The notes under the pieces: generated by a model
The model's database searches: none
Told to the model about the DNA's origin: nothing
The model's input: only the letters and a program-made list of their open reading frames with translations
Shown: positions 1-64,000 of the stretch, in pieces
How positions within the stretch are numbered: position 1 is the stretch's first letter
Layout: each line of letters opens with the position of its first letter
Translations under genes and position numbers: made by a program
Origin: Candidatus Moranbacteria bacterium GW2011_GWC2_40_12
Lineage (GTDB): Bacteria; Patescibacteriota; Minisyncoccia; Moranbacterales; UBA11712
Assembly: GCA_000995965.1 (NCBI GenBank)
Contig: LBYD01000001.1
Coordinates: 279,040 to 343,039 of the forward strand
Length of the DNA: 64,000 nucleotides
Direction of reading: 5' to 3'

Positions 1-74
1 CGCAAAATGTCCATTCCGCTGACCATGGCCAAAATAAACATGGCGATAACCAGGACGAAAAATATTTTTATCAT
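1..74 (-). CDS. partial CDS: N-terminus of a small hydrophobic membrane protein that continues beyond the window start
   Basis: ATG at 74-72 on minus strand; translation MIKIFFVLVIAMFILAMVSGMDIL... runs off the window. Confidence 0.3.
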   Translation of the reverse strand, partial: MIKIFFVLVIAMFILAMVSGMDIL

Positions 75-96
75 TTTCAAGTTGAATTCGGCCATG

Positions 97-1470
97 TTAT
101 CTTGTTCCCCATCCGCGATCGTTTATGCGAAGAAGCGCGTAGATGGTAAGAAATGACAAAAAAAACAAATTGAACAGCGCCCAAGGGAAATAATATATCC
201 AGTATTTGTTCTCCGGCGCAACCGAACGGTAGTATGCCAGAAAAATAGCCGCGAGAAGCAATACTCCCGCCACATGAAAATATGGGAATATTCCTTTTAG
301 GATCGGCAAATAGAAAAGAGCCCGCCCCGCCATTATTGGAGAAAGATAGGTCACGCCTACCAGCGGAAAAAAATAGGTGAACGCCACGAAGGGCTGCGTC
401 TTCCAAATGAATCGGGCATTGTAAAAGGCATTCACCAGCCAAGATTTTTTCCAGCGTATTTGCTGATTTATAAGCTGTCGAAGATTCTCCGGAACAATGG
501 TTTCTGCTTTCACCTTGTTTGAATAAATGGTGCGATATCCGGCTTTCAGCACTCGGCTCGTGAGCGCCCTGTCATCTCCCCACGGAACAGGATTCCCCAG
601 AAATGTTTCTTCCATCCATTCATCCAGAAGAGGAAGTACCAGGCTTTTTCTGTAGGCTGATGCGCAGCCGCTGCAACAAAAAACCGTGAGAAATGATGAC
701 TCTGCCGCCTTGAGGACCCGAAATGACATGAAATAGTAGGCGGCCTGCATTTTTGTGAGAAAATTCCGGTCGGCATTCCTCGGGTCGGTGTGGGCGGATA
801 CCGCGCCTATGACCGGATTGCGGAACGGCTCGATGATTTTTTTGAATGTCGCAGGGTCGATAAAACTGTCGCTGTCCAGCTGAACCACTATTTCTCCCTT
901 GGCAAGGCGAAATCCCTCATTCATGGCATGTTTTTTTCCCTTGTTTTCCGACCAGTCGATGACCAGAAGGTTTTCATGTTTTTTCAGCATCCCCTTCATT
1001 ATCTCCCCCGTTCCGTCAGTGCTGCCGTCGTTGACGGCAATCACCTCGATTTTTTCCTTTGGATAGTCCGCCCGGAAACAATTGGTGATGGCCTCAGCGA
1101 TTTCTTTTTCTTCGTTCTTGCATGGAATCACAAAAGTCACATTCGGTTCAAATTCCCCGTTTTTTCCCGAAGTTGCCGGATTTTTGCCCGCATCCCACCC
1201 GTTTGCGCTCGTCGCCAAAACACTGCCCCGATATGAATTTTCATAAAACATGGCGGCGATCAGCCTCGAAAGCTGGAATGTTGTCACAAAAATCGTATAA
1301 ACATAAAGAAGCGGTTCGAACCCGAAAGATTCCGCCACTTCGGCTTTCATCAAAGTGATGAAAAATAAAAAAGCGATCCCCAAAAAAATCAGAAGGAGTT
1401 GAAAAAGGGCTCCTCGGAAAGAAAATTGGGAAAAAATATTTTCGGAAGTTTTTGTCTGTATGCCGTTCAT
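97..1470 (-). CDS. family-2 glycosyltransferase, processive membrane type (cellulose synthase/NodC/PgaC-like)
   Basis: VIAVNDGSTDGT, DSD (DXD) and QQIRW (QxxRW) motifs; several TM helices either side of the catalytic domain. Confidence 0.85.
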   Translation of the reverse strand: MNGIQTKTSENIFSQFSFRGALFQLLLIFLGIAFLFFITLMKAEVAESFGFEPLLYVYTIFVTTFQLSRLIAAMFYENSYRGSVLATSANGWDAGKNPATSGKNGEFEPNVTFVIPCKNEEKEIAEAITNCFRADYPKEKIEVIAVNDGSTDGTGEIMKGMLKKHENLLVIDWSENKGKKHAMNEGFRLAKGEIVVQLDSDSFIDPATFKKIIEPFRNPVIGAVSAHTDPRNADRNFLTKMQAAYYFMSFRVLKAAESSFLTVFCCSGCASAYRKSLVLPLLDEWMEETFLGNPVPWGDDRALTSRVLKAGYRTIYSNKVKAETIVPENLRQLINQQIRWKKSWLVNAFYNARFIWKTQPFVAFTYFFPLVGVTYLSPIMAGRALFYLPILKGIFPYFHVAGVLLLAAIFLAYYRSVAPENKYWIYYFPWALFNLFFLSFLTIYALLRINDRGWGTR

Positions 1471-1564
1471 TGCCCTATCGCTTTGTTTCCAGTTAGCTGT
1501 TTGCTAATACGTATTTTTTTTATTTATTGTTTCTCCATATCGACAAGTCAGCAATGTCGAAGAT

Positions 1565-1606
1565 AATAAAAAAAGCCTGGCCTTATTATCCCCCGGGCTT
1601 TTATCC
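1565..1606. terminator. bidirectional intrinsic terminator (hairpin AGCCUGG...CCGGGCU flanked by A-run and U-run)
   Basis: aaaaaaagcctggccttattatcccccgggctttt immediately 3' of alaS. Confidence 0.45.
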
Positions 1607-1655
1607 TCCCTTTGACGATATTTCAAAGGATGCGTCGATATTTTCCGATGGAAGC

Positions 1656-3497
1656 TTATTCCAATACTGCCTTGATTCTGCGCACTCCCGCACTGGAGGC
1701 TTCTTCTTTTTTTATACGAAAATTTCCAAGCGCACCTGTCGCGTCCGCGTGCGGACCGCCGCAGATTTCGGAAGAAAAATCAAAAATGCTGTATACCTTG
1801 ACTTTGTCCCCGTATTTTTCCCCGAATACCCCCATGGCACCCATTTTTTGCGCGTCTTCAAGCGTCATTTCCTCGCATTTCACGGGAATATCTTTTGAAA
1901 TGGCTTCGTTGACTAATCCTTCGGTTTTTTGAATTTCTTCTGGAGTCATTTTCTTTTCGTGGGAAAAATCAAGCCGCAATCTCTCGCCTGTGATGTTTGA
2001 TCCTTTTTGGATGACATGGTCACCCAATACTTTTCGGAGAGCCGCCAGAAGAAGATGCGTGGCTGTGTGAAGCCTGGCCGCGCTTTCGCCCGCATCCGCC
2101 AGTCCTCCCTTGAACATTCCCGCGCTGACCGTCCTCGACAGCTCCTGATGCTTTTTGAAATGTTCGTGATAAGATTCTTCATCTACTGCGATGCCATGTT
2201 CACGTGCGATTTCTTTGGTGAGTTCAAGCGGAAAGCCATATGTTGAAAAAAGATGAAAGGCTTTCTCGCCGGAAATTTTTTCCGCGCTCCGGCTTTCAGC
2301 GATGATTTCTTTTATTTTTTTGAGGCCTTTTTCAAGTGTTTGCCGGAATTTCATTTCTTCCTGATTGAGAGCTTCGATGATTTTTTCCGTTTCGCGTCCA
2401 AGCTCGGGATAAACTTCCTTATATTCGGAAATCACGACTTCCGCGATTTTCGAAGTGAAATTGCCTTCGATTCCCAGAATTTTTCCCTGGCGGACCGCCC
2501 GCCGGATGAGCCGGCGAAGGACATAGCCCCGCTCGACATTCGAAGGCAAAACGCCGTCCGCGATCATGAAAGTGGCCGCCTTCAAGTGGTCGGAAACTAT
2601 TCTCATGGAAATTTTTGATTCATCTTCGCTATAGTTTTTTGCGGACAACTCCTCGATCCTTCTGATAATGGGCTGAAAAAATTCCGTGTCAAAAACATTG
2701 TCTTTTCCGGTCAAAACGACAAGCGTTCTCTCCAGCCCCATGCCCGTGTCAACATTTTGCTGTTTCATTTTTTCAAAAGTCGCGTCCGCTTTTTTGTTGA
2801 ATTCCATGAAAACATCATTCCAGATTTCCATCAGACGAAAATTCTTGACAAGGCTTCCGAAAGTATCGTTCACTTTTCCGAGTTCCGGCGAAACATCATA
2901 AAACATTTCGGTGCAAGGCCCGCAAGGCCCCGTTTTTCCTGCCGGTCCCCACCAGTTGTCGTCTTTTCCAAGCGGAATAATTCTTTTCTCATAATTCACA
3001 ATCCTATCTTCGCCGGCTGCTTCGGCTTTGATGCCGACTTTGGCAAATTGCTCCTGCCAGATCCGGATGGATTCTTCGTCACGCACCGCGTCCTCATCGC
3101 CTTCAAACACCGTCACATAGAGCCGGCGCGGGTCGAGCCCCAGCCATTTTTCGCTTGTTATAAATTCAAAGCTCCACTCAATCGCTTCGCGTTTGAAGTA
3201 ATCTCCGAGCGACCAATTTCCGAGCATTTCAAAGAAAGTGAGATGGCGGTTGTCGCCCACTTCGTCAATATCAACAGTGCGGACGCATTTTTGGACGTTC
3301 GCGAGGCGCTTTCCTTTGGGATGTTTTTCGCCCATGAGAAAAGGCACGAGGGGATGCATTCCGGCGGTCGTGAAAAGCACCGTCGGGTCGTTTTCCGGAA
3401 CAACCGGAGCAGACGGAATGATGGCGTGTTCTTTTTCCTTGAAAAAATCGAGATATTTTTGTCTTAATTCTCGAGAGGTCATAAATTTCTTGGCCAA
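1656..3497 (-). CDS. alaS: alanyl-tRNA synthetase, short form (613 aa; catalytic + editing domains, no C-terminal C-Ala domain)
   Basis: N-terminus FTTAGMHPLVPF..., WSLGDYF, editing-domain HTATHLL motif; ends after GGPHADATG. Confidence 0.9.
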   Translation of the reverse strand: MAKKFMTSRELRQKYLDFFKEKEHAIIPSAPVVPENDPTVLFTTAGMHPLVPFLMGEKHPKGKRLANVQKCVRTVDIDEVGDNRHLTFFEMLGNWSLGDYFKREAIEWSFEFITSEKWLGLDPRRLYVTVFEGDEDAVRDEESIRIWQEQFAKVGIKAEAAGEDRIVNYEKRIIPLGKDDNWWGPAGKTGPCGPCTEMFYDVSPELGKVNDTFGSLVKNFRLMEIWNDVFMEFNKKADATFEKMKQQNVDTGMGLERTLVVLTGKDNVFDTEFFQPIIRRIEELSAKNYSEDESKISMRIVSDHLKAATFMIADGVLPSNVERGYVLRRLIRRAVRQGKILGIEGNFTSKIAEVVISEYKEVYPELGRETEKIIEALNQEEMKFRQTLEKGLKKIKEIIAESRSAEKISGEKAFHLFSTYGFPLELTKEIAREHGIAVDEESYHEHFKKHQELSRTVSAGMFKGGLADAGESAARLHTATHLLLAALRKVLGDHVIQKGSNITGERLRLDFSHEKKMTPEEIQKTEGLVNEAISKDIPVKCEEMTLEDAQKMGAMGVFGEKYGDKVKVYSIFDFSSEICGGPHADATGALGNFRIKKEEASSAGVRRIKAVLE

Positions 3498-3739
3498 CCT
3501 TTTTCAATATCTAAACTATGAATTATCCGAGTCTTGCCCGCCAAAGCCTTGGCGTCGGCGGGTCGGAGTTGGTTGGCTGTCATATCTTATTTGAGGCGGT
3601 CCGACCGCTCACCCCTTCGTCTGCGATCGGAACGCTTGAATTCCAGTGATTACAAAAGTAGCTTATTTTATTATAATTGTAAAGAAAAAGCCCGATGACT
3701 TCTTCGGGCGCAAGGCATTCAGCTGGATCCGCGAATTGA

Positions 3740-4045
3740 CTACTGTATAATTTTCATTTTCTTTTTTAGGCCCCTGATCTCTTCTTCCGAATACCTCTGG
3801 TTTTCCTGAATTTTTTTCAGCTTCCTGTCAAGGGCGTCACGTTCGACCCGGATGCGCTCTTCGCTTTTTTTCAGCCTTCTCTGCTCAATTTCAAGAATTT
3901 CTCTTTCGCGGAGAATTTTTTTTAGATTGGATTCGGAAATCACAATCTGGCTCTCGAGCTCCATTTTTTGCCGGCGGATATCGCCCGGATCAGAAGCGCC
4001 GCCGCTATCGTCACTGTTTTGTGAATAATCGTCGAGTAATCCCAT
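3740..4045 (-). CDS. hypothetical small coiled-coil protein (K/E/R-rich)
   Basis: 101-aa ORF, heptad-like charged repeats, tightly packed upstream of mnmA. Confidence 0.45.
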   Translation of the reverse strand: MGLLDDYSQNSDDSGGASDPGDIRRQKMELESQIVISESNLKKILREREILEIEQRRLKKSEERIRVERDALDRKLKKIQENQRYSEEEIRGLKKKMKIIQ

Positions 4046-4051
4046 AAGAAT

Positions 4052-5155
4052 TCAAATTATTGTGCCTCCCCCCAAAACTTCTCCATTTTTATAAAAAACC
4101 GCTGACTGGCCCGCTGTCACCGCCCGAAATGGCCTTTTAGTCTCGACAAGAAGCCTTCCCGACTTGCCTGGTATTATTTTAGCAGATATTCTCGTTGAAT
4201 GGTAGCGAATTTGAACGTCAGCCCGGAACGGCGATTTTTTCTTTTCATTTGTCCAATTGACTTTGCTCACCCAAAATTTCTCTTTGTGCAGCTTTTTCGA
4301 GTCGTTTGTGACAATCAGTTCATTTTTTCGAATATTTTTTCCGATTACCCAATACGGTCCGGTTCCTCCGATTTCGATCCCTTTTCGCTGTCCGATCGTA
4401 AAAATGGGCAAACCTCTATGTCTTCCCAAAACTTTTCCCGCTTCATCAATGATGTTTCCGGTTTCTGATTCAATATTCTTTGAAAAATATTTCATGGCGT
4501 CATTATCCGGCATAAAGCAGATATCTTGCGACTCATTCGTGGCAACCGGCAATTTCATTTCTTTCGCCATTTTTTTTACTTCTGATTTTTTATATCCTCC
4601 CAGCGGAAAAATAATTTTCGACAGATCTTTTTGAGCCAATTTATATAGAAAATACGATTGGTCTTTTGTTTTGTCTTCAGCTTCAAAAAGTCCGGCTTTG
4701 AAAAATTTCGGCGGCTTGCTGGCTGAAAGGCAAAGGCCGGACTTTGATTCACCGGCTAAAATACGCCCGCTTATTTTGGCGTAATGACCGGTTGCCGCAT
4801 AATCCGCCTTTTCTTTCTTCATCAAATCGAAAAGCAGGCAAAATTTCATCTCCTTGTTGCATACGACGCAGGGATTGGGGGTCTGGCCTTTTTTGTACGC
4901 GTTGAGAAAATAATCAATCACCCGCTTTTTGAATTCTTTCCGCGCGTCAATTATTTTCAGCGGAATTCCCAATTTATTCGCGATTTTTTTCACTTGGAAA
5001 CTTAGTTTCCAAGTTTGTTTGGTGAAGACAAAATAAGCACCAATAACTTCGTATCCCTGCTTTTTGAGCAGCGCCGCCGCCACTGCCGAATCCACCCCGC
5101 CGGAAAGGGCGACAACGATTTTTTTATGATTATCTTTTGGTCGCTTGTTCATCAT
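4052..5155 (-). CDS. mnmA: tRNA-specific 2-thiouridylase MnmA
   Basis: PP-loop SGGVDSAVAA, catalytic NPCVVCNKEMKF; contains an in-frame palindromic-element insertion (TWKLSFQV). Confidence 0.9.
   Translation of the reverse strand: MMNKRPKDNHKKIVVALSGGVDSAVAAALLKKQGYEVIGAYFVFTKQTWKLSFQVKKIANKLGIPLKIIDARKEFKKRVIDYFLNAYKKGQTPNPCVVCNKEMKFCLLFDLMKKEKADYAATGHYAKISGRILAGESKSGLCLSASKPPKFFKAGLFEAEDKTKDQSYFLYKLAQKDLSKIIFPLGGYKKSEVKKMAKEMKLPVATNESQDICFMPDNDAMKYFSKNIESETGNIIDEAGKVLGRHRGLPIFTIGQRKGIEIGGTGPYWVIGKNIRKNELIVTNDSKKLHKEKFWVSKVNWTNEKKKSPFRADVQIRYHSTRISAKIIPGKSGRLLVETKRPFRAVTAGQSAVFYKNGEVLGGGTII
4982..5004. repeat. PE-A: 23-nt perfect palindrome ACTTGGAAACT-T/A-AGTTTCCAAGT, copy inserted in-frame in mnmA
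   Basis: identical to the palindromes flanking and inside the RAYT-like gene at 14337-14996. Confidence 0.8.
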
Positions 5156-5202
5156 CTAGCTTTACATGATAGGTTATTTAATGGCTGCTGTCAATTCCGC
5201 GA

Positions 5203-5268
5203 TAAGAAGAAAATCCCTTTTACAAGGGATAAAAATGAGCCTAGAGCACAATCATTCGCCCTAGGCTC
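5203..5268 (-). terminator. two tandem intrinsic terminators (GAGCCUAGGGCG..CUCUAGGCUC + AUUUUU; AUCCCUUGUAAAAGGGAU + UUUCUUCUU)
   Basis: hairpins each followed by U-runs on the minus strand, downstream of ORF 5287-5796 and upstream of mnmA. Confidence 0.45.
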
Positions 5269-5286
5269 AACTCGTTGAGGGTGATA

Positions 5287-5796
5287 TTACAGCCCTTGAA
5301 AAGGCAGGACCGGGAAAAGCCGCGGTGAAGCTTGCGACTTGGGGCTGCTGCTCCATACGGTAAGCTGATCCATTGATCGGAGGATTTGCTCCGGCCGAAC
5401 CTGACTCAGAAAAGACCCGAGCGAGCCCCCCAGGAGTTGCAAACCGGAATTTCCAGCAACCTCCCTTAACGACTTTGTGAATATCCATCCTTCTCCGAGA
5501 TCCAACACCTCGTGGCGAAATACGAATTCACACTGGGTCTCGGTTAAAAAATCCACCCGGATGATGTCGGCCGACATTTGTCTTCCCCAGAAAGCGGTGT
5601 CGGAGCAGAAGATCAAATTGACGATTCCCCACTTTCCAGGTTCACGCACGAGTCCCGTGGGCCAGAAATTTAGTTTGAGCTCGCGAATGAACTCGTGAAT
5701 TGCCGCCCCCAAAACGAGCTGAGGCGGATAATTGTGGGGTAAAAGCAAACGCAAGCCGCGCACTATTTCAAAAAACAATTCGAGTCTCAACTTCAT
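5287..5796 (-). CDS. hypothetical protein, GC-elevated, no recognisable family (alternatively a structured RNA locus)
   Basis: strong SD AAGGAGGU 6 nt before ATG; TTGACA-like promoter upstream; two terminators downstream; composition about 50% GC versus about 38% in flanks; C-terminal half is low complexity. Confidence 0.35.
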   Translation of the reverse strand: MKLRLELFFEIVRGLRLLLPHNYPPQLVLGAAIHEFIRELKLNFWPTGLVREPGKWGIVNLIFCSDTAFWGRQMSADIIRVDFLTETQCEFVFRHEVLDLGEGWIFTKSLREVAGNSGLQLLGGSLGSFLSQVRPEQILRSMDQLTVWSSSPKSQASPRLFPVLPFQGL

Positions 5797-6030
5797 CGCC
5801 GACCTCCTTGAAATTTATATTGCCAATAAAAAACTTCAATCACGCTGCCGAACGTTCTCGACATAGTATTGAAGCATTTTTTTGAACATCTGTCAATAGC
5901 GCACTAAAGAAAGCAATAAATTGTTATATTTAAAGCTTTTTTACCCCATGAAGTGTATAACGCTACAAAATAAATTGCATTTTCAAGGCGCTTCCCCCAG
6001 CCGTATTTCATCTTTTGGCGACAAAAAATT

Positions 6031-7917
6031 TCAGCGGCTGCTTAGGCTCTCTTTAATCAGGCTCCGCACTTCCGCAAGATTCACCTGCTTTCTTGGCCGC
6101 TCGTTTCTTTCCCGCTTGAATTGCCGTGGCGGCATTTTTGACGCTTCACGAAGAGTAACAGTTCTTTGCGGCTGAAATCTTTCATTTCGCGGCTCTCTTT
6201 GATCGTTTGCGGCTCGGCTGCCTTGCGACTGCTGGATCTTGGCCTGCTGGCGCTGATAATCCTTGAGGCAGTCTTTGCAAAAAGTGGGCCGGGATCCGTC
6301 CGGCTTGAAGGGTACTTCTATGTCTATGTCGCAGCTCGCGCACTTGGCCGCATACATTTGCCTGCCGGAGTCGTTTCGCCCGCCTGCTTCGACTCGCGAA
6401 GCATTTCGGGCAGGTGAAGCTTTGCCGGCGGGACGATTGACGCCCGCAACGACCGCTTTTTGATTTTCGCCGGAACTTTTGATTCGTCTTGCGTCTTCCG
6501 CTTTGGCCGGCGGTTTTATTTTTTTCCCGACGATGTCATTTTTCATGTTTTTAGGGATTGAATTTGTTTGCTTGTCTTTCGTCCTTAGCTCTCTGATGAT
6601 ATTTTTCTGGCTGGCCAAATCTTTTTCAGTTACCATCCCGCTCCAGCGGGCGATTTTGTCTTCAACAATTTCCCGATCCGTCCCATACCGCTCCCGCGTG
6701 ATGCGAATCACTTTTTCTTCATTTTCCAGCGTTTTCGAAAGGTCAAACGGCGGAAGTGTCGAGGCTGAAAAAGCGTTTCCGGCTATTCCGTCAATCATCA
6801 GCTTTATATAAATTTGCCGGTTTGGAAGATTCACGAGATCCTGGATGACAAATACCGGCTCAAATTCCTTCTCCAGGAATTCGGCATCTTCTGCCCCGAC
6901 CCTGAAAACGCAAAGTGTCCCGACGTTCCCAAAAACCGCGTCTCGAACCCTCGTTGACGTATCCGTCACCAGCTGGCCGATATACTGATGGGCAATAATC
7001 AAATTAAGGTGATATTTTCTCGCTTCAGACAGAATATTGGCAAACGAATCAGTCGCGAAATTTTGGAATTCATCAACATACAAATAGAAATCTTTTCGCT
7101 CTTCTTCCGGAACATCCACCCGGGCCATGGCGGCCAGCTGAATTTTGGTGATCATCATCGCCCCGAGGAGAGCGCTGTTATCTTCGCCTATCCGGCCTTT
7201 GGAAAGGTTCATGACGAGAACTTTTCCCTGGTCCATCAGCTCGCGGATGTTGAAAGCCGATTTTGTTTGCCCGACAATGTTCCGGATAAGGGCGCTCGAA
7301 AGGAATTGACCGACTTTGTTTTGAATCGGCGAAATCACTTCTTGAAGGACCCGCTCATTCCATTGGGTGAATTCATCCACCCAGAACGACCTGACAACGG
7401 GATCGGAAATTTTTTCGACAACGCGCGCCCGGTAATGTTTATCAACCAGAATGCGGGTAACTCCCAAGAGTGTGCTGCCCGGATATTCCAGAAGTGCCAA
7501 AATAGCATTGCGAAGAATGTATTCGAGTCTTGGCCCCCATGAATCCGCCCAAATTTTTTTGAACACTCCGACCAGTCCCGATGCAATGAGATGCCGGTAT
7601 TCCGTGTCAACTTTTTCCATCACGTTGAATGCGATGGGATATTCCTGATCGGCCGGATTGAAATAAATGATGTCGTTTATCCGGTTGGAGGGAATCGATT
7701 TGATGACGGTTTCGGCAAACTCGCCGTGCGGATCAACGATTGCCACGCCCCGGCCGCTGTGGATATCCTGTATTGCCATATTTTGGATCATGGTGGTTTT
7801 TCCGGTTCCGGTTTTCCCGACAACATAAAAGTGCCGGCGCCGATCGTCGGTTTTGATTCCAAAAACCCTGTCCTGCCCGCGGAAATTTGTTTTAGCGAAT
7901 GTTGTGATCTCGTTCAT
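6031..7917 (-). CDS. P-loop ATPase of the T4SS DNA-binding-domain / VirD4-TraD-TraG-like (FtsK-HerA superfamily) with basic C-terminal tail and Cys4 zinc ribbon
   Basis: Walker A VVGKTGTGKTT after HFYV; DEFQNF Walker-B-like; C-terminal CASCD...CKDC ribbon and R/K-rich tail. Confidence 0.7.
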   Translation of the reverse strand: MNEITTFAKTNFRGQDRVFGIKTDDRRRHFYVVGKTGTGKTTMIQNMAIQDIHSGRGVAIVDPHGEFAETVIKSIPSNRINDIIYFNPADQEYPIAFNVMEKVDTEYRHLIASGLVGVFKKIWADSWGPRLEYILRNAILALLEYPGSTLLGVTRILVDKHYRARVVEKISDPVVRSFWVDEFTQWNERVLQEVISPIQNKVGQFLSSALIRNIVGQTKSAFNIRELMDQGKVLVMNLSKGRIGEDNSALLGAMMITKIQLAAMARVDVPEEERKDFYLYVDEFQNFATDSFANILSEARKYHLNLIIAHQYIGQLVTDTSTRVRDAVFGNVGTLCVFRVGAEDAEFLEKEFEPVFVIQDLVNLPNRQIYIKLMIDGIAGNAFSASTLPPFDLSKTLENEEKVIRITRERYGTDREIVEDKIARWSGMVTEKDLASQKNIIRELRTKDKQTNSIPKNMKNDIVGKKIKPPAKAEDARRIKSSGENQKAVVAGVNRPAGKASPARNASRVEAGGRNDSGRQMYAAKCASCDIDIEVPFKPDGSRPTFCKDCLKDYQRQQAKIQQSQGSRAANDQREPRNERFQPQRTVTLREASKMPPRQFKRERNERPRKQVNLAEVRSLIKESLSSR

Positions 7918-7950
7918 TTTATTGCAAGGAGCCTAAGCTTCTTATGAATC

Positions 7951-9222
7951 TTATTCGACGGGTAAATTCAATGGCGCGCCGCTTTTCTTGGCTTCAATGT
8001 GGGCAATCGCCGGAGACATGGCTGACATGTCCGGCAAATGCCAGATTGTCGCCAGTTCTTCCGTATTCAGATACATATTGGGCCCGTCATTGTCTCGAGT
8101 CAGATACCGGCGGAAAATTTTTCTCTGAGCCCATTTCATGCGATAAGGCCTGAACCAATAGTTGGCGAATGTTTTTGTTTCATTATCCTTGGCAAAGGAA
8201 TTCAAGTTGGGATCGCCAAACTGATGGGTAAATCCGTCCGGCGCCTGATAAAAAACCTTCTTGAAGCTTTCCCGCGGCGCAATATAAAGCAGCCTCAATT
8301 TCGTCCTAAAGGCCTTTTTGTTGAGGCTCTCCTCAACCGCCTGAAGGACATCCTTTTCCACCGGAGTCAGCCGAAACTGCAAAGGCTGTTCCTCTTTTTT
8401 TTCAGCTTTTTTTTCCTCGATCGGCCCAAAAATATTTTTTATTGAAGAGGCCAAAATGTCGAGAACCTCCGAAAAGAAATACACGATAGCCCATGATTCT
8501 TTTTTTATTTCCCGGTTGGCCAGTTTTGCCACCACTTTTTTGACCTCCGGCGCCCACTCTTTATCCTTGACGGGCCTTACGAGTATCTGGAGCCAAATTT
8601 GGTGGCCTGGCGGCAGAGTCGTGATCATGTCCGCCAGGGGCGCCAAAGGCTCGATCATCCCCTTGGTTACCTCTTCCTGGAATTTGTGATACGTCCGGAT
8701 AGGAAAAGCATCGTCTTTCGCCAGCTTATAATCCGTTCCCCACAAATTCCACTCCGGATTGGGAGCATTGGAAGGCACCGAATTGACATAGTCTTCCGCT
8801 TCCTCGATTTCGGCTTCCGGATACTGCGAATATACCGCCGATTCGATCAAATTGCGATAGCGGGATTCGGTCCGGATATAAAAATGCATTTCGCCATTCA
8901 CTCCCTGGATTTCGAAAGCAAAAATCGACTGGAAAAATCTCCCTTGAAAATATTTGTCGAAATAGTTGGGCGTTGACCAAATCCCGTGCAGGACAATAAA
9001 AATCTGCTCCATTGTTCTGGGGCTTCGCTCGATATTTCGGGGAGGCTTGATTTCAAGAAGCGTCCATTTGATGGTTGAAGAATAGTCCCTCCAGAGCTGC
9101 CGCCAATAAAGCTCGAAAAAAGTGAAATACAGCGCCACGGGAAAAACAAACCACCAGGTGGCTGAAACGGCCATTTTTATCTGAAGATAATATTCGATTA
9201 TGGGCTGAAAAATGCTTCCCAT
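7951..9222 (-). CDS. hypothetical N-terminally membrane-anchored protein, probable partner of the VirD4-like ATPase
   Basis: 423-aa ORF with two N-terminal TM helices, 34-nt gap to the ATPase gene downstream, same strand. Confidence 0.5.
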   Translation of the reverse strand: MGSIFQPIIEYYLQIKMAVSATWWFVFPVALYFTFFELYWRQLWRDYSSTIKWTLLEIKPPRNIERSPRTMEQIFIVLHGIWSTPNYFDKYFQGRFFQSIFAFEIQGVNGEMHFYIRTESRYRNLIESAVYSQYPEAEIEEAEDYVNSVPSNAPNPEWNLWGTDYKLAKDDAFPIRTYHKFQEEVTKGMIEPLAPLADMITTLPPGHQIWLQILVRPVKDKEWAPEVKKVVAKLANREIKKESWAIVYFFSEVLDILASSIKNIFGPIEEKKAEKKEEQPLQFRLTPVEKDVLQAVEESLNKKAFRTKLRLLYIAPRESFKKVFYQAPDGFTHQFGDPNLNSFAKDNETKTFANYWFRPYRMKWAQRKIFRRYLTRDNDGPNMYLNTEELATIWHLPDMSAMSPAIAHIEAKKSGAPLNLPVE

Positions 9223-9247
9223 TGCCAGTTTTTGTTTTTAAATTATT

Positions 9248-9340
9248 TGCGAATTACGAATACGCTTCGCTCTACAAATATGCCAATTACGAATATTTTT
9301 TACATTTGTATATTCGTAAAAGATTCATAATCCGTAAAAG
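9248..9340. repeat. about 95-bp TACGAAT/ATTCGTA-rich imperfect palindromic dispersed element (full copy 1)
   Basis: about 93% identical to 61838-61934; partial copies at 18820, 41622, 47796, 51075; fills the whole intergenic space directly 5' of a minus-strand start codon. Confidence 0.7.
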
Positions 9341-10453
9341 TTATCTTAATTTGTATCCGTCCGCTTTTTTTTCAAAGACTTTCCTGTTGGCCAGATTGAC
9401 GGCGATAGTCGCCCTTTTTACTTTTCTTTTCCCAAGAACTTCCTCATAAAGTTTTTCTCTCTTCAGAAAACCGCCAGCCGAATTCAAAAGATTGACGATG
9501 ACATCCTTCACTGTTCCCTCTTCGAAGCCCCACTCGCGCAAGGCATAGGTTCCCCGGCCAACCAGGACGAATCTTTTGTCGCGGATCAGTTCATTGTGAA
9601 CAGTTTGAGGATGGACTTTTTTTCCGCTCAACTTCAATTCTTCAATCAGTTGGCTTATTTCGCGGAAATGGAGCGGTTTTCCTTTCTTCATCAGAACCAG
9701 TGTGGCTTTTTCGCGCACTCCTCGCGGCCGGATGAGCGGCCACCGGGCTTTTCCCCAGTCTCCGAAAACATTTTGTCCGAACTTTTTGGAAATTTCGAGA
9801 AAACTCAGTATATGCTCCGGCTTCATTTCGGAATATTTTTGGGAAAACTCGCTATGATCCAGTTTCTTGAGAACTTCCTCGAGGGTCAATATTTTTTTCC
9901 CCGTGTCGAAGATCATCTCCAATTCATCAACTGCTGCCTTGAAATATTTTTTGTCGAAATCTGGGTGAATCCATGTATCTTCCATTTCCCGATTTGATCT
10001 CGCTTTTTTGATCCCGGTCATGAGAAAAATTACTTCAAGCAATTTGGCTTCCTGCAGTGAAAGTTTTTCATTTCCCGTGTATCTCAAGAAAACGCCGCTC
10101 GCCAGTTTTTCTGCTTTGATGATTCCCCCGTTTTCTTTGATTATATCGTTTACGCAAGCTGAAAGGTTATCGAGGTTACTGACTTTTTCCGTTTTTTTCA
10201 GGGCCTTCACGGCATCTCCTTCGATTTGCCTCACTCTTTCCCTTGTGATATTCAGATTTTTTCCGATAGCCTCGAGTGTTTTTGGCTGTCCGTTTCCAAT
10301 CCCGAAACGGCTGGAAAGAACCAGTTTCTGCTTGGCGCTAAGACTGTCCAAAAGGCTTTCAACGACAGACTTCAAATCTGCTGTTTTTACTGGGATTTTT
10401 TGGGATAAATCCGAATTTTCCCTTGAATTTACCATATTTCTTGAAGCAAACAT
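9341..10453 (-). CDS. sigma-70 region-4 domain protein with C-terminal HARE-HTH domain (atypical sigma-like regulator)
   Basis: LVLSSRFGIG...TLEAIGKNLNITRERVRQIEGDAVKALKK (region 4.2) near N-terminus; C-terminus LHFREISQLIEE...RFVLVGRGTYALREWG (HARE-HTH); annotated ATG at 10501 overlaps the -10 box so start moved to 10453. Confidence 0.6.
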   Translation of the reverse strand: MFASRNMVNSRENSDLSQKIPVKTADLKSVVESLLDSLSAKQKLVLSSRFGIGNGQPKTLEAIGKNLNITRERVRQIEGDAVKALKKTEKVSNLDNLSACVNDIIKENGGIIKAEKLASGVFLRYTGNEKLSLQEAKLLEVIFLMTGIKKARSNREMEDTWIHPDFDKKYFKAAVDELEMIFDTGKKILTLEEVLKKLDHSEFSQKYSEMKPEHILSFLEISKKFGQNVFGDWGKARWPLIRPRGVREKATLVLMKKGKPLHFREISQLIEELKLSGKKVHPQTVHNELIRDKRFVLVGRGTYALREWGFEEGTVKDVIVNLLNSAGGFLKREKLYEEVLGKRKVKRATIAVNLANRKVFEKKADGYKLR

Positions 10454-10500
10454 TATTGTTTTGCTATTGATTATTATAGCGCGATTAATCTCGGTATGCA

Positions 10501-10529
10501 ATCATAACACAGGGTTGTCAGATTGTCAA
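10501..10529 (-). promoter_or_regulatory. sigma-70-type promoter TTGACA-N17-TATGAT
   Basis: minus-strand cTTGACAatctgacaaccctgtgtTATGATtgc upstream of 9341-10453. Confidence 0.55.
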
Positions 10530-10607
10530 GAAACTGGTAAAAATTCAGATTTTTTAACGAACTTTTTACAAAATATATCGCCCGCGGCGCGATGCCAGAA
10601 CATTTTT

Positions 10608-11537
10608 TTAATTTTGCTTATTGGCCTGAAATTTCCACCAATCCACCATCAAAGCCGACGCAACAAATATTGAAGAATAAGTGCCGAAAGTGATTCCGAT
10701 GAGCAGCGCTAACGTGAAGTTTTTTATGGATTCTCCGCCAAAAATAAGAATGGCCAGAAGAGTGATGACAACGGTAAGAGAGGTGTTGATTGACCTGGCC
10801 ATCGTTTCATTGAGGCTTTGATTGACCGTTTCATCAAATGTTTCTCTCGCGCTTCCCCGCAAAAGATTTTCCCGCGTCCGGTCATAGACAACAATCGTGT
10901 CATGAACCGAAAAACCGAGGATTGTGAGAAGGGCCGCGATGAATGTGGTGTCAATCTCGATGTTCCAATAATGGCCGAGGATAGAAAAAATTCCGACCGT
11001 GATGAGAACATCATGCACCAGCGCCGCCACCGCTCCGACTCCGTATTTCCACGACTCAACCGGGCGCGACACTTTCCGAAAGGCGTAAGAGATATACAGC
11101 GCTATGCCGATCACCGCCACAAGTAGCGCCCAAATGGCTTTCTTTTTGAGCTCCGAAGAAATCGAGGGACCGATATAATCAAGGCGGGTATTTTGAACAT
11201 CCGGAAATTTTTCTTTGAGCTTTCCAAGAACCGCTTTGTTTTTTTCGTCGTCAGAATTTCCATAACGAATCAAAAAAGCTCCATTTTGCGCAGGAGTCAC
11301 AACCGCGTCTTCTATGCCAATCTCCTTTAGAGAAGCTTTTATCTCGTCATTTTCTATGTCTAATTTCTCATTTCTTATCTCCATCAGTGTTCCTCCAGTG
11401 AAATCCAATCCGTACCGGAGTCCCCACGCCGAAAGACTAATAATCGAGGAGACTATCAAAGCACCGGATAAAATATAGAAATATTTGCGCTGGCCGATGA
11501 TGTTATACATAAAAAAGTATAATTTATTGCAAATCAA
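10608..11537 (-). CDS. secF: protein-export membrane protein SecF
   Basis: SecF periplasmic and TM signature (GITFGTYSSIFVAS); 4-nt overlap with secD stop. Confidence 0.9.
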   Translation of the reverse strand: MICNKLYFFMYNIIGQRKYFYILSGALIVSSIISLSAWGLRYGLDFTGGTLMEIRNEKLDIENDEIKASLKEIGIEDAVVTPAQNGAFLIRYGNSDDEKNKAVLGKLKEKFPDVQNTRLDYIGPSISSELKKKAIWALLVAVIGIALYISYAFRKVSRPVESWKYGVGAVAALVHDVLITVGIFSILGHYWNIEIDTTFIAALLTILGFSVHDTIVVYDRTRENLLRGSARETFDETVNQSLNETMARSINTSLTVVITLLAILIFGGESIKNFTLALLIGITFGTYSSIFVASALMVDWWKFQANKQN

Positions 11538-13240
11538 AACTCTTCCTTTTCGAGAATCTTTTTATCAGCTATTATCCAGCTCTTTCGCTCTTCCGCCCAA
11601 TCTCCGACAACCGCCGTGAGAATCGTCCGCACTAAAATGATTGCCGTGAACATGGAAACCAACACTCCCAAAAGAAGTGTCACCGCAAAGCCTTTCACGA
11701 ATCCCGTTCCGAACCAAATCAAAATAAGAGAAGTAATGATCGAAGAAATATTGCTGTCCCGAATGCTCGGCCAGGCCCGGTGAAATCCTTCGTCAATTGC
11801 CCCTTTGAGGCTCCGGCCTTTTCGAATTTCTTCTTTGGTCCGCTCAAATATCAAAATATTCGCGTCCACCGCCATTCCGACGGAAAGAATAAACCCGGCA
11901 ATTCCGGCAAGAGTCAGAGTGATTGACCACGGCGTTCCGGTGGACATCTTGAAAAGCGCGACCATGATGGAGGTATATAAGACAAGAGCCGCTGAAGCGA
12001 CAAGGCCGAGGAACCGGTAATAGAAAATCATGAAAATCATGACGACAACGATGCCGATTGCCCCAGCTTTGAGGCTTTTTTCAAGCGAGACTTTCCCAAG
12101 CGAGGCTTCGACGCTTTGCTGGCCAATGAGCGTGATTGGCAGCGGGAGAGCGCCTTCATTGAGCCTCTGAGCCAGTTTTTTGCATTCTTCAAGTGTGAAG
12201 TCTCCGGTGATGACCGCTTTTCCGTCGCTGATTTCAGACTGCACCGTTGGCGCGCTGATGACTTGCCCGTCAAGAAATATGGCGATTTGCTTTCCGATAT
12301 TTTCTTTTGTCAGCTGGGCGAATATTTTTGCGCCTTCGCTGTCAAATTCGATTCCCACTTCAGGCTTTCCGGTTTGCGACATAAACTGGACGTCCGACCT
12401 TTTCAGATTTTTCCCGGTAAGTCCCGTGTCAACAAATATCGGCTGCTGCTGAACAGGAGGCGGAGTTTTTATGGCTAAGAGAATATGCTGGGCCTGAACC
12501 TCTTTTGCTTCACCATCGCCTTTCACTTCAAGCAATTTTATTATATGATATCCGAATTGAGATTCAACAATTTGCGGATAAATTTGCCCCGGCGGGAGGT
12601 CGCTGTCAAACAAAACCTTGTCAAATTCCGGAACAAAAGTTCCTTTTTTCACAAAACCCAAGTCACCGCCCTGGTCTTTTGATCCCGGATCTTCTGAATT
12701 TTGTTTTGCGAGCTCCGCAAAATCAGCGCCGCCTTTTGTTTGCGCGAGCAAATCTTCGGCTTTTTTCTTTTGATCCTCGTTATATTTTTTGTCTTCGGCG
12801 GAGATTTCTTGAGGAGGCTGCTCGGGGGGCGCTTCCATTTTCTTGAACTCCAAGAATGGAGTCTCTTTGATCATTTCTTTCGCTTTTTCGATGTCTTTCA
12901 CGCCAGCGAGCTCGACAATAAGCCTTTGTTCCCCGCCTGATTTTGAAGTTTCGATCAAGGGCTCCGCCACTCCAAACGCATTCACCCGCCTCTCAATGAC
13001 ATCCTGAAGGCCAGTGAGAGCATCCGGTATTTTCTCCGAATCCACTGCGCTCGTGTCGACTTTATAGATAAGGTGAATCCCGCCTTGAAGGTCAAGGCCG
13101 AGATTGATTTTCATCTTCGCCAAAAAATTTCCAAGCCAGGCCGGTTTCGAAATCGGTTTCGGGGAAGCAATTAGCGCCGCCACGGCAAAAAGCAACGCGA
13201 CAAGAAAAAATTTTACCCAGATTTTTCGTCGGATGGACAT
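11534..13240 (-). CDS. secD: protein-export membrane protein SecD carrying an inserted PpiC/parvulin-type PPIase domain
   Basis: SecD N-terminus LGLDLQGGIHL; aa about 150-255 GADFAELAKQ...GGDLGFVKKG...FGYHIIKLLEV (parvulin signature); SecD P1/TM region resumes after. Confidence 0.9.
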   Translation of the reverse strand: MSIRRKIWVKFFLVALLFAVAALIASPKPISKPAWLGNFLAKMKINLGLDLQGGIHLIYKVDTSAVDSEKIPDALTGLQDVIERRVNAFGVAEPLIETSKSGGEQRLIVELAGVKDIEKAKEMIKETPFLEFKKMEAPPEQPPQEISAEDKKYNEDQKKKAEDLLAQTKGGADFAELAKQNSEDPGSKDQGGDLGFVKKGTFVPEFDKVLFDSDLPPGQIYPQIVESQFGYHIIKLLEVKGDGEAKEVQAQHILLAIKTPPPVQQQPIFVDTGLTGKNLKRSDVQFMSQTGKPEVGIEFDSEGAKIFAQLTKENIGKQIAIFLDGQVISAPTVQSEISDGKAVITGDFTLEECKKLAQRLNEGALPLPITLIGQQSVEASLGKVSLEKSLKAGAIGIVVVMIFMIFYYRFLGLVASAALVLYTSIMVALFKMSTGTPWSITLTLAGIAGFILSVGMAVDANILIFERTKEEIRKGRSLKGAIDEGFHRAWPSIRDSNISSIITSLILIWFGTGFVKGFAVTLLLGVLVSMFTAIILVRTILTAVVGDWAEERKSWIIADKKILEKEEF

Positions 13241-13276
13241 ATCTAATTCTGCGGCCGAACCGCTTTATTTGACTTC

Positions 13277-13285
13277 ATTATAGCA
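13277..13285 (-). promoter_or_regulatory. extended -10 element TGcTATAAT upstream of secD
   Basis: minus-strand gTGcTATAATgaag about 40 nt upstream of secD ATG. Confidence 0.3.
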
Positions 13286-13307
13286 CGGATGGAAGAAATA
13301 ATAAAGT

Positions 13308-13556
13308 TCATCCGTATTTCATTTTCAACTTTGCCAAAATCAGTGAGCAAAGAAGCGGACTAACGTTCATATAGACGATATAGTTGTCTGTCTTCAAGAG
13401 ACCATAAGAAATAAGGCATACAGACTGGAGAAATAAAATCAACAAAAAATAACCCGACAGATCTTCAGTTTGTTTCGTCGTCCAGCTTTTGTAAACCTGC
13501 GGAACCAGCCGAATAGTATTCAAAACTCCTGCCGCAATTCCAAAAAACTCAATCAT
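13308..13556 (-). CDS. PQ-loop / SemiSWEET-family small membrane transporter
   Basis: 82 aa, three predicted TM helices, PQ motif (RLVPQVYKSWTTK). Confidence 0.65.
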   Translation of the reverse strand: MIEFFGIAAGVLNTIRLVPQVYKSWTTKQTEDLSGYFLLILFLQSVCLISYGLLKTDNYIVYMNVSPLLCSLILAKLKMKYG

Positions 13557-13575
13557 CTTTAGTTGAAAATCAAAA

Positions 13576-13818
13576 TCAAGGATTTGACACTTCTTTTCTT
13601 CTCATATACTCCTCCACCTCTTCCCAGCGCTGAACCAGATCTTCTCGCAAAGCAATATTATCCTCATTATCATCCAATTCGCCCCACTCAATTTTTTCCG
13701 CGAGCAAATCATCGACGAGTTCCTCAAATGCGGCTTCGTCTGTCACCAGCTCTTCCTTGGCCTTTTTTTTGAGTTCAAGCAGAAGATTTTCAGGCGATGG
13801 TTCAATCACATTTTCCAC
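13576..13818 (-). CDS. hypothetical small acidic protein
   Basis: 80-aa D/E-rich ORF tightly packed between the NUDIX and PQ-loop genes. Confidence 0.4.
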   Translation of the reverse strand: MENVIEPSPENLLLELKKKAKEELVTDEAAFEELVDDLLAEKIEWGELDDNEDNIALREDLVQRWEEVEEYMRRKEVSNP

Positions 13819-13827
13819 AATATGTTT

Positions 13828-14313
13828 TTATTTCTTAAGATAATTTAGCAAAAATCTATTTGCTTCCTTGAAAGCATTGCGTGAATTCTTGTATGTAATA
13901 CGCTTGAGGGATTCTTTGTATTCCAGCCAGGAAAAGTTGACGTGTTCAAATGACAATCTCACCTCTTTTTCTTCTGTTTTTGCTAAATAGGCTGTAACTA
14001 TTTTAAAAATGTTTATTCCTCTATTTGACGCCTTTCGTTCTTTTTTCTCATTACCTTTTGCGCGGTAAAAATATTTATACCAAGTATAAAATCCCGGAAT
14101 TATTTCAAATTTTGTAATCCCTGTTTCTTCTTTGACTTCACGGCGCAATGCATCTTCCCATGTTTCTCCTTTTTCAATATGTCCTTTGGGGAAATCCCAA
14201 TGACCCTGAAAGCCATCGCTTTTCGGATGCTGGATTAGTAAATACAATATTTTATTTTTTTCCCTCCGGAACACCACTGCTCCGACTGATTTTTCAAATG
14301 GCATACTCTCCAC
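13828..14313 (-). CDS. NUDIX hydrolase
   Basis: Nudix box GHIEKGETWEDALRREVKEETGI. Confidence 0.85.
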   Translation of the reverse strand: MESMPFEKSVGAVVFRREKNKILYLLIQHPKSDGFQGHWDFPKGHIEKGETWEDALRREVKEETGITKFEIIPGFYTWYKYFYRAKGNEKKERKASNRGINIFKIVTAYLAKTEEKEVRLSFEHVNFSWLEYKESLKRITYKNSRNAFKEANRFLLNYLKK

Positions 14314-14334
14314 TTGGAAACTTAGTTTCCAAGT
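14312..14334. repeat. PE-A palindrome copy at the 3' flank of RAYT-1
   Basis: ACTTGGAAACTTAGTTTCCAAGT, ends 3 nt before the RAYT-1 stop. Confidence 0.85.
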
Positions 14335-14336
14335 CG

Positions 14337-14996
14337 TTATTCGATTATTAATTTTTCCATCTCCTTTTTGTCTTTTATAGAAACCAGCGATTCTTCCGCA
14401 AATTTTCGATAATCTTCCCCATTTTTGAAATCATCCAAAATCACGCGTTTTTCTCCGCAAAACGTCTTTTCTGAAAAATTATCCGTATATTCCCTCCAAC
14501 TTGAAATCGACTTGGAAACTAAGTTTCCAAGTGAATGGACACGGTCATTGAGATTCACGTAGGCGCTTAAGTGCAACAGATAGCTGTTTGTTTTTATATG
14601 GACTGCTTTGAATGTTCCCTGGAAAAGAGAACCAGAGCGCTCGTGCCTCTTGTTGAAATATTTTGTATAACCTATTCCGAGACGGTGCATGAATTTCTCA
14701 ATGCCCTGCTCGGCTGTCTGTTTGAGAATGAAATGATAGTGGTTAGGATTCAGGCAAAAACACACGAAACCGACCAATTTCTTTTTGGATTTGTTCTTTT
14801 CTTTTCTGTCGCGAAAAAAATTTTCATATATGCTTCCGATCGGATCAAGCGTATTGAATTCATCCATACTCTGAAGAAATCTCCGCATATCCAATTGATC
14901 ACTGAAAATTTCCCGCTTGTCCACTCCGCGATTGAAAATGTGGTAATATTCGCCTTCAGCCAATTGTATTTTTCTCATAGCTGGATTATAGCACAA
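14337..14996 (-). CDS. IS200/IS605-family Y1 (HuH) transposase, REP-associated tyrosine transposase-like (RAYT-1)
   Basis: EYYHIFNRG..., HuH motif NHYHFIL, conserved Y in YLLHLSAYVNLN, SGSLFQGTFK; flanked by PE-A palindromes on both sides and contains one in-frame. Confidence 0.8.
   Translation of the reverse strand: MCYNPAMRKIQLAEGEYYHIFNRGVDKREIFSDQLDMRRFLQSMDEFNTLDPIGSIYENFFRDRKEKNKSKKKLVGFVCFCLNPNHYHFILKQTAEQGIEKFMHRLGIGYTKYFNKRHERSGSLFQGTFKAVHIKTNSYLLHLSAYVNLNDRVHSLGNLVSKSISSWREYTDNFSEKTFCGEKRVILDDFKNGEDYRKFAEESLVSIKDKKEMEKLIIE
14510..14532. repeat. PE-A palindrome copy inside RAYT-1 coding sequence (in-frame, encodes LGNLVSKS)
   Basis: ACTTGGAAACTAAGTTTCCAAGT. Confidence 0.85.
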
Positions 14997-15004
14997 AACA
15001 ATCC

Positions 15005-15027
15005 ACTTGGAAACTAAGTTTCCAAGT
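15005..15027. repeat. PE-A palindrome copy at the 5' flank of RAYT-1
   Basis: ACTTGGAAACTAAGTTTCCAAGT, 9 nt upstream of the RAYT-1 start. Confidence 0.85.
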
Positions 15028-15120
15028 CAAATAAGATAAAAAAAACAGGCCCGTCGAGCTCTCTTCCCCCTCCGGAGAAAAGAATCACTCAACGAGCCTT
15101 GATGGTACACAGGTAATGCG

Positions 15121-15840
15121 TTACTTAAGCAGTTTTTTTTCGCCGGAGTCGAAGGCCTCGCCCACACCGATGCTACCCACCGCGCTGACGGCGCCAACGG
15201 CAACCGCCATTTCCGGAACTGTCATGCCCAGGACCGGTGCCACAATACCGGTTGACGCGGCAACGGGCGGAATCATGGTGCCCGCCATTTCTGCCATTTG
15301 GGCAATGGGGCCGCGCTGTTTGGCCCGTTCTCCCAGCCAGTTAAGCTTGGTGGGATCGTAGTATTCCGTTTTACCAGTAAAACCGGTCAGGAATTCGGTG
15401 ATCACACCCACGGGATGATAGAGCAGCTGACTCTTGGCCGTGTTGACTGCCCGACACGCCTGGGATATGGGAGTCTCGAACTTTGATTTTGTGACATAAT
15501 TAAACCCTTCTCCCAGGGCCATGAGGCCGGTGCCAACAGTCATAAAAGGTGCGAGGATGAGGGTTTTGATCGGACTGGGCAACCCGCGATCTGCACTCGC
15601 CACTGGAATCGCCGCAGACTGGGCCTCAGCCCGCCGCTCCAGATCCTGCCGTCTTAGGGAGTACCTCAAATCGATCACGGTTTTTTCCGCCGCGGCCCGC
15701 TGGTCAGCCGCCAGACTCTTCGCCCTGGCCGCCGCCATCTTGGCGTCCAGCTCGGGGAACATCCCCGCTCCGACCGTCCCGGCGCACAGAAAGACCATTG
15801 CCATCATCATTACCATCATAAACCCCAAGTACCGTTTCAT
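15121..15840 (-). CDS. hypothetical secreted/membrane protein within the GC-rich island
   Basis: SD GGGAGGAAG before ATG at 15840; N-terminal signal-like MKRYLGFMMVMMMAMVFLCAG; about 60% GC. Confidence 0.5.
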   Translation of the reverse strand: MKRYLGFMMVMMMAMVFLCAGTVGAGMFPELDAKMAAARAKSLAADQRAAAEKTVIDLRYSLRRQDLERRAEAQSAAIPVASADRGLPSPIKTLILAPFMTVGTGLMALGEGFNYVTKSKFETPISQACRAVNTAKSQLLYHPVGVITEFLTGFTGKTEYYDPTKLNWLGERAKQRGPIAQMAEMAGTMIPPVAASTGIVAPVLGMTVPEMAVAVGAVSAVGSIGVGEAFDSGEKKLLK

Positions 15841-16109
15841 AGCCACTTCCTCCCTTTTTGCCTTTCGGCAGAAAATTCCCTCTCGATGAGAGGGGCCAAA
15901 CAATTTTCAAATAATGCTGCTATGGATAAAAATTAACATCTGCAAAAATCCTGTCAATGGGGAAAATTTATCAAAAAACAAAATTGACACTCTGTAAAAA
16001 ATGTTTACTTAAAAGATTTTTCTTATATTCCGATGGACAAAAAGGATATCCTAAGCGTAGAATAGAATAAAGGAAATTTTTCTCAATAAAATCTAAGGAG
16101 GTGCGCTCA

Positions 16110-16973
16110 ATGAAGCGCGAAAGCGAACTTTTTTTACTGGCAATTATTTTGGTGACAATTGCCTTTTCGGCAGGCTGCGTCGGACCCATCCATGAGATGG
16201 AAAAAAGCGGATTAGTCCAGCTTCAAACCGCAGCTCCTATCTCTGCTCGGCCGGGAGGAAAGTATGTCTACGTTAACTGCCGCGACGGGACGGGCAATAA
16301 TCTCGACATCCAGAATCGAGTCATTTCCTTGATTCGCTCGCGGGGATATATTTCCGTCAGCGACCCGAAGTTGGCTGACTACCAGCTCACTGGCGGTCCT
16401 AATTCCATCAGTTATCAGCAAGACCGTTCTCGGACGACCGGCGGGGGACAAGCTATTGGAGCGCTTATGCTGGGTGCTTTGGCCGGAGGACTTGTTGGGG
16501 GATTTACGGGAAATGCCGGCCTTGCAACCGCTGCTGCCATCGGCGGAGCAGCCGCGGGAGCAGCTATTGGAGGAACTGCGGAAGCCCACGCTGCGCCGGG
16601 AATTGTCATTGCTTCGGTAAACATCCGGATTGATGAACGGATCAATTTTTTGAGCGAAAGACAAGCCAAACTGCCCCAACCTATCCAAAAAGTCCGGAAA
16701 GTGAAAAAAACTCTGAAGTCCGGAAAAAAAGTATGGGTGACAGAGGACATCACTGAAACCGAAGACGCTGAAACTCCGGTGAAATCCACCGTTGCTGCGG
16801 CTCAATCCGGCGCTGGTGCTACCACAGTAGTCACTGATCGCCGGGTGGCTGATTTTGTTCCTCATCAGGCGACTTTCGAGGTCAAGCATGTAGTGGAATC
16901 TTCCACGCCGGCTGACCAAATAAAAAATCTGCTGGCGGAAAAAATCGCCGCTGCCATTGCCAACATTCTCTAG
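16110..16973 (+). CDS. traT: TraT-like outer-membrane lipoprotein (complement-resistance / surface-exclusion family)
   Basis: lipobox LVTIAFSAGC; Gly/Ala-rich central segment; C-terminus ...AEKIAAAIANIL closely resembles TraT C-terminus (...LAKSIANIL); SD AAGGAGG 7 nt upstream; about 58% GC. Confidence 0.75.
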   Translation: MKRESELFLLAIILVTIAFSAGCVGPIHEMEKSGLVQLQTAAPISARPGGKYVYVNCRDGTGNNLDIQNRVISLIRSRGYISVSDPKLADYQLTGGPNSISYQQDRSRTTGGGQAIGALMLGALAGGLVGGFTGNAGLATAAAIGGAAAGAAIGGTAEAHAAPGIVIASVNIRIDERINFLSERQAKLPQPIQKVRKVKKTLKSGKKVWVTEDITETEDAETPVKSTVAAAQSGAGATTVVTDRRVADFVPHQATFEVKHVVESSTPADQIKNLLAEKIAAAIANIL

Positions 16974-17004
16974 GCCGAATCTGACGACCAAGAGACAGGA
17001 ACGG

Positions 17005-17035
17005 GGCCCTCACCGGCTCCGTGTTTTTTTTGCAT
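17005..17035 (+). terminator. intrinsic terminator after traT-like gene
   Basis: ACGGGGCCCTCACCGGCTCCGTG followed by TTTTTTTT. Confidence 0.4.
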
Positions 17036-17080
17036 AAGTTCTATTTTCGCCAAATGTCAATTGATATTGCTGCAGCAAAA

Positions 17081-18817
17081 TTATTTGACATTTCGTTTTC
17101 TGTTTTCCAGAAAAGCAACAATTTGATCCGCCGTTAAACAATTCACTATATCCCCTTTCTTTGCCCAGCCCCTGCGCGCCTGTGCGATGCCGAGATCAAG
17201 ATTATGCAATTGATTTTTGCTGTGCGAATCAGTGCCAAGAGAAAGCTTCACGCCGTGTTCGATCGCCCGCCGGATATTCAGGTCGTTCAAATCCAGTCTG
17301 TCCGGATAGGAATTTATTTCGAGAATGGTTTTTGTCCGAGCCGCCGCGCGGAAAATTTCTTCCATATCAAGTTCGTATCCCGATCTTTTGTGGATCACCC
17401 GCCCCGTCGGGTGGGAAATGATATCCACGCGCGGATTTTCCATCGCCCGAATCAATCTTTTTGTCATCTCGGAGCGAGACATTTTGAAATTCGAATGAAT
17501 CGATCCCAAGACAATATCAAACTTCAAGAGGTATTTGTCTTCGAGCGCGATTGTCCCGTCGGGATTTATATCAGCCTCACAGCCCTTAAGTATCCTAAAA
17601 TTCCTAATTTTCCTATTTAAACCATCGATTTCCCTCCACTGTCGTTCGATTGTTTTCACGTCCATTGCCCCTGCTATTTTGAGATGCCCCACATGGTCGG
17701 TGATGGCAATATATTTTCTTCCCAATTTTTTGGCCGCTTCAGCCATTTCTTCAACTCCCTGCGCCCCGTCAGAATAGGTCGTGTGCATTTGCAGATCGCA
17801 TATTACATCTTCGTATTCAACAATTTTCGGGAGCTTATGCGCGAGCGCCAGCTCGATCTCTCCCCGGTTTTCGCGCATTTCAGGACTCATCCAGTCGAGG
17901 CCCATTTTTTTATAAATTTCCTCTTCCGTCCGGCCGGCAATTTGCCGATTATTTTTATCAAAGAGTCCGTATTCATTGAGTTTCCAACCCTTCTTGATGG
18001 CGATTTTTCGAAGCTCAATGTTGTGATCCTTGCTGCCGGTGAAATACTGGAGCGCCGCGCCAAAAGATTTTTCCGGAACGACCCGGAGATCCGCGTCAAT
18101 CCCGATGTCAAGACGCACCATCGATTTCGTTTCGCCCCGCGCGATTATTTTCTCCACATTCGGCAAAGAAACGAAATATTCCATGATTGCACGGGAATCC
18201 CTGGCACTGGCAAGAATATCAATATCCCCGATCGTTTCTCTCCGCCGCCGGAACGACCCGCAGGCCAAAATTTTTTGGACGCCAGGCGCGGAAGCGAGAT
18301 CTTTTTCCATTTTCGAAACGATAGGGGAGACAAAGCCAAGCAAAAAACGGCCCCGATGCTCGCGGGAAAGCGCGATCGAGCGCAAAATGTTCTTTTCTGT
18401 TTTTTGCCCGAAACGGGGGAGTCGGCGCACTTTCCCCGCCCGCGCCGCTTTTTCAAGGTCGCTGATATTCTTCACTCCGAGATTTTTGTATAAAGCGAGG
18501 AGCATTTTCGGCCCGACGCCTCCAACCGAGGAGAAGCTGTCAAGATCAATAGGGGCATCTTTTTTGAGCTTTTCGAAATTTTTAATCTTCCCTGTCTTCA
18601 CATATTCTTCAATATGCTCGGCCATTCCTTTTCCGATCCCCTCGATTTCCATGAGCCCTTTCACGCCCGATTTTTTGTATATATCCTCGAGGTCGTCTTC
18701 CATTGATTCAATAAGCCGCGCCGCCTTTTCATAGGCTCTCGGCCGGAATCGGTCGTCTTTCATCGTATATAGTTCCGCCATTTGAGAGAAAACTTTCGCG
18801 ATTTTGAGATTGAGCAT
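17081..18817 (-). CDS. polX: DNA polymerase X family protein with C-terminal PHP domain
   Basis: HhH motifs, Pol-beta-like nucleotidyltransferase core, PHP motif DLQMHTTYSDG. Confidence 0.9.
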   Translation of the reverse strand: MLNLKIAKVFSQMAELYTMKDDRFRPRAYEKAARLIESMEDDLEDIYKKSGVKGLMEIEGIGKGMAEHIEEYVKTGKIKNFEKLKKDAPIDLDSFSSVGGVGPKMLLALYKNLGVKNISDLEKAARAGKVRRLPRFGQKTEKNILRSIALSREHRGRFLLGFVSPIVSKMEKDLASAPGVQKILACGSFRRRRETIGDIDILASARDSRAIMEYFVSLPNVEKIIARGETKSMVRLDIGIDADLRVVPEKSFGAALQYFTGSKDHNIELRKIAIKKGWKLNEYGLFDKNNRQIAGRTEEEIYKKMGLDWMSPEMRENRGEIELALAHKLPKIVEYEDVICDLQMHTTYSDGAQGVEEMAEAAKKLGRKYIAITDHVGHLKIAGAMDVKTIERQWREIDGLNRKIRNFRILKGCEADINPDGTIALEDKYLLKFDIVLGSIHSNFKMSRSEMTKRLIRAMENPRVDIISHPTGRVIHKRSGYELDMEEIFRAAARTKTILEINSYPDRLDLNDLNIRRAIEHGVKLSLGTDSHSKNQLHNLDLGIAQARRGWAKKGDIVNCLTADQIVAFLENRKRNVK

Positions 18818-18819
18818 AA

Positions 18820-18885
18820 TATTTCTTTACGAATTTATTGTATTCGTATATTCGTAATAGATTCGTAATTCGTAAAATAATCATA
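18820..18885. repeat. partial copy of the TACGAAT-rich element, directly 5' of polX
   Basis: ctttacgaatttattgtattcgtatattcgtaatagattcgtaattcgtaaaa. Confidence 0.6.
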
Positions 18886-18952
18886 CCACTATTTTCAAAA
18901 ATAAAAAAAGGGCAGACCTCCATTTCTGCCCGGTTAAACCTTGTTGAAAGGT

Positions 18953-19282
18953 TCATAGATTCCTGCCTGCAGGACAGTATTTATTGCGCTTTTTAAGACG
19001 CGGAGAACTGGCCGTAGCACCGCATAGCTTGCAGAGATTATCCCGCTGTTGATAATTATGCCGCAGATTTCCCTGCCCGCTGAAATACAGCATGGACAAG
19101 AGAGAGCCGCGTGTTGGGTAAAGACGTTTGATCTTGCATTGCTGCCGGCGCTGACATTTATCACAGGAAGCAATTTCACCTTCCTTATTGAAATCGCAAC
19201 CGACTAGAGAAAATCCACACCTTGCCAACGCGCAAAAGCCCAACGTTAGCGGTCTTCCCAAAATATTTCTTCTTTTTGCCAT
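18953..19282 (-). CDS. small cysteine-rich protein A (109 aa)
   Basis: SD AAGGAGG 7 nt before ATG; C-x4-C-x6-C-x10-C-x2-C pattern resembling the ORF at 39991-40242. Confidence 0.5.
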   Translation of the reverse strand: MAKRRNILGRPLTLGFCALARCGFSLVGCDFNKEGEIASCDKCQRRQQCKIKRLYPTRGSLLSMLYFSGQGNLRHNYQQRDNLCKLCGATASSPRLKKRNKYCPAGRNL

Positions 19283-19362
19283 CGACTGACCTCCTTAGTC
19301 AAATGGATTTTTGAATAGATATATTAAAAATATCCTGACAAGTGACAAGAGCCCGGCTCTTG

Positions 19363-20418
19363 TCAAAACTTTTTCAACTCCTTCATAAACTCTTTGAGCA
19401 GATTTTTCTCCTCGACTTTTCTCAAAATTTTTCCCTTTTTGCAAATGAGCCCGACGCCTTCGCCGCCGATGACCGCGAGATCCGCTTCGCGCGCTTCGCC
19501 CGGTCCGTTCACCACGCACCCCATCACGGCCACGTGGATATTTTTATCCACGCCTTCGACCATTTTTTCCACTTTTTCCGCCAAACTTATCAAATCAATT
19601 TTTGTCCGCCCGCAAGTCGGGCAGCTTGTCACTGTGATTCCGCGTTTTCGAAGCCCCAATGATCGCAAAATTTCCCATGATACCTTCACTTCCTCGACTG
19701 GATCGGCCGTCAAAGATACGCGGATTGTATCACCAATGCCTTCGTAGAGCAAGTGGCCGATCCCAATAGACGACATTATCGTACCACGGAAAATGGTTCC
19801 CGCTTCGGTGATTCCGAGATGCAAAGGATAATCCACTTTTCGGCTCAAAAATTTATAGCTCTCGACCGTCCGCTCAATATCTGACGCTTTGAGTGAGATT
19901 ACAATATCCCTAAATTTTAGTTTTTCTAATATTTTTATATGCCGCATCGCCGATTCAACCATCCCTTCAGCCGTCACTTTATTTTTGTGCTTCGCGAGAA
20001 TATCTTTTTCAAGCGAACCCGCGTTCACCCCGATCCGGATGGGAATTTTTTTCTTCCGGCAGGCCGCGACGACAAGACCCACTTTTTCAACCGAACCAAT
20101 ATTCCCGGGATTAATCCGCAATTTGTCCACTCCCTGCTTCACGGCTTCCAGCGCCAACTCGTGCGAAAAATGAATGTCCGCCACGAGCGGAATGTTTATC
20201 CTTTTCTTTATTTTTCCCAATACTTTCGCCGCCGCCATATCCGGCACAGCCACGCGAATGATTTCACACCCCGCTTTTTCTAGTTTTTTTATCTGCGCGA
20301 TTGTCCCGGCGACATCCTCTGTTTTTGTGTTCGCCATCGACTGCACCGCCACCGGCGCGTCGCCACCGATGAAAATTTTCCCGACTTTTATTTTTTTGGT
20401 TTTTCGGCGTTTGATCAT
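19363..20418 (-). CDS. ispG: 4-hydroxy-3-methylbut-2-en-1-yl diphosphate synthase IspG (GcpE)
   Basis: KIFIGGDAPVAVQSM..., C-terminal Cys cluster; start placed at MIKRRK (TATAAT just upstream) rather than the 105-aa upstream extension in the ORF track. Confidence 0.9.
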   Translation of the reverse strand: MIKRRKTKKIKVGKIFIGGDAPVAVQSMANTKTEDVAGTIAQIKKLEKAGCEIIRVAVPDMAAAKVLGKIKKRINIPLVADIHFSHELALEAVKQGVDKLRINPGNIGSVEKVGLVVAACRKKKIPIRIGVNAGSLEKDILAKHKNKVTAEGMVESAMRHIKILEKLKFRDIVISLKASDIERTVESYKFLSRKVDYPLHLGITEAGTIFRGTIMSSIGIGHLLYEGIGDTIRVSLTADPVEEVKVSWEILRSLGLRKRGITVTSCPTCGRTKIDLISLAEKVEKMVEGVDKNIHVAVMGCVVNGPGEAREADLAVIGGEGVGLICKKGKILRKVEEKNLLKEFMKELKKF

Positions 20419-20488
20419 ACACTTAATATTATACAAATCCGGAAAAAAGAAAAGGGCAGCCCTCCATGGCCGCCCCGGGGAATCTAAA

Positions 20489-20692
20489 TTATTTTTCTCT
20501 AACCTTGCTTCTTGCGGGCTGACGTATCTTTGCCACATAGCCCTGGCTGACGCCGTCTTTGGGATTCTTGGAGTTCTCCTTTTTTTCACACCTCTTAGTC
20601 CTATCACAGTTATTACACTCCGTATACCCTTTCCTGCGATAGCAATATTCAGTTCCCGTAAAAATACAACGAAACCATAATGATTCTGCCAT
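20489..20692 (-). CDS. small cysteine-rich protein B (68 aa), downstream member of tandem pair
   Basis: SD GGAGGG 4 nt before ATG; CIFTGTEYC...CNNCDRTKRC. Confidence 0.5.
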   Translation of the reverse strand: MAESLWFRCIFTGTEYCYRRKGYTECNNCDRTKRCEKKENSKNPKDGVSQGYVAKIRQPARSKVREK

Positions 20693-20702
20693 GTTTCCCT
20701 CC

Positions 20703-20885
20703 TCAAAATAATGGTGGCTGTCTCTTTTTGCACTTGTCACAGATAGTTTTTCTTGTCCGATCGTTTTCCTCCGCGCCGCATGTCTTTGGATCAAGATCGC
20801 ATTCGGCGCATTCACTGAGTCCGGACTCGTCTTCACAGGAGAGATTCCTCCCGCAAACACAACATTTCTCAGTCAGAGTTTTCAA
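20703..20885 (-). CDS. small cysteine-rich protein C (60 aa, TTG start), upstream member of tandem pair
   Basis: SD AAGGAGG 6 nt before TTG; four CxxC-like pairs (CCVCG, CEDESGLSEC, CAEC, CDKC). Confidence 0.5.
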   Translation of the reverse strand: MKTLTEKCCVCGRNLSCEDESGLSECAECDLDPKTCGAEENDRTRKTICDKCKKRQPPLF

Positions 20886-21054
20886 AGTTCCTCCTTATAA
20901 TGTAATCATAAACATTTGGATATTTACGATTAATTTTGTATTTTCCTGCCAATTTCATATCATATTTTCACCCTAAAAGTCAAACTACGACATATTTTTT
21001 AATGAATATATCAACAATAATTATGCTATAGCATAATTATTGTCTATGGACATT

Positions 21055-23850
21055 TTAGGATTGAGATTTATTTTTACTTTCCGCTTTTCTTGCTTCCTCG
21101 AATATGAATACGGCCAGAGTCGCTCCGATCACCACCAGCCAGTCCCAAAAATCAATTGGCGACATATGAAGATATTTTTGAAAAAATGGAATATACATAA
21201 ACGCCAGAAGCATTCCCACTGAAATGAAAATTGAACCGATAAGCCACCTGTTCTTGAAAAATCCGATTTTGAAAACAGAGAGTTTTTCGCTTCTCGCTTG
21301 CATCAAATTGGCCATCTGGGTCATCGAGAGCACCGCATATGTCACCGCCGTCGATTTGATATAGAGCGCTGAACTGAAATCTATTTTTTCTCCGAAATTC
21401 CATCCGCCTCTTTTCATAGACCAGAGAAAGGCTACAATAGCTCCTGTCGCCATGATGAACCCGATATAAAAGAGCCGCCCGAAACCAAAACTCCCAATTA
21501 GCCGCTCGTTGGGATCAAATGTTTTTCTTTTCGTATTTCCCGCCTGCCTGCCCGTTGGCAAGGTTTCGGCCGGCTCGACGCCAAGCGCCAGCGAAGGAAA
21601 TACGTCTGTTCCAAGATCGATCGCAAGAATTTGCACTGCCGTGATGGGAGCCGGAATCATAAACAGGGTTCCGAAAATGACCGTCAAAAATTCGCTGGCG
21701 TTCGAAGAAAGGACATAATAGATGAATTTGCGAATATTTTGATAAATTGTCCTCCCTTCTTTGATTCCGGCAACAATTGAAGAGAAATTATCGTCAAGGA
21801 GAATCATGTCCGAGGCTTCCTTGGAAACATCTGTGCCGATTATTCCCATTGCCACTCCGACATCCGCCTTCTTGAGAGCTGGCGCGTCATTCACTCCGTC
21901 TCCTGTCATCGCTATAACCGCTCCCGATTTTTTGAGAACCGATGCTATGCGCAGTTTTTGCTCGGGAGTGATGCGGGCAAAAACCGAAGCGCCATTTTTA
22001 ATTCGCTTAACAATTTCATTGTCTGGCAAAGTATTCAATATCTTGCCATTAATCACAAAATTATCCGAATTATCAATTGCGAATTTCGAATTACTGCGCA
22101 AAAGATTCACCTTTTGCGCTATCGCTCTCGCTGTCACCTCATAGTCACCTGTTATCATAATCACTTTTATTCCCAATTGCTGGCATTCTTCAATGGCTTT
22201 GGCAACATCGGCTCTCGGCGGGTCAATCATCGCCATCATTCCGACCCAAATCAAATTTTTTTCGGATTCTTTTTTGCAATCGTTTTTATTATAGTTTTCG
22301 AGTGGGCAATAGGCGAAAGCCAAGACCCGAAGCGCTTGTGAAGACATCCGGTCATAAATTTCTTTTGTCTTCTTCTTTTCTTCATCTGAAAAGGGGACTA
22401 TCCCCTCCCTGGTCAATTTTTTGGGGGAGAGGCTCAAGAGAACATCCGGCGAACCCTTAATATACGAAAATATTCCATCCTTACTTCCTTGATTTCCATT
22501 GTTTTTTTCATAAATAACGCTCATGCGCATCCGTTCCGATTCGAACGGATTTTCGTCAACTTTTCGCTCCCCTGCCCCGAAATATTTCTCATCCGGATTA
22601 TATTTCCTCGCCGCGACAATCAGCGCCCCCTCTGTCGGATCGCCAATAATTTTATAATCTTCGCCTTCTTTCTCCAGGCTCGCGTCATTGCAAAGCGCGC
22701 CGATTTTGAGAATTAGGCCCAGGTTCTGAATCTTTTTCGGATCGATCGGCTTGCCATTCACAAGAAATTTTCCAGCCGGCCTGTATCCCTCCCCGCTCAC
22801 CTCGATTTCTTTCTCATCCAAAACAATTTTGGTCACCATCAGCTCATTTTTGGTGATTGTTCCCGTTTTGTCCGTGCAAATGATATTTATCGATCCGAGT
22901 GTTTCGACCGCAATCAATTTTTTTACTAGCACATTTTCCTTCATGAGCCTTCGCATCCCAAGTGAAAGAGCGACTGACATGGCCGCCGGCAGTCCTTCCG
23001 GAACCACCGAGACCGCAACCGCAAGCGCGAAAAGGAAATTCTGATACCAGGAAAGATGCTGAAATCCTCCGGCAACAAGTACCAGAACCGCGATCACCAT
23101 CGCCAAAATCGAAATATCCCTCCCAAGGGTGCGCATTTTTTTCTGAAGCGGGGTCAATTCATCCGCCACTTCTGTTGCGAGCTCGGCGATTTTTCCGAGC
23201 TCTGTTTTTATCCCCGTTGCAACGACAACCGCTTTTGCCTCGCCCTTCGTCACCTGTTCTCCAGTAAAAACCATATTTTCAATGTCCGCTATTGGAAGAC
23301 TTTCTTCAGCGATCAGTTTCGCTTCCTTTCGCTCCGGTTTTGACTCTCCCGTGAAAACAAAACTGTTCGTGTGGAGATTGTAGCTTTCGAGAATATGTCC
23401 GTCCGCCGGGACATTGTCGCCTGAAGCCATAAAAATTATGTCTCCCGGCACAATTTCACTGGCATCAATTTCTTTTTTTCGGCCATTGCGGATAACCGTC
23501 GCTTTGTCAGATGCCAGTTTTTGGATCCGATCCATAATCCGCTCTGCTTTCCATTCCTGAGAAAAACCGATTATCGAGTTAATAAGGATAATGATCAGAA
23601 TGATTGTCACGTCCTTCATTTCTCCAAACGCCAAAGCCAAAACAGCCGCTATCAGCAAGATCCATACCAATGCGTCATTGAATTGGTGCAAAACCAGCTT
23701 TGCCCATCGCCATCTCTCACGTTTTTCAATTTTGTTCGAACCGTATTCTCTCAATCGATTCCCGGCTTCCTCATCCGAAAGCCCGCCCAAATTCGTCCCA
23801 AACTTCCCCAAAACCTCTTCCGCGCTCAAATTGTATATTTGTTTTTCCAT
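21055..23850 (-). CDS. cation-transporting P-type ATPase (type II, Ca2+/Mg2+-like)
   Basis: ICTDKTGTITKN phosphorylation motif, MTGDGVNDAPALKKADVGVAMG, TGES, 10 TM. Confidence 0.9.
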   Translation of the reverse strand: MEKQIYNLSAEEVLGKFGTNLGGLSDEEAGNRLREYGSNKIEKRERWRWAKLVLHQFNDALVWILLIAAVLALAFGEMKDVTIILIIILINSIIGFSQEWKAERIMDRIQKLASDKATVIRNGRKKEIDASEIVPGDIIFMASGDNVPADGHILESYNLHTNSFVFTGESKPERKEAKLIAEESLPIADIENMVFTGEQVTKGEAKAVVVATGIKTELGKIAELATEVADELTPLQKKMRTLGRDISILAMVIAVLVLVAGGFQHLSWYQNFLFALAVAVSVVPEGLPAAMSVALSLGMRRLMKENVLVKKLIAVETLGSINIICTDKTGTITKNELMVTKIVLDEKEIEVSGEGYRPAGKFLVNGKPIDPKKIQNLGLILKIGALCNDASLEKEGEDYKIIGDPTEGALIVAARKYNPDEKYFGAGERKVDENPFESERMRMSVIYEKNNGNQGSKDGIFSYIKGSPDVLLSLSPKKLTREGIVPFSDEEKKKTKEIYDRMSSQALRVLAFAYCPLENYNKNDCKKESEKNLIWVGMMAMIDPPRADVAKAIEECQQLGIKVIMITGDYEVTARAIAQKVNLLRSNSKFAIDNSDNFVINGKILNTLPDNEIVKRIKNGASVFARITPEQKLRIASVLKKSGAVIAMTGDGVNDAPALKKADVGVAMGIIGTDVSKEASDMILLDDNFSSIVAGIKEGRTIYQNIRKFIYYVLSSNASEFLTVIFGTLFMIPAPITAVQILAIDLGTDVFPSLALGVEPAETLPTGRQAGNTKRKTFDPNERLIGSFGFGRLFYIGFIMATGAIVAFLWSMKRGGWNFGEKIDFSSALYIKSTAVTYAVLSMTQMANLMQARSEKLSVFKIGFFKNRWLIGSIFISVGMLLAFMYIPFFQKYLHMSPIDFWDWLVVIGATLAVFIFEEARKAESKNKSQS

Positions 23851-23857
23851 AGCCCTT

Positions 23858-23878
23858 CGTAGGTGTCGGACACCTACG
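23858..23878. repeat. PE-B: 21-nt perfect palindrome CGTAGGTGTC-G/C-GACACCTACG at 3' flank of RAYT-2
   Basis: distinct from PE-A; located between P-type ATPase start and RAYT-2 stop. Confidence 0.85.
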
Positions 23879-23880
23879 AT

Positions 23881-24528
23881 TTATTCTAGTAAATATTTCT
23901 CCCTTTCCTTTTTCTCTTTCATATACAAAGAATTTTCTTTTATAAATTCTCGATATTCATTCTTATTTTTAAATTCATTAAGAATAACACCTGTGTCACA
24001 AATCCCCCCGTTTCTTTTCCCAGTATAATCTAAAAAACTGGAATATGGCCAGTCAAAATCGTCACCGTATCCATGAATAAAATAGTTTTTGTTAACATAG
24101 GCTGATAAATAAAGAAGATGTGCGTTTGTCCTTATACGGATCGATTTAAATTTCCCCTGAAACAATACTCCGGATCTTTTGTAATGATAGTTGAAATAAT
24201 TTGTATAACCGCCTCCGAGCCTTTTCATATATTCAGAAATTCCATGTTCTGTTGATTGTTTTAAGATCAAGTGAAAATGATTCGGATTAAGACAATAACA
24301 TATGATTTCAACTAATTTTTCCATTCGTAGGTGTCCGACACCTACGTCTTGCTTTCTTTCTTGCTGACTGTGCCTATACAAGCTATGGATAGGATCAATT
24401 TGGTTAAATTCTTTCATGGACGTTAAAAATCGATTATAGTCTCTGTTGGATAAAAAAACTTTCCGTTTTTCAACGCCACGGTTATAAATGTGGTAATATT
24501 CATTGACATCTAGGGGTTGTTTTCTCAT
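23881..24528 (-). CDS. IS200/IS605-family Y1 transposase, RAYT-like (RAYT-2), paralog of 14337-14996
   Basis: EYYHIYNRG, NHFHLIL (HuH), YLLYLSAYVNKN, SGVLFQGKFK; own palindrome PE-B on both flanks and in-frame (VGVGHLR). Confidence 0.8.
   Translation of the reverse strand: MRKQPLDVNEYYHIYNRGVEKRKVFLSNRDYNRFLTSMKEFNQIDPIHSLYRHSQQERKQDVGVGHLRMEKLVEIICYCLNPNHFHLILKQSTEHGISEYMKRLGGGYTNYFNYHYKRSGVLFQGKFKSIRIRTNAHLLYLSAYVNKNYFIHGYGDDFDWPYSSFLDYTGKRNGGICDTGVILNEFKNKNEYREFIKENSLYMKEKKEREKYLLE
24326..24346. repeat. PE-B palindrome copy inside RAYT-2 coding sequence (in-frame)
   Basis: CGTAGGTGTCCGACACCTACG. Confidence 0.85.
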
Positions 24529-24534
24529 AAACCT

Positions 24535-24552
24535 TAGGTGTCGAACACCTAC
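24535..24552. repeat. degenerate PE-B copy at the 5' flank of RAYT-2
   Basis: TAGGTGTCGAACACCTAC (one mismatch in loop). Confidence 0.7.
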
Positions 24553-24580
24553 AAAATCATTTTACCACAAAACCGGCCGC

Positions 24581-24610
24581 TTGACGCCCCCCCCAAAAAA
24601 AAGAGATAAT
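24581..24610 (+). promoter_or_regulatory. sigma-70-like promoter TTGACG-N18-GATAAT whose spacer is a C8A8 homopolymer tract
   Basis: gcTTGACGccccccccaaaaaaaagaGATAATgg about 35 nt upstream of the PilX-like gene. Confidence 0.4.
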
Positions 24611-24642
24611 GGATATAGCTTAACCTTCTAAAACAAAAACAT

Positions 24643-25209
24643 ATGCGCGAAAACAAAAAAGGTTCCGCCCTTCTTCTCACCACCATTCTTCTTTTCGTGG
24701 TGCTTTCTATGGTAATCAGTCTTACCTATATAACCGTAATGGAGCAGAAGATGAGCGGGAAAACCAAAAGCTCCGTCGGTTCCTTCTTCAACGCCGATTC
24801 TGGAGTGGAATGGGCGCTCAACAGAATTGCCAATGCAGACAGCGATATCACCATCGCCACAGCTTTTGGCGACTCGGATATAGCTGATGGCGTCACTTGT
24901 CCCTTTCCGGGTTGCAACCTCTATTTTCTCGATGAAAATGGAAAAGTGATCTCTGACGGCAATACCTTCCGTGTTTCCGACATCAAAGCAGTCCGCTCCG
25001 TCGGGACCAACGAGACCGGTGATCCCACCCAGCGGGCTATTGAAGCGGCGGTGGCGGAGACGGGCATCGGAAAATATCAAATATCTTGCTCATTATCTGG
25101 TGCTCTAACTATGTGCTGCAGAGTGGATACAGAAACGGGATCGACCGAATGCAAGATGACTCCCGATCACCCGAATCCTTGGATTACATTTGGCAATAAG
25201 CCTTGGTAA
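24643..25209 (+). CDS. PilX-N-domain minor pilin / pseudopilin-like protein
   Basis: N-terminus KKGSALLLTTILLFVVLSMVISLTYITVMEQKMSGKTK matches PilX_N (hydrophobic helix followed by EERMAGN-like motif); Cys-rich globular C-terminal part. Confidence 0.6.
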   Translation: MRENKKGSALLLTTILLFVVLSMVISLTYITVMEQKMSGKTKSSVGSFFNADSGVEWALNRIANADSDITIATAFGDSDIADGVTCPFPGCNLYFLDENGKVISDGNTFRVSDIKAVRSVGTNETGDPTQRAIEAAVAETGIGKYQISCSLSGALTMCCRVDTETGSTECKMTPDHPNPWITFGNKPW

Positions 25210-25248
25210 TTAGAGCTTCGCTAAAGTTGAACCTTAGCGAGAATAGAA

Positions 25249-25276
25249 AGAGCGGATATTTCCGCTCTTTTTCTTT
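25249..25276 (+). terminator. intrinsic terminator downstream of the PilX-like gene
   Basis: AGAGCGGATATTTCCGCTCT + TTTTCTTTATTTT. Confidence 0.5.
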
Positions 25277-25642
25277 ATTTTATAACATAACTCGACCCAA
25301 CATTAACCATTCCTAAAGTTGAACTTTAGGAAGAGAGGATATCTCGTGGATATTGTCAGTTATTGATTGATGTCAAATCACTATCATACGATAGTAAAAC
25401 AAAAAGCTAAAAAAGGAATCGAAAAATTTTAGAGTTTTGCTAAGGTTCGACCTTAGCAAAGGCAGGAATTGGAAATTTTTTTATATTTCCTTCCTTCCCT
25501 CAATTGCGCCGGTGAGTAACCATTCCTAAAGTTTAACTTAAGGAAGTCAAAAAGAACGAGTCCACAGCTCGTTCTTTGAATATTATCCAAAAATTTGTTA
25601 TCCTAAGGCTTCCTAACATCCGATGTTAGAAAATAGAAAACT

Positions 25643-25674
25643 CACCGCTTTCGAGCGGTGGGTTTTTCTTTTGC
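25643..25674. terminator. bidirectional intrinsic terminator (serves htrA on minus strand)
   Basis: CACCGCTTTCGAGCGGTG flanked by A-rich (5') and T-rich (3') runs. Confidence 0.45.
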
Positions 25675-25747
25675 GGATTCTTTTGTAACCCTTACCAACA
25701 TTGAATGTTGGTAAGATGTTGGTAAGAAAAAAAGCGGTTTAGTTTTT

Positions 25748-25768
25748 GTAGGTGTCCGACACACCTAT
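25748..25768. repeat. degenerate PE-B copy just 3' of htrA
   Basis: GTAGGTGTCCGACACACCTAT. Confidence 0.6.
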
Positions 25769-25773
25769 GAGTT

Positions 25774-27045
25774 TCATTTCCTCTCCTCCAGTTTCACTTG
25801 AACTGTTTTTTCCTCGCCTTTGTGCCAGATTTTCAGGTTGATTGTGTCGCCGACGTTCGATTTCGCGATTTGGTCGCTCAATAGATTTTTTTCATCAATC
25901 TTCACGCCGTTTATTTCAAGAATAATGTCATTTTCCGTGAGTCCCGCTTTGTCCGCCGGACTTCCCGGAACAACCGCGAAGTCAGTCACTTTTTGCCCGC
26001 GAAGCACCAGCGCGCCATAGCCATATGGCAAATTATTTGCTTTCTTTATTTCTTCCGTTATTGGTATGTATCGCACGCCAATGTAAGGCTGGACTATTTT
26101 TCCTTTCGATTTCACGCTTTCGATGCCCTTTTTCACGATATTTATGGGAAGCGCAAAACCGATGTTTTCAGCCCCTTGCGCCATTGCAACATTCACGCCT
26201 ATCACCTGTCCGCTGATATTGAGAAGAGGCCCGCCGGAATTCCCCGGATTGATGGCCGCGTCTGTCTGAATCACCTCGCTCAAAGTTTCCGCCTGCCCGA
26301 ATCCATCTCCGGCCGTCACATTGCGTTTGAGGCCGGAAATGATTCCTTTGCTGACCGTGTTTCGAAATTCCCCGAGCGAATTTCCGATCGCAATGACCGT
26401 CTGCCCAATTTTCAAATTGCCTGAATCGGCCAATTCCAAAACCGGCAAATTGTTTCCGGCTTCGATCTTGAGAATGGCAACGTCGTTCACCGGATCGATT
26501 GCCATCACCTTAGCCGCGTGTTTTTTTTCGTCATTTGTCATCACGGTATATTCCGCCTCCTGGTCGGAAACAACATGCTTATTGGTCACAATCAGCCCAT
26601 CTTTTGAAACGATAAATCCCGAACCTCCGCCAATTTCCTGTTTTTCCGTCTCTCCCTGATTTTGCTGTTGCCTCTGGCTCGATCCGAAAGGATTGAAAAA
26701 AGGATCAAAACCGAAGGGATCGGAAAAAAAGTCCTGCATTTTTGGAATGTCTTTGGAAACAATGATACTCACCACAGCCGGCGAAGCTTTTTCGACTGAC
26801 GCCGTCACGGCCGATTCTTCATCGGGAAAATTGATGGTGCTCCCCGCACTGCCAGAATTCTTTTGCCCGACCTGATTTTGATTTTTCTTCAAAAAATCAA
26901 GGCTGAATTTTCCCTGCCCCAGATTCCCAGCCATAAAACCAAAAAGAGCCCCGAAAAATGAGGAAATGAGAAATGTGATAACAAAAAAACCGATCAGAAT
27001 TTTTTTATAAGTTTTTACCAATTCTTTGTTTTCTCGATTGAGCAT
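25774..27045 (-). CDS. htrA: HtrA/DegP-family periplasmic serine protease with PDZ domain
   Basis: GNSGGPLLN catalytic Ser motif, His/Asp triad context, C-terminal PDZ, N-terminal TM anchor. Confidence 0.9.
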   Translation of the reverse strand: MLNRENKELVKTYKKILIGFFVITFLISSFFGALFGFMAGNLGQGKFSLDFLKKNQNQVGQKNSGSAGSTINFPDEESAVTASVEKASPAVVSIIVSKDIPKMQDFFSDPFGFDPFFNPFGSSQRQQQNQGETEKQEIGGGSGFIVSKDGLIVTNKHVVSDQEAEYTVMTNDEKKHAAKVMAIDPVNDVAILKIEAGNNLPVLELADSGNLKIGQTVIAIGNSLGEFRNTVSKGIISGLKRNVTAGDGFGQAETLSEVIQTDAAINPGNSGGPLLNISGQVIGVNVAMAQGAENIGFALPINIVKKGIESVKSKGKIVQPYIGVRYIPITEEIKKANNLPYGYGALVLRGQKVTDFAVVPGSPADKAGLTENDIILEINGVKIDEKNLLSDQIAKSNVGDTINLKIWHKGEEKTVQVKLEERK

Positions 27046-27170
27046 AATGAGAAATAATAAATTAAAAATAAAATAGAAGAAATAAATATCAGAAAGAGGA
27101 AAATTTCAAGAAACACAAAAAAGCATTTCTAATTTCTGCTATTTATTTCTTCTCTCTCATATCTTATGTC

Positions 27171-27353
27171 TTATTTCTCTAGTGATATCGCGTTCACCGG
27201 GCAGCTGGACACCACTTCACTGCAATCACAATCTTGGCAAGAATCCGCAATCACACTCGATTTTCCGTTCTCAACCTTAAAGGTTTTCGGGCACAGTGCC
27301 TCGCACGTCCCGCATCCGATACACAATTCTGTGTTTACTTTGGGTTTTGACAT
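27171..27353 (-). CDS. small 4Fe-4S ferredoxin
   Basis: CIGCGTCEALCP plus second Cys cluster CQDCDC...SCP; directly downstream of the por operon. Confidence 0.7.
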   Translation of the reverse strand: MSKPKVNTELCIGCGTCEALCPKTFKVENGKSSVIADSCQDCDCSEVVSSCPVNAISLEK

Positions 27354-27408
27354 ATTTTTCGCTTATTTATTACGCTTATACTATAAATTTATTTTCAAAG
27401 ATAAGCAT

Positions 27409-28320
27409 TCAAATTTGGACCAAATTTACCAGCCTCTTCCATTCTTCATTCACCTCTTTTTGCATTTCGGCAATCACTTTTTCCCCACTGGGACGAAATA
27501 AATGTTTGAACCTTCCCTGCGTTTTCAAAAAATCTTCGATCGGTTTGGGATTTTCAGTCGCCCAGTTTATTTTATACTTGCCGTCAAAATATTCCCAAAG
27601 AGGCCAGAAATTGGTTTCGGTCGCCATTTTTCCAATACGGACATATTCGGAAGTCGGATATTTCCACAAATTCGTGCAAGGCTGAAGCACAAGCAAAAAT
27701 CTCGGACCATCGAGCGCAAAGGCTTTTTTGGCTTTCATTTTGAGGTCGGCTAAATACGCAACATTCGTCTGCGCAGCGTATTTCAGGTGATGCGCAATCA
27801 CAATTGACATCAAATCTTTTCTTTTTTCCAGCTTCCCAAAACTCTTCTTCCCCGCCGGAGTCGTTTCCGTGTCCGCTCCTCGCGGGGTCGCACCGCTCCT
27901 TTGCCCGCCGGTGTTCATATAGGCTTCGTTATCGTAGCAGACATAAAGGAAATCGTGCTGGCGTTCGAGCGCACCGGACAAGCTCTGAAGGCCGATGTCA
28001 TATGTTCCCCCGTCGCCCGCAAAAACGACCACTTGAATTTTTTTGCCGGCCGGAATCTTATTCCTTTTTCGCAAAGCTTTGATTGCCCCGTCAATTCCCG
28101 CCGCCGTCGCTCCGCCATTTTCAAATGCGCTGTGGATATACGGCACTTTCCAGGCCGAATAGGGATAAAGCGTTGAAGTCACTTCCAGGCACCCCGTCAC
28201 GCTCACGACGATCACGGGATCATCCGTCGCCCCCAAAACCGTTCGCACGATGGCCGGAATGCCGCATCCGGCGCAAGTGGAATGCCCGGGGGCCAAGTGT
28301 TTGGTTAATTTTTCATTCAT
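27409..28320 (-). CDS. porB: 2-oxoacid (pyruvate):ferredoxin oxidoreductase beta subunit (TPP-binding)
   Basis: CAGCG, GDGGTYDIG TPP motif. Confidence 0.85.
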   Translation of the reverse strand: MNEKLTKHLAPGHSTCAGCGIPAIVRTVLGATDDPVIVVSVTGCLEVTSTLYPYSAWKVPYIHSAFENGGATAAGIDGAIKALRKRNKIPAGKKIQVVVFAGDGGTYDIGLQSLSGALERQHDFLYVCYDNEAYMNTGGQRSGATPRGADTETTPAGKKSFGKLEKRKDLMSIVIAHHLKYAAQTNVAYLADLKMKAKKAFALDGPRFLLVLQPCTNLWKYPTSEYVRIGKMATETNFWPLWEYFDGKYKINWATENPKPIEDFLKTQGRFKHLFRPSGEKVIAEMQKEVNEEWKRLVNLVQI

Positions 28321-28321
28321 T

Positions 28322-29488
28322 TTATTTCAAACCAATATATCTTATTCCTTCGGCTTCGTCTTTTTCCAAACCCACAAAAACCTTTTTTATGTCCTCTTTG
28401 AGAATTTCTCTTCCGCCCAAGCCGTATATGAATGACTGTAATTTATAATTTGTAATGTGTAATTTGGATAAGCTGTTTAGTATTTCCATGTACAGTGGCG
28501 CCTGCGAACCAAAAGAAACCGTCCGGTCCAGAACCGCGATTTTTTTCACGTTTTTCAAGGCTTCAGCGATCTGCTTATGCGGAAACGGCCGAAATAATTT
28601 TATTTTAAGAAGTCCAACTTTTTCGCCTTGCTCTCGCAATTCGTCAACTGCGGACTTCGCCGTTCCGGCGGTTGAGCCGGCCACCACGATCACTCGTTCG
28701 GCGTCATCGATTTTATATTCTTCAAAAATATCATAAGTTCTTTCGCTAATATTTCTGAATTCCTCAAATATTCCCCCGATTTCACCGATTACCCCATCCA
28801 TCGCCTCAATTTGCTGTCTTTTAAATTCAAAGTATGAATTAGGCAGTGAAACTGGCCCGAATGTTTTTGGATTTTCAAAATCAAGCAAAGAGTTTTTCAT
28901 CTGGTATTCAGAGACGAAGCTTCGCGCGGCTGAATTTTCGAGAATTTCAATATTTTCCACGCTATGCGAGGTCGTAAAGCCGTCCATGATCACCATCGCC
29001 GGCAATCTTACTTTTTCAGCCAATCGCAAGGAGATAAAAACATTGTCATACACTTCCTGCGCATTTTCGGAAAATATTTGAATCCACCCGGAATCCCGGA
29101 CAAACATCACGTCCTGATGATCGCAATGGATATTTATCGGCGCGGAAATTGCCCGCGCGCTAACCAGCATCAAAATCGGCAGCCGCATTCCCGCGGCGAT
29201 CGGCAATATTTCTGCCATGAGCAAAATTCCCTGCGAGCTCGAAGCCGTCATCGCCCGCACTCCCGCCGCTTGGGCTCCCACTGCCGCGCTCATCGCGCTG
29301 TGTTCCGACTCGACTTCAATCATTTCCGTGTCCGCTTCACCGTCAGCAACAAACTTCGCAAAGGTTTCAATGATCGGCGTCTGCGGCGTGATCGGATAAA
29401 CCGGCATCACATCCGGATTGATTTGCTTCAAGGCTTCAGCGGCCGCGGCTCCGCCAGTCAGGGCCAGGTTTTTATTTTTATTAATCAT
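28322..29488 (-). CDS. porA: 2-oxoacid:ferredoxin oxidoreductase alpha subunit
   Basis: PorA N-terminal YPITPQT..., domain order; contains an unusual in-frame GTAATT-repeat segment near C-terminus. Confidence 0.85.
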   Translation of the reverse strand: MINKNKNLALTGGAAAAEALKQINPDVMPVYPITPQTPIIETFAKFVADGEADTEMIEVESEHSAMSAAVGAQAAGVRAMTASSSQGILLMAEILPIAAGMRLPILMLVSARAISAPINIHCDHQDVMFVRDSGWIQIFSENAQEVYDNVFISLRLAEKVRLPAMVIMDGFTTSHSVENIEILENSAARSFVSEYQMKNSLLDFENPKTFGPVSLPNSYFEFKRQQIEAMDGVIGEIGGIFEEFRNISERTYDIFEEYKIDDAERVIVVAGSTAGTAKSAVDELREQGEKVGLLKIKLFRPFPHKQIAEALKNVKKIAVLDRTVSFGSQAPLYMEILNSLSKLHITNYKLQSFIYGLGGREILKEDIKKVFVGLEKDEAEGIRYIGLK

Positions 29489-29518
29489 CGTTATTTTACA
29501 GAAATCGATCCCTTATGA

Positions 29519-29785
29519 TTATGTATTCTTCATCATCGTTATCGCTTTTTTCGGGCAAACTGTCGCGCAAACGCCACAGCCCTTGCAAACGTCGTAGTCA
29601 ATATCCGCTTTGCGCTCGCTGTCGTAGTCAATCGCCGCTTCCGGGCACACATCAAAACAATTCCCGCAACCAAGACAGGTTTTCTTGTCCACTTGTGGCT
29701 TCATATATCGCCAATCTCCCGTACGCGGTGACTTTTTTAGATCGTGCTCAATAATTGCTCCTTCTTCTATGTTTTCCCAATCCAT
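29519..29785 (-). CDS. porD: 2-oxoacid:ferredoxin oxidoreductase delta subunit (2x[4Fe-4S] ferredoxin)
   Basis: CLGCGNCFDVCP and CKGCGVCATVCP. Confidence 0.85.
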   Translation of the reverse strand: MDWENIEEGAIIEHDLKKSPRTGDWRYMKPQVDKKTCLGCGNCFDVCPEAAIDYDSERKADIDYDVCKGCGVCATVCPKKAITMMKNT

Positions 29786-29916
29786 AAATTAATGCAAAAT
29801 GCAAATCTCAAAATTACAAATGACATTTCAAAATGTTTAAATACCCCTAAAACAAATATGACAATAAACTTTACATTTTAAACTGTCATTTTCCATTTTG
29901 ATTTATTAATTTTCAA

Positions 29917-30495
29917 TTATAATGAATCATACGCCTCCTCAATCGCCCGGATATTTTTTTCTGTTTTTTCGGAACCTATTTTTCCCGTGTATTTTTCCCG
30001 AAAAACATCAACCAGATTTTCGAGTTTCACAATTTCAGATATCTTTACCATTTTTCCTAAAATTGCCGTATTCGGACGAGGCTCCCCGACAATTTCAAGA
30101 GAAAGCCCCGTCGCGTCAATAGGATAGACATTTCCCGCATAGCCCGTTTTTTGCCTGACTGCTTCACGATCCGAGGTAGTGTTCACGATCATAGCTTCGT
30201 TTTCATCAAGATTTTTGGTAACTTCAATAGTTCCGAGAAGCGTTTCGTCCAAAATCACCACCATGTCCGGATCAACCACCGGCTCGTGCGTGAGTATCGG
30301 CTCGGCCGAAACCCGCACGAATGTTTTCATCGGCGCTCCTGTCCGCTCGGGACCGAAATCGGGAAAAGCCTGGACAAACTTCCCTTCCGCGAGCGCCGCC
30401 TGCGCCAAAAGCTCCGCGGCCGTTTTCGCCCCCTGACCACCCCGCGCATGAAAAACAATTTCAAAAATTTTCTTTTCGAGTTTCATCCCAGTCAT
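29917..30495 (-). CDS. porG: 2-oxoacid:ferredoxin oxidoreductase gamma subunit
   Basis: GGQGAKTAAELLAQAA...; start trimmed to MTGMKLEKK. Confidence 0.85.
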   Translation of the reverse strand: MTGMKLEKKIFEIVFHARGGQGAKTAAELLAQAALAEGKFVQAFPDFGPERTGAPMKTFVRVSAEPILTHEPVVDPDMVVILDETLLGTIEVTKNLDENEAMIVNTTSDREAVRQKTGYAGNVYPIDATGLSLEIVGEPRPNTAILGKMVKISEIVKLENLVDVFREKYTGKIGSEKTEKNIRAIEEAYDSL

Positions 30496-30569
30496 TATAC
30501 CATAAAAAAACTCAGCTTCAAACAAGAAGCTGAGTTTCCAAAGAAACATGAAATTCTGAAGCTTTTTGG

Positions 30570-31745
30570 TTATTTCGCCAATTCCTCATCCAGCATTTTT
30601 TTCATTTCTTCGTATGAAACAACGCCGCCGATGAACTGGTCATTCACGAAAAAGGCGGGAGTTCCGGAAATTCCAAAGTTGGCTGCTTCCTCCTGGTCAG
30701 CTGCGATTTTGTCTTTCGGCTTATTTTGGTCAACACATTCGCTGAAATTCGCCGCGTTCAATCCGAGAGCCGCGGCATACGACTTAAATTTCGCGACTCC
30801 TTCCGTGCTTTGCCAATCGGCTTGCGATCCATAAAGCCTGTCCGACATTTCCCAAAATTTTCCCTGGTCGCCGGCGCAACTGGCTGCCACGGCCGCGTTC
30901 ATTGCCTGCTTATGAAAGTCGAGTGGAAGATATTTGTAGGCAAACAAGACCCTATCCTTGTATTCACTGATGGCCTTTCGATAAGTTTCGTGAAATGATT
31001 TGCAATAGGGGCATTGAAAATCGCTGAAAAGAACCACTTTCACTTTCGCGTCTTCGGGGCCGATTTGCGGATTATCTTTTGAGACACTGGGAGTTTCAAG
31101 ATATTTTCCGGCCTTGAACCCAACCTGTTCCGTGTTCATGAGATACTTGTTGTCTTTCTTTTCAAAAATTCCCTGGGCTTGGGCATAAACATCCGTTTTT
31201 GCCACATTTTCGTCAAAAATGAACGCGGGAATGCTTTTCACGTTTAATTTCTCAACTATAGCCTTTCCTTCTTCAGAGTCCATTTCAACTTTCTTGGCCA
31301 GCGTCGTCGGAATAACCCTTTTCAGCCATTTAAGATACTCGGTTGGATCGCACGCTTCACATTTGCTGTCGGTCAAGACTTGAAGAGTGATGACCGGCTC
31401 GCTATAGGCAACCCAGGTTTTTCCATCAAAAGGAAATACATCCACATTCTTCAGAACCCTCGGCGAAACGCCCTGCTGGCCAAAGAATTGGGCCACATCC
31501 ACGAAAATGCTGCCAATCAGGAGCCCGGCCATCAGAATAACCACTGAGACATAGTTTTTCATTTTTCGGCGACAAGACTCATCGGAACATTGAGAATATT
31601 TTTCTCCCTCCCGTTTTTCCATCGGCGCTTCTCCCGCCGAGTTTTCTTCTTTTTTTTCTTCCATTGGATATTTATCCCACACCACTTTTTTTGATAGTTC
31701 AAAGGCTCTAAAAAACCTTTGCTGAATGGATTTTTTTAGTAGCAC
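30570..31745 (-). CDS. membrane-anchored DsbA-family thiol:disulfide oxidoreductase with two thioredoxin-like domains
   Basis: CEAC and CPYC active-site motifs; TM anchor VSVVILMAGLLIGSIFV; true start probably an internal Met (31664/31622/31562). Confidence 0.7.
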   Translation of the reverse strand: MLLKKSIQQRFFRAFELSKKVVWDKYPMEEKKEENSAGEAPMEKREGEKYSQCSDESCRRKMKNYVSVVILMAGLLIGSIFVDVAQFFGQQGVSPRVLKNVDVFPFDGKTWVAYSEPVITLQVLTDSKCEACDPTEYLKWLKRVIPTTLAKKVEMDSEEGKAIVEKLNVKSIPAFIFDENVAKTDVYAQAQGIFEKKDNKYLMNTEQVGFKAGKYLETPSVSKDNPQIGPEDAKVKVVLFSDFQCPYCKSFHETYRKAISEYKDRVLFAYKYLPLDFHKQAMNAAVAASCAGDQGKFWEMSDRLYGSQADWQSTEGVAKFKSYAAALGLNAANFSECVDQNKPKDKIAADQEEAANFGISGTPAFFVNDQFIGGVVSYEEMKKMLDEELAK

Positions 31746-31816
31746 TTTTGAATAATCTCGGAAAGAGGTGGGAGGATGAAGTTATTTAATTAAGCTATAT
31801 TTTTATTCTGCGAGAG

Positions 31817-32101
31817 TTATTGCTGTTCTGCACCGCCTGGCACATTCGGCGCTTCCTGATTTGCCTCCCCGCCTGGAGCCGCCTGATCTGACGGCGCTGT
31901 TAACGTTTCCTGCTTGGACAAATCAAAATCCTGTTTCATTTCCGAAACGAGATAATCTCCGAATCCTATCGTAACCCTTTTCTTGGCTTCCGTTTTCACC
32001 GCCACTCCCACGAGAAAACCCAGAATTAGAATAAGAAGATAGTTTATCGTCTTTTCGTTTATTTTGATCTTTTTTGCCAATCCAGATATTTTTTCTTTCA
32101 T
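31817..32101 (-). CDS. hypothetical small membrane protein
   Basis: 94 aa, one TM, Pro/Gly/Ala-rich tail. Confidence 0.4.
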   Translation of the reverse strand: MKEKISGLAKKIKINEKTINYLLILILGFLVGVAVKTEAKKRVTIGFGDYLVSEMKQDFDLSKQETLTAPSDQAAPGGEANQEAPNVPGGAEQQ

Positions 32102-32219
32102 GTTTGATTGCCCTAAGAGTTATTCCATTTGACAGTCTAGCAAAAGAGTTTATTCGAAGCAATATTGACAAAGGGATGAAATTATATGTTTGTGGGAACC
32201 GGTCCTTTATAAAATTCAG

Positions 32220-32681
32220 CTATTCAATTCGAACCGGATCATTCAGTTGAACATCGTTCTGCTCGCAAAAACCGGCATTTACTTCAAGGACTACGCTGGA
32301 TTTCTCGGGAGACGTGAAAATCCGCTGGTCATCCTGCGAAATTCTTCCCTCACAGCCGACCACCCGACCGTTTTCGATCCAGATAATGTCGATTGGAAAC
32401 TGCATTCCCTTCATCCAGAAGCGCTGGAAATCATCTTGCGGCATCAGAAAAAGCATGCCCCTTCCCTCGCCGATATTTTCCCTTCCGGCGAGCCCCAATT
32501 TGATTTTTTCCGCCGTTGCCACGGCTTCCGCCTTCACGAAAGCATTTTTGAGATACACCCTTTTGATAGGATTCCCGTATTGCAGCGAATAAAATTCACT
32601 GGAGACATAGTTGAGTAAAATCATCATTATTATCGATAAAATCAATGCAACGAAGATTATTTTTTTTGATATTGAGGACAT
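32220..32681 (-). CDS. DUF192-domain protein
   Basis: signal anchor + GMLFL...QFPIDIIWIENGRVVG motif. Confidence 0.7.
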   Translation of the reverse strand: MSSISKKIIFVALILSIIMMILLNYVSSEFYSLQYGNPIKRVYLKNAFVKAEAVATAEKIKLGLAGRENIGEGRGMLFLMPQDDFQRFWMKGMQFPIDIIWIENGRVVGCEGRISQDDQRIFTSPEKSSVVLEVNAGFCEQNDVQLNDPVRIE

Positions 32682-32707
32682 GGCGCTAGTTTAAAAATAA
32701 ATTCATG

Positions 32708-33670
32708 TTAAATTTTGAATTTTATTCTCTGTAGAATGAAATATGCAGCAGAAAAGATTGCGATAAAAACCATCTTTCCGATCGCGTTTAAATTCAGTGC
32801 CGCAAGCCCAACAATCATGCCAAAAACACATACCAATACCACGATCTGCTTTTCGCCTAGTCCCAATTTTAGCAGTTTGTGATGAAGATGTCGACTGTCC
32901 CCGCCTGAAAATATGGATCCGCCGGCATGATGCCTTTCCCATATCACACTCACCAGATCCAAAACTGGTATAAGTGTTACCATGAAAACTGTCGCTATTT
33001 TTGCTCCCGCAAATATGGACAGGCTGGCAAGGAGAAACCCAAAAAACCAGGCGCCAGATGTCCCGGCTATGATTTTTGCCGGATGCCAGTTGAAAACCAA
33101 GAAAGCCAAAACTGCCCCAGCAGCGGTTGCGCACAAAATTGCCGCCGCCGGCTGATTGACATGCGGCAAGAGGCTCAAAAAAAATATCTCGGCCAGTGCC
33201 ACGAATGTCACGCTTCCCGAAAGACCGTCAATTCCGTCAAGCCAATTCAATGCATTAATAAAGAGCAAAAAGTATAACGTGTAAATAAAAATGTATACGG
33301 CAGGATTTTCGAGATTTATGGTTCCACCGAAAGGATTTGCCGTATATCCGCTCCGCACACCAAATAATATCGCTGTGATCGCTATTATAACTTGAAATGC
33401 CAACTGCCATTTCCAATTTAGATTTTTTATATCATCCCACAACCCAAAAATCAGAATCAACAGTCCACCGGTAATAATCCCCGCAATCGGTTTCGTGATG
33501 ACCAAGTCTTTATCGTATAGTACGAATAAAATGAAAATTACAATCACAACTAAACCTCCCAACCTCTTTTTAAGGTTCGGCCTTAAAAATGGCGTCCGCA
33601 GCAAAAAAAATATCGCGATGATCGATAATAAAAAAGAAAATAGAAATGGGAGAAGAAATTTTGCCGCCAC
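32708..33670 (-). CDS. glycosyltransferase family 4 polyprenyl-phosphate hexose-1-phosphate transferase (WecA/MraY superfamily)
   Basis: IFGLWDDIKNL, NALNWLDGIDGL, 10 or more TM. Confidence 0.85.
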   Translation of the reverse strand: MAAKFLLPFLFSFLLSIIAIFFLLRTPFLRPNLKKRLGGLVVIVIFILFVLYDKDLVITKPIAGIITGGLLILIFGLWDDIKNLNWKWQLAFQVIIAITAILFGVRSGYTANPFGGTINLENPAVYIFIYTLYFLLFINALNWLDGIDGLSGSVTFVALAEIFFLSLLPHVNQPAAAILCATAAGAVLAFLVFNWHPAKIIAGTSGAWFFGFLLASLSIFAGAKIATVFMVTLIPVLDLVSVIWERHHAGGSIFSGGDSRHLHHKLLKLGLGEKQIVVLVCVFGMIVGLAALNLNAIGKMVFIAIFSAAYFILQRIKFKI

Positions 33671-33757
33671 TTGACTTTTTGGTTATTTTACGAATTGCCC
33701 ACTACGATATATCGTAGTGAGTTTTTATTCGCGAAAAAAAATACGAGATACTATATA

Positions 33758-35461
33758 CTAATCTTTTTTTCTCACCTTCTCCGTCACCCAGAATTCACCG
33801 AAGTATTTGCCGAGAAGGATCCGGGTCTGGGAATCGACAGCCGGAGCGGCCCCGAGGAATGGCGCGGTGATGGGGACCAAAAACCACTGAAGAAACATAT
33901 ATATATAGCGTTTTCGGCCGTACCGGGCGGGACGCGGCGGAAGAAGCATCAGGCTCAAAAACATCGAGATGACCAGGCCGATAAGTGCCGCGTTCATCAG
34001 GTATCTCGTGAAATAAGGCAGGTTATGGGCCAGAACGCTTCGGTTAAATTCCGGACCGCCAATGATAACCGGCAGCCAACCAAGGAGCGCGATAATGAAA
34101 GAGTTGGTTGCCCAAGACCAATGGCCTTCAAGCATCGTGAAAAGATGTTTTGCTTTTTTCATCGGCCGGATTTTTTTGTTTCTCCAAAAAGCGCGGGCGA
34201 GCAGAGGAAAATTCTCAATTCCGTAGGCCCAGCGCCGTTTTTGCTTATACTGGTTGACAATTGTTTTCCAATAAGTGTTCGCCAAAACCGCGTCGAGTGA
34301 CACCGGGAGGTAAATTGGCTTTACTTCATAATCTCCGCTAAAAAACGTATAGCACTTCCAAAAAATGACGCTGTCCTCGGAAATCATGTTCACCGGCCAA
34401 TAATCAACGTCAACGATCGTTTTAAAAGCCTCCGAATGCGAAGAAAACGTCACCATATGCTCCGGCCGCATCGCCTCCACCATGTGCCAAAAGCTTGAAC
34501 CGGTGACGATGATTCTCACAAAGGCGTTTGTGTCCCAAATATTGTTGTGATACATCGGCAGAGGCTGGTAGGCAAAATTGAGCCGCCTCGGTTCAGTGGC
34601 GTATTTCAGGGTGAGAGCCGCAAAATATTGGGGATGGGCGCAGGTATCACAATCAAAATTGGAAAGAACGACGCGTTCGAGCGGAATATTTTTTTCTTCC
34701 AGATATTCTTTAAGCTTTTTTGCGGCAAAGGTGGTGTTGGACGCTTTGGCTCTCATCTCTCCCGGAGCCACTTCGTGAACCGTCACCAAAAAATCAAAAA
34801 ATGTTTTACCGAATTTATTTCTTAGATAGTTAATTTTGTGCTCCCTTTTCTTTTTGTCCTCCCGCTCTTCGGTCGCGAGAAGAATGATAAATTTTTCGTT
34901 AGGATAGTCAGATTCAGCGACAGCCTGAATGGCCGGCTCGATGATTTCCGGTCCTTCGTTAGCAGTCGGAAGCATTACTACGTGATAGATATCTTCCCAA
35001 CGCAAAAATTTTGACCTGTCGCGCCTTGAGATTTCCAGAATTTCCTTTTTGATCTCCTTCACAGCGCACAATTTCTTTTTGGATGACTTTTTTTCTGCTG
35101 AAAACAATTTCCAGCGTTTCTTGGAAAAATCCTCTTTCGCCCGCCGATAGTTTTCTTCCGTTTCTTTGAGAAAGTCGTCTATATCAGACATTTTCCGGCA
35201 TGCCTGCATCCAGTCAATCGCTTTGTGGCACTGCATTTTCCGGAAAGCGACGATTGAATATGTCGAGATATAAAGGGTGCGGAAAAGCCAGTATATGTCG
35301 AAGGCTATTATAAAAACCGCTACCCAAACAGGAAGCCAGAAAGAAAAAACAAACATGCCAAGAATCGTGAACCAGGCCAGCGACCCGGGAATAATTTCAA
35401 ATATTCTTTGTAAGCGACGTTCACGAGGATCGGTTGTGCGGGGATCGGGATAGGAAAACAT
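33758..35461 (-). CDS. integral-membrane processive family-2 glycosyltransferase (cellulose-synthase-like)
   Basis: DCDT and QYKQKRRWAYG (QxxRW) motifs; TM clusters at both ends. Confidence 0.7.
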   Translation of the reverse strand: MFSYPDPRTTDPRERRLQRIFEIIPGSLAWFTILGMFVFSFWLPVWVAVFIIAFDIYWLFRTLYISTYSIVAFRKMQCHKAIDWMQACRKMSDIDDFLKETEENYRRAKEDFSKKRWKLFSAEKKSSKKKLCAVKEIKKEILEISRRDRSKFLRWEDIYHVVMLPTANEGPEIIEPAIQAVAESDYPNEKFIILLATEEREDKKKREHKINYLRNKFGKTFFDFLVTVHEVAPGEMRAKASNTTFAAKKLKEYLEEKNIPLERVVLSNFDCDTCAHPQYFAALTLKYATEPRRLNFAYQPLPMYHNNIWDTNAFVRIIVTGSSFWHMVEAMRPEHMVTFSSHSEAFKTIVDVDYWPVNMISEDSVIFWKCYTFFSGDYEVKPIYLPVSLDAVLANTYWKTIVNQYKQKRRWAYGIENFPLLARAFWRNKKIRPMKKAKHLFTMLEGHWSWATNSFIIALLGWLPVIIGGPEFNRSVLAHNLPYFTRYLMNAALIGLVISMFLSLMLLPPRPARYGRKRYIYMFLQWFLVPITAPFLGAAPAVDSQTRILLGKYFGEFWVTEKVRKKD

Positions 35462-35548
35462 ATGAGATATAAAAAATAAGAAATAAGAAAGTTGAAAAGA
35501 GGAAAGCTAATAAAAATAATTTCTTTTCTCTTATTTCTTATATCTTAT

Positions 35549-35929
35549 TTAAAAGTTTATCAGTATCACGCTCCCCAGCCCCACCGCCATAAGAAGCTGA
35601 ACGAGAAGCGCCATTGCTGCAAAAAGATACGAAGCCAGCCGCTCTTTATAATAGAAAAAACGCGAAAGAACCGCGTTAACCAAAAAAATAACCGCCGCCA
35701 GCGCAGGCATCAGAAAAACATTTCTCCAATCCCCTATCGAGTCAACGCCAAAATAGACATTGTAGTGAAGAATTATCGGCCGGCTGGCGGGTTCCACTAT
35801 CTGCCAAACCGCTATCCACATGCCAAGATTCAAAAGAATCGCCAGAACCAGTGAAAAAAATATCACTGGATCGGTCCAATAGCTGTGCCAAAAAAACCTT
35901 TTAAATTTTTCCTTCAGTTTTTGCATCAT
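35549..35929 (-). CDS. hypothetical membrane protein (start trimmed; annotated ORF overlaps rmuC 3' end)
   Basis: 3 predicted TM helices; start set at MMQKLKE. Confidence 0.4.
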   Translation of the reverse strand: MMQKLKEKFKRFFWHSYWTDPVIFFSLVLAILLNLGMWIAVWQIVEPASRPIILHYNVYFGVDSIGDWRNVFLMPALAAVIFLVNAVLSRFFYYKERLASYLFAAMALLVQLLMAVGLGSVILINF

Positions 35930-36980
35930 TTGATTTGTCCTCAGCCAGCAATGGGACGCTTTCAACCTCCTCGAATTCTCTCGTTTTTGATTTTTCGAGG
36001 CGATTTTCAAATCTGTCCAGCCTTTTTTCGGTATCTCCGTATTTCTTGGCGGCATTATTAAGATGCGTCCCCAGCAAAACAAAGTCACTCCTAATTTTCT
36101 CGAACTCTATTTCCAGTCTCTTGAGATTTTTCAAAATATCCTTGGCGTTTTCTTCTATTTTCATACCTTTGAGTCCCATAACTATAGTTGAAAGATAGGC
36201 ATAAAGGGTGTTTGGCGAAACCGGAATGACCCTTTTTCCTGTTGAATAATCAAATAATTTTATTTCACCAAAATTATGGCTGACGATTTCATGGTATACA
36301 TTTTCAGCCGGAATATACATCAAGGCAAAATCAACTGTCCCCTCATCCGGCAAAATATATTTTTTGGCGATTGAATCTATATGCTTCTTCACATCGGTAT
36401 AAAATATCCGGGAATATTGTTCGCGATTGTCTTCGTCCGCATCAGATGCTTTTTGAAAATTCTCAAGCGGAAATTTGGAATCGATCGGCACCAGATAATC
36501 TTTCAACTTTACAATTGCGTCCACCTTTTCGCCGCTCTTGAATGTGTGCTGGATTTCATAATGGTCTCCGCTGAATATCTGCGCCAAAAGGTTTTCGAGC
36601 AGAAATTCTCCCATCACCCCCCGCAGTTTTGGAGCCCTCAGGATATCCTGGAGACTTGAGATGTTTTTCCCAACCTCATGCATCTGCTTTACGCTTTCAT
36701 GGACTTGCACCAGTTGTTTTTGCACTTCCCCATAAGAACGGCTGGCATTGTCGAGCCGATTCGTATTCTCTCCCAGCCTAAGATCTACACTTTTTTGGAT
36801 GGTGCCAATGGTCCCTGAAAGTTGCTGAATTTGATTGGTAATATTCGAAATAATATCGATATTTTTTTGATCTAACTCTTGCTTTTCCGAGTTATCTAAT
36901 TTTCTACGTAATGATAAAATAAACCCAGCCAGAGCCAGGATAACCAGAACCAACACAAAAAAAATGATATACAAGGACAT
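35901..36980 (-). CDS. rmuC: DNA recombination protein RmuC
   Basis: N-terminal TM + coiled coil, RmuC nuclease-like C-terminal domain (AIVKLKDYLVPIDSKFPLENF). Confidence 0.85.
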   Translation of the reverse strand: MSLYIIFFVLVLVILALAGFILSLRRKLDNSEKQELDQKNIDIISNITNQIQQLSGTIGTIQKSVDLRLGENTNRLDNASRSYGEVQKQLVQVHESVKQMHEVGKNISSLQDILRAPKLRGVMGEFLLENLLAQIFSGDHYEIQHTFKSGEKVDAIVKLKDYLVPIDSKFPLENFQKASDADEDNREQYSRIFYTDVKKHIDSIAKKYILPDEGTVDFALMYIPAENVYHEIVSHNFGEIKLFDYSTGKRVIPVSPNTLYAYLSTIVMGLKGMKIEENAKDILKNLKRLEIEFEKIRSDFVLLGTHLNNAAKKYGDTEKRLDRFENRLEKSKTREFEEVESVPLLAEDKSNDAKTEGKI

Positions 36981-37002
36981 GACTTTGATTTGTTAGTCGA
37001 GT

Positions 37003-37602
37003 TTATTTCCTCCGGTTCGCTATCTCTTTCAAATTAGGAATCCTGCAGATAATCTCCTCATAGGGGCCTTCCAGAAATTCCATGACGAACTTGTCCAGCA
37101 TATCCGTGCGGTATTTGAATTCGTCCGAGCCCATAATTGAATAGTTGATTTCCTTTCCCACTTCCGCCTCCAAACTTTCGAGCAGATGCTTCAGTTTTGC
37201 CCGGCTCAATTCATCTCCGACGACCAAAAGGTCGGCCCGGCCTTTGGGATAATTGAGAAATACTCCGGACATGAGAGCCAACTTCACTTTTCCAAGACCT
37301 TTGATCCGATGGAGGCTTCGGCATTCAGGAAGCGTGTTCGATTTGATGACAAGATTCCTGAGTTCCGGATAGAAAATGAAATCCCGGTTGGTTTCGAAAA
37401 TCTTATGGCCTTTTTTGGAACGCGAAACAATCATTTTCATCCTTTCCATCCGCGCAAGTTCCCGATTGGCCTGCTGGGAAGAAAGCTGGCTCTTCCTGAT
37501 GATATCCTTGAGCGAATAGCTTTCTTTGTCATTTAGCATGAAAAATTTCACCAGCCTCGACCGGGCACGCGTATCAAAAAGCTGCGAAAATATCTCGGAC
37601 AT
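37003..37602 (-). CDS. putative winged-helix transcriptional regulator
   Basis: N-terminal HTH-like segment (SLKDIIRKSQLSSQQANRELARMERMKMIV). Confidence 0.5.
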   Translation of the reverse strand: MSEIFSQLFDTRARSRLVKFFMLNDKESYSLKDIIRKSQLSSQQANRELARMERMKMIVSRSKKGHKIFETNRDFIFYPELRNLVIKSNTLPECRSLHRIKGLGKVKLALMSGVFLNYPKGRADLLVVGDELSRAKLKHLLESLEAEVGKEINYSIMGSDEFKYRTDMLDKFVMEFLEGPYEEIICRIPNLKEIANRRK

Positions 37603-37798
37603 ATTTTAGATATTCTTAATTCTTAGTGAAAAAAACTGCCCCTATTATAGCGATCGATCAGAAAAAAGTCCAATTTTCGCATGGCGCGAAACGCAATTGG
37701 GAAAAGAATGATAAATGTTGTCGCGTCATGGATTGTGCGTCATCAGTTATGCGAAAAATTGATATTTTTCTGCTTTTCCCCTATAATGGGCTCAAATT

Positions 37799-39826
37799 TT
37801 GAAAAATGAAAAAACGAAGAAAATGACCACTTCTTCCAGGAAAAGAAGGGAAAAGGAATATCACGCGGCAATTCGCGATATTTTGATTTGTTCAAAAAAC
37901 GAGCTTACGCCTTTTGCGACTGTTTTTTCCTTTCCCCCTGAAAATTTCGAACAGCAGCGATTCGGAACAATTTTTGGGATTATCAAAGTGGATGACCATT
38001 CGGAGGATTCTTCATATATCGCAAATCTCCTGACTTCCGTGATCAAGAAAGAATACTTCGGAAAACCGCAGCGCAGCGCAGAAGAGAGCTTCGAAGCCAG
38101 TCTTCGAAAAGCCAACCTTGCTCTGGCGGAACTGGTCCGCCATGGCGCCACAGCCTGGGCCGGAAAAATCAACTTTGCCGCAGGCGCCATTGAAAGAAAC
38201 AACCTTCATTTTGCTTGCTTGGGAAACGCGTCAATTTTTCTGATTCGCGAAGGTGAAATCGCTGAAATAAGTGCGGAACTTGATGAAGAAAAAGTCGCTG
38301 AATCTCATCCGCTCAAAACTTTTTCCAATACTTCAAGCGGCAAACTCGAAATCGGCGACAAACTCATTTTCACGACGCACGAGCTTATGGATATTTTTTC
38401 CCGAGAAGAGCTTCGCCAGAACGCTTCGCATTTTTCACGCGAAGAATACCCGGGATTTTTGGAAATTTCCCTAAGGGCAAACAGCGAGCTGGCCGGCACG
38501 ATTGTCATCGACCTTTCCGATTCAAATGAAGCGAAACCGATGATTGTCGAAGCTCCGGTCATCGGCGAAGAAAAGGTGAAGAAAATAGATTCGTTTGCGG
38601 GAGCAAAAGACATATTCGAGAAAGAGGCGCAAAGCCGCGACGCGAAAACTGCTTTCCCGAAAGAAACTCCGATTTTCCGCGAGATCCCTGGAAATATGGT
38701 GTTTTTCAACTTTTTTGTTAAAGTCAAAAGCATTTTATTATCTATCTCAGCCAATGCAAAAAAGATCAATTTCAAGCATTATTTCACCAAAATTTCCGCT
38801 TGGGCAAAGCTCTTGCTTTTGAAAATAAAGCCATTTTTTGTGTCTTTTTTTCATAATATAAAGAAAATAGAATGGAAAGAAAAAGGGATGCAGGCAAAAA
38901 TAGTTGCCGCAATAGCGATCCTGGCGATCGCATCGTTTGTTTCAGTGGCAATCATGAGAGATAGGAGTGAACAAAGAAAGTTGGCGGAAGAAACGACTGC
39001 CCCACCCACTGAGCCAGAAACGGCTCTTCAAAACCTTGAAGACGTGAATGTCAAAAAAATTGAAACGATTGAGGAGATCGTGAGCCTTGGTCAGCCAGCC
39101 GATCAAATGACAATTCTTGGAAATTATCTCTATATCATTCCGGAAGAAAGCCAGTCAGTTTTGAAAGTCGATCTTGGATCCAAAAGTGTTGAGGAAACAA
39201 AAACTAGCCTTGCCGTTGGAAATTTCAAGCTTGCGGCGGCTATGCCCCATCTCGAAAGCCTGTTTTTCCTCACGGAGAACAATAAAATCGTTTCCTTCAC
39301 TCCGATAAACAAAAATTTCCAGGAGAACGGCATTTCACTTCCCGGCAATCTTAAGGCAGCTGATATGAAAACTTTTCTAACTTATTTATATATACTTGAC
39401 CCAGAGGCGAATCAAATTTATCGCTATCCCCGCGCCGAAGGAGGCTTTGGTGAAATGCAAAACTGGCTCCGAAGCGGATCGGAAATCAAAAGCGCGAAAG
39501 GTTTCGCGATCAATGATGATATCTTCGCCGCAGGTTCAGGCGACATCACGGCATATCTGCAGGGAAAAACGGACAGCAGCATCAATTTCGAAAAGCCAGA
39601 TGTTCCGCTTGCCATCGACAAAATATTTTCCGAACCGGAAATGGAAGGAATTTATGTTCTCGACAATAAAAACCATCGAATAGTGAAATATTCAAAAGAA
39701 GGAAAAATTTTCAATCAGTATTTCAGCGCCGATATTGTTTCTATCAAGGATTTTTTGGTGGACGAAAAAAACAAAGTCATTTATCTGCTCAAAGGAACTT
39801 CTGTAAAAAAATTCTCTTTTGAATAA
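37799..39826 (+). CDS. large hypothetical protein: N-terminal PP2C/SpoIIE-like domain (weak), central TM helix, C-terminal beta-rich extracellular domain
   Basis: 675 aa; TM IVAAIAILAIASFVSVAI; divergent from regulator gene with TATAAT-containing intergenic region. Confidence 0.55.
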   Translation: MKNEKTKKMTTSSRKRREKEYHAAIRDILICSKNELTPFATVFSFPPENFEQQRFGTIFGIIKVDDHSEDSSYIANLLTSVIKKEYFGKPQRSAEESFEASLRKANLALAELVRHGATAWAGKINFAAGAIERNNLHFACLGNASIFLIREGEIAEISAELDEEKVAESHPLKTFSNTSSGKLEIGDKLIFTTHELMDIFSREELRQNASHFSREEYPGFLEISLRANSELAGTIVIDLSDSNEAKPMIVEAPVIGEEKVKKIDSFAGAKDIFEKEAQSRDAKTAFPKETPIFREIPGNMVFFNFFVKVKSILLSISANAKKINFKHYFTKISAWAKLLLLKIKPFFVSFFHNIKKIEWKEKGMQAKIVAAIAILAIASFVSVAIMRDRSEQRKLAEETTAPPTEPETALQNLEDVNVKKIETIEEIVSLGQPADQMTILGNYLYIIPEESQSVLKVDLGSKSVEETKTSLAVGNFKLAAAMPHLESLFFLTENNKIVSFTPINKNFQENGISLPGNLKAADMKTFLTYLYILDPEANQIYRYPRAEGGFGEMQNWLRSGSEIKSAKGFAINDDIFAAGSGDITAYLQGKTDSSINFEKPDVPLAIDKIFSEPEMEGIYVLDNKNHRIVKYSKEGKIFNQYFSADIVSIKDFLVDEKNKVIYLLKGTSVKKFSFE

Positions 39827-39873
39827 ATTATTTGAATATAATTGCTATATCATAATTATTCAAATTTTGTCAT

Positions 39874-39912
39874 CACACCCGTAAACTGGTTTACGGGTGT
39901 GTCTTTATTTTC
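39874..39912 (+). terminator. intrinsic terminator, 13-bp stem CACACCCGTAAAC/GTTTACGGGTGTG + T-run
   Basis: immediately after stop of 37799-39826. Confidence 0.6.
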
Positions 39913-39921
39913 AGTGTTCAG

Positions 39922-39954
39922 GCAAAAAGAAAAGGCGGGGATGAAGCTCCCGCC
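39922..39954 (-). terminator. intrinsic terminator for the Cys-rich gene pair (GGCGGG..CCCGCC + U-run on minus)
   Basis: aaaaagaaaaggcggggatgaagctcccgcc. Confidence 0.5.
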
Positions 39955-39990
39955 TTGGATTTCGCATGACTCTTTCACCTCCCGGCCGTT

Positions 39991-40242
39991 TTATGCGCCC
40001 AGGAGCTGCGCCCGGGAGCAATAGGTGGTCTGCAGAGCCAGGCAGCCCTTTTCAACGTTGAGGCTTTTGCAGGCTGACCCCGCGCAGTTTTTGGGATGAA
40101 AGTTATACCCCTTGATGAAATTCGCCAAACTGCAGTAACTCGCTTGCCCCGCCGTACAGCCGACTGCCCAACTAAACAAGTAGCATTTTGAGAAAAGGCA
40201 GTTCACGGGAAGAGTATTTTTCGGTATTATCCTTTCATTTCT
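39991..40242 (-). CDS. small cysteine-rich protein D (84 aa), downstream member of tandem pair; Cys spacing like protein A
   Basis: SD GGGAGG before ATG (MRRNERI); CLFSKCYLFSWAVGC...C...GYNFHPKNCAGSAC. Confidence 0.5.
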   Translation of the reverse strand, partial: RNERIIPKNTLPVNCLFSKCYLFSWAVGCTAGQASYCSLANFIKGYNFHPKNCAGSACKSLNVEKGCLALQTTYCSRAQLLGA

Positions 40243-40258
40243 TCTCATACCATCCTCC

Positions 40259-40441
40259 CTAATATTTCGCCCGGCCATCGTGGGCAAGTTCGTCTTTGGG
40301 AACACTGTAGCAATTGCATTTTCCCTTACCGACTATTTCCAATACTTTTCCTTCTAGGGCAATCTTGCAGAAACCAAGCTGATTCTTATTTCCGCACTTT
40401 GCCGTGCATTTGAAAGAAATACTATCTTCTCCCTTGCTCAT
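40259..40441 (-). CDS. small cysteine-rich protein E (60 aa), upstream member of tandem pair
   Basis: SD AGGAGA before ATG; FKCTAKCGNKNQLGFCK...KCNC. Confidence 0.5.
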   Translation of the reverse strand: MSKGEDSISFKCTAKCGNKNQLGFCKIALEGKVLEIVGKGKCNCYSVPKDELAHDGRAKY

Positions 40442-40538
40442 CTGACAGTCTCCTATTGAGGAATTTTACGAATGAAAAAAGAGCTGGATAGCCCTTCTTT
40501 CTTCTATCATATTCTGAAATTTATTTCAAGCCTGTCGT

Positions 40539-40561
40539 TTCCTAATCTCCGAGATTAGGAA
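40539..40561. repeat. 23-nt perfect palindrome TTCCTAATCTC-C-GAGATTAGGAA (CTAA-N9-TTAG family) just 3' of rplL
   Basis: same termini (TTCCTAA...TTAGGAA) as array members at 25310 and 25610. Confidence 0.7.
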
Positions 40562-40566
40562 ATTGA

Positions 40567-40992
40567 TTATTTCAGATTCACAGTCGCGCCCGCTTCTTCG
40601 AGCTTCTTTTTCAGTTCATCCGCCTCGGCTTTCGGAGCTTTCTCTTTGATCACCTTTGGAGCCGCGTCAACCAGGTCTTTGGCGTCTTTCAAACCTTTTC
40701 CGGTGATTTCACGAACAACCTTGATCACATTGATCTTGGCATCCCCGGGCGCTACCAGTTCGATGTCGAATTCACTCTTTTCTTCAGCCGCCGCGCCCGC
40801 CTCTCCGCCGGCCGCCGGCATTCCAGCCATCATCATTGGAGCTGCCGCGCTTACCCCGAATTTCTCTTCGAGTATTTTCACGAGCTCGGAAAGCTCAAGA
40901 ACAGACATTTTTTCGATCTGCTCAACAAGAGCTTTGAATTTTTCCGGAACCTCGACTTCTATTTTTTCTTCCGTTGTTTTTTCTTCTGACAT
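40567..40992 (-). CDS. rplL: 50S ribosomal protein L7/L12
   Basis: N-terminal dimerisation helix, Ala/Gly hinge, C-terminal [26 protein letters not shown]. Confidence 0.9.
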
Positions 40993-41039
40993 AATGTTAG
41001 GATTATAAATTACAATTTATGAATTATGAGTTAGCCTAT

Positions 41040-41074
41040 CCGCCCAACTCGCTTCGCGACTCGAAGCGGGCGGG
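41040..41074. repeat. GC-rich hairpin CCGCCC..CGCTTCGCGACTCGAAGCG..GGGCGG in rplJ-rplL spacer (shares CGCTTCGC/GCGAAGCG arms with the 110-bp repeat family)
   Basis: 7-bp inner stem and 6-bp outer stem. Confidence 0.5.
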
Positions 41075-41105
41075 CTCGAAAAAAACTATATTTTCACTGG
41101 CCTAA

Positions 41106-41621
41106 TCATTTTGCGTCTCCAATCGCCTTCAAAACTCCCACCAAATTCCTCAAATTTCCCGCCAGCACATTCACAAATCCGGAAACCGGAGCGTTGATTG
41201 TGCCGACAAGCTTCGCAAGCAGCTCCTCACGCGAAGGAAGCGCCGCCAAAGCCGCGACTTCTTTTTCAGAAATGACTTTTCCTTCCAGAATCCCCTGCAA
41301 TATTTTGAAATTTTTGTTCTCTTTTGAAAATTTTGCCAGTATTTTCGCCGCCGAAACTTCATCTTCTTCACCAATCGCGACGCCAATCTGGCCTTTCATA
41401 TTCTTCACGTCCACTTCGATTCCAGAATTTTTGAAAGCCAGCTCCAGCAATTTCTTTTTGGAGATTTTGTAACTTGATCCTGTTTTCCTCAGTTCATCGC
41501 GCAATTCTTTCATTTTGCCGACCGTCGTTCCCGCATAATCTGAAAAAACCATGACTTTTCCGGCTTTCACTTTTTCGGATAATTTTTTCACTAATTCCTC
41601 TTTTTGGGGTCGCGTAAGCAT
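41106..41621 (-). CDS. rplJ: 50S ribosomal protein L10
   Basis: MLTRPQKEELVKKLSEK..., L10 fold. Confidence 0.9.
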   Translation of the reverse strand: MLTRPQKEELVKKLSEKVKAGKVMVFSDYAGTTVGKMKELRDELRKTGSSYKISKKKLLELAFKNSGIEVDVKNMKGQIGVAIGEEDEVSAAKILAKFSKENKNFKILQGILEGKVISEKEVAALAALPSREELLAKLVGTINAPVSGFVNVLAGNLRNLVGVLKAIGDAK

Positions 41622-41665
41622 GATATTCTTTACGAATTACGAATCAGTTACGAATATACGAATTT
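41622..41665. repeat. partial TACGAAT-rich element directly 5' of rplJ
   Basis: ttctttacgaattacgaatcagttacgaatatacgaattttt. Confidence 0.55.
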
Positions 41666-41896
41666 TTATAAAAAATAAAAAGCCCGCTATATCCACAGGC
41701 CCAGAAAAAAACAATAAAAACTGTAATTTCCTCGTTGGGACTTAATCCGCTAGCTGGCGGAGCCCAATTTCTGCGGAAAATGATTATTTAACTGACAAAA
41801 TACATTATATATGGCCCAAATAATATGTCAAGGCCACCCTCCATATTCGATCAGATATTCTAGTACTTTAGCGAATTAAAATGTATGTTTAATAAA

Positions 41897-42853
41897 TTAC
41901 TTTAATTTACTCTCAAAAACCCTCGCAATATTTCCATATGTCATTTTTTCAATCAATTCCTGGCTAACCCCCAAGCTCGGCAAAAAATTTTCCACAAAAT
42001 CCTTATAAAGGCAAAGGGAGGGATAACCGGACATATACGGCGGGAACATTTTTTCACCCACCTGATGCGGCGCGTAATCAGTTTCGATCCAGTCTATTTT
42101 CCCGTTCTTCACGCATTCGAGAAGTCCGGCAACGGTCTTTTTATCCCGAAGCGGAGGGTTCATTTTGTAGAGAAGTCCATCGGGCCTTTTTTGCATTTTC
42201 TGGTCCCAAAGCGCGTGATGAGGCGTAACGCCGCAAGTGACAGAAATTTCCTTCCTGGCCAGATCAACCAATTCGACTGACTCGGGACAAGTGATGTGGC
42301 AGATGTGAAGCGTCCCGAGAAAACCAGCCTTTTTCGCGAGCTCGATCTGATCTTTCACCGATTTTATCTCGGCTCTTTTGGGACGGCTTTTCGAGTGCGT
42401 CAACGGATTTTTCGGATCCCAAATTTCTCCTTTGATCAGACTTTCTTTCTCGCAGTGGACAGCTATCACTCCTTTATAGCCGAGATTTGCCAAAGTTTTA
42501 TACACTTTTTTTTGGTCTTCTTTTTCCAGAACCGTGAGATCGCCGACTGATTTTCCGGCAAACATCTTGAGACCGATGACATTTTTCCGGTTTTCATAGC
42601 ATTTCACCGCTCCTTCAAGCTGTCCGGCATCAGAAGTGACGCCAATCCAGACATAATAATCATTGATTCTCTCACTAGGCACGAGCTTCAACCGCTCGTC
42701 AATATCCTTTTCCGCAGTTATCGGCGGATCGGTGTTGGGCATATCAAATATTTTTTGCACACCCTGCGCGTCAGCTACGGCGAACACGTGCGCGATTGTT
42801 TCTTTATATGACTGCTTGCCGTCGCGGCAATGAACATGGGGATCGATTTTCAT
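41897..42853 (-). CDS. pyrC: dihydroorotase-like cyclic amidohydrolase (short form)
   Basis: DPHVHCRD, FDMPNTDPP, HxH/K/H/D metal ligands. Confidence 0.7.
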   Translation of the reverse strand: MKIDPHVHCRDGKQSYKETIAHVFAVADAQGVQKIFDMPNTDPPITAEKDIDERLKLVPSERINDYYVWIGVTSDAGQLEGAVKCYENRKNVIGLKMFAGKSVGDLTVLEKEDQKKVYKTLANLGYKGVIAVHCEKESLIKGEIWDPKNPLTHSKSRPKRAEIKSVKDQIELAKKAGFLGTLHICHITCPESVELVDLARKEISVTCGVTPHHALWDQKMQKRPDGLLYKMNPPLRDKKTVAGLLECVKNGKIDWIETDYAPHQVGEKMFPPYMSGYPSLCLYKDFVENFLPSLGVSQELIEKMTYGNIARVFESKLK

Positions 42854-42868
42854 ATATTTGTAAAAAAA

Positions 42869-43978
42869 TTATAATCCATATTTTATCTTGTTGGCATCAT
42901 GCTCTTCGATCGTCTTGGAAAAAATTGTTTTTCCTGTTTCCGGGTCTGAAAGAAAATAGGTATAATCCGTTTTCGTCGGATAAATGGCCGCTTTTATCGC
43001 ATTCATTCCCGGGTTATTGATCGGACCGGGCGGAAGGCCTTTGTTCATATAGGTATTATAGGGCGAGGGAGTCCTTGTGTCCTCATAGGAATACTGTTTT
43101 TTTTCTTTTCCAAGGACATAGGCGATAGTCGCGCAGCTTTGAAGCGGCATGCCATATCCTATCCGATCCCAGAATATCCCGCTTGCTGTTTTCATATCTT
43201 CGGGTGTTTTCACTTCTTTTTCCAAGATGCTCGCCATTGTCACAATTTCAAAAACCGTGCGGTTTTGTTCTTGTATTTCGTTTCGCATCTGGGGCGTCAA
43301 TTTCTCGTCAAAATTGAGCAGCATCCGGCTCACGATGTTCGCCTCATTTGTGTCTTTGAAGAAAATATACGTGTCAGGGAATAAAAATCCTTCGAGATTC
43401 ATTTTTTCCGGCTTGCTTTTCAGGAATTCATAATCCTTTTTTGCTCCCGCGCCGGATTTCGCGGCATTCAAAAAATTTTCGCCGTCAAAACCCTTATTCT
43501 TGAGAACATCCGCCATATCCTTGAGACTCGTCCCCTCGGGAAAAGTGATTTTCACTTCATTCGGAACCACTTCGCCCATGCTCAAAACCTGGACAATTTC
43601 CGGGATAGTCATCGACCCGCGCAGTTCGTATTTTCCGGCTTGTATTTTTCCCCTACTATTTGTTTTCCAAATAAAATAGTTGAAATATAAATCTTTTTTT
43701 ATATATTGTCCGTTTTCCAGATTGTTCGCGATATCTTTCACTCCCTCTCCAGACTTTATTTCAAAAGTTTGCATGATATTTCCCGTTCCGTGAGAATAGT
43801 AGACTTGCCGGTGAAACCAGTATCCGGCGACTGATAAAACAGCCAAAAAAACAAAACCTTTCCAGAAAAAAGATTTTGGCCGATAATTTTCGTTTTGGGA
43901 AGATTCATATCGCACGGACTTAATAATAGCAGATTCATCTCTTACTACGCAATGGCGCAAAAACCACTTTTCCGGCAC
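42869..43978 (-). CDS. mltG: endolytic murein transglycosylase MltG (YceG family)
   Basis: N-terminal TM, YceG-like domain, GLPPGPINNPG. Confidence 0.85.
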   Translation of the reverse strand: MPEKWFLRHCVVRDESAIIKSVRYESSQNENYRPKSFFWKGFVFLAVLSVAGYWFHRQVYYSHGTGNIMQTFEIKSGEGVKDIANNLENGQYIKKDLYFNYFIWKTNSRGKIQAGKYELRGSMTIPEIVQVLSMGEVVPNEVKITFPEGTSLKDMADVLKNKGFDGENFLNAAKSGAGAKKDYEFLKSKPEKMNLEGFLFPDTYIFFKDTNEANIVSRMLLNFDEKLTPQMRNEIQEQNRTVFEIVTMASILEKEVKTPEDMKTASGIFWDRIGYGMPLQSCATIAYVLGKEKKQYSYEDTRTPSPYNTYMNKGLPPGPINNPGMNAIKAAIYPTKTDYTYFLSDPETGKTIFSKTIEEHDANKIKYGL

Positions 43979-44082
43979 GACGGCGCAACTAAAATGAGGA
44001 TTTCAATATTTTGGCAAAATTTTACCCTCCGCATCCCAATAGGCTGCGGAGGGCTCTCTCCATGTTGCTATTCTGACTAATT

Positions 44083-44406
44083 TCACTTCATATTTGGAGG
44101 CCTGTTTGTTTTCCAATTCCTTGGAGGAATTGGAGGAATGGGGTTCTTCGGCGTAGTGTTGCGGTCGCTTTCGCAACACGCGAAGCAGTGATAATCACGC
44201 CAAGTTGCTTTTCCCGATAGAATGCGTTCGATTTTCGTCCACGCCAGGGTTGTTTCACATCCCTCCGTGTCGCATTTCATTGGCGGCAAATCATGCGAAA
44301 TGTGCTTTTTGGCAGCCTCGGGCGAAGCATAAATCGATTGATCAACTCCGCCAGAGCTCTTCCGGGCGGGAAGTGAAGTGCTCCATCCTTTATCTTGATT
44401 TTGCAT
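44083..44406 (-). CDS. small cysteine-rich protein F (107 aa), downstream member of tandem pair
   Basis: SD AAGGGAG before ATG; CDTEGCETT...HCFACCES; Pro-rich tail. Confidence 0.45.
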   Translation of the reverse strand: MQNQDKGWSTSLPARKSSGGVDQSIYASPEAAKKHISHDLPPMKCDTEGCETTLAWTKIERILSGKATWRDYHCFACCESDRNTTPKNPIPPIPPRNWKTNRPPNMK

Positions 44407-44417
44407 CTATCTCCCTT

Positions 44418-44651
44418 CTAATTGGTGGTTTTCGGAAAAGGATCGCCGAAAGCCGTGCAGCATGCCCCCGTGCAGCGAGCTTGCCCCAGCTGAATGGCAT
44501 TTACTTCTTCTGGCGAAAGTTCTCTTGTTGATCTCCCGCCGCTATGAAGCCTCTTGCCTTCCCACGTGCCTCCGAAGAAATCAAGTTTCTTGATTTCTTC
44601 CAAATCCGTGAGTTCACTTTCTCTTGGGATACTGGCACAACCAGATCCGAC
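44418..44651 (-). CDS. small cysteine-rich protein G (77 aa; start at second Met), upstream member of tandem pair
   Basis: SD AAGGAGGTG 7 nt before ATG (MVGSGCAS...); CTGACC near C-terminus. Confidence 0.45.
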   Translation of the reverse strand, partial: VGSGCASIPRESELTDLEEIKKLDFFGGTWEGKRLHSGGRSTRELSPEEVNAIQLGQARCTGACCTAFGDPFPKTTN

Positions 44652-44759
44652 CATGAGATTCACCTCCTTTTGATTTGAAATCATAAAAGCTTAGCATAAA
44701 GAAAAGCTTTGTCAATATCGTTGATATTTTATATCTTCTCTCTTATTTCTTACATCCCT

Positions 44760-45203
44760 TTATTCCCCGATTATCTGCAAAGCAATTTGGCGCGGGCGGG
44801 CGTTGTCGAGCTCCACGGCGAAAATCCGCTGCCATTGACCCAGTTGAAGATCGCCTTTCATTATATTCAAATAACAGCTTGTTGGCAGAAATGCCGCCTT
44901 GCAATGAGAATGTCCGTTTTTCGGCTCATTGGGATTCATATTCACCGTCCGGATGTCAAAGTTGTCGTGCATATATTTCACAGTCCGCGGAGCAATTTTA
45001 TCCAAAACTTTTCTGAGATCTGATATCATAAGCGGTTCTGCCTCTTGCACCAGAATCGCCATCGTTGTGTGAAGGCTCTGGATGTTCACAACACCTCTTT
45101 TTATGCCCGCTTTTTTGAGTTTCGTCTTGATTTTGTCGGTTATGTCGATGAAATCCAGCGTCGTCGCGGTTTTGAGTTTGATGAGATGATTAATAATTTT
45201 CAT
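44760..45203 (-). CDS. yjbQ: YjbQ/UPF0047 family protein (secondary thiamine-phosphate synthase-like)
   Basis: GHSHCKAAFLPTS signature. Confidence 0.85.
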   Translation of the reverse strand: MKIINHLIKLKTATTLDFIDITDKIKTKLKKAGIKRGVVNIQSLHTTMAILVQEAEPLMISDLRKVLDKIAPRTVKYMHDNFDIRTVNMNPNEPKNGHSHCKAAFLPTSCYLNIMKGDLQLGQWQRIFAVELDNARPRQIALQIIGE

Positions 45204-45258
45204 TTTGATATAAGATATTAAAAATAAGATAGAAGAAATAAATATTAGAAATAATAAA

Positions 45259-45657
45259 TTATTTTTTTCCTCTTAACGTTAACAAGCTTGACCCAAATAT
45301 CTTAGAATACTCATCTAATTCCTTCAGAAACCATTCGACACTTTCGGGTTTCACTCTTTTACTGTCCCGCAAAAGCGCAAACCACAATTTACTTTCATTA
45401 TTCGACTTATAGGAATGATTGAAAAAATTAGTGAAGTCTTTTTTACTACTGGCACATTGCCCCTCCACAAAATTTGCAATAATACTCGTGCCACTTCTTA
45501 ATAATTGATCACCAATTCTTTTCGAAACATTGTCATTTGGGAGTTTATCAATAAATTCGATAAGTTTCAATGTAAAAATATAAAGCCTCTTTTTAAAATC
45601 ATTTCTTAATACTTCTTTCTCATCTTTCATTTTTATTTCTTCTTTTTTATATCTCAT
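45259..45657 (-). CDS. four-helix-bundle protein (bAvd / 23S rRNA IVS protein family)
   Basis: ...SIIANFVEGQCASSKKDFTNFFNHSYKS... matches TIGR02436-type four-helix bundle. Confidence 0.65.
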   Translation of the reverse strand: MRYKKEEIKMKDEKEVLRNDFKKRLYIFTLKLIEFIDKLPNDNVSKRIGDQLLRSGTSIIANFVEGQCASSKKDFTNFFNHSYKSNNESKLWFALLRDSKRVKPESVEWFLKELDEYSKIFGSSLLTLRGKK

Positions 45658-45665
45658 TTCTTATT

Positions 45666-47417
45666 TCACCAGCTTCCTCCGCCTCCGCCACCGAATCCAC
45701 CGCCACCTCCCCCTCCGGAAAAACCGGAACCGCCGCCGGATGCTGAAGATGGCTGGCTGGCCATGGCCGTCCCGGCTGTATTCGAAAAATCATTTATCAG
45801 GCTTGATAAAATTATAGCATTGAAAGCCCGCCCAGACGAATCCTCGTACCAGTCCGGCTGCTGGTTGTATATTCCTTCAAATTGCTTCGCCCATTCTTTT
45901 TCAACCCCAAGAACCATCGCGTAGGGTAGAAATCTTTCGAACATCTGGGGATTTTTCTCGGGCGCGTTATGAAATTTCAACCGATCCGTTTCCGTGACAG
46001 AGAGAAAATCCTTGAATCCCAGAATATTTTCCTTGATCCCGGCGCCTTTTTTGGTCACCGCCGGCATCAGCCAGCCAAAGATTGCTATGATTATCGTCGA
46101 GACAATCCCGCTAAACACTCCCCATCCTCCCTGAAGATTGCCGAAAATCACTGTGAGGAATACTCCGCCGATTATCCCGCCAATAAGCCAACCAGCTCTC
46201 GTACTATTCGGATTTGAAACATAATATCCTTTTTCTGTGATGCCCTTATAAAGCTGGTCTTTTACCGCCGCGAGGGTTTTGAAAAATTTGTTTTTGAGAT
46301 CCGATAATTTCTTTTCTTTATCCCCATTGAAGATTCCCTTCATCACTTCTTTTTCAAAATCCCGCGTCGGCTCTTCATCCTTGATTTTAATAAACGTATA
46401 ATCCTTGCTTTTCGTCCCGAAAAATCCCTTTTCCTCCGTGCGTTTGATTTTCAAGAATTTGTTGACAGCCAGATCAATGATTGTCGAAGAAACATCCTTG
46501 TTGTCCGCCGAACCATCCATCATTGTTCCGATTTCCGCCGGCGCGAGCTTGTCCGGCGGTTCATATTGCGCGATGATTGTCCCCCGCCCTTTCGGGTCAC
46601 GGCCCTTTTTGCTCCAAAGGCGATACATAAAGACAAAAACAATGATTGGAAAAAATAGCGTCCAGTTATCGCGCGCGATATCCATAATTTTTACCCTAGA
46701 GCTCAGCTCTAGGGTAATTCCTTTCGGCCAGCCGGCGACAATCGTCATCCCTTCGCCGGGATTGATTATTCCCGTTGATTTATATTCTAAAATATTTCCG
46801 CTCGCGCTTGCCACGCATTCATTCGTGGTCCCAAAAACTCCTTCAAAGCATTTGTACTGCAAATTTTCTATGGCGTTTTCTGGAAGAATAATTTTGAGCG
46901 CTGCGCTCTCAATGGGGACTGGCCATTTGTCGCCCGTGAAGTTCCAATAAAGCTCATCGTGATCTGGGAAAAAATTCACCGCCCGACGAATTACGTAACT
47001 AATTACGTAATTCTTCGTCCCGCTGACGTATTTGTCCGCGTCGCCGATTTGAAATTTTATATTCTCGCCCTCGTAATCCGTGGTGAAATTATACGGCGCG
47101 CCGTTTTCGTCCGTGATTTTCATGTTCGAAACCCGCAAATTATAATTCCCTCCCCGCGCTTTGTATTTCACCGGAATGAACCGGAAAATTCCGTGCTTCT
47201 GCTGGTCGCCAAAGTCATAAGCGATAGTCTCTTTTACATCAATCGTGCTGTCTGAGTTTATTCGGATATCGCCGATGAAATTTATGATTTTCTCGGTGCT
47301 AGGATAACTTTGTGCAAAAGATGAATTTAAGGAAAATATAAGAAATAAGAAACAAGAAATAAGAAAAATTGGAAATTTTTTATTTCTTCTATTTATTTTT
47401 TCTATTTTATTTCTCAT
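45666..47417 (-). CDS. DUF2207-like membrane protein (large extracytoplasmic N-domain, C-terminal TM pair, Gly-rich tail)
   Basis: signal peptide, ...GGGSGFSGGGGGGGFGGGGGGSW tail; carries in-frame PE-C palindrome (TLELSSRV). Confidence 0.65.
   Translation of the reverse strand: MRNKIEKINRRNKKFPIFLISCFLFLIFSLNSSFAQSYPSTEKIINFIGDIRINSDSTIDVKETIAYDFGDQQKHGIFRFIPVKYKARGGNYNLRVSNMKITDENGAPYNFTTDYEGENIKFQIGDADKYVSGTKNYVISYVIRRAVNFFPDHDELYWNFTGDKWPVPIESAALKIILPENAIENLQYKCFEGVFGTTNECVASASGNILEYKSTGIINPGEGMTIVAGWPKGITLELSSRVKIMDIARDNWTLFFPIIVFVFMYRLWSKKGRDPKGRGTIIAQYEPPDKLAPAEIGTMMDGSADNKDVSSTIIDLAVNKFLKIKRTEEKGFFGTKSKDYTFIKIKDEEPTRDFEKEVMKGIFNGDKEKKLSDLKNKFFKTLAAVKDQLYKGITEKGYYVSNPNSTRAGWLIGGIIGGVFLTVIFGNLQGGWGVFSGIVSTIIIAIFGWLMPAVTKKGAGIKENILGFKDFLSVTETDRLKFHNAPEKNPQMFERFLPYAMVLGVEKEWAKQFEGIYNQQPDWYEDSSGRAFNAIILSSLINDFSNTAGTAMASQPSSASGGGSGFSGGGGGGGFGGGGGGSW
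46691..46717. repeat. PE-C: palindrome TTACCCTAGAGCT-C-AGCTCTAGGGTAA in-frame in DUF2207 gene
   Basis: identical 25-nt core also inside secA at 55354-55378. Confidence 0.8.
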
Positions 47418-47429
47418 TTCTTATATTGA

Positions 47430-47795
47430 TTAGAATCTCGCGTTTTCATCAACTACCATTTTTTTCTTGAGCGAGCGGCCGCCGCGGCGGCGGAGGGTCG
47501 TGATTTTGTCCTTGTCCCTTTCAATTTGCGATTCCAGGCTTTCATAGACACTGTCTATTGAACCCTCGACTGACACAGTTGTATCTTCCCCCCGATATTT
47601 TTGATAAGGCGTTTGAAGCATCACTTCCACACGGAATTTTCCTTTTTTGTCGAGATTTATTTCCACTTCGGCCGAAATTTCAGCGTCTTTGCGAAAAGAC
47701 TCGAAGAATTTTCCAAGTTTCTCGACTTTTTCCCTGACATAACTTTCTGTCCTCCCGTCAATTTTGACCTCCTTGAAAAGAAATCTGATATTCAT
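47430..47795 (-). CDS. hpf: ribosome hibernation promoting factor (HPF/RaiA)
   Basis: sigma-54 modulation protein fold; KFFESFRKD...VEVML. Confidence 0.85.
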   Translation of the reverse strand: MNIRFLFKEVKIDGRTESYVREKVEKLGKFFESFRKDAEISAEVEINLDKKGKFRVEVMLQTPYQKYRGEDTTVSVEGSIDSVYESLESQIERDKDKITTLRRRGGRSLKKKMVVDENARF

Positions 47796-47920
47796 GAATT
47801 CTTTACTAATTACGAATTAAATACGAATATACGAATTTTAAATGAAGAATGCTTACACAATGATAATACGCTCTACATTACACATTATTCGTACATTCGT
47901 AAAGATTCGTAATTCGTAAA
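47796..47920. repeat. variant copy of the TACGAAT-rich element between smc stop and hpf start
   Basis: ttactaattacgaattaaatacgaatatacgaa...atacgctctaca...ttcgtacattcgtaaagattcgtaattcgtaaag. Confidence 0.6.
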
Positions 47921-47922
47921 GA

Positions 47923-50259
47923 TCATTTTATTTCCCCTTTTTCATCCACCTGATCCAGTTTCACCGAAAGAACCTTGGAAACTCCGTCTGCACTCATAGT
48001 CACGCCATAAAGAACCGACGCCTGCCGCATAGTTTCCCGGTTATGCGTGATAAGGATGAACTGCGTTTCACTCGAAAGCTCATTGAGAATCCGGCTGAAC
48101 CTTTTGGAGTTGGCTTCGTCGAGCGCCGCTTCAACCTCGTCGAGGACCGTAAACGGAGGGGGGCTGTTGGAGATAATGGCAAAAAGCAAGGCGAGGGAGG
48201 TCAGCGCCCTTTCTCCTCCGGAAAGCATATTGAGCGTGGAAATTCTTTTCCCCGGGGGGCAGGCCTTGATTTCAATACCCAGCTCTTTTGGCTGATCTTC
48301 CTCGACTTCCGCCTCCTTTTCATCGGCCTCATCTTTGCCATTTTCATCTTCCGTCTTGTCCGCTTCAATATCCCCGATATTTCTTCTCGCTTCTATTTTT
48401 GTTTTCACGAGCTCCGCGCCGCCGCCGCCGAAGATAATTTTGAAATACTTCGAAAATTCAGAGTTTACTTTTTTGAAGGCTTCTTCAAAAGATTCCTTGA
48501 TCCTGTCGTCCATTTCTTTGATAACTTCCTTGAGAGTCAGCATTGATTTTTCAAGATCTTCTGACTGGCTAGTGAGAAAATCATATCTTTTTTGTGTTTC
48601 TTCAAATTCTTCGATTATCATCGGGTCGATCGCGCCGATTTGTTCGGCCTGGATTTTGAGCCGGTTTATCTCCCTTTCAAGCGCGTCAGAATCGGAAAAT
48701 ATTTCAGATTCTTTCGGCTTTTCAATTAGATTGGGATCGCTTATATTCAGATCTTCCCGCATTCGTTTGGCCATATCTTCTTCGCGCACTTCGATTTTTG
48801 CCATTTCTACTCGAATTTCGTTCAATTTCTCCCGGATGCGTGAAATTTCAAACTGCTTTTCGCGAAGTTCCGACTCCATTCGAAAATACGATTCGCGGGC
48901 CTCCCGGTCCGCCTTAATCATATTGTCGATCTCGCGGCGATTTTCTTCAATAGCCCGGCCCAGCTCCTCTATTTTTTGGTTCGCGGCTTTCTTTTTTTCT
49001 TCAAGTTCGCCAATTGTTTTCAAATTGATGACGTTTTCTTTTTTCGGCAAGTCTTTTCCCGCTTTTTTCTTTCCTTCATTGATTTCCTGATATAGCCGGC
49101 TTATTTCATTGCCGAGAACCCTAAATCCATTTCTTATTTCCTGAAGTTCTGCCATTTCCTTGACTTCCGCCAGCTTTTTTTCCAATTGTCCGTAGTTATC
49201 CTTGAATTTCTTGAATTCGTCCCTGAAATACGGCATATCGACTGGAATTTCCCGGATCATCTCGAAATTTTTGGCTTTCTCTTTTTCAATTTCTATTTTT
49301 GCGCCTAGCATCGCCGCCTCTTGCCTGATATTGTTTATATTTTCAAAAATTTCATTCCGTCTATTCTCAAGCCTCGCGCGTTTTTCGTCAAACGCCGTAT
49401 CATTTTTCGCTTCTTTTTTTATTTTTATTTCCAAATCGTCAAGAAGGCGCTGAATTTTCATCTCTTCGCGGCTCACTTCCTCCCTTTCGGACAATATTCT
49501 GAGTTTATTTCTTTGAAGCTCATGCCACAAGAATCCAAAGTAAAAATTTTGTTTTTCCTTGAGTTCCCGCGACACGCCTTCGCCTCTTTTGGCTTTTTCC
49601 GACTGGCGCTTTAGCACCCGAAGATGAGGGGCGATTTCTTTTATGAGGTCGGCAACTCTCGCAAGATTCTGGCGGGTCGATTCAAGTTTCCGGGCAGAAC
49701 GATCTTTTTTGAGCTGGTATGGTTTCACTCCGGCTGCCTCTTCAAGAATAACTCTCCGCTCGACAGGCGAGGCGTTCAATACAGAATCGGCCATACCTTG
49801 ATTGATAATGCAATAGCTTCTCTGCCCAATGCCGGCTTTTGCTAAAAGGTCGGCAATGTCAATAAGACGCACTTTCGAGTTGTTGATGAAATATTCCCCT
49901 TCGCCGCTCCGGTATACTTTTCTCGAGATAATTACCTCTTCAAACTCAATCGGAATTTGCTTATCGGAATTGTCAAAAAAAAGAGAAACTTTGGCGCTTC
50001 CAAGCTGGGCTTTTTTTCCGCTGCCGGCAAAAATCACGTCTTCCGATTTCTTTCCGCGGATATTTTTGAGTGATTGTTCGCCCATCGCCCATTTTACGGC
50101 ATCGGCCACATTTGACTTTCCGCTTCCATTTGGGCCAACAATGGCTGTAACTCCGCAAGCTTTTCCGTTTTCCGCAATATTGCACGACGGCAAAAAATCC
50201 AAGACTGTCTTGGTCGCAAATGATTTAAAACCAGTGAGTTCAATACGCTTTAGGTACAA
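47923..50259 (-). CDS. smc: chromosome segregation SMC-family ATPase (short, 778 aa)
   Basis: Walker A GPNGSGKSN, long coiled coils, C-terminal LSGGERALTSLALLFAI...D-loop. Confidence 0.85.
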   Translation of the reverse strand: MYLKRIELTGFKSFATKTVLDFLPSCNIAENGKACGVTAIVGPNGSGKSNVADAVKWAMGEQSLKNIRGKKSEDVIFAGSGKKAQLGSAKVSLFFDNSDKQIPIEFEEVIISRKVYRSGEGEYFINNSKVRLIDIADLLAKAGIGQRSYCIINQGMADSVLNASPVERRVILEEAAGVKPYQLKKDRSARKLESTRQNLARVADLIKEIAPHLRVLKRQSEKAKRGEGVSRELKEKQNFYFGFLWHELQRNKLRILSEREEVSREEMKIQRLLDDLEIKIKKEAKNDTAFDEKRARLENRRNEIFENINNIRQEAAMLGAKIEIEKEKAKNFEMIREIPVDMPYFRDEFKKFKDNYGQLEKKLAEVKEMAELQEIRNGFRVLGNEISRLYQEINEGKKKAGKDLPKKENVINLKTIGELEEKKKAANQKIEELGRAIEENRREIDNMIKADREARESYFRMESELREKQFEISRIREKLNEIRVEMAKIEVREEDMAKRMREDLNISDPNLIEKPKESEIFSDSDALEREINRLKIQAEQIGAIDPMIIEEFEETQKRYDFLTSQSEDLEKSMLTLKEVIKEMDDRIKESFEEAFKKVNSEFSKYFKIIFGGGGAELVKTKIEARRNIGDIEADKTEDENGKDEADEKEAEVEEDQPKELGIEIKACPPGKRISTLNMLSGGERALTSLALLFAIISNSPPPFTVLDEVEAALDEANSKRFSRILNELSSETQFILITHNRETMRQASVLYGVTMSADGVSKVLSVKLDQVDEKGEIK

Positions 50260-50305
50260 ATTTTTGTTTTAGAGAATTTAGAATTTGGAATTGCGAATGG
50301 GAATA

Positions 50306-50370
50306 GAGAATTGTGAATTTAGAATTCCAAATCCTATATTTATATTCTCAATTCTAAATTCACAATTCTC
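50306..50370. repeat. long inverted repeat: 21-nt arms GAGAATTGTGAATTTAGAATT / AATTCTAAATTCACAATTCTC separated by 23 nt, between rnc and smc
   Basis: perfect 21-bp complementary arms; embedded in GAATT-rich direct repeats. Confidence 0.6.
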
Positions 50371-50380
50371 AATTCTATTT

Positions 50381-51073
50381 TTACCATCCTTTCGCCTCGA
50401 GACCGGCTCTCGCTGCTTCTCTTTGCGCCTGCTGCTTTGAATTTCCTTCGCCTCGGGCCACTTCTTCGTCTTCAAGATAAACTCCAACAATGAATTTTTT
50501 GTCATGGTCCGGTCCGGATTCGGAAATCACTCGATAATTCGGGGTTATTCCAGCCCGGGCCTGGGATTCTTCTTGAAAATTGGATTTGGGATCAATATAT
50601 AATTTCCTTTTTATGACTTCTTCGAGTCGGGACAGGATATTTTCTGATATGAATTTTTTGGCCGCGTCGTATCCTCGATCGAGATAAATCGCTCCGATGA
50701 TCGCTTCAAACGCGTTGGCGAGAAGATATTCCCGCGCCCGGCCTGTATCTTTGGCTTCACCGCGGCTCATTTGCAAATATCCCTCGACGCCCAATTCGCG
50801 CGAAACCTTCGAGAGCATATCCTTGTTCACGAGCGCCGCCCGCCAGTTGGTAAGTTCGCCCTCGGGATTGGGAAAATTGAGATAGAGATAATCCGTCACC
50901 ACCAATTCCAAAACTGCGTCGCCTAAAAATTCGAGCCGTTCATTGTGGTCAAGCTTATAGCTGCGGTGCTCGTTGATGTACGAGCGGTGAGTCACAGCGG
51001 TTCGCAAAAGATCGATATTTTTGAGTTTTATTTTTATTTTCTTCTCGAGTTCTTCGATATTTTTGACAGTCAT
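50381..51073 (-). CDS. rnc: ribonuclease III
   Basis: ERLEFLGDAVLELVVTDYLY signature, C-terminal dsRBD. Confidence 0.9.
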   Translation of the reverse strand: MTVKNIEELEKKIKIKLKNIDLLRTAVTHRSYINEHRSYKLDHNERLEFLGDAVLELVVTDYLYLNFPNPEGELTNWRAALVNKDMLSKVSRELGVEGYLQMSRGEAKDTGRAREYLLANAFEAIIGAIYLDRGYDAAKKFISENILSRLEEVIKRKLYIDPKSNFQEESQARAGITPNYRVISESGPDHDKKFIVGVYLEDEEVARGEGNSKQQAQREAARAGLEAKGW

Positions 51074-51074
51074 A

Positions 51075-51170
51075 GCATGACTGTAATTGGTAATTTGTAA
51101 TCGGTAATTGGGGATTTTAAAAATATCCTAATTACGAATTACTAATTACGAATTACTAATTACTTAAAAA
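51075..51170. repeat. GTAATT/TACGAAT-type repeat block between nusB stop and rnc start
   Basis: gtaattggtaatttgtaatcggtaattgggg...cctaattacgaattactaattacgaattactaattac. Confidence 0.55.
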
Positions 51171-51172
51171 AA

Positions 51173-51658
51173 TTATTTATTATTTTCAGATTTATCCCTT
51201 TCTTTTTCTTCCTTTTCCGCTTTATCCTCCTTCATCGGTTCTCCCATCTCACGATATATTGTCCCAAGGACACCGTTCACAAACCGGCCTGACGATTCCC
51301 CGCCGTAGGTTTTGGCAAGTTCAATCGCTTCATTGATGGCCACCTTTGGCGGAACTTCTTCGTAATTTCCAAAAACCAGCTCAAAGATCCCCAAACGCAG
51401 GACATTGCGGTCCACGACCGTCACTTGCTCGAGCGGCCATTCAGGCGCGCATTTTTCGATGAGTTTATCTATCTTTGGCTGATTTTTGAGAACGCCGTTC
51501 ACCAGATAGTGCACGAAAGAAATATCTTCGGCTCCCGGACCGAATTCCTGTACATTGCGCGCCATGATTTCAGGAGCCGTTTCCTTTTTCTTTCCCTTGA
51601 AATCCCATTCGTAGAGGGACTGCATGGCGATGCTTCGGAGTAGGTGGCGATTAGCCAT
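51173..51658 (-). CDS. nusB: transcription antitermination factor NusB
   Basis: NusB fold; [13 protein letters not shown]... Confidence 0.85.
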
Positions 51659-51732
51659 AAAATTAGAAATTTTTCAACTTGGAATATTCAATATTCAAAA
51701 AAATCTTCAACTTGTCAAATTTCAACGGCAAA

Positions 51733-52929
51733 TCATTTGAAAACCAGTCTGCAAAAATGCAACTTACCGATCTTTATATCTTTGCCACTATGATTTTTTT
51801 TGTTCAATTCATAATTGAAATCCGTTATTCTATCACCGTCAATTTTCACCCCTCCCTGTTCAATTTTTCTCCTTGCATCGGACAAACTTTTTGCATAACC
51901 AAAATATACCATTAAATCAATCAGTTTGGTTTTTGGCCTAAAAATCTCGATAACGTCAATGGCGTTCGGAGATTTTCTTTCCTGAAATACCGTTATAAAT
52001 TCTTTCTGCGCCTTCTGCGCAGCTCTTTCCCCGTGATATTTCTTTGCTATTTCAAAGGCCAGCTTCATTTTTGTGTCTCGAGGATTTGACTTCTCTGCCA
52101 TTATCTTATCAATTTCATTTTTTTCCAAATCCGTTGCCAGCTCAAAATATTCCTTCATCGCCGAGTCCGGAATAGACATGGTTTTCCCGTACATTTGAAC
52201 CGCTGATTCGGCAATTCCAATATAATTGTCGAGTGACTTGCTCATTTTTTCTTTCCCGTCCGTTCCGACCAGAATTTTCAATATGATCAGCGCTTGGGGA
52301 TCCTGCCCGAATTTTTGCTGATAGTGCCGTCCGAAAAGTTCGTTGAATTTTTGATCGTTCCCGAGAAGAACCACATCCGCGCATAGTTCAGCGCTGTCAT
52401 ATCCCTGCATAATCGGATAAACCAGCTCATGGAGCCCGACATCTCGTCCTGATTTCATCCGCTTCTGAAACATGTCTCTTTCTAAAATCCTCGCCGCCGT
52501 AGTCATAGTCATCAGCATCAGAAATTCATAAAAACTCATTTTTGAAAACCACTCGGAATTATATTTTATTTCGAGAAGGCTTTTTTCCGTTTTTAAGATT
52601 TTTGACGCCTGTTTTACATAAGTTTTTGCGTTATTTTTGATTTCCGCGTCGGTCATTACCGGACGGGTTTTGTCCTGTCCCGTCGGATCTCCGATTTTCG
52701 AGGTGGCATCCCCGATCAAAAACATGACTTTGTGCCCCAAATCCTGAAATTCGCGCATTTTGCGGAGCGCCACGGCATGCCCCAAATGCAAATCCGGCCT
52801 CGTGGGATCGGCTCCGAATTTCACTATCAATTTTTTTCCGGATGTGAGCTTTTTTTCGAGCTCTTTTCGGCCAATAATTTCCGCCACGCCGCCTTCCGAA
52901 AGAAGCTTCCTGATTTTTTCGCTGCTCAT
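51733..52929 (-). CDS. tyrS: tyrosyl-tRNA synthetase
   Basis: HIGH (HLGH), KMSKS, C-terminal S4 domain. Confidence 0.9.
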   Translation of the reverse strand: MSSEKIRKLLSEGGVAEIIGRKELEKKLTSGKKLIVKFGADPTRPDLHLGHAVALRKMREFQDLGHKVMFLIGDATSKIGDPTGQDKTRPVMTDAEIKNNAKTYVKQASKILKTEKSLLEIKYNSEWFSKMSFYEFLMLMTMTTAARILERDMFQKRMKSGRDVGLHELVYPIMQGYDSAELCADVVLLGNDQKFNELFGRHYQQKFGQDPQALIILKILVGTDGKEKMSKSLDNYIGIAESAVQMYGKTMSIPDSAMKEYFELATDLEKNEIDKIMAEKSNPRDTKMKLAFEIAKKYHGERAAQKAQKEFITVFQERKSPNAIDVIEIFRPKTKLIDLMVYFGYAKSLSDARRKIEQGGVKIDGDRITDFNYELNKKNHSGKDIKIGKLHFCRLVFK

Positions 52930-52981
52930 AATTTTCCTTTTTCTCTTTTCAGATCATACCACTTCCCGTCTTTTTTTTCAA

Positions 52982-53758
52982 TCATTGAGAAACTTGCGCC
53001 TTCCGGGGATCAACCCACAGGGTATCAAGGTCCACGATATAATAACTGCCCATATTGCTCTCAAGCGTGAGAGGATTTCCAACTGTGTATTTCACGCCGT
53101 TATGCGTGTTGAAATATTGCGCGTGCCAATGACCCGCAAGCGCCAGCTTTACTTTTCCGCCATCACTGAACCATTTTTCCGCCTCCCGATATGCCTTATA
53201 GATCGAATCGTCGCGCCTGTCAAAGAATGGATAATGCATCAGGGCAAGGACGGGCTTGTCTGTTTCCTCCAAAAGATTCTCCAGCCATTTCTGCTCGGCA
53301 TTTCTCATCCCGCCTTCTTTGACTGAAAGCCGTTGGGAATTGTCGAGGGCGACTATTCTCCAGCCATAGCGGTCAATGAAATAATAACTCTTTTTTTGTT
53401 TCATATATTTTTCCACCGCCCCCTCGCTATCATGGTTTCCCCTCGCCCAAACCATCTCCATGCCCTTTTCCCTGATCATTGATCTTATTCTTTTCGCATA
53501 TTTTGTTTGCCTGCTTTTATCCGTTAAATCACCGGAAATTATGACAGTTTGAATCCCTTCGTTTTTCATTTCCCTCAGAACTTGAGAGAGATATTTTTTA
53601 TATTCCCTTGGATAAAAAATATTCACCGGGCTTTTCTTTTTTTTCTTGGCTGATCCGGCATGAATGTCGGTTATCCAGCCAATTTTCTCGGCGTGTGAAA
53701 AAAGAGGAGAAAGAAGTGCCAACAAAACAAAAATTATTGTGAGTTTCTTGAATTTCAT
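52982..53758 (-). CDS. calcineurin-like metallophosphoesterase (secreted)
   Basis: signal peptide; DIHAG, GDLTD, GNHD motifs. Confidence 0.8.
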   Translation of the reverse strand: MKFKKLTIIFVLLALLSPLFSHAEKIGWITDIHAGSAKKKKKSPVNIFYPREYKKYLSQVLREMKNEGIQTVIISGDLTDKSRQTKYAKRIRSMIREKGMEMVWARGNHDSEGAVEKYMKQKKSYYFIDRYGWRIVALDNSQRLSVKEGGMRNAEQKWLENLLEETDKPVLALMHYPFFDRRDDSIYKAYREAEKWFSDGGKVKLALAGHWHAQYFNTHNGVKYTVGNPLTLESNMGSYYIVDLDTLWVDPRKAQVSQ

Positions 53759-54393
53759 TTTTTTATATTATCATATTCCTTCTTCCAAAGAAATCTCCCT
53801 TTCTGGAATTCTTTTTTCAGCCTTCCTTTCACGGCTTTCAGAAATTTTTTTAATTCCGAAAAATCGGCGACTGCCTCGTCCGGATATGTCGCGATCAGCT
53901 CGGGAAAATCGTATTTTTCATGTCCCGCTTCAATGAGATGAATTGTCGTTTCGATTTTGTCGAGCGCTTTCACGAACTTTGCTTCCCTCGTGCGGCTGTT
54001 CTCATAATCTTGCCACAAATCAAATATTTCTTTTCCAAGTTTTTGAGGAAGCGTTTTTCGAATTTTCAGCATAGCTTTCCGCTCCCGCGCGTTTTTTTCT
54101 TTTTTTGACATTTTGCCAAAAAAAATCAGCCGATAGTCAATTTCGCCCGTGAGCCCTTCGGCAATATCGTGGACCAGCGCGATCTTCATCGCCCGCTCAA
54201 TGTTTATTTTCAGTTTCAATTCCCCGGCAACCGTGAAAACCAAGAGCGCCAATCTCCAGGAATGATCCGCCGAAGAATCCCCTTTGATTTTTTTCGCCGC
54301 CGAAAACCGGATTGCCTGCTTGAGTTTTCCGGCAATTTCGAAGAAATCAAGAAGTTTTTCTCTATTCTTCTGATTATTTTGCATTATAATCAC
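53755..54393 (-). CDS. HD-domain phosphohydrolase (YfbR-like)
   Basis: H...HD...D motif (HSWRLA...VHDIAE...D). Confidence 0.75.
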   Translation of the reverse strand: MIIMQNNQKNREKLLDFFEIAGKLKQAIRFSAAKKIKGDSSADHSWRLALLVFTVAGELKLKINIERAMKIALVHDIAEGLTGEIDYRLIFFGKMSKKEKNARERKAMLKIRKTLPQKLGKEIFDLWQDYENSRTREAKFVKALDKIETTIHLIEAGHEKYDFPELIATYPDEAVADFSELKKFLKAVKGRLKKEFQKGRFLWKKEYDNIKK

Positions 54394-54671
54394 AGTCCCA
54401 ATTTTTCTTTCGCCATTTTCATCTGCTCATCCGTCAATTGCCCTGATTTTTTCATCTGCTCCATTGCGGCGATGATTTTATCTTTGTTTTTGGCGATATT
54501 TTCCGGCGCGAGAGCCTTTTGCATCAGCTTTTCGCGCTCTTTCGGATCCATTTTTTCAAGCTTTTTCATCGCCAGCCGCTGAAGTATGCCCATTTTCGGG
54601 GCGTCATTATTCTCATCGCTGAATTTTTTCTTTTTCCAAAACATTATTTTTTTCCTATTACTTGTATCCAA
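54390..54671 (-). CDS. hypothetical small K/E-rich protein
   Basis: 93-aa ORF overlapping neighbours by 4 and 28 nt. Confidence 0.35.
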   Translation of the reverse strand: MDTSNRKKIMFWKKKKFSDENNDAPKMGILQRLAMKKLEKMDPKEREKLMQKALAPENIAKNKDKIIAAMEQMKKSGQLTDEQMKMAKEKLGL

Positions 54672-55252
54672 TTTGTATTCCCCAGATCAGTGACAGCCTC
54701 ATGCACAATCTTCAGCCCGATTTCTTTCATATAGCCGATAATTTCGTCTTTTGAAAAATAGCTGAAAAATCTTTCATATTCGTATCCATAGTCATTTTCT
54801 AATACTACTTCTTCTTCCTGACCGTTTTTTCTTTTTTCTTTGACCGCGATATATAAATATCCGCCTTTTTTCAGTTTTTTGGCTACCTTTTCCAAAACAG
54901 GAATAATCTTTTTTTTGGGTATATGAAGCAGTACCGCTTGCATAAAAATACCGTCGAAAGTTTCTTTCAAATTTTCAATATCATCCAAGTCCAAAACCAT
55001 GAACCGGCCGGCGGGAACTTCTTTTTTGGCGATTTTTATCATCTCTTTGGAAAAATCAATCCCGACAACCTCTAATCCTTTTCCAATCAAATATTTTGAT
55101 TTTGTTCCAGCTCCGCAACCAACGTCGAGAACCAGATCATTTTCCGCAAGAAGCGAAACAAATTTGTCAGTCCCGACAACCCACCACTCGTCTTTTTGAT
55201 GGTCCTTGTGCCAGTCTTTCGCAATTTTATTATAGGTATCTTTCAAATCCAT
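54644..55252 (-). CDS. class I SAM-dependent methyltransferase
   Basis: motif I VLDVGCGAGTKS, motif II-III spacing. Confidence 0.8.
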   Translation of the reverse strand: MDLKDTYNKIAKDWHKDHQKDEWWVVGTDKFVSLLAENDLVLDVGCGAGTKSKYLIGKGLEVVGIDFSKEMIKIAKKEVPAGRFMVLDLDDIENLKETFDGIFMQAVLLHIPKKKIIPVLEKVAKKLKKGGYLYIAVKEKRKNGQEEEVVLENDYGYEYERFFSYFSKDEIIGYMKEIGLKIVHEAVTDLGNTNWIQVIGKK

Positions 55253-55258
55253 AAATTC

Positions 55259-57904
55259 TTACGCCCCGCAACATTTTTTATACTTTTTCCCCGATCCGCA
55301 TGGGCATGGGTCATTGCGGCCGATTTCGGTTTTATTGCGGATAGTCTGGCCGCTTACCCTAGAGCTCAGCTCTAGGGTCGAATCTGAAGCGAATTGCGCC
55401 GGCTGTTCCTCCGCCCCCTGATATTTCGCCTCTTCAAGGATATTTTTTTGCGGAGCCGGCTCTTCTTTCAATAAGCCGACTTTGAAAATATTTGTGATGA
55501 CCGCGATTCGGATGGCTGCCATCAAATTCTGGAAAAGAAGGTAGGCTTCTTTTTTATATTCCACCAGCGGATCCCTCTGTCCGTATCCCCGAAGCCCGAT
55601 TCCTTCCCGAAGATAATCAACATCGTCCAAATGGTTCATCCAAAAAGTATCGATGGCGCGCAGATACATAGCTTTTTCAATCTGGCGCATAATTTCCGGC
55701 TTGATTTCCTGCTCTTTCTTCCCATAAGCTTCTTTGGCCAATCCTTTTAAAAATTCGATAATGGCAGAAACTTTTTGAACATCATTCATGTGATCCTTGG
55801 AGCGCTTGAGTTCCAAAAGTCTCTTGAAAGAGTCCTCATCAACCCGAAAAATTTGTCCCAAAGCATCTTTTATCTCTCCCACATTCCAATCCTCCGCGTG
55901 TCCAGCCGTGTGAAGACCCACAATCTGCTCGATTTCTTCTTCAACCATCCCGATGATTTCACTCTTCAATGTTTCCTTTGTGAGAATTTCTTTGCGTTTC
56001 TTGTATATCACTTCCCTTTGCTTGTTCATCACGTCGTCGTATTCCAAGACATGTTTTCTGATATCAAAATTGAAACCTTCAATCTTGGCTTGGGCGGACT
56101 CGATCGATTTTGAAATAATTTTGTTCTCAATCGGCTGGTCTTCAGGAAGGCCGAAGCGGTCCATGATATTTTTCACCCGGTCGCCGCCGAAACGTCTCAT
56201 CAGCTCATCCTCAAGTGAAACATAAAATTGCGAAGCTCCCGGATCGCCCTGCCGGCCGGCGCGACCGCGCAGCTGATTGTCGATCCTCCGCGCTTCGTGC
56301 CGTTCGGTTCCGATGATGCGAAGGCCGCCCAGACCTGCCACACCCTCGCCGAGCTTGATGTCAGTTCCCCGCCCGGCCATATTCGTGGCAATGGTCACCG
56401 CGCCGCGCTGCCCGGCTTTGGCGATGATAAGCGCTTCCCGTTCGTGATTTTTGGCATTCAAAACTTCGTGCTCGACACCGGTTTTGGCAAGCATGTCCGA
56501 AAGGACTTCCGACTTCTCAATCGCGACTGTACCCACCAGCACCGGCTGTCCCTTTCCGCTGAGGCGCTTTATTTCCTCGATCACCGCCCTGAATTTTCCG
56601 TCTTCGGTTTTGTATACCATATCCGGGTGGTCTTCACGGATCATCGGCACATTGGTCGGTATCGGAACCACATCGAGATTATAAACTTTGGCGAATTCTT
56701 CGGCACTGGTGAGTGCCGTCCCGGTCATCCCGGATAATTTTTTGTAGATGCGGAAATAATTTTGGAAAGTAATCGTTGCCAGAGTCCTTGATTCTTTCTG
56801 CACTTCGACGTTTTCTTTGGCTTCTATGGCCTGATGAAGTCCTTCGGAATATCTTCGCCCCGGCATCAAGCGACCAGTGAAATCGTCAACTATGATGACT
56901 TGCCCGTCCCGAACGACATAATCGCGATCAAGCTTGAATAAAATGTTGGCTTTCAAGGCCTGCTCGAGCTGGTGGACATAGGAAATTTTCGATATGTCAT
57001 AAATATTTCCGATGCCGAGCATTTCTTCGACTCTTCCGATTCCTTTTTCTGTGAGCGACACTGCCCTCATCTTCTGATCAACTGTGAAATCTTCATCTTC
57101 TTTGAGCCGCGGGACGATTTGGGCAAATCGTTTATAAAGTTTGGTTGATTCCGAATCCGGCGCGCTGATGATAAGAGGCGTCCTGGCCTCATCAATCAAA
57201 ATGCTGTCTACTTCGTCCACAATGGCATAATTCAGTTCTCGCTGCACCATTTGGTCAAGACTTTGCACCATATTGTCCCGGAGATAATCGAACCCGAATT
57301 CGTTGTTTGTGCCATAGGTGATGTCAGCCGCGTAGGCCTCGCGTCGCGAAACGGGTCTCAGATTTTCCGTTTCAATGCTAACTTCGTCAGAATCATGAAT
57401 TTTTGGTTCGTACATAAAAGACGCATCATGCTGGATGCTCGCACAAGTGAGACCGAGGAAATGATAAATCGGTCCCATCCAATTCATATCCCGCTTGGCG
57501 AGATAATCATTGACTGTCACCACATGAACTCCTTTTCCTGAAAGCGCGTTGAGATATACTGCGGTAGTGGCTGTATGCGTCTTTCCTTCTCCTGTTTTCA
57601 TTTCGGCAATTTTTCCTTCATGAAGAGTGATTCCGCCCAGGAGCTGGACATCGAAAAGCCTTTTTTCATCCACTCTCTTTATCGCTTCGCGCACTACGGA
57701 AAAAGATTCCGGAAGTATATCATCCGTTTTTTCGCCTCCGCCAGACGGCGGATTCAGCCTCTTTTTGAATTCATTCGTTTTTGCTTTCAGCTCTTCGTCG
57801 GACAGCTTGCTGACCGCCGCTTCGAGTTCGTTTATCTTTTCGACCAAAGGCTGGAGCTTTTTCACTTGCCGTTCGGCTCCGCCAAATAAGCGTTTTAGAA
57901 TCAT
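55259..57904 (-). CDS. secA: preprotein translocase ATPase SecA (with C-terminal zinc finger [14 protein letters not shown])
   Basis: DEAD-like motor domains, full-length alignment to SecA; PE-C palindrome in-frame near C-terminus. Confidence 0.9.
55354..55378. repeat. PE-C palindrome copy in-frame in secA (encodes TLELSSRV)
   Basis: TTACCCTAGAGCTCAGCTCTAGGGT identical to 46691-46715. Confidence 0.8.
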
Positions 57905-58053
57905 AATCGTGGTTTTTTATACTTTCCAATATTAACTGATTTACTCAAGAAAGTAAACTTCAATGACCGTAGAATAACAAAAAATGAAGACAGCTCACCA
58001 ATGACAAACGTGAACTGCCTAAAAACCCCTTTATACATAATAATACGTAGATC

Positions 58054-58746
58054 CTAGTCGTGTTTTTCGGTAATTTCCTGCCTGATCTTTTTTAGGATCA
58101 AAGCCGCTTCATCTTTTCCGCCCAATCCAAAGGCAAGGCCGCCGGCCAAGGCCAGCATCGCCACAAAGCCGATAAAGAGCGTATTGATAAGCGAAGCCGC
58201 AATTCCTAGCTGGATAAGCGCCGCCAAAAAACCAAAAATCACAATAGCCCATTTGGCCACCGTCGCGAGAAGAGTCGCGGAAACGATTCCAGCCACTTTC
58301 GTGCTTCCTTTCACAACCGCGAAAACAAAATTGGCGACTAAAAAAGCGACAGCTAAAATAACGGCCGCTACAACTACGTTCGGGAGATAAAGAATGATAC
58401 TGTTGAGGAAATTGGTAACCTGCGTCAGCCTCAGTATGTCTGTTGCCGCCATAAGAAACACCAGAATCAAAAACCATTTGACCAAACCACCCATAAATTT
58501 GGCGACATTGAGCTCCACTCCGACTTTCTTAAACCTGGCTTTTGTCCCGGCTTTTTCCATTACGTCATCCACCTTTATCATCTTGAAAATATGCTCAACA
58601 ACTTTCCCAAGTGCTGCCGCAACAATCCAACCGGCTACAAAAACCAAAATTGCGCCAACAAGAGACGGCACAAAATTCACGAACTTCGCCCAGAGATTCA
58701 AAAGCGACAAAGTGATCGCCTCTCCCCAAGTTTGCACTGATTCCAT
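58054..58746 (-). CDS. hypothetical polytopic membrane protein (conserved TM-helix repeat type)
   Basis: 230 aa, about 6 TM helices, K/E-rich C-terminal tail. Confidence 0.55.
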   Translation of the reverse strand: MESVQTWGEAITLSLLNLWAKFVNFVPSLVGAILVFVAGWIVAAALGKVVEHIFKMIKVDDVMEKAGTKARFKKVGVELNVAKFMGGLVKWFLILVFLMAATDILRLTQVTNFLNSIILYLPNVVVAAVILAVAFLVANFVFAVVKGSTKVAGIVSATLLATVAKWAIVIFGFLAALIQLGIAASLINTLFIGFVAMLALAGGLAFGLGGKDEAALILKKIRQEITEKHD

Positions 58747-58774
58747 TTAATCACCTCCCTTCATGTTAATTTTT

Positions 58775-58784
58775 GTGTTATAAT
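58775..58784 (+). promoter_or_regulatory. extended -10 promoter element TGTGtTATAAT for the plus-strand methyltransferase gene
   Basis: ttttGTGTTATAATcc about 50 nt upstream of ATG. Confidence 0.35.
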
Positions 58785-58831
58785 CCTTTTGGCTATATTG
58801 TATCATATCAATACTAACAAAGACACTTTGA

Positions 58832-59407
58832 TTGTGGATAACTAAAATGAAAAATAATAATTTGTTTTTTAAAGCTTTTATCAAAAATCCTCGCCAAGTT
58901 GGCGCTTTGAAGCAAACTTCAAATTTTGTAATCAAGGAAATTGTTAAGTCAATAGATTTCGAGAAAGCTCGCTGTCTGGTCGAGTTAGGAGGCGGAATGG
59001 GCAATATCACTAAAAAAATAATAAATAAAATGCATCCGGAATGCATTTTATTTTGCTTTGAGATTGATCCAATTTTAGCGAAGCATCTTGCGGAGAAAAT
59101 CCAAGATAATCGGGTGAGAATAATTTCAGACAGTGCTGAAAATATTGGAAAATATCTGCTCCAATCAAATATAGAACGGGTGGATTATGTCATTTCAACT
59201 GTTCCGCTAACAACTATTCCTTATCGCAAAATGAAAGAAATTTTGAAATTATCCTTCCAGTACCTTCGAGGCGGAGGAAAATATATCCAGGTGCAATATT
59301 CACTTCTGGGGCGCCGCTATCTGCGGATGCTATTCCCAAAAATTGGCGTCAACTTTGTTTTCCTCAACATACCGCCGGCTTTTGTTTATATTTGTGTGAA
59401 AAATTAG
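58832..59407 (+). CDS. class I SAM-dependent methyltransferase (small, rRNA/phospholipid MTase-like)
   Basis: VELGGGMGNITKKI glycine-rich SAM motif. Confidence 0.65.
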   Translation: MWITKMKNNNLFFKAFIKNPRQVGALKQTSNFVIKEIVKSIDFEKARCLVELGGGMGNITKKIINKMHPECILFCFEIDPILAKHLAEKIQDNRVRIISDSAENIGKYLLQSNIERVDYVISTVPLTTIPYRKMKEILKLSFQYLRGGGKYIQVQYSLLGRRYLRMLFPKIGVNFVFLNIPPAFVYICVKN

Positions 59408-60459
59408 CCGACTTTCTCCCACGGGAACTCGTCTCGCCCGAAATGGCCGTAAGCGGCTGTTTTTTTGTATATCGGCCGGCGCAAATCAAGTTTTTTGATA
59501 ATAGCATTCGGTTTGAAATCGAATCTTTCTTCAACCGCTTCGCGAATACTCTCGCCTTTTTCATTGAGGGCCTCAACCATGAGAGGCTCCGCTCTTCCAA
59601 TCGCGTATGCGACAGAAACCAGGCATTCCCTGGCCTTCCCCTCAGAAACGAGAGTTTTCGCCACGTAGCGGGCCATATACGCGGCGCTGCGATCCACTTT
59701 TGTCGGATCTTTTCCCGAAAAACATCCTCCGCCATGCGGAATGAGTCCGCCGTAAGTATCGACCATAATTTTTCTGCCGGTAAGTCCCGTATCGCCCTCG
59801 AATCCGCCAATGGCAAATTTGCCGGTGGGATTCACCAGAATTTCAATGCCGGAAATATCGCCGGAAATGGGTTTGACCAATTTTTCAATGAGAGCTTTTC
59901 GAATTTCTTCCTGGATGATATTTTCGTCGTGCTGGGTGCTGATGAGAATTGACCGAACTTTTCCTCCCCTCGTTTCATCTATTGTCACCTGAGCCTTCCC
60001 GTCCGGACCGAGCCATGCAATTTCCCCGCTGGTTCGCAAATTTTCAAGGCCTTTTGTCAGCTTGTTCACCAAAACTACACCGTGCGGAAGAAGTTCCGGC
60101 GTCTCATCCGTCGCGTAGCCATACATAATTCCCTGATCGCCCGCTCCGCCAGTGTCCACGCCTTGGGCAATGTCCGGCGATTGCTTCACGACGTTCGTGA
60201 TGACTTTTATGTCCTTCATATAGCCAATTTCTTTATAAACATCCCGCGCGACTTTTTCAAAGTCCACTTTTGCTTTGGTAGTCACTTCTCCTCCGACAAT
60301 CAAAAGGCCGTGGCCACCGAAGGCTTCCATTGCCACCCGGCTCATCGGATCCTGCTCGAGACACGCGTCCAAAATCGCGTCCGAAATCTGGTCGCAAATT
60401 TTGTCCGGATGCCCGGCTGTCACGCTTTCGACTGTGTAGATCTTTGGTTTGTAGATCAT
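59404..60459 (-). CDS. metK: S-adenosylmethionine synthetase
   Basis: GHPDKICDQISDAILDACL, GGGAFSGKD-like motifs. Confidence 0.9.
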   Translation of the reverse strand: MIYKPKIYTVESVTAGHPDKICDQISDAILDACLEQDPMSRVAMEAFGGHGLLIVGGEVTTKAKVDFEKVARDVYKEIGYMKDIKVITNVVKQSPDIAQGVDTGGAGDQGIMYGYATDETPELLPHGVVLVNKLTKGLENLRTSGEIAWLGPDGKAQVTIDETRGGKVRSILISTQHDENIIQEEIRKALIEKLVKPISGDISGIEILVNPTGKFAIGGFEGDTGLTGRKIMVDTYGGLIPHGGGCFSGKDPTKVDRSAAYMARYVAKTLVSEGKARECLVSVAYAIGRAEPLMVEALNEKGESIREAVEERFDFKPNAIIKKLDLRRPIYKKTAAYGHFGRDEFPWEKVG

Positions 60460-60465
60460 TTCTAT

Positions 60466-60611
60466 TTCATTAAAAATAAAATCTTCCGCATAGGAAGATA
60501 AGAAATTTATATCTTTCCCTTGCGGGCTAGAGGTAGCACCACGTCTAATAAAAATTAGATTGGTTGCTGGCAGGTCGCAGGGCTAGTTCCCTCGCTGCGC
60601 TCTTGATACTC
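60466..60611 (-). promoter_or_regulatory. SAM-I (S-box) riboswitch with terminator expression platform in the metK leader
   Basis: minus-strand AUCAAGAG-CGCAGCGAGGGAACUAGCCCUGCGACCUGCCAGCAACC...GGUGCUACCUCUAGCCCGCAAGGGAAAGAUA matches SAM-I core; followed by AUCUUCCUAUGCGGAAGAU + UUUAUUUUU just before ATG. Confidence 0.7.
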
Positions 60612-60699
60612 GCCCCGACCTTAATGCGTCGGGGCTTTATTCAATTTTCGAAAGATATATGTATTATAGCGTTTTATATATTCGAGTCAAGGACAATAG

Positions 60700-60772
60700 T
60701 GGACCCGAGGGGATTCGAACCCCTCGCCTCCTCGGTGCAAACGAGGCGCTCTACCAAATGAGCTACGGGCCC
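60700..60772 (-). tRNA. tRNA-Ala (anticodon UGC)
   Basis: cloverleaf folds; G3:U70 identity pair; anticodon loop UUUGCAC. Confidence 0.85.
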
Positions 60773-60789
60773 AAATATACAGTTTATCT

Positions 60790-60860
60790 TGTAAGGCTGT
60801 AAAACAAAAAAGGCGCTCGGACCCTGTCCGCCTTTGGCGGAAAATGAGCTACGGGCCCGC
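60790..60860. repeat. element upstream of tRNA-Ala: conserved hairpin (GGCGCUCGGACCCUGUCCGCC) plus direct copy of the first 20 nt of tRNA-Ala
   Basis: aaaatgagctacgggcccgc at 60841-60860 duplicates tRNA 5' end (60753-60772). Confidence 0.6.
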
Positions 60861-60877
60861 AAACCTAGTTCAAGATG

Positions 60878-60990
60878 CAAAAATCAAAATGAAAAATTTT
60901 GGTGTTCGCTTCGCTCACTTATTTTTAAAAAATAATCATCGCGAAGCGATACATTAATTTTGCACTTTTAATTTTGAATTTTCAATTTAT
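60878..60990. repeat. about 110-bp dispersed repeat with inverted TCGCTTCGC/GCGAAGCGA arms (copy 1)
   Basis: about 85% identical to 63068-63175. Confidence 0.7.
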
Positions 60991-60994
60991 TATG

Positions 60995-61068
60995 TGGGCG
61001 ATCGAGGATTCGAACCTCGGACCTCGTCATTATCAGTGACGCGCTCTAACCAACTGAGCTAATCGCCC
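60995..61068 (-). tRNA. tRNA-Ile (anticodon GAU)
   Basis: cloverleaf folds; anticodon loop CUGAUAA. Confidence 0.85.
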
Positions 61069-61118
61069 AAAGTTTGTTTCTTGCTACGTAGTTTGTTACG
61101 TAACGAGGTAAGTAAATG

Positions 61119-61191
61119 TGGGTCGTGCAGGGATCGAACCTGCGACCATCAGCTTAAAAGGCTGCTGCTCTACCAACTGAGCTAACGACCC
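61119..61191 (-). tRNA. tRNA-Lys (anticodon UUU)
   Basis: cloverleaf folds; anticodon loop CUUUUAA. Confidence 0.85.
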
Positions 61192-61214
61192 GTGATTATT
61201 CACTTTAATTTCTA

Positions 61215-61277
61215 TTTTGCAAAAGTCTGTTGCTCGGACCTTGCCCGCCTCTGGAGGGAACTGAGCTAACGACCCGA
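61215..61277. repeat. element upstream of tRNA-Lys: conserved hairpin (UUGCUCGGACCUUGCCCGCC) plus direct copy of first about 18 nt of tRNA-Lys
   Basis: gaactgagctaacgacccg at 61259-61277 duplicates tRNA 5' end (61173-61191). Confidence 0.6.
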
Positions 61278-61335
61278 AAACACATAAAAACGGCCTATAT
61301 CTAGGCAACGATAAAATTATACTATAAAAATAAAT

Positions 61336-61833
61336 TTAGTCAATTCTTTTCCGCACCGCACCCAAATAAATGAGCGGAGCGACAGCCCAGGCAAATCTCC
61401 AGATATCATCTGTGAAAAATTTCCGCGTGGCGGGAGTGATGATGTCAGCCAGTTCCTTGGGTGTGTACCAGTTCAATATGACCGAAAGCGAGAGCCCGAT
61501 CACAATGGCCGTGCCAAGCACCAACTTGACCATCAGCATCGGGCCATGTCCGGAAACACTTCCTCTGATTATTTTCGAGAAAAACAGCACAAATCCCGCT
61601 AAAATAGCCAAAAAAATCAGTACTTTGGCGCTCGGTTCTTTCAGGAAATCAAAATCGGCGAAATTCACCACGACGTAGGCAACATAAACCCCAAGAAGCG
61701 AAACCAGAACCCGATGCTTGCCGAGCGCAAATGAAGCGACAAAACTAACCAGCAGAAAAATAATCAAAAAAGATACGTCGCCCGCCAAATTGCTTTTTAT
61801 CCCCAGGCTGCTAAGTAGATTGTTGAGATTCAT
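61336..61833 (-). CDS. CvpA-like small membrane protein
   Basis: 165 aa, 4 TM helices. Confidence 0.45.
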   Translation of the reverse strand: MNLNNLLSSLGIKSNLAGDVSFLIIFLLVSFVASFALGKHRVLVSLLGVYVAYVVVNFADFDFLKEPSAKVLIFLAILAGFVLFFSKIIRGSVSGHGPMLMVKLVLGTAIVIGLSLSVILNWYTPKELADIITPATRKFFTDDIWRFAWAVAPLIYLGAVRKRID

Positions 61834-61837
61834 GTGT

Positions 61838-61934
61838 TTCTTTACGAATTACGAATACGCTTCGCTCTACGAATATACCAATTACGAATATTTTTACATT
61901 CGTATATTCGTAAGAGATTCGTAATTCGTAAAAG
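61838..61934. repeat. about 95-bp TACGAAT-rich imperfect palindromic element (full copy 2)
   Basis: fills dnaJ-stop to next start codon; about 93% identical to 9248-9340. Confidence 0.7.
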
Positions 61935-63047
61935 TTAACTTTTTAATTTTTCAAAAATTTCTTTCTCCTCTCTCGTAAGGTTTCTGGGTGTGACAACTTG
62001 TATTCTAACATATTGGTCGCCATGCCCAAAACGCGACAAGTGCTTCACCCCGTGCCCTTTGAGGCGAAAAATTTCTCCCGACTGCGTCCCGGCGGGTATT
62101 TTGAGCTTCACTTCGCCACCGATTGTTTCAACGGAAATTTTATCCCCAAGTGCCGCTTGGGAAAAAGAAATTTCGGTTTCAGAATGGATATCATCGCCAT
62201 CACGTTCAAACCTTTTATCAGAAATAACATGGACATTGACATACAAGTCCCCGGCTTCCCCGCCTTTTTCTCCCGCCTCTCCCATGTTTTCAAGCCGGAT
62301 CGTCTGGCCATCCTTGATTCCGGCCGGGATTTTGATTTTGATTTTTTCGTATTCACGCGTCCGTCCATCCCCGCCGCATTTTTTGCATTTTTTTTCCGGA
62401 ATTTTTCCCTCGCCCTGGCACTCGGGACAAACACTCGTTTGCTGAAAAGTTCCCAAAATTGTCCTTCTCGCCGTCCGAATTTCACCTTCGCCCTGGCATT
62501 TCGGACATTCCACTTTTTTACTTCCCGGTTCCACACCTTCACCTGCACAACGCGGGCATTTCACCCTTTTATAAAGTTCAATCTCTTTTTCAACACCCTC
62601 CGCCATTTCCTTGAAAGTTATTTCTGCGTCAACTTGGATATCTTCACCGCGATAACGCCGTCTGCTTCGTCCGCCTCGCGCGCCCCTTCCGAATCCGGCC
62701 TGCTCAAAAATATCCCCAAAAATATCCGAAAATCCGCCTTGCTGGCCTCCGCCAAAATTGAAATCAAAACCTTCCGCATAAGAGGAAAAATCACGAAAAC
62801 CCTCAAAACCAGAAAATCCGCCCTGCGATTGGGCTTGCTCAAAAGTCTGGCCGTATTGGTCATATTGAGTGCGCTTTTCCTTGTCTGAAAGCACCTGATA
62901 GGCCTCATTCACTTCTTTGAACTTCGCCTCATCCCCTCCGGATTTGTCCGGATGGTGCTGATGCGCCAGTTTCCGATAGGCCTTTTTTATTTCATCGTCA
63001 GTTGCGCCTTTGCCAACGCCGAGAATGTTGTAGTAATCTTTGGGCAC
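61935..63047 (-). CDS. dnaJ: molecular chaperone DnaJ
   Basis: J domain HPD, G/F region, four CxxCxGxG repeats. Confidence 0.9.
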
Positions 63048-63067
63048 CGTAATTAATGTAAAATTAA

Positions 63068-63175
63068 AAAATCAAAATGAAAAATTTTGGAACTCGCTTC
63101 GCTCGTAAACTATTTTAAAAAACTATAGTCGCGAAGCGACACCTTAATTTTGCATTTTGATATTTTCATTTTGAA
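63068..63175. repeat. about 110-bp dispersed repeat (copy 2)
   Basis: aaaatcaaaatgaaaaattttgg...tcgcttcgctc...gcgaagcga...ttaattttgca... Confidence 0.7.
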
Positions 63176-64000
63176 TTAAATCGAGTATTCAATCACAGCC
63201 ACTTCTTTTTTCTCCTGGTTCACTTCGACAATCCCGCCCGTCCGGAGCAATTTGATGATGAGCAGAATAAGGAGTCCCAAAAATATATCCACCGCCGTCC
63301 CAAGAATCCGCGCCGTGAGAAACAGTCCAAACGCCAGAATCACGGGAATATAAAATTTTTCCGAACCCGAATATTCAAAAAAGCTTCTTTCCGTCTTGTC
63401 GATATATGCCATCAATACTTCCTTCATCGGCTGCTCTCCTACCACGTTCACTCCGAGCTGTTTAGCAAGGTCTTTTTTTGATTTTTCCAGCATTTCTTCT
63501 CGGATTTGAAAAGCCGTAGCTTCGCCGATTTGCATCGTCGCTTCCGTCGGGCCGCCCGGGATTATATTTTTCGCCGCGGCCATATTCTCATCGATTTTCG
63601 GATCCACAAAATTTTTCGAAAGGAATTCGTCTACTGTCACATTATTCGTAATTTCGTTGGCCAGGACTTTTTTGTCTTCCGGAAGAAATATGCTTGCCGC
63701 TTTGAGGCCCCAATCCATCTCCATTTCAAGCGTTTTTGTTTCAATAAATGTCGGGGAAGGTGCCGCGGACCTTTCCGTGATGGAAAAGTAGTAGGAAATT
63801 GCAATCACAAGGCATACAGTGGTCACAAAATACTTGAGAGTATGGCTGACAATGTGAAAGAAATCTATTTTTATTCCGCGGTCAATTTCCTTTTTTGTCT
63901 GGTATTCGGTAAAGATGAAAAGAAGGACCGCAAATCCAGCTCCCAGAGCTGAAAAGCTTATTCCGAAAAATAGCAGGTACCCGGCTGCGCCGGCAACATA
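63176..64000 (-). CDS. partial CDS (C-terminal part in window) of a hypothetical membrane protein; reading frame stays open to the window end
   Basis: no in-frame stop between 63826 and 64000 on minus strand; hydrophobic segments. Confidence 0.45.
   Translation of the reverse strand, partial: YVAGAAGYLLFFGISFSALGAGFAVLLFIFTEYQTKKEIDRGIKIDFFHIVSHTLKYFVTTVCLVIAISYYFSITERSAAPSPTFIETKTLEMEMDWGLKAASIFLPEDKKVLANEITNNVTVDEFLSKNFVDPKIDENMAAAKNIIPGGPTEATMQIGEATAFQIREEMLEKSKKDLAKQLGVNVVGEQPMKEVLMAYIDKTERSFFEYSGSEKFYIPVILAFGLFLTARILGTAVDIFLGLLILLIIKLLRTGGIVEVNQEKKEVAVIEYSI

Follow-up and report, generated by a model that had tools for sequence, protein, structure and literature searches.

The 23-nt palindrome that lies in frame inside the mnmA gene probably represents an old and fixed copy of a hairpin of the REP type, which is spread across the Patescibacteria and tied to a divergent Y1/HUH RAYT-like transposase of the IS200 superfamily. 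In-frame REPs within genes are already known, and what stands out here is the persistence of the copies and their concerted evolution.

The Palindrome and Its Host Gene

The mnmA gene (positions 4052..5155, minus strand) is intact and encodes a tRNA 2-thiouridine(34) synthase of 367 aa. The protein carries the PP-loop motif SGGVDS, the cysteines C96 and C99 (CxxC) and C213, all of them invariant across 44 MnmA orthologues, and shows the three-domain architecture in Pfam (PF03054/PF20259/PF20258). It scores 370 bits against the NCBIfam equivalog model NF001138 (cut-off 284), matches MnmA entries of the PDB at 7e-61 and has a 100% identical counterpart in Candidatus Moranbacteria GW2011_GWC1_45_18. 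By its PP-loop, catalytic cysteines, domain architecture and score above the curated cut-off, the gene is an MnmA gene. Elsewhere in the protein, a second disordered insert (residues 131-150) is encoded by an imperfect inverted repeat, which was discarded as a repeat family because no further copies occur in the window, i.e., the whole 64-kb stretch of DNA that was analysed.

The perfect palindrome ACTTGGAAACT-T-AGTTTCCAAGT, made of 11-nt arms and one central base, occupies positions 4992..5014, ten nucleotides away from the interval 4982-5004 given by the sequence-only reading. On the sense (minus) strand of mnmA it reads ACT TGG AAA CTA AGT TTC CAA GT and codes for T48-V55 (TWKLSFQV), and its place between the PP-loop (residues 18-23) and the CxxC cysteines is the one that had been claimed for it. 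The RNA hairpin predicted for this sequence has 10 bp and a 3-nt loop, with a folding energy of -12.2 kcal/mol (z = -4.6).

Four copies of the palindrome are found in the 64-kb window, where none is expected (0 matches in 100 shuffles), and a chance origin can be dismissed on these figures. Only the copy in mnmA stands away from the transposase gene RAYT-1, at a distance of about 9 kb, so that REP-like dispersal in this genome is no more than a possibility. Read on the plus strand, it is identical at 23/23 positions to the copy at 14312-14334, which bears out the earlier statement that the exact RAYT-1-flanking palindrome lies in frame inside mnmA, and it differs from the copies at 14510-14532 and 15005-15027 in the central base only. 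An assembly or adaptor artefact is discounted, since the hairpin recurs in MAGs that stem from many independent projects, and since its loops vary and it shows decay at the level of codons. No known RNA family was found for the hairpin, a whole-window Rfam scan at gathering thresholds returning only three tRNAs and a SAM riboswitch, and the viral contigs searched for a phage origin held no exact match. A role as terminator or promoter was also set aside: the plus strand of the mnmA hairpin is weakly terminator-like, yet the count of such sites is not above chance (3 vs 1.7).

A RAYT-Like Gene With Its Own Hairpin

RAYT-1 (positions 14337..14978, minus strand) is a RAYT-like Y1/HUH transposase gene of 213 aa with the HUH motif NPNHYHFIL and the Tyr motif AYVNLN, both conserved in eight aligned homologues. 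The protein is recognized by the Pfam model Y1_Tnp (PF01797) with 30 bits (cut-off 23) and falls short of the cut-off of the curated RAYT model, NCBIfam NF047646 REP_Tyr_transpos (23.3 bits against 80), and a sequence search of the PDB gave no match, E. coli TnpA-REP included. Its homologue clusters number 4493 at E<=1e-10, and almost every source named among the 120 listed is a Patescibacteria lineage.

The palindrome is found on both sides of this gene and inside it. One copy (15005..15027) lies 26 nt upstream of the start codon, another (14312..14334) is 2 nt beyond the stop codon and just before the start of a Nudix gene, and a third (14510..14532), here called site 2, is translated in frame just after the catalytic Tyr motif, as LGNLVSK in ...VHSLGNLVSKSISSW. 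Site 2 is also occupied in L024, L041, L051, L067 and L105, while the same layout with the gene's own palindrome on both flanks occurs in L024, L025, L036, L041, L051 and L067. In the RAYT-like genes there are two internal, in-frame hairpin sites, site 1 before the HuH motif and site 2 after the Tyr motif, and neither changes the length of the protein. The same stem variant occupies both sites in 45 of 47 genes (a count inflated by shared ancestry), the residue pairs N-V, S-A, S-T, G-T, D-V and H-M found there correspond to reverse-complement codons, and in L013 a variant inner stem is common to the upstream flank and both internal sites. In the paralogue RAYT-2 this internal site is occupied by a 23-nt palindrome peculiar to that gene, so that each paralogue goes with a family of its own (ACTTGG..CCAAGT for RAYT-1, CGTAGG..CCTACG for RAYT-2).

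The Hairpin Family Across Patescibacteria

Among the matches listed, the hairpin occupies more than 113 loci, nearly all in Patescibacteria, and other genomes yielded at least 6-8 copies in the loci sampled; 70 of the 141 sites listed fall in open frames spanning 150 aa or more. The element measures 23 nt, or up to 27 nt with its flanks, and has the foot ACTTGG/CCAAGT and the flank consensus YC..GR (118 sites). That the same hairpin might occur in other ORFs had been raised by the sequence-only reading, and it does so, in frame, in many ORFs of Patescibacteria genomes, the hosts including LepA, ArgRS, LigA, DnaX, a Mfd-like protein, transketolase and others. It also occurs in intergenic DNA, and the genic copies use all three frames, unequally. 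Some hosts gain residues, as in CarD_TRCF_RID, which spans 65 aa (against a model of 57 positions), and DnaX (+4 to 7). Matches to the N5 pattern outside the Patescibacteria (Clostridia LigA with DLEREFPS, C. difficile and others) have unrelated loops, look like chance or native coding and were rejected.

Like the copy in mnmA, hairpins have persisted in DnaX, in ArgRS and in another two gene pairs, the pairs being 54-80% identical. Of 163 within-genome pairs of hairpins among the matches listed, 118 have a loop triplet in common, where 33 such pairs would be expected.

A Probably Old Site in mnmA

The palindrome had been taken for an insertion of about 8 residues at a place where MnmA orthologues normally have a short loop. 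The stretch V37-L66 counts 30 aa in the palindrome-bearing orthologues and 28-32 aa in those without the palindrome, and the MnmA structures of B. subtilis, S. pneumoniae and E. coli have 8 aa more than the query at this place, so neither the added residues nor the short loop are borne out. The comparison shows that the hairpin replaces a variable segment of 8-11 residues without lengthening the protein. The expected surface loop did not appear either: in the AlphaFold2 model (pLDDT 86), with a strand at 36-43 and a helix at 49-62, the palindrome peptide consists of T48 and the seven residues with which that helix opens, so that TWKLSFQV, as modelled, closes a loop and makes up the first two turns of the PP-loop domain's helix alpha-2. 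A likeness of the palindrome's TWK to the C-[TS]-W motif of canonical MnmA (CTWKED in L129) was treated as a coincidence, the register being off by 2 residues in a hand count.

The site is also not peculiar to this genome. TWK..FQV stands at the same codons and in the same frame in at least 16 MnmA orthologues of 58-71% identity, one of which has 3 extra residues just upstream, the length being otherwise constant; the bearers include many orthologues of the Moranbacteria type. Others, such as L143 and L114, have decayed versions of the hairpin. The hairpin-bearing orthologues share a conserved synteny (DUF8128, TrwB-like ATPase, mnmA, a small ORF, alaS), and the conspecific variants covering the mnmA site all keep the hairpin, with no presence/absence variation. 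Had related genomes devoid of RAYT and REP carried the segment, the sequence-only reading would have regarded it as ancestral and not inserted. At least 16 orthologues do carry it, at the same codons, so that the segment is ancestral to a clade; yet at least two genomes of this hairpin-bearing set, JASEHL and JAUXSN, also hold other copies of the hairpin, and the segment would still be REP-derived. Few useful close relatives were obtained from a metagenome scan with MnmA.

The hairpin is better conserved than its surroundings. The palindromes of the window, L031 and L138 are 23/23 identical, whereas their MnmA proteins are only 63-65% identical, and the stems in the orthologues are perfect or compensated while the flanking synonymous sites are randomised. 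At identical residues, codon identity is 0.88 inside the palindrome and 0.55 outside, and none of 189 other windows reaches 0.88. Every stem cell in 11 orthologues (99 of 99) is paired, and a pair has changed on both sides once, from A:T to G:C (L137, L141); the four one-sided stem changes among the 11 are all G.U-compatible on the mRNA strand, three of them lying in the decaying L143. The loop triplets vary (TAA, TTA, CGA, CCGAA), and so do the upstream flanks, in which no target motif is apparent. Two further orthologues carry unrelated palindromes in the same region, which in these cases is truly lengthened: L145 has two copies of TCCCCCTTT-ACA-AAAGGGGGA and L146 has CCCCGCCCTT-CGCA-AAGGGCGGGG. 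The NJ tree of 116 MnmAs is star-like and poorly resolved, with no single palindrome clade, and does not place the acquisition.

Origin and Upkeep of the mnmA Copy

The reading in which the hairpin jumped into mnmA recently, in this lineage, adding about 8 residues to a surface loop, is very improbable. The exact RAYT-flanking copy only 9 kb from the RAYT gene speaks for it, as do the residues gained in other hosts (CarD_TRCF_RID, DnaX) and the lengthening of the same mnmA region by other palindromes in L145 and L146, but the region here is no longer than in hairpin-less orthologues and shorter than in canonical MnmA, the peptide lies within a helix, the codons are shared by distant orthologues and conspecific sequences do not vary in the presence of the hairpin. 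Scarcely better placed is a short motif of the uptake-signal kind, built by point mutation and a biased process with no transposase. It would account for the unchanged length at mnmA and at both RAYT internal sites, and for the unequal use of frames in genes, which is expected if the peptide must be tolerated; however, the density is very low (4 per 64 kb, 3 of them at the RAYT gene), in many genomes the motif is tightly tied to Y1 transposase genes, at their two ends and within them, and the paralogue-specific hairpins follow the REP/RAYT pattern. Independent gain by separate lineages, with the mnmA region as a preferred target, has a somewhat greater though still small probability: L145 and L146 do carry unrelated palindromes in the region, the loop triplet is not the same in all orthologues and the tree has no single resolved palindrome clade, whereas the codon position and frame are identical in all palindrome-bearing orthologues at constant length (with 3 residues more upstream in one), the decayed forms make a graded series, and the upstream flanks are not conserved, so that a target motif is not apparent.

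The strongest of these competitors, although unlikely too, is an RNA or DNA structure in mnmA selected by the host independently of any transposase, e.g., a translation pause, an mRNA stability element, a protein-binding site or an antisense terminator. The frozen synonymous sites, the stable hairpin (-12 kcal/mol), the weakly terminator-like plus strand, the one pair changed on both sides and the four of four one-sided substitutions that give G.U on the mRNA strand are all in its favour, and the latter fit selection at the RNA level at least as well as copy-over of DNA. On the other hand, the chance of four wobble changes is 1/16, with three of the four in the single decaying sequence L143, the count of terminator-like sequences does not exceed chance, unrelated genes in large number contain the same hairpin, which uses all three frames and occurs between genes as well, and a loop triplet specific to each genome suggests that sites are copied from one another, as opposed to being selected locally.

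According to the preferred reading, that of an old, fixed REP-type copy, the hairpin would have been acquired once in mnmA, in the ancestor of a Moranbacteria subclade; a single acquisition is suggested by the identical position and frame, not by a clean clade. The exchange of an equal length of coding sequence for a 23-nt element fits this reading less readily. The hairpin may have survived there because all three frames are open on both strands and the peptide is tolerated, and it would be retained since its precise loss would cut away part of a helix. Its upkeep could follow two routes, either copy-over from copies in the same genome, with putative Y1 catalysis on single-stranded hairpins, resulting in concerted evolution, or direct selection on the hairpin. 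Where upkeep lapses, point mutations would erode the hairpin with no change in length, and the decayed types P0005, P0007 and P0029 would be examples.

Relation to Known Systems

A close likeness is to the REP/RAYT systems (REPtrons; E. coli TnpA-REP, Pseudomonas REPINs), in which a single-domain Y1/HUH gene is flanked by its own palindrome, each paralogue has a palindrome family of its own and copies are found elsewhere in the genome; RAYT-1 shares with them the Y1 fold, the HUH motif and the single catalytic Tyr. The Patescibacteria system differs in that RAYT-1 scores well below the curated RAYT model (23 vs 80 bits), that the foot is ACTTGG and not GT[AG]G (the RAYT-2 palindrome does contain CGTAGG), that nearly the same hairpin is spread across many Patescibacteria lineages and not confined to one species or genus, and that copies are few per 64 kb here, with about half of those sampled in long open frames. 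REP hairpins in frame inside genes have already been published (Di Nocera et al., 2013, PMC3733652), as have REPs located within the tnpA-REP genes that form subclass 2.4 (Quentin et al., 2018, PMC6006769). The intragenic copies resemble those described here in being translated in replication, repair, tRNA-synthetase and transposase genes with the frame intact, and 'double-foot' palindromes are a further likeness. The internal sites here, before HuH and after Y, set the genes apart from subclass 2.4, and the mnmA copy stands apart from the intragenic REPs in adding no length, in being common to distant orthologues and in showing a compensatory change. Text searches of the two papers found no coverage of Patescibacteria.

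The sequence-only reading had also likened the palindrome to the Rickettsia palindromic elements (RPE; Ogata et al., 2000, as cited in PMC3733652). The likeness holds insofar as a palindromic repeat is translated in frame within an intact, functional housekeeping gene of a reduced-genome bacterium, and fails insofar as no peptide is added relative to the orthologues; the element here is of 23 nt, belongs to Patescibacteria and has an obvious associated transposase gene. RPE-1 elements, at roughly 100-150 bp, greatly exceed this size, and the residues that they add at the surface of proteins number in the tens. The elements of the IS200/IS605 group likewise have hairpins at both gene ends, recognised as ssDNA by a Y1 HUH enzyme, but their left and right hairpins form one mobile unit that moves as a whole, whereas the hairpin here stands alone at many sites and the gene exists as diverged paralogues. 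DNA uptake sequences (Haemophilus USS, Neisseria DUS) are comparable as short coding motifs that leave the length unchanged, with frame use set by peptide tolerance; they are roughly ten to a hundred times denser than the hairpin, which, unlike them, is a perfect palindrome linked to a transposase gene.

Implications

The ultra-small Patescibacteria are thus added to the bacteria with a REP/RAYT-like system, of which no description in this group was found in a literature search. The palindrome in mnmA is to be read as a long-standing piece of helix alpha-2 common to many species and not as a fresh 8-residue insertion. For annotators, peptides such as TWKxxFQV, LGNxVSK and LETxFPS, when met in alignments, are repeat-derived.

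The family provides unusually clean material for the open question of whether REPs and REPINs are short-lived parasites or long-term residents. Hairpins in orthologous codons can be traced across genomes whose proteins are 54-80% identical, and the synonymous sites act as a built-in neutral clock, so that maintenance, decay and copy-over of the hairpin can be measured. It is conceivable, although we put it forward only tentatively and lean against it, that the Patescibacteria possess a phylum-wide hairpin/Y1 system in which fixed coding sites are actively overwritten from a genome-specific master copy at unchanged length, the hairpins being exchanged like cassettes. Such overwriting, if true, would leave orthologous sites perfect over deep divergence while loop and inner-stem variants sweep each genome. 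A REP family would in that case evolve in concert at fixed positions of coding sequence, in essential genes and in the enzyme's own gene, and the hairpins would have a maintained, possibly host-beneficial role instead of being simple selfish insertions.

A Perfect Palindrome in Frame Within mnmA

A perfect 23-nt palindrome, ACTTGGAAACT-T-AGTTTCCAAGT, lies at window positions 4992-5014 within mnmA (4052..5155, minus strand), the tRNA 2-thiouridine(34) synthase gene, and its sense-strand sequence, ACT TGG AAA CTA AGT TTC CAA GT, encodes TWKLSFQV, residues 48-55 of an intact ORF. The sequence-only reading was thus right in placing it in frame, at coordinates 10 nt too low (4982-5004); apart from this shift the raw observation holds. 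Overall, the observation is partly confirmed and its interpretation partly supported. A search of the window with up to three mismatches returned exactly four sites (4992, 14312, 14510, and 15005), all perfect and differing only in the central base, as orientation alone would change it, and no match was obtained in dinucleotide-preserving shuffles of the window. The remaining three copies (14312, 14510, and 15005) flank and sit within RAYT-1, a 213-aa ORF of the RAYT-like Y1/HUH transposase type (14337..14978, minus strand).

The host protein contains the HUP, PRC-barrel and beta-barrel Pfam domains, scores 370 bits against NCBIfam NF001138 (cut-off 284), matches MnmA structures in the PDB down to 7e-61 and is 100% identical to a protein of Candidatus Moranbacteria bacterium GW2011_GWC1_45_18. 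Directly upstream of the mnmA start there is a near-consensus sigma-70-like promoter (5166-5194, minus strand; TTGACA-17-TATCAT, 11/12), and two terminator-like hairpins are found farther upstream (5213-5269).

The mnmA Segment Is Ancestral and Length-Neutral

The palindrome had been proposed to add about 8 residues to a short surface loop of MnmA. In the HMMER alignment with the Bacillus subtilis, Streptococcus pneumoniae and Escherichia coli structures, 8 gap positions fall in the window MnmA exactly at the palindrome, so that the segment is shorter than in the canonical structures, not longer. Among 116 close homologues, the interval V37-L66 spans 30 aa where the palindrome is present (33 aa in a single protein) and 28-32 aa in proteins with unrelated sequence there (GASAKKSLDKA, NWGNKGLKNA, SWGDASKA); the mnmA of locus L147, which has such an unrelated segment, contains no palindrome when read as DNA. 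The AlphaFold2 model (pLDDT 86) has a strand at 36-43, a loop at 44-48 and, at 49-62, helix alpha-2, which ends in the conserved ...IAKKLGIP; the palindrome is therefore predicted to encode T48 and the first two turns of this helix. Structure gap, homologue lengths and helix position, together with the extra segment described next, contradict the idea that eight residues were added to a short loop.

The true extra segment relative to canonical enzymes comprises residues ~131-150 (window 4687-4745, SKSGLCLSASKPPKFFKAGL), is disordered in the model (pLDDT <50) and is encoded by a separate inverted repeat, which is imperfect (arms of 13 nt with 92% complementarity, separated by 33 nt) and has no further copy in the window. 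At this place MnmA orthologues have different repeat-like peptides, such as KVRPFPSPT..GRTL, the ends of which back-translate, from protein and not from DNA, to reverse-complement codons.

The segment is not a private insertion either, since [TAI]W[KN]..FQ[VI] occurs at the same alignment columns in 16 of 44 aligned homologues (58-71% identity), while others exhibit graded decay (STREPSFQV, GTWTSEVQA, SAWNSEVQV, AARASESQA, SSRTSSFQA). The DNA of ten orthologous mnmA loci was read, and wherever the flanks are readable the order DUF8128, TrwB/DUF87 ATPase, mnmA, small ORF, alaS is kept. All 23 bases are identical in the window and in loci L031 and L138, with proteins 63-65% identical, and only the central base differs in L139. 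The loop is CGA in L059 and L144; in L140 and L142 the stem is 9 bp long and the loop is CCGAA. In L137 and L141, AAG...CTT replaces AAA...TTT, so that both partners of stem pair 9 change (A:T to G:C), each at a synonymous wobble position. The hairpin is decayed in L143 and L114.

Codons at identical residues are themselves identical at a frequency of 0.88 inside the palindrome vs. 0.55 elsewhere (ten palindrome-bearing orthologues), a value not attained in any of the 189 other windows made up of five conserved columns. When the partly decayed L143 is included (11 orthologues), 99/99 sense-strand stem cells form standard pairs, and the one-sided stem changes (n = 4) are all G.U on the sense strand. 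Moreover, every protein that clusters with the window MnmA at 90% identity and covers the site keeps TWKLSFQV. Shared columns, codon conservation, stem pairing and cluster retention thus indicate that the segment goes back to the ancestor of a Moranbacteria subclade and that it is under constraint as nucleic acid.

This mnmA region is a hotspot for palindromic elements. In two orthologues, P0046 (L145:2001-3134) and P0031 (L146:2001-3146), unrelated in-frame palindromes do make it longer: the former has TCCCCCTTT-ACA-AAAGGGGGA twice (peptide SPFTKGG), the latter CCCCGCCCTT-CGCA-AAGGGCGGGG (PALRKGRG).

RAYT-Like Genes Carry Their Own Hairpins

RAYT-1 exceeds the Pfam Y1_Tnp threshold, with HUH motif NPNHYHFIL and Tyr motif AYVNLN; it falls far below the NCBI curated RAYT model (23 bits, cut-off 80), and a PDB sequence search found no relative. 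Its homologues form 4493 clusters at E<=1e-10; among the 120 listed, almost every source that names an organism belongs to a Patescibacteria lineage, and most entries are labelled "transposase," two being labelled RayT by JGI.

Eight homologous loci of several classes share one layout, with one hairpin at most ~30 nt from the start, another directly after the stop, and at most two hairpins in frame inside the gene, at site 1 after ENSFxK and before HUH, and at site 2 (VHxLGNxVSKSSW) after the Tyr motif. Copies of one element have the same loop triplet. In the Y1 gene of L013 (JBBTPZ010000003.1, locus 3178-3885, minus strand) a variant inner stem, ACTTGGCGC...GCGCCAAGT, is present at the upstream flank and at both internal sites (LGASGAK, LGARSAK); this locus also has two standard ACTTGGAAAC copies close by. 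Both internal sites could be read in 47 homologues; the two sites agree in their stem-variant residue (N, S, G, D, or H) in 45 of these and in their loop residue in 29 (permutation p<1e-4 for each), and the within-site residue pairs N-V, N-I, S-A, S-T, G-T, D-V, H-V, and H-M are exactly reverse-complement codon pairs.

A 23-nt palindrome of its own, TCGTAGGTGTC-N-GACACCTACGA, accompanies the second paralogue, RAYT-2 (23884..24528, minus strand; 48% identity to RAYT-1), at 23857-23879, 24326-24346, and 24533-24553, with one copy after the stop, one in frame at site 1 (DVGVGHLR) and a degenerate one just before the start. Between 25217 and 25460, a third type of palindrome, TTCCTAAAGTT-G-AACTTTAGGAA (25310-25332) and TTTGCTAAGGT-TCG-ACCTTAGCAAA (25436-25460), stands on either side of a 29-aa remnant of a third Y1 gene (25343-25429; NHYHTIVKQ..GIEKF), and a related imperfect palindrome lies near 25217-25241. 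Elsewhere in the window, a SAM riboswitch (Rfam RF00162, 47 bits; 60506-60612, minus strand) adjoins three tRNA genes (60700-61191, minus strand).

A Hairpin Family Across Patescibacteria

A scan for ACTTGGAAA-N5-TTTCCAAGT, with one genome per species, gave at least 113 loci, nearly all from Patescibacteria of many lineages. The matches listed include Saccharibacteria, Paceibacteria, Giovannoni-, Campbell-, Zambryski-, Sung-, Niyogi- and Moraniibacteriota; among them, loops are mostly C-NNN-G, giving 10-bp arms, the flank consensus extends to YC-...-GR (27 nt), and 70 of 141 hairpin sites fall in open frames 150 aa or longer, with the peptides LGN.VSK (32), LET.FPS (26), and TWK..FQV (12). The hairpin thus recurs inside other ORFs, and the hosts among these matches include LepA, ArgRS (twice in one gene), LigA (as a tandem doublet), DnaX, an Mfd-like helicase, transketolase and a PMT-family glycosyltransferase; for several of these the Pfam coordinates point to 4-8 extra residues net. 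Within long ORFs of L040 (1582-1629), L083 (2629-2676), L074, L075, L098, and L016, tandem or overlapping doublets are translated in frame, as in LigA (ELGNSVSKLTWKPSFQVEY), and resemble REP dimers (BIME/REPIN) embedded in genes.

Perfect hairpins persist at orthologous codons in a DnaX pair (77% identity; 8/8 codons identical vs. 0.54 outside), in ArgRS (80%) and in two more pairs of genes, one at 69% and one at 54% identity, of which the 54% pair has different loops. Over 53 genomes, 118 of 163 within-genome site pairs have a common loop triplet vs. 33 expected; in the window genome it is TAA/TTA in 4/4, the mnmA copy included.

Mechanism and Relation to Known Elements

The mnmA hairpin is one of a family linked with Y1/HUH genes; it is old, leaves the segment length unchanged, as is also seen at both internal RAYT sites, and is conserved as a stem, and hairpin copies are more alike within a genome than between genomes. 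As summarized in PMC6006769, single-stranded DNA hairpins are recognized by IS200/IS605 TnpA and E. coli TnpA-REP. By analogy, the Y1 enzyme may recognize the hairpin on single-stranded DNA and either spread it or copy it over existing ones; copies in coding DNA would last wherever none of the three frames is closed and the protein tolerates the encoded peptide, and would decay at constant length once maintenance stops. Alternatively, direct selection may act on the hairpin itself, and the G.U-only changes on the mRNA strand mildly favor a constraint at the RNA level; the genome-specific loops favor copying.

Elements of this kind are already known, since in-frame REPs within replication, repair and tRNA-synthetase genes and the Rickettsia RPEs are documented in PMC3733652 and PMC3184786, and REPs in frame inside tnpA-REP genes of subclass 2.4 in PMC6006769. 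Like the Rickettsia RPEs, with which the earlier reading compared it, the mnmA copy is translated in frame. A literature search found no paper on REP/RAYT in Patescibacteria. The hairpins described here differ in this host phylum, in their foot (ACTTGG instead of GT[AG]G) and in their internal sites, before HUH and after Tyr, whereas subclass 2.4 REPs lie between HuH and Y; unlike known in-frame REPs, the mnmA copy brings no length gain, and persistence and covariation at orthologous codons can be demonstrated. Beyond the mnmA copy alone, the chief point of interest is the wider pattern, in which hairpins of one family appear to evolve in concert at fixed positions of coding sequence across the Patescibacteria.

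Follow-up and report, generated by a model that had tools for sequence, protein, structure and literature searches.

Heptad-armed palindromic elements at gene junctions of a Moranbacteria-like genome and their resemblance to rRNA intervening sequences

The closest precedent for the elements described here is the TAACTGA repeats of marine Beggiatoaceae, Cyanobacteria and Bacteroidetes (MacGregor 2015, PMC4679880). These are intergenic tandem heptanucleotides that end a few bases from a start codon in one preferred orientation, often before ribosomal-protein genes and without a canonical ribosome-binding site, and they are scattered over unrelated phyla, with long arrays in Bacteroidetes; in these respects our elements resemble them. 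The binding of a factor 5' of the start codon has been proposed for the TAACTGA repeats (PMC4679880). Intervening sequences (IVSs) of 23S rRNA, located at helices 25 and 45, are RNase III substrates for which horizontal spread has been suggested (PMC11270868). Repeats of the REP/BIME/REPIN type are also dispersed, palindromic and intergenic, often lie just past stop codons and form inverted doublets (PMC3116915), as do the elements reported below.

Other analogies come from general knowledge. The RNase III sites of phage T7 early genes are, like the paired elements, intercistronic hairpins directly 5' of the next initiation region. Correia elements (NEMIS) of Neisseria are 100-150-bp palindromic intergenic repeats near genes that are co-transcribed, and their hairpins are cut by RNase III, altering mRNA stability and expression; they carry TA duplications and heptad-free inverted ends of 26 bp, and to our knowledge they occur only in Neisseria and have no ORF-carrying form. 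The likeness to our elements is in being palindromic, intergenic and hairpin-forming, and none of the defining features of Correia elements was found here. The short tandemly repeated heptamers of cyanobacteria (STRR), such as those of Nostoc, are likewise intergenic tandem heptamers near start codons or promoters with a suspected regulatory role. They differ from ours in sequence and host phylum, and we know of no fixed arm architecture or ORF cargo in them.

TACGAAT elements in the window

The window, i.e., the whole 64-kb stretch of DNA that was analysed, comes from a groundwater Moranbacteria-like genome of the Candidate Phyla Radiation (CPR). The heptad TACGAAT was found 38 times with both strands summed, compared to 7.49 +/- 3.08 times in shuffled sequences (shuffle maximum 15). 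It formed six clusters (9248-9355, 18828-18874, 41631-41663, 47804-47918, 51086-51160 and 61843-61930), all in minus-strand intergenic gaps. The six elements, 60-130 nt with 33-nt inverted arms where paired, and the RNase III gene are as follows:

9248..9340, minus strand: E1, degenerate paralogue of E6 (alignment, fold, Pfam)
18818..18880, minus strand: E2, complete arm of the stop-proximal type plus one ATTCGTA heptad (sequence, fold, Pfam)
41622..41665, minus strand: E3, single start-proximal arm, ATTCGTATATTCGTA-ACTG-ATTCGTAATTCGTAAAGAATATC-ATG
47796..47922, minus strand: E4, full palindrome with a 50-nt loop (sequence, fold, relatives)
50381..51073, minus strand: rnc, RNase III (Pfam Ribonucleas_3_3, Ribonuclease_3, dsrm)
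51074..51172, minus strand: E5, palindrome of a related heptad flavour, (GTAATTM)5 ... (KAATTAC)4 (sequence, fold)
61834..61934, minus strand: E6, full TACGAAT palindrome (sequence, RNA fold, flanking genes)

All six copies were located directly 5' of a minus-strand start codon, in agreement with the first-pass annotation of this DNA. The same annotation had them always filling the gap between a stop codon and the next start, which is true of E4, E5 and E6. E6 occupies the whole gap from the DnaJ stop codon (61935-61937) to the ATG (61831-61833) of a 165-aa hypothetical gene, contains a GAGCGAAGCGT bulge in its right arm and folds as RNA at -36.6 kcal/mol (z -5.75). E4 (127 nt) fills the distance between the SMC stop codon (47923-47925) and the ribosome hibernation factor gene, whose ATG is at 47793-47795, and folds at -41.9 kcal/mol (z -6.2), its stem base pairing the stop-codon region with the bases directly 5' of the ATG, while E5 spans the distance from the NusB stop to the rnc start (z -5.99). 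In these three intact pairs (z -5.75 to -6.2), the stems reach from stop codon to start codon.

The remaining copies do not fill their gaps. E1 starts 1 nt past the stop codon of a sigma70_r4/HARE-HTH gene (9341-10501; Pfam), ends 24 nt short of the ATG of a 423-aa hypothetical gene and folds with a z of -3.55. E2, which has a full left arm, one heptad on the right side and a weak RNA fold (z -1.6), comes after a terminator-like hairpin (18931-18910) and ends 8 nt 5' of the PolX ATG. E3 sits between the terminator-like hairpin of the rplJ leader and the rplJ start codon, with a hairpin at 41702-41680 and a 12/12 sigma-70 promoter at 41831-41804 upstream; the arm lies inside the predicted rplJ 5' UTR, ~140 nt downstream of this perfect promoter. 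E3 alone is unstructured (z -0.2) and contains no palindrome.

The alignment of E1 and E6 over ~97 nt showed 7 substitutions and 1 indel (~92% identity, close to the ~93% noted before), with the loop and the bulge common to both; homology begins one base past the upstream stop (TAA-C-TTTTACG) and stops at ...TTCGYAAA. Other parts of the earlier description had to be revised. The conserved arm measures ~33-36 nt rather than ~45 nt. Among the copies at 18820, 41622, 47796 and 51075, all listed as shorter variants, the one at 47796 is the 127-nt full palindrome with its 50-nt loop. The description as a long imperfect palindrome of TACGAAT heptads fails at 41622, a single arm, and at 51075, where the heptad is another one (GTAATTM/KAATTAC).

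The sequence of E6 was the same in other samples of the same population. No variation of heptad copy number between strains, as in phase variation, was observed, and the elements were the same in all samples covering them; therefore, they are not hypervariable. Rfam at gathering thresholds detected three tRNAs and a SAM riboswitch in the whole window and no family over the elements. A scan for intrinsic terminators (G+C-rich stem, then a T run) and sigma-70 promoters (-35/-10 hexamers 16-18 nt apart) detected none inside the arms; the terminator-like hairpins and the 12/12 promoter were all outside, and the element stems are rich in A and U, with AAAGAA rather than a T run after them.

Arm architecture, polarity and distribution

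Four heptads make up the conserved unit, an arm of 33 nt with the sequence ATTCGTA-N-ATTCGTA-N3/4-ATTCGTAATTCGTA-G that is present alone or as an inverted pair. Its layout (7+1+7+3/4+7+7+G) is fixed, with sharp boundaries and no conservation outside the arm. In 30 distinct pairs, the 1-nt spacer was complementary in 23 (39% expected), and the palindrome reached 2 nt past the arms, these positions being complementary in 29/30 and 24/30; the flanking bases were C...G or T...A in 29/30. The 3-4-nt gap was complementary in only 4/30 distinct pairs and therefore represents a conserved internal loop. The gap differs from one arm to the other and from copy to copy, the heptads remaining identical, and across phyla the heptads are kept far more strictly than stem formation requires. 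Mismatches on the sense strand were G.U in 7 cases and A.C in 4, counts too small to separate constraint at the RNA level from constraint at the DNA level.

No target-site duplication or junction signature was found at the elements; there were no direct repeats outside the arms, and the flanks were mutually complementary rather than duplicated. Integron attC core sites (RYYYAAC...GTTRRRY) were absent from the element sequences, and the flanking genes are syntenic housekeeping genes. The outer arm end (...CGTAG) is reminiscent of the GTAG of REP sequences; each REP is a hairpin itself, whereas the TACGAAT arm is not self-complementary. No association with RAYT was found and the window contains no Y1 transposase; a Y1-transposase/RAYT-like gene in a relative (L128), considered as a possible link to REP, was flanked by the unrelated hairpin CGTAGCGGTTAAACCGCTACG and was rejected. 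A full-text literature search for TACGAATTACGAAT or ATTCGTAATTCGTA returned no paper, and a search on intergenic palindromic repeats of the Candidate Phyla Radiation found nothing relevant.

A pattern with 21 specified bases matched at least 118 stretches in Patescibacteria, Bacteroidota, Omnitrophota and other MAGs, these loci being picked by the motif itself. The copies are clearly neither confined to the region nor devoid of conserved boundaries. Single arms outnumbered pairs ~2:1 among the fetched loci, with ~35 inverted pairs in the 118 loci listed. The outer, double-heptad end of the arm was almost always 1-10 nt from a start or stop codon. Among the matches listed, 69 were single arms; the outer end adjoined a start codon in 24 and a stop codon in 20, and the inner end was next to either in only nine. 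Distances among these matches peaked at 5-10 nt to starts and 1-7 nt to stops, and start-proximal arms ended 5-10 nt 5' of the ATG, always in the ATTCGTA reading; stop-proximal single arms had the opposite orientation. The TAACTGA repeats differ in this respect, since only 12 of 170 sets face a stop codon; they also have another heptad, consist of 2-6 plain tandem copies rather than a fixed four-unit arm, and include a single reported inverted set, whereas inverted pairs are common here (PMC4679880).

The genes downstream of arms, read from their first codons, included those of L36, L31, L11, L10, S6, EF-Ts, GroEL, YchF and HPF. A well-spaced GGAGG was missing from most of them, and many encode housekeeping functions with high expression; other arm copies were located between ribosomal-protein genes (L042). 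Long-range pairing of single arms across a gene (R arm, gene, L arm), similar to rRNA processing stems, was rejected as a general rule because just 2 of 79 complete genes were bracketed in this way.

The distribution of the family is sporadic across lineages, and the element is missing in close relatives. The HPF, rnc and rplJ junctions were found without it in syntenic relatives whose HPF is 77-89% identical. E4 was missing from its junction in six relatives (L125, L126, L127, L128, L130 and L131), and in three others (L133, L134 and L138) the HPF junction held different versions of the element. The E3 arm was missing in four relatives in which the rplJ promoter and leader were kept, and the leader was conserved in all relatives compared. 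At the E5 junction, nusB and rnc overlap with no spacer in L125, and L128 has a palindrome of yet another flavour. The window copies are therefore lineage-specific insertions, since the same junctions are empty in close syntenic relatives. When the E4 loop was aligned to the spacers of relatives, to see whether it could be the ancestral HPF promoter spacer with an arm gained on each side, one alignment reached a z of 4.1 and the rest were below 2, mostly not above shuffles.

ORF-carrying forms, 23S rRNA sites and other heptad flavours

In the full-length form of the element, a small GxxExxY gene (PD-(D/E)XK nuclease superfamily, PF13366/TIGR04256) is flanked by TACGAAT heptads in the left arm and ATTCGTA heptads in the right arm. 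No GxxExxY gene is present in the 64-kb window. Such genes were found between L and R arms in two motif-selected loci (L083 and L104), and when GxxExxY homologues were fetched by protein similarity alone, arms were present on both sides in 5/5 (L166, L168, L170, L172 and L174). The heptads were enriched in the flanks of these five in an orientation-specific way, with 1-6 TACGAAT-like heptads 5' and 3-4 ATTCGTA-like heptads 3', the respective background densities being 0.16 and 0.06 per 100 nt. No transposase was found between arms; the GxxExxY gene was there instead. In L170, the arm-bracketed gene is inserted between rpsG and fusA, a small nuclease-family gene between co-directional essential genes as in free-standing homing-endonuclease genes (general knowledge). 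We know of no endonuclease activity or homing shown for GxxExxY proteins. Nearly all heptads in both arms of L170 were altered together (ATTTGTA/TACAAAT), which, along with the over-conservation of the heptads, suggests sequence-specific recognition by some factor. The GxxExxY protein had no sequence match among solved structures, and its function is given as unknown in a survey of the PD-(D/E)XK superfamily (PMC3424549).

In locus L019, identical palindromes were present in the 23S rRNA gene of a single operon, at Rfam LSU model positions 583/584 and 1218/1219. These are the loops of helix 25 and helix 45, the classic IVS sites. The two copies in the gene form hairpins of ~60 bp that extend the helices and fold at -71.5 and -76.7 kcal/mol (z ~-13), and a third palindrome lies in the 23S-5S spacer. 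This rRNA evidence comes from one operon, on a MAG contig of doubtful taxonomic label. IVSs and the present elements are also alike in a sporadic distribution that suggests horizontal transfer and in having both ORF-carrying and ORF-less forms. Some IVSs carry an ORF for the PF05635 'S23/IVS protein', and the window contains a PF05635 gene between heptad arms of another flavour. The window copies are unlike IVSs in lying between protein-coding genes or in a 5' UTR and not in rRNA, and the cargo of the TACGAAT flavour is GxxExxY, not PF05635. We know of no description of IVSs whose arms are built of heptads in a fixed layout of four units. PF05635 was considered as a cargo of the TACGAAT flavour and rejected because the four-helix-bundle genes near TACGAAT arms (L023, L027 and L113) have arms of other flavours.

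Elements with other heptad flavours were detected in the window:

27046..27170, minus strand: ORF-less stop-to-start palindrome, AAGAAAT flavour (fold z -4.08), with a second copy at ~35462-35560
45204..45700, minus strand: PF05635/TIGR02436 ('23S rRNA IVS protein') four-helix-bundle gene (45259-45657) in inverted AAGAAAT-type arms (Pfam, NCBIfam)
50260..50380, minus strand: stop-to-start palindrome, GAATTGA/TTCTAAA flavour, between rnc and smc (lag-7 match 0.61, fold z -5.55)
63048..63175, minus strand: stop-to-start palindrome, AAAATGN flavour, with CGCTTCGCG/CGCGAAGCG as inner clamp, 5' of dnaJ (fold z -4.95)

The palindrome at 50260..50380 falls into one architectural class with the TACGAAT elements, in another flavour, and the rnc-smc spacer measures only 9 nt in L125. 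The feature at 45204..45700 is an ORF-carrying element of the same class; its four-helix-bundle gene is missing at this junction in three relatives (L125, L126 and L128). A paralogue of the palindrome 5' of dnaJ follows a tRNA at ~60881-60990. Over the window, intergenic DNA showed a lag-7 periodicity of 0.323 compared to ~0.285, with at least five heptad flavours; about a third of the spacers of at least 30 nt (~14/46) had a lag-7 match at least 0.1 over their own background. One and the same junction can hold different heptad flavours in different lineages.

Rival readings and proposed mechanism

The reading towards which we lean is that the TACGAAT elements of the window are partly decayed copies, without the ORF, of a selfish element of the IVS type. 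An unlikely rival is that the heptads are sites for an RNA- or DNA-binding factor (ribosomal protein S1, a cold-shock protein or another) that controls or enhances translation independent of a Shine-Dalgarno sequence, the elements forming a dispersed post-transcriptional regulon and the palindromes being incidental. The distance of start-proximal arms from the ATG, the scarcity of a well-spaced GGAGG before the downstream genes, the many highly expressed housekeeping genes among them, and heptads conserved past pairing need between freely varying spacers are what such a factor would lead one to expect. The TAACTGA repeats are a precedent in position, cross-phylum spread and ribosomal-protein targets (PMC4679880), and the Nostoc heptamers are a second. 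However, single arms adjoin stop codons nearly as often and in the opposite orientation, close relatives have the orthologous genes without the arm, and a translational operator has no reason to be in 23S rRNA helices or around GxxExxY genes; no link to IVS sites or GxxExxY genes has been reported for TAACTGA repeats (PMC4679880). An action on DNA, as a promoter, operator or transcriptional roadblock at gene boundaries, appears highly improbable. In its favour, the polarity is symmetric to coding-sequence boundaries on double-stranded DNA, and two copies come after terminators and directly before genes. The arm nevertheless contains no -35/-10-like hexamers and is also found within rRNA genes; it is the same in Bacteroidota and CPR, which have different promoter consensus sequences; and the promoter reading was rejected on the evidence of rplJ, where a perfect promoter and a conserved leader already precede the arm. 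The operator array proposed in the first-pass annotation is likewise disfavoured by the dispensability of the element at orthologous sites, the near-equal numbers at stops and starts, and the position of the rplJ arm in the 5' UTR.

Its suggestion of a MITE-like element is largely supported: multiple copies, conserved boundaries, empty orthologous junctions, presence in several phyla and a longer, ORF-carrying form with identical arms all agree with it. No target-site duplication was seen outside the arms, although a TA may be hidden in the first heptad, and the longer form encodes a GxxExxY protein instead of a recognised transposase. We regard as improbable the narrower version, a conventional MITE moved in trans by a DDE transposase (e.g., IS630/Tc1-like, with the TA duplication hidden in TACGAAT) and without an RNA-level role. 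The elements are small, end in inverted arms, recur several times per genome and are distributed patchily, all of which would fit it; every arm begins with TA, and the complementary flanks (29/30 pairs) would suit a CTAG or TTAA target; yet the gene between the arms encodes a PD-(D/E)XK-family protein and no transposase, no duplication is visible outside the heptads, the gap within the arm varies while the heptads are identical, and rRNA helix tips and exact coding-sequence boundaries are atypical targets for DDE elements. A non-mobile origin is quite improbable too. Slippage of heptanucleotides in place and hairpin-templated copying in A/T-rich spacers, with likeness across genomes due to convergence, could account for the window-wide lag-7 periodicity with its several flavours and for the exchange of flavours at one junction by lineage, and heptanucleotides are the commonest long simple repeats in bacteria according to Mrazek 2007, as relayed in PMC4679880. 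It does not account for an identical 33-nt architecture across phyla and in rRNA IVS sites, the ~97 nt including loop and bulge shared by E1 and E6, the identity of copies among population samples, or the specific association with GxxExxY.

Under the IVS-type reading, the element would insert where a self-folding insert harms little, such as the short gaps from stop to start and the terminal loops of 23S helices 25 and 45. Loss of the ORF would leave a 90-130-nt palindrome and further decay a single 33-nt arm; the outer double-heptad end of the remaining arm would still adjoin the start or stop codon beside the original landing site. The element would be transcribed with the host operon or 5' UTR, in line with the rplJ arm downstream of its promoter and leader and with the L042 copies between ribosomal-protein genes. 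The paired form may then make a long hairpin that is rich in A and U and has a single fixed internal loop of 3-4 nt; the base of this hairpin would bring the upstream stop codon beside the downstream start codon. Single arms, the commoner form, are unable to make this hairpin. By analogy with rRNA IVSs, where RNase III excision is known (PMC11270868), the stem of the window elements would most likely be cut by RNase III, separating the cistrons and leaving stem halves on the new RNA ends; the rnc product of the window would be the enzyme that cleaves such hairpins. The purine-rich tail of the start-proximal arm (AAAGAA / GAGA / GGAG, 4-8 nt, ATG) may serve as the downstream initiation region. 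The intercistronic RNA hairpin named among the first-pass candidates is plausible and was strengthened by the strong folds of paired copies and the identical palindromes at 23S IVS sites, with the exception of the single arms, which cannot fold.

More broadly, and tentatively, the heptad arms could be the mark of a large cross-phylum class of selfish elements with GxxExxY or PF05635 cargo that settles both at the tips of rRNA helices and, in essential operons, between stop and start codons. The arms would then be an RNA-level self-neutralising cassette: hairpin and RNase III together would take out or circumvent the insert, leaving host ribosomes and operons functional, and the protein would recognise its own heptads for spread. 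The heptamer repeats of Beggiatoaceae, Cyanobacteria and Bacteroidetes would be relics or relatives. We consider this view possible though doubtful. The analysis as a whole predicts that RNase III cuts defined hairpins, that the GxxExxY protein binds or cuts TACGAAT arms, and that heptad flavour co-evolves with protein clade.

The data may bring rRNA intervening sequences, GxxExxY and four-helix-bundle genes, and start-codon heptamer repeats into one class of mobile elements, two of whose genes are abundant and so far poorly characterised. For annotation, the arms could be mistaken for regulatory sites and, if translated, give spurious peptides of the 'LRITNYE' type. For the interpretation of streamlined CPR genomes, it is relevant that such inserts make up a sizeable share of the scarce non-coding DNA of the window. 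Even if the elements are merely tolerated junk, they would still be a clean case of selfish DNA persisting in very compact genomes.

TACGAAT elements between genes of the window

The window belongs to a Moranbacteria-type genome of groundwater Patescibacteria (CPR; GCA_001000395.1). The heptad TACGAAT occurred 38 times on its two strands, where dinucleotide-preserving shuffles gave 7.5 ± 3.1, and the copies formed six clusters (E1 to E6), all in gaps separating minus-strand genes. The first-pass annotation of a dispersed element was right in substance.

Elements of the window, all on the minus strand
9248-9340: E1, between a sigma70_r4/HARE-HTH gene stop and a 423-aa hypothetical gene
18818-18880: E2, between a terminator-like hairpin and PolX
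41622-41665: E3, a single arm between a terminator-like hairpin and rplJ
47796-47922: E4, between the smc stop and the ribosome hibernation factor (HPF) gene
51074-51172: E5, between the nusB stop and rnc
61834-61934: E6, between the dnaJ stop and a 165-aa hypothetical gene

E1 and E6 were about 92% identical across about 97 nt, loop and 11-nt bulge included (about 93% had been proposed). The earlier description of a long palindrome filling the stop-to-start gap held for E4, E5 and E6, for which RNA folding predicted long hairpins (z −5.75 to −6.2), but not throughout: the fold was weaker in E1 (z −3.55) and weak in E2 (z −1.6), the single arm E3 had no RNA fold (z −0.2), and both E2 and E3 were preceded by terminator-like hairpins. 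The copies were identical across all population samples covering them and are therefore not hypervariable.

Among syntenic relatives (L125-L128, L130 and L131; HPF 77-89% identical), the junctions at HPF, rnc and rplJ were without the element, and the HPF junction of three others (L133, L134 and L138) carried different versions of it. Judged by these sequence comparisons, the window copies are insertions. In all relatives, the rplJ promoter region (TTGACA-16-TATAAT) is shared and is followed by a conserved leader with a terminal hairpin directly before the ATG. The promoter and leader of the window occupy 41680-41831 (minus strand): the promoter matched this consensus at 12/12 positions (41831-41804), and the leader, kept in four relatives, ended in a terminator-like hairpin at 41702-41680; Rfam reported no L10 leader match there at the gathering threshold. 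E3 sits between this hairpin and the ATG, and therefore in the rplJ 5' UTR, not in the promoter. In another fetched locus, elements also lay between ribosomal-protein genes.

Several other features were observed. A SAM riboswitch (60506-60612, minus strand; 47.1 bits, gathering score 44.4) immediately preceded metK, the S-adenosylmethionine synthetase gene (59404-60459). The interval from the 165-aa hypothetical gene to metK contained three tRNA genes (60700-60772, 60995-61068 and 61119-61191, minus strand), over which a simple ORF list placed short spurious ORFs. One sample in which SecA is identical carried a reverse-transcriptase (RVT_1) gene upstream of metK (L004:439-1566), where other samples had the dnaJ region. 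A REP-like perfect hairpin, GTAGGTGTCCGACACCTAC, surrounded a P-type ATPase gene and its neighbour (23859-23877, 24327-24345 and 24534-24552; 6 strand matches versus 0 expected), with a further variant near 25760, and the 564-nt non-coding stretch 25210-25773 held, by eye, several hairpin copies of type CCTAAAGTTCAACTTTAGG / CTAAGGTCGAACCTTAG. In a relative, a Y1-transposase-like (RAYT-like) gene beside secA (L128:1847-2506) had the hairpin CGTAGCGGTTAAACCGCTACG on both sides, which makes this CPR locus a candidate REP/RAYT system.

A four-heptad arm that faces coding boundaries

A scan with TACGAATTACGAAT-N2-6-TACGAAT, one genome per species, found at least 118 stretches, so that the element is not limited to this region. 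The loci were thus chosen by the motif itself, and the arms, pairs and single arms described here come from the matches listed, which included many Patescibacteria lineages, many Bacteroidota and some Omnitrophota, Bdellovibrionales, Acidobacteriota and Lentisphaerae MAGs, whose taxonomy may be wrong. Alignment of 155 arms on their outer, double-heptad end gave a sharply bordered 33-nt module, ATTCGTA-N-ATTCGTA-N3/4-ATTCGTAATTCGTA-G, with no conservation outside it; the fourth heptad, the 1-nt spacer position and the final G lie outside the search pattern. Inverted pairs were present in about 35 loci and single arms in about 75. Among 30 distinct pairs, the 1-nt spacer was complementary in 23 (39% expected) and the two flanking bases in 29 and 24, versus just 4 for the 3-4-nt gap, which therefore forms the same internal loop in every hairpin. 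No junction signature showing the mode of movement was found for the element.

The outer arm end nearly always faced coding sequence at very short range, the commonest distances being 5-10 nt to a start codon and 1-7 nt to a stop codon.

Codons adjacent to single arms (n = 69, from the matches listed)
Outer end: start codon 24, stop codon 20
Inner end: start codon 4, stop codon 5

Start-proximal arms were followed by GAGA, GGAG or, in the window genome, AAAGAA, then 4-8 nt and the ATG. Housekeeping genes were common downstream (L36, L31, L11, S6, EF-Ts, GroEL and YchF, judged by first codons; L10 and HPF in the window).

Association with 23S rRNA intervening sequences and nuclease-family genes

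Two TACGAAT palindromes were located within a complete 23S rRNA gene (L019, 2078-6187; 4110 nt versus a 2925-position model) of a single operon, carried by a MAG contig of uncertain taxonomic label. Their insertion points, at model positions 583/584 and 1218/1219, were recognised by conserved flanks as the terminal loops of helix 25 and helix 45, the classic sites of intervening sequences (IVSs), which RNase III cuts out without re-ligation and which are thought to spread horizontally (PMC11270868). In RNA folding, both copies gave a hairpin some 60 bp long (−71.5 and −76.7 kcal/mol; z about −13) with the same 3x3 internal loop, and a third palindrome lay in the 23S-5S spacer. RNase III is encoded in the window genome. 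The two insertions cover only about 0.3 kb of the roughly 1.2 kb by which this gene exceeds the model, so it must hold at least one further large insertion.

In one Bacteroidota and one Parcubacteria locus (L083 and L104), a GxxExxY gene (TIGR04256/PF13366; PD-(D/E)XK superfamily) lay between TACGAAT-type and ATTCGTA-type arms. This family has no known function and a phylogeny with many transfers (PMC3424549). To avoid motif-selection bias, five independent CPR homologues were fetched by protein search only. All five sat between co-directional housekeeping genes (one between rpsG and fusA), with TACGAAT-like heptads (1-6) making up the spacer 3' of the upstream stop codon and ATTCGTA-like heptads (3-4), in the same four-unit layout, making up the spacer before the downstream ATG, compared with 0.16 and 0.06 per 100 nt in the remainder of these loci; the enrichment was orientation-specific. 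In one homologue (L170), nearly every heptad of both arms carried the same change (ATTTGTA/TACAAAT), and heptad evolution is therefore concerted. Long TACGAAT arrays in Bacteroidota (L083:1216-1570 and L053:3412-3678) encoded repetitive pseudo-peptides in all frames (LRITNYE, YEYTNIRI), a type likely called as spurious proteins in databases.

In this genome the TACGAAT element belongs to a broader class, of which it is one flavour. A lag-7 autocorrelation was present in the intergenic DNA of the window (0.323 versus about 0.285) and lacking in coding DNA, and at least ten spacers were stop-to-start palindromes of A/T-rich heptads (GAATTGA, AAGAAAT, AAAATGN, GTAATTM) with RNA folds of z about −4 to −5.5; in several, the stem base paired the stop-codon region with bases just before the next start.

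Other heptad features of the window
50260-50380, 29786-29916, 51659-51732, 63048-63175, ~60881-60990, 40993-41105: stop-to-start spacers (GAATTGA, AAAATGN, TTGAANN and others), several with strong hairpins
45259-45657: four-helix-bundle gene (PF05635/TIGR02436, "23S rRNA IVS protein"), between DUF2207 and yjbQ
27046-27170, ~35462-35560: AAGAAAT-flavour copies without an ORF

The four-helix-bundle gene, distantly related to Avd, lay in the loop of an AAGAAAT-type palindrome (arms ~45204-45258 and 45650-45700) and was absent at the DUF2207/yjbQ junction of relatives L125, L126 and L128. Three more genes of its family in fetched loci also sat between inverted heptad arms, each with its own flavour. 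Two of the other-flavour spacers had a common inner clamp, CGCTTCGCG...CGCGAAGCG; the related GCGAAGCG was present in the E1/E6 bulge.

Origin of the elements

The best-supported reading derives the window elements from an IVS-type selfish element that in its full form carries a GxxExxY gene: they are copies that lack the ORF and have partly decayed. Such an element would land in the few nucleotides that separate a stop codon from a start codon, or at an rRNA helix tip, which accounts for arms abutting coding boundaries on either side; loss of the ORF would leave a palindrome and further loss a single arm, so that decay accounts for both leftovers. By analogy with IVSs, RNase III may cut the transcribed paired form, and the hairpin may keep neighbouring cistrons functionally adjacent.

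The main rival holds that the heptads bind a translational factor, as proposed for the TAACTGA repeats of Beggiatoaceae, Cyanobacteria and Bacteroidetes, which end just short of start codons (PMC4679880), and likewise suggested for Nostoc heptamers. Start-proximal arms fit this explanation, but stop-proximal arms, rRNA sites and gene bracketing do not, and stop-facing arms, nearly as common as start-facing ones, speak against a role confined to translation or to promoter activity. A DNA operator or promoter fits less well than the IVS-type element, given E3 downstream of an intact promoter, as do a conventional DDE MITE and purely local slippage. The heptads were conserved much more tightly than a stem needs while the spacers were free to vary, and some factor therefore probably reads them; the obvious, if speculative, candidate is the nuclease-family protein that the element encodes.

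A full-text literature search did not find the element sequence, and Rfam held no family covering it. IVSs, palindromic intergenic repeats and start-codon-adjacent heptamer repeats are already known. What appears to be new is this family with its fixed four-heptad arm, its occurrence, across phyla, at operon junctions as well as at rRNA IVS sites, and its bracketing of GxxExxY genes.

Follow-up and report, generated by a model that had tools for sequence, protein, structure and literature searches.

REP-RAYT systems and related palindromic elements

In the Proteobacteria, REP sequences are accompanied by REP-associated tyrosine transposases (RAYTs), as in the pairing of E. coli TnpA-REP (YafM) with REP/BIME sequences and of Pseudomonas RAYTs with REPINs. 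The enzyme belongs to the Y1/HUH class, is present as one copy per type, is inherited vertically and is flanked by its cognate palindromes, which classically have inverted orientations. Hairpin and enzyme co-evolve, and the hairpins are dispersed in the genome in hundreds of copies. RAYT-specific motifs comprise NP(L/V)(R/K)xG beside the Tyr and, close to the N-terminus, a conserved Thr (Nunvar 2010, PMC2817692). Recognition by E. coli TnpA-REP involves the stem base plus a conserved tag, and the cut is made at CT (PMC3479197). Insertion sequences of the IS200/IS605 type (IS608 and ISDra2, with their TnpA proteins) use HUH/Tyr chemistry on single-stranded DNA and have subterminal hairpins flanking a small gene, and their natural reaction is hairpin-to-hairpin excision; the whole element usually exists in several near-identical copies, often with tnpB as a partner. 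Short palindromic REPs also occur in-frame in protein-coding genes, often those related to replication, repair or tRNA (Di Nocera et al. 2013, PMC3733652). Rickettsia palindromic elements (RPEs), of about 100-150 bp and without a linked enzyme, are likewise in-frame palindromic repeats.

The locus described here lies in the window, the 64-kb stretch of Candidatus Moranbacteria DNA that was analysed, and centers on a Y1/HUH transposase-like gene, RAYT1. It shares with the proteobacterial systems the class of enzyme, its apparently single copy, vertical inheritance and flanking cognate palindromes, as well as the co-evolution and the dispersal of the hairpin. The closest solved fold is that of TnpA-REP bound to REP, and the invariant foot of the hairpin, CACTTGG, contains a CT like the one at which the E. 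coli enzyme cuts (PMC3479197). Unlike the proteobacterial systems, the host is a CPR bacterium, the RAYT signature motifs are missing, and the ORF of the enzyme itself contains in-frame copies of the hairpin at up to two fixed surface positions. Moreover, 55% of solitary copies are intragenic, exact copies number only about 4-18 per assembly with several hits, and the palindrome is perfectly symmetric, 21-25 nt long, without a GTAG tag and without REPIN doublets. Compared with IS200/IS605 elements, the gene is not multi-copy, has no tnpB and encodes 213 rather than about 130-150 residues; the hairpins are identical and perfect, where those elements have imperfect left and right ends that differ from each other, and there is no defined tetranucleotide target. 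The hairpins resemble intragenic REPs and RPEs in being in-frame and in the kinds of host gene hit. In those reports, however, no repeats in a transposase gene, no fixed positions and no concerted variant switching are described, and RPEs differ from the 23-nt, mostly intragenic and enzyme-linked unit found here.

With a probability of roughly 75%, we regard the locus as part of a REP-RAYT-type system native to CPR/Patescibacteria. A literature search for REP/RAYT in CPR bacteria, or for REPs inside rayt genes, found nothing relevant, in line with the initial annotation, which knew of no such arrangement in these bacteria. No earlier description of hairpins inside the rayt ORF was found; intragenic REPs as such were already reported in 2013.

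The RAYT1 gene and its product

The initial annotation took the ORF at 14337-14996 as a transposase gene. A Y1_Tnp gene is indeed present, but it lies on the minus strand and starts at the ATG at 14978 (MRKIQ...), which is conserved in all homologs (Table 1). The protein matches Pfam PF01797 Y1_Tnp over residues 68-148 with 30 bits (cut-off 23, E 6.3e-7), and H80, H82 and Y140 are invariant across 55 homologs. In the AF2 model (pLDDT 83), a beta-strand is predicted at residues 80-87 and a helix at 131-142. The best PDB match of this model is 4er8, the E. coli RAYT bound to REP, followed by IS608 TnpA (2vjv).

Table 1. Features of the RAYT1 cassette and of the dispersed hairpin copy in the window
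Feature	Position	Strand	Basis or remarks
RAYT1, Y1/HUH transposase-like gene, 213 aa	14337..14978, stop codon included	-	Pfam Y1_Tnp and invariant HUH/Tyr
HUH motif, H80-Y-H82	14733-14741	-	invariant residues
Catalytic Tyr140	14559-14561	-	invariant residue
Site A linker R56-K67, RDRKEKNKSKKK	14778..14813	-	alignment with L022, L043 and L012, which have hairpins there
Promoter-like site	14985..15013	-	-35 TTTCCA 15013-15008, 17-nt spacer, TG-extended -10 TATAAT 14990-14985
Downstream (DOWN) hairpin	14312..14334		central T; exact palindrome
Internal site B hairpin	14510..14532		central A; exact palindrome; in-frame
Upstream (UP) hairpin of the RAYT1 cassette	15005..15027		central A; exact palindrome
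Dispersed fourth copy in mnmA	4992..5014		central T; exact palindrome; in-frame
mnmA ORF with in-frame hairpin	4052-5155	-	copy peptide TWKLSFQ; MnmA confirmed against solved MnmA structures

The RAYT hallmarks attributed to this protein hold only in part. It is Y1/HUH transposase-like by its Pfam score and its top fold, but it scores 23.2 bits against NCBIfam NF047646 REP_Tyr_transpos, below the equivalog cut-off of 80, and the RAYT-specific motifs were absent when sought by eye in the family alignment, without a structure-based alignment. The family has YHI(F/Y)NRG without an invariant Thr, and Y140-V-N-L-N144-x-K-V-H148-x-L-G151 without the Pro; N144 and G151 may be remnants of NP(L/V)(R/K)xG, as far as the residues can be compared. 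The missing motifs and the low NCBIfam score count against a REP-RAYT reading. A sequence-profile search with the family profile did not reach 4er8, and the two are connected by fold search only.

RAYT1 is 100% identical to a 'Transposase' of Ca. Moranbacteria GW2011_GWC1_45_18, and in C12_metabat.bin.94 and L153 the gene sits where it does in the window. An alternative reading takes the hairpin-gene-hairpin cassette for an autonomous insertion sequence of the IS200/IS605 type that moves as a unit, with the solitary hairpins as solo ends or miniature derivatives. The layout is IS200-like: a small Y1 gene has a subterminal hairpin on either side, and the left one overlaps the promoter. The cassette present in the window and L153 is missing at the same site in L151, cassettes near map/ruvX differ in position between L066 and L067, and a fragment of a second cassette adjoins an intact one in L004. 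Against such an element, synteny of RAYT1 holds across at least three genomes, with 69-79% DNA identity between the neighbouring genes. Comparison with the syntenic ortholog (dN 0.043, dS 1.01, dN/dS ~0.04) indicates strong purifying selection on RAYT1. There is no identical or near-identical second cassette: the 64-kb window holds no second copy of RAYT1 above 48% identity, the window paralogs being 48% identical to each other with different hairpins, and no near-identical cassettes occur among the loci of one MAG. No tnpB lies beside any cassette examined, and the 213-aa protein has RAYT-like extensions and a RAYT, not IS608 TnpA, as its best structural match. An autonomous insertion sequence is quite improbable.

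A perfect palindrome at four positions

The palindrome of 23 nt, ACTTGGAAACT(W)AGTTTCCAAGT, is present in four exact copies in the window, with 0 expected and none in 100 dinucleotide shuffles; no additional copies were found there at up to 3 mismatches. Three of the copies are linked to RAYT1, as the initial annotation had it, and the fourth lies in mnmA. As single-stranded DNA, the hairpin is predicted to fold with a 10-11 bp stem, a dG between -8.5 and -8.7 kcal/mol and z between -5 and -6, the UP copy having a dG of -8.7. The central bases of the UP and DOWN copies are opposite.

The distances to the gene given initially need correction. The DOWN hairpin lies 2 nt, rather than 3 nt, past the RAYT1 stop and 8 nt ahead of the ATG of a Nudix gene, with a GGAG ribosome-binding site between. 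The UP hairpin, placed 9 nt before the start, is separated by 8 nt from the mechanical TTG start and by 26 nt from the true ATG codon. The internal copy codes for L150-G-N-L-V-S-K156 (LGNLVSK), ten residues past catalytic Tyr140 and immediately C-terminal to the helix that carries it. The second internal position of the family, site A, is a low-confidence loop in the AF2 model of RAYT1. By alignment, its hairpin is lost or decayed in RAYT1.

The UP hairpin is closely associated with the predicted promoter of RAYT1, whose -35 box lies in its right arm. By consensus match alone, this promoter has 10/12 matches with TG. The ATG follows 7 nt past the -10 box, so placed that the mRNA is probably leaderless. 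The UP hairpin also scores terminator-like on the minus strand, and RAYT1 could be autoregulated through it.

Hairpin layout across related loci

The layout was surveyed in 86 distinct related loci with the hairpin form CTTGG-N4-N3-N4-CCAAG. The UP hairpin is found in 59/85 loci, 15-30 nt ahead of the ATG, and the DOWN hairpin in 50/82, 0-28 nt past the stop. Hairpins fill site A in 33/86 loci and site B in 47/86; without exception, the 80 internal copies read in frame 0. At least two of the four sites are filled in 62/86 loci, and 66 of the 86 genes of the RAYT1 family have a hairpin at one or more of the same four positions. The claim that the gene is bounded by its own hairpin thus extends, with covariation, to most of the related loci. 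RAYT2, L038b and L094b, which represent other clades, have the same layout, each with its own hairpins; the hairpin of the paralog RAYT2 starts with GTAG.

Site B peptides read LG-x-x-x-[SAP]-K throughout the best 120 homologs. Paralogs have unrelated residues at this site, equal in length to the hairpin segment of RAYT1. The internal copy had been read as an 8-codon insert missing from orthologs, but a position that is fixed family-wide and length-equal in paralogs means that this copy is itself no sign of insertion into coding DNA.

Covariation and concerted evolution of the hairpin

The hairpin consists of an invariant foot, (C)ACTTGG...CCAAGT(G), a variable inner stem of 4 bp and a 3-nt loop. 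The inner stem changes between loci by compensatory substitutions. Stem cells are paired in 96.4% of cases; 77 cells changed on both sides, compared with 23.8 in shuffles (0/500), and the covariation score is 0.43 against 0.06-0.09 in slid controls. G-T pairs are almost absent, which fits a DNA palindrome. An RNA-only structure is unlikely, with wobble pairs nearly absent and copies in both orientations, and no Rfam match was found at the hairpin sites.

Copies within a locus evolve together. Inner stems are identical in 173/198 within-locus pairs (87%) and in only 126/1891 pairs between loci (7%), with 22 variants in all, and the variant switch occurs at about 80% protein identity. Distant, unlinked copies follow the resident variant in 11/15 cases, against 6.8% by chance; in L153, the mnmA copy has a CGA loop, as do the UP and DOWN copies of that genome. 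In L152, there is no RAYT at the site and the hairpins are degenerate.

Loop orientation is not fixed. It is about 50:50 overall, and of the UP-DOWN pairs 18 agree in orientation while 17 are flipped. Flipping was considered as a sign of strand-swapped pasting, and this idea was dropped, since minute inversions mediated by the stem suffice without an enzyme. Template switching, minute inversions and replication slippage are established processes at short inverted repeats. They could keep the arms complementary, flip loops and delete DNA between repeats, leaving the link to the Y1 gene incidental, and would account for the compensatory stem changes, the loop orientations and the precise deletions between sites A and B described below. 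That loop flipping and deletions between 21-27-nt repeats are possible without an enzyme counts against a REP-RAYT reading. Such processes, however, cannot put the same 21-25-nt sequence at unlinked sites, nor can they account for a hairpin at the same four positions in 66/86 genes of one family or for the resident variant in copies kilobases away. Enzyme-independent dynamics as the whole explanation are highly improbable.

Dispersed copies in the genome and in housekeeping genes

A genome scan, which took exact 23-mer matches only, found 65 loci in 24 Patescibacteria genome assemblies, and with the excess in the window this bears out the initial view of an over-represented, dispersed repeat. 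Since only exact matches were taken, the conservation seen among these loci partly reflects ascertainment, a point against a REP-RAYT reading. Assemblies with several hits have about 4-18 copies, with 14 and 18 in two related MAGs. Copy numbers far below those of classical REPs count against a REP-RAYT reading. An assembly or adapter artefact was rejected, as the element recurs across many independent assemblies and within conserved ORFs; a DNA-uptake sequence or restriction-type site was rejected too, since copies are few and closely tied to a single gene family.

Extragenic location, a criterion for REPs, does not hold for these hairpins: 37/67 solitary copies (55%) fall well within ORFs of 120 aa or more, compared with 74% of random positions. 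They occupy three different reading frames. Host genes of in-frame copies include pgk, dnaX, dinB, topA, argS, pheT, tgt and mnmA, among others, and encode intact housekeeping proteins. MnmA orthologs at 59-65% identity share the peptide unchanged at the corresponding position, and both syntenic loci examined, L009 and L044, have the identical 23-mer in mnmA.

At the hairpin, protein length increases by 8 residues in DnaX (relative to E. coli) and by 3 in PGK and TGT; there is no net change in MnmA, the RAYT paralogs and L037/L039. No recent pair of filled and empty sites turned up, a point against a REP-RAYT reading, and no exact 8-codon filled/empty pair was found among orthologs (MnmA, L037/L039, L055/L081, L053/L056 and the RAYT paralogs). 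The idea that hairpins overwrite DNA and never insert was softened, given the +8 residues of DnaX relative to E. coli. The initial suggestion that the element inserts into coding DNA, which the internal copy does not itself support, receives support from the more than half of solitary copies in housekeeping genes and from the clean +8 residues of DnaX. Tandem 19+23-nt forms occur, and C/G is preferred at the hairpin flanks; neither settles a single fixed mobile unit of 15, 19, 21, 23, 24 or 25 nt. A unit of 23 nt, or of 19 nt, would put genes out of frame, which counts against a REP-RAYT reading.

Orthologous copies are conserved except for the central base, while their flanks are 70-80% identical with a dS of about 1. 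Single copies that are identical at orthologous sites despite saturated synonymous sites could mean a service to the host, beyond what a selfish repeat needs. This conservation is in favor of the hairpins being host elements under selection, such as transcription, RNA-stability or protein-binding sites, with the Y1 protein as a domesticated hairpin-binding factor that has lost DNA mobilisation. The overlap of the terminator-like UP hairpin with the promoter, the low copy number, and the many intergenic copies that top longer locus-specific stems (at least 3 extra pairs in 27%, 1.6% expected) also fit. On the other hand, more than half of the copies are in essential coding sequences and in three frames, a poor fit to one regulatory role. 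The joint variant switch of within-locus and unlinked copies requires transfer between copies, beyond selection at each site, and the catalytic residues are invariant. Purely host-serving hairpins are improbable.

Mini genes and a possible mechanism

Three independent mini genes of 120-123 aa consist of the N-part, one hairpin and the C-part of the protein. The segment they lack is precisely the catalytic core that separates site A from site B, as would result from the hairpin-to-hairpin excision natural to IS200/IS605 elements.

In the REP-RAYT-type reading, a single-copy, vertically inherited Y1/HUH enzyme, RAYT1, would be paired with a single kind of short DNA hairpin. By analogy with E. 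coli TnpA-REP and IS608 TnpA, RAYT1 would bind the hairpin extruded on single-stranded DNA, read its foot, and cut and rejoin DNA beside it; we infer from the same analogy that RAYT1 catalyses the hairpin events and where it may cleave. Rare copy-and-paste or hairpin-to-hairpin joining would spread the hairpin. The same joining would overwrite old copies with the current variant, and would lose the DNA between two hairpins. That RAYT1 mobilises or copies the hairpin is presumed in this scheme, which counts against the REP-RAYT-type reading.

A further proposal, tentative and in our estimate rather unlikely, is that the enzyme bears its own substrate in the reading frame so that its activity acts back on the gene that encodes it. 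Joining of hairpin to hairpin would remove exactly the HUH-Tyr core to give the mini genes, a built-in self-limiting switch, and the same reaction would overwrite hairpins without a change in length or frame. Overwriting in place would explain both the joint variant switching and the perfect copies amid saturated synonymous sites. If true, the system would be a natural example of short-patch DNA replacement that is site-specific and frame-neutral. The foot of the hairpin (CTT GGN, Leu-Gly) may even have arisen out of the conserved motif beside the catalytic Tyr.

Significance

To our knowledge, the creation, spread and upkeep of REPs by RAYTs have never been shown in vivo. The RAYT1 family offers readable natural experiments: more than 20 concerted hairpin variants, fixed intragenic sites, unlinked copies that follow, and core deletions. 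Each of these features predicts a specific cleavage or joining reaction, testable with oligonucleotides and the 213-aa protein. The findings have a bearing on gene calling, on the alignment of CPR protein families, and on the debate over parasitic and co-opted repeats. Streamlined CPR genomes tolerate, and apparently preserve, mobile-element-type hairpins in essential genes such as dnaX, topA, pgk and those of aminoacyl-tRNA synthetases.

Identity and conservation of RAYT1

The initial annotation had taken RAYT1, a Y1/HUH transposase-like gene, for a REP-associated tyrosine transposase (RAYT). Its RAYT-like identity and its association with repetitive extragenic palindromes (REPs) are both borne out. 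The protein matches the Pfam profile Y1_Tnp at 30 bits (cut-off 23), and H80-x-H82 and Y140 are invariant in an alignment of 55 homologs. A confident AlphaFold model built on this alignment (pLDDT 83, pTM 0.83) has as its top solved-structure match 4er8, E. coli TnpA-REP with a bound REP hairpin, followed by IS608/ISDra2 TnpA. The RAYT1-family sequence profile fails to reach these structures, the score against the NCBIfam RAYT equivalog (23 bits) is below its threshold of 80, and the signature motifs of Nunvar et al. (PMC2817692) are absent as such from RAYT1.

The RAYT1 protein has a 100% identical counterpart annotated "Transposase" in Candidatus Moranbacteria GW2011_GWC1_45_18, which places the window in a CPR bacterium. 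The gene has a Gly-zipper-type ORF on one side and a Nudix gene on the other, and this placement is the same in three other Moranbacteria-type assemblies, in which neighboring genes have 69-79% DNA identity. Relative to the ortholog in the related assembly C12_metabat.bin.94, dN is 0.043 and dS is 1.01. RAYT1 is therefore a conserved, functional and vertically inherited gene, not a multi-copy insertion sequence. At the related locus L151, the ORF syntenic to the G+C-rich stretch beside RAYT1 has Gly-zipper domains.

Hairpins around and inside the gene

The 23-nt perfect palindrome ACTTGGAAACT(W)AGTTTCCAAGT is present at the three positions originally claimed, and a search of the window revealed a fourth copy at 4992. 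There is no further match in the window even at up to 3 mismatches, and 100 shuffles of the window gave zero copies. The central W is the sole variable base and provides an orientation marker. As single-stranded DNA, the palindrome is predicted to fold into a 10-11 bp stem (dG ~ -8.6 kcal/mol, z ~ -5 to -6). The downstream copy (DOWN) lies 2 nt past the RAYT1 stop codon and the upstream copy (UP) 26 nt ahead of the conserved ATG. Flanking bases often lengthen the palindrome with locus-specific sequence (at least 3 extra pairs in 27% of copies vs 1.6% expected), and 19+23-nt tandem forms occur in a few loci.

Features of the window and mini-RAYT ORFs of related loci (locus coordinates where a locus is named)
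Feature	Position	Strand	Remarks
RAYT1 gene	14337-14978	minus	213 aa; ATG at 14978
23-nt palindrome	starts 4992, 14312, 14510, 15005
Nudix gene	ATG ~14304		interval 14304-14345
G+C-rich ORFs	15100-17000		noticeably G+C-rich; Gly/Ala-rich, membrane-type; directly adjoin RAYT1 cassette
RAYT2 gene	23881-24528	minus	48% identical paralog; second module spans 23857-24551
RAYT2 palindrome TCGTAGGTGTC(S)GACACCTACGA	23857-23879		GTAG-type; 1 nt past stop
RAYT2 palindrome, site A	24326-24346		in frame; peptide DVGVGHLR
RAYT2 palindrome, degenerate	24535-24551		6 nt ahead of ATG
RAYT2 palindrome, degenerate	25747-25770
CTAA(A/G)GTT-NNN-AAC(C/T)TTAG-type hairpin cluster	25212-25715		at 25215, 25310, 25436, 25523, 25691
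Y1 gene fragment	25343-25429	plus	29 codons of HUH region, amid the cluster
TTTTTAAGGTTCGGCCTTAAAAA hairpin	33567-33589		related to the cluster; in frame in 324-aa ORF
ACCCTAGAGCTCAGCTCTAGGGT hairpins (fourth family)	46691-46717; 55356-55378		in frame, peptide TLELSSRV; large minus-strand host ORFs, ~584 and ~885 aa
TTACGAAT/ATTCGTAA-type repeat families	9243-9347; 18835-18885; 41625-41666; 47798-47839; 47903-47920; 61838-61941		up to 93% identity over 58 nt
Pyrimidine-rich TTTCTTATTTCT... repeats	11337-11387; 27051-27197; 35454-35544; 44731-44756; 45207-45672; 47324-47433		some adjoin purine-rich counterparts
SAM riboswitch beside tRNA-Ala, tRNA-Ile, tRNA-Lys cluster	60506-60612 and 60699-61191	minus	riboswitch 47 bits, barely over gathering score
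Mini-RAYT ORFs, 120-123 aa	L066 5595-5966; L149 748-1119; L150 511-873		intact, with promoter and flanking hairpins

The internal copy had been read as an 8-codon insert. This reading is wrong, as hairpins sit at two fixed, family-wide positions. The 120 best homologs of RAYT1 (57-100% identity) have LG-x-x-x-(S/A/P)-K peptides in the linker ahead of the HUH strand (site A) and immediately past the catalytic-Tyr helix (site B). The two peptides are mostly alike within one protein and unlike between proteins, and the DNA behind them is a CTTGG-N4-N3-N4-CCAAG hairpin. Comparison with relatives indicates that RAYT1 has lost its site A copy. Among 86 distinct loci, hairpins occupy UP in 59/85, site A in 33/86, site B in 47/86 and DOWN in 50/82; at least two positions are filled in 62 loci, and all internal hairpins are in frame 0 (80/80). 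The 4-bp inner stem has 22 variants and is the same in 173 of 198 within-locus pairs vs 126 of 1891 between-locus pairs. Variants are common to genes at least 82% identical, switch at ~80%, and recur among genes just ~50% identical. More distant Y1 clades, including the window paralog RAYT2, have the same layout with unrelated hairpins. The ACCCTAGAGCTCAGCTCTAGGGT copies have no adjoining Y1 gene within the window.

With one hairpin counted per locus, 96.4% of cells are paired and both sides change in 77 cells, vs 24 in shuffles (0/500). The covariation score is 0.43 (0.06-0.09 in slid controls), and G-T pairs are almost lacking. Enzyme-free processes, namely template switching, minute inversions and slippage, can account for part of the pattern, since they can explain stem compensation, loop flipping and core deletions.

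One such deletion occurs at L066, where a 123-aa ORF takes the position orthologous to the gene of L067. It joins an N-terminal part (85% identical) and a C-terminal part (70% identical) through one in-frame hairpin. The deletion takes out exactly the HUH-Tyr core, from site A to site B, and leaves the promoter and the UP and DOWN hairpins in place. Two more mini genes (P0247 and P0275) share this architecture with other hairpin variants, and the occurrence of different variants in the three indicates that core deletion is recurrent. These ORFs may be recent wrecks, or may be retained, for example as hairpin-binding regulators. Remnants of other cassettes are present in L004 and in the window, and the hairpin cluster at 25212-25715 resembles the decayed remains of a third cassette in which the hairpins have outlasted the gene.

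A promoter-like site of RAYT1 is TG-extended with 10/12 consensus matches; its -35 box comes from the right arm of the UP hairpin, and its predicted -10 box ends 7 nt ahead of the ATG. The Nudix gene starts 8 nt past the DOWN hairpin, from which a GGAG separates it; no separate promoter was detected for it, and it appears to be co-transcribed with RAYT1. At L151, which is without the cassette, a TG-extended -10 box precedes the Nudix gene itself. Given this arrangement of both hairpins, binding of the enzyme at UP could autoregulate a short RAYT1-Nudix operon.

Dispersed copies

The 23-mer is dispersed, with exact copies in 65 loci from 24 species-representative assemblies; nearly all are labelled Patescibacteria, and two have 14 and 18 copies. 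Solitary copies lie well inside ORFs in 37 of 67 cases, vs 74% for random positions. Intragenic copies are read in three open frames (LETKFPS, LGNLVSK and TWKLSFQ), and their hosts are intact housekeeping proteins: PGK, DnaX, DinB, TopA, MiaB-like, ArgS, PheT, TGT, prepilin peptidase and MnmA, the last at three different positions. Relative to solved homologs, DnaX has a clean gain of 8 residues at the hairpin, PGK and TGT each gain 3, and the MnmA hairpin falls within a loop that is shorter than in the reference. No clean filled/empty pair was found among orthologs. Intragenic REPs as such have been reported in other phyla (Di Nocera et al. 2013, PMC3733652).

At ~2448 of L014, the hairpin encodes two peptides of a 206-aa ORF, PHLETKFPSEGE and PHLETKFPSGEE, separated by ~50 residues; apparently the hairpin was copied within this gene together with some flank. 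The CPR hairpin also occurs in MAGs labelled Gammaproteobacteria, Paludibacter or Bdellovibrionales (L003, L006, L015, L027, L063, L052 and L056). The pheT genes of L056 and of a Moraniibacteriota MAG share 70% DNA identity. The taxon labels or contig binning of CAZXPA01 (L003, L006, L015, L027 and L063), CAZCIU01 (L052) and CAZHTL01 (L056) look doubtful.

All four window copies are identical at orthologous sites of C12_metabat.bin.94 except for the central base, and in the related assembly Yes70-22 the mnmA copy is identical too. Their flanks are 70-82% identical, with synonymous sites saturated. MnmA orthologs of 58-69% identity have TWK-xx-FQV at the same spot. At the syntenic locus L153, the RAYT has a CGA loop in both its UP and its DOWN hairpin, and the mnmA copy, at a distance of 8 kb, has this loop too. 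L151 lacks RAYT at the syntenic site, yet its mnmA copy has compensating changes and still pairs perfectly (AAATC-G-GATTT). L152, also without RAYT, has a half-hairpin left at the syntenic site and an mnmA copy with 4 mismatches. Of 15 copies at distances above 200 nt from the gene, 11 have the resident stem variant, vs 6.8% by chance. Both the dispersal of hairpins and this co-variation of unlinked copies are beyond the reach of enzyme-free processes.

Interpretation

A REP-RAYT-type system, with the Y1 enzyme acting on the hairpin, best fits the observations. No prior description was found, in the literature searched, of hairpins at fixed in-frame positions inside a rayt ORF, of their concerted switching with unlinked intragenic copies, or of recurrent self-deletion of the catalytic core. 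The enzyme would recognize the conserved hairpin foot, the invariant outer stem, on single-stranded DNA, and occasional enzyme-mediated transfer between copies would both spread and homogenize the hairpins. E. coli TnpA-REP recognizes the base of the stem together with a tag and cuts at CT on either side of the hairpin, at varying distances (PMC3479197). By analogy, similar cutting in these bacteria would produce units that differ in length, and within genes only those keeping the reading frame would persist.
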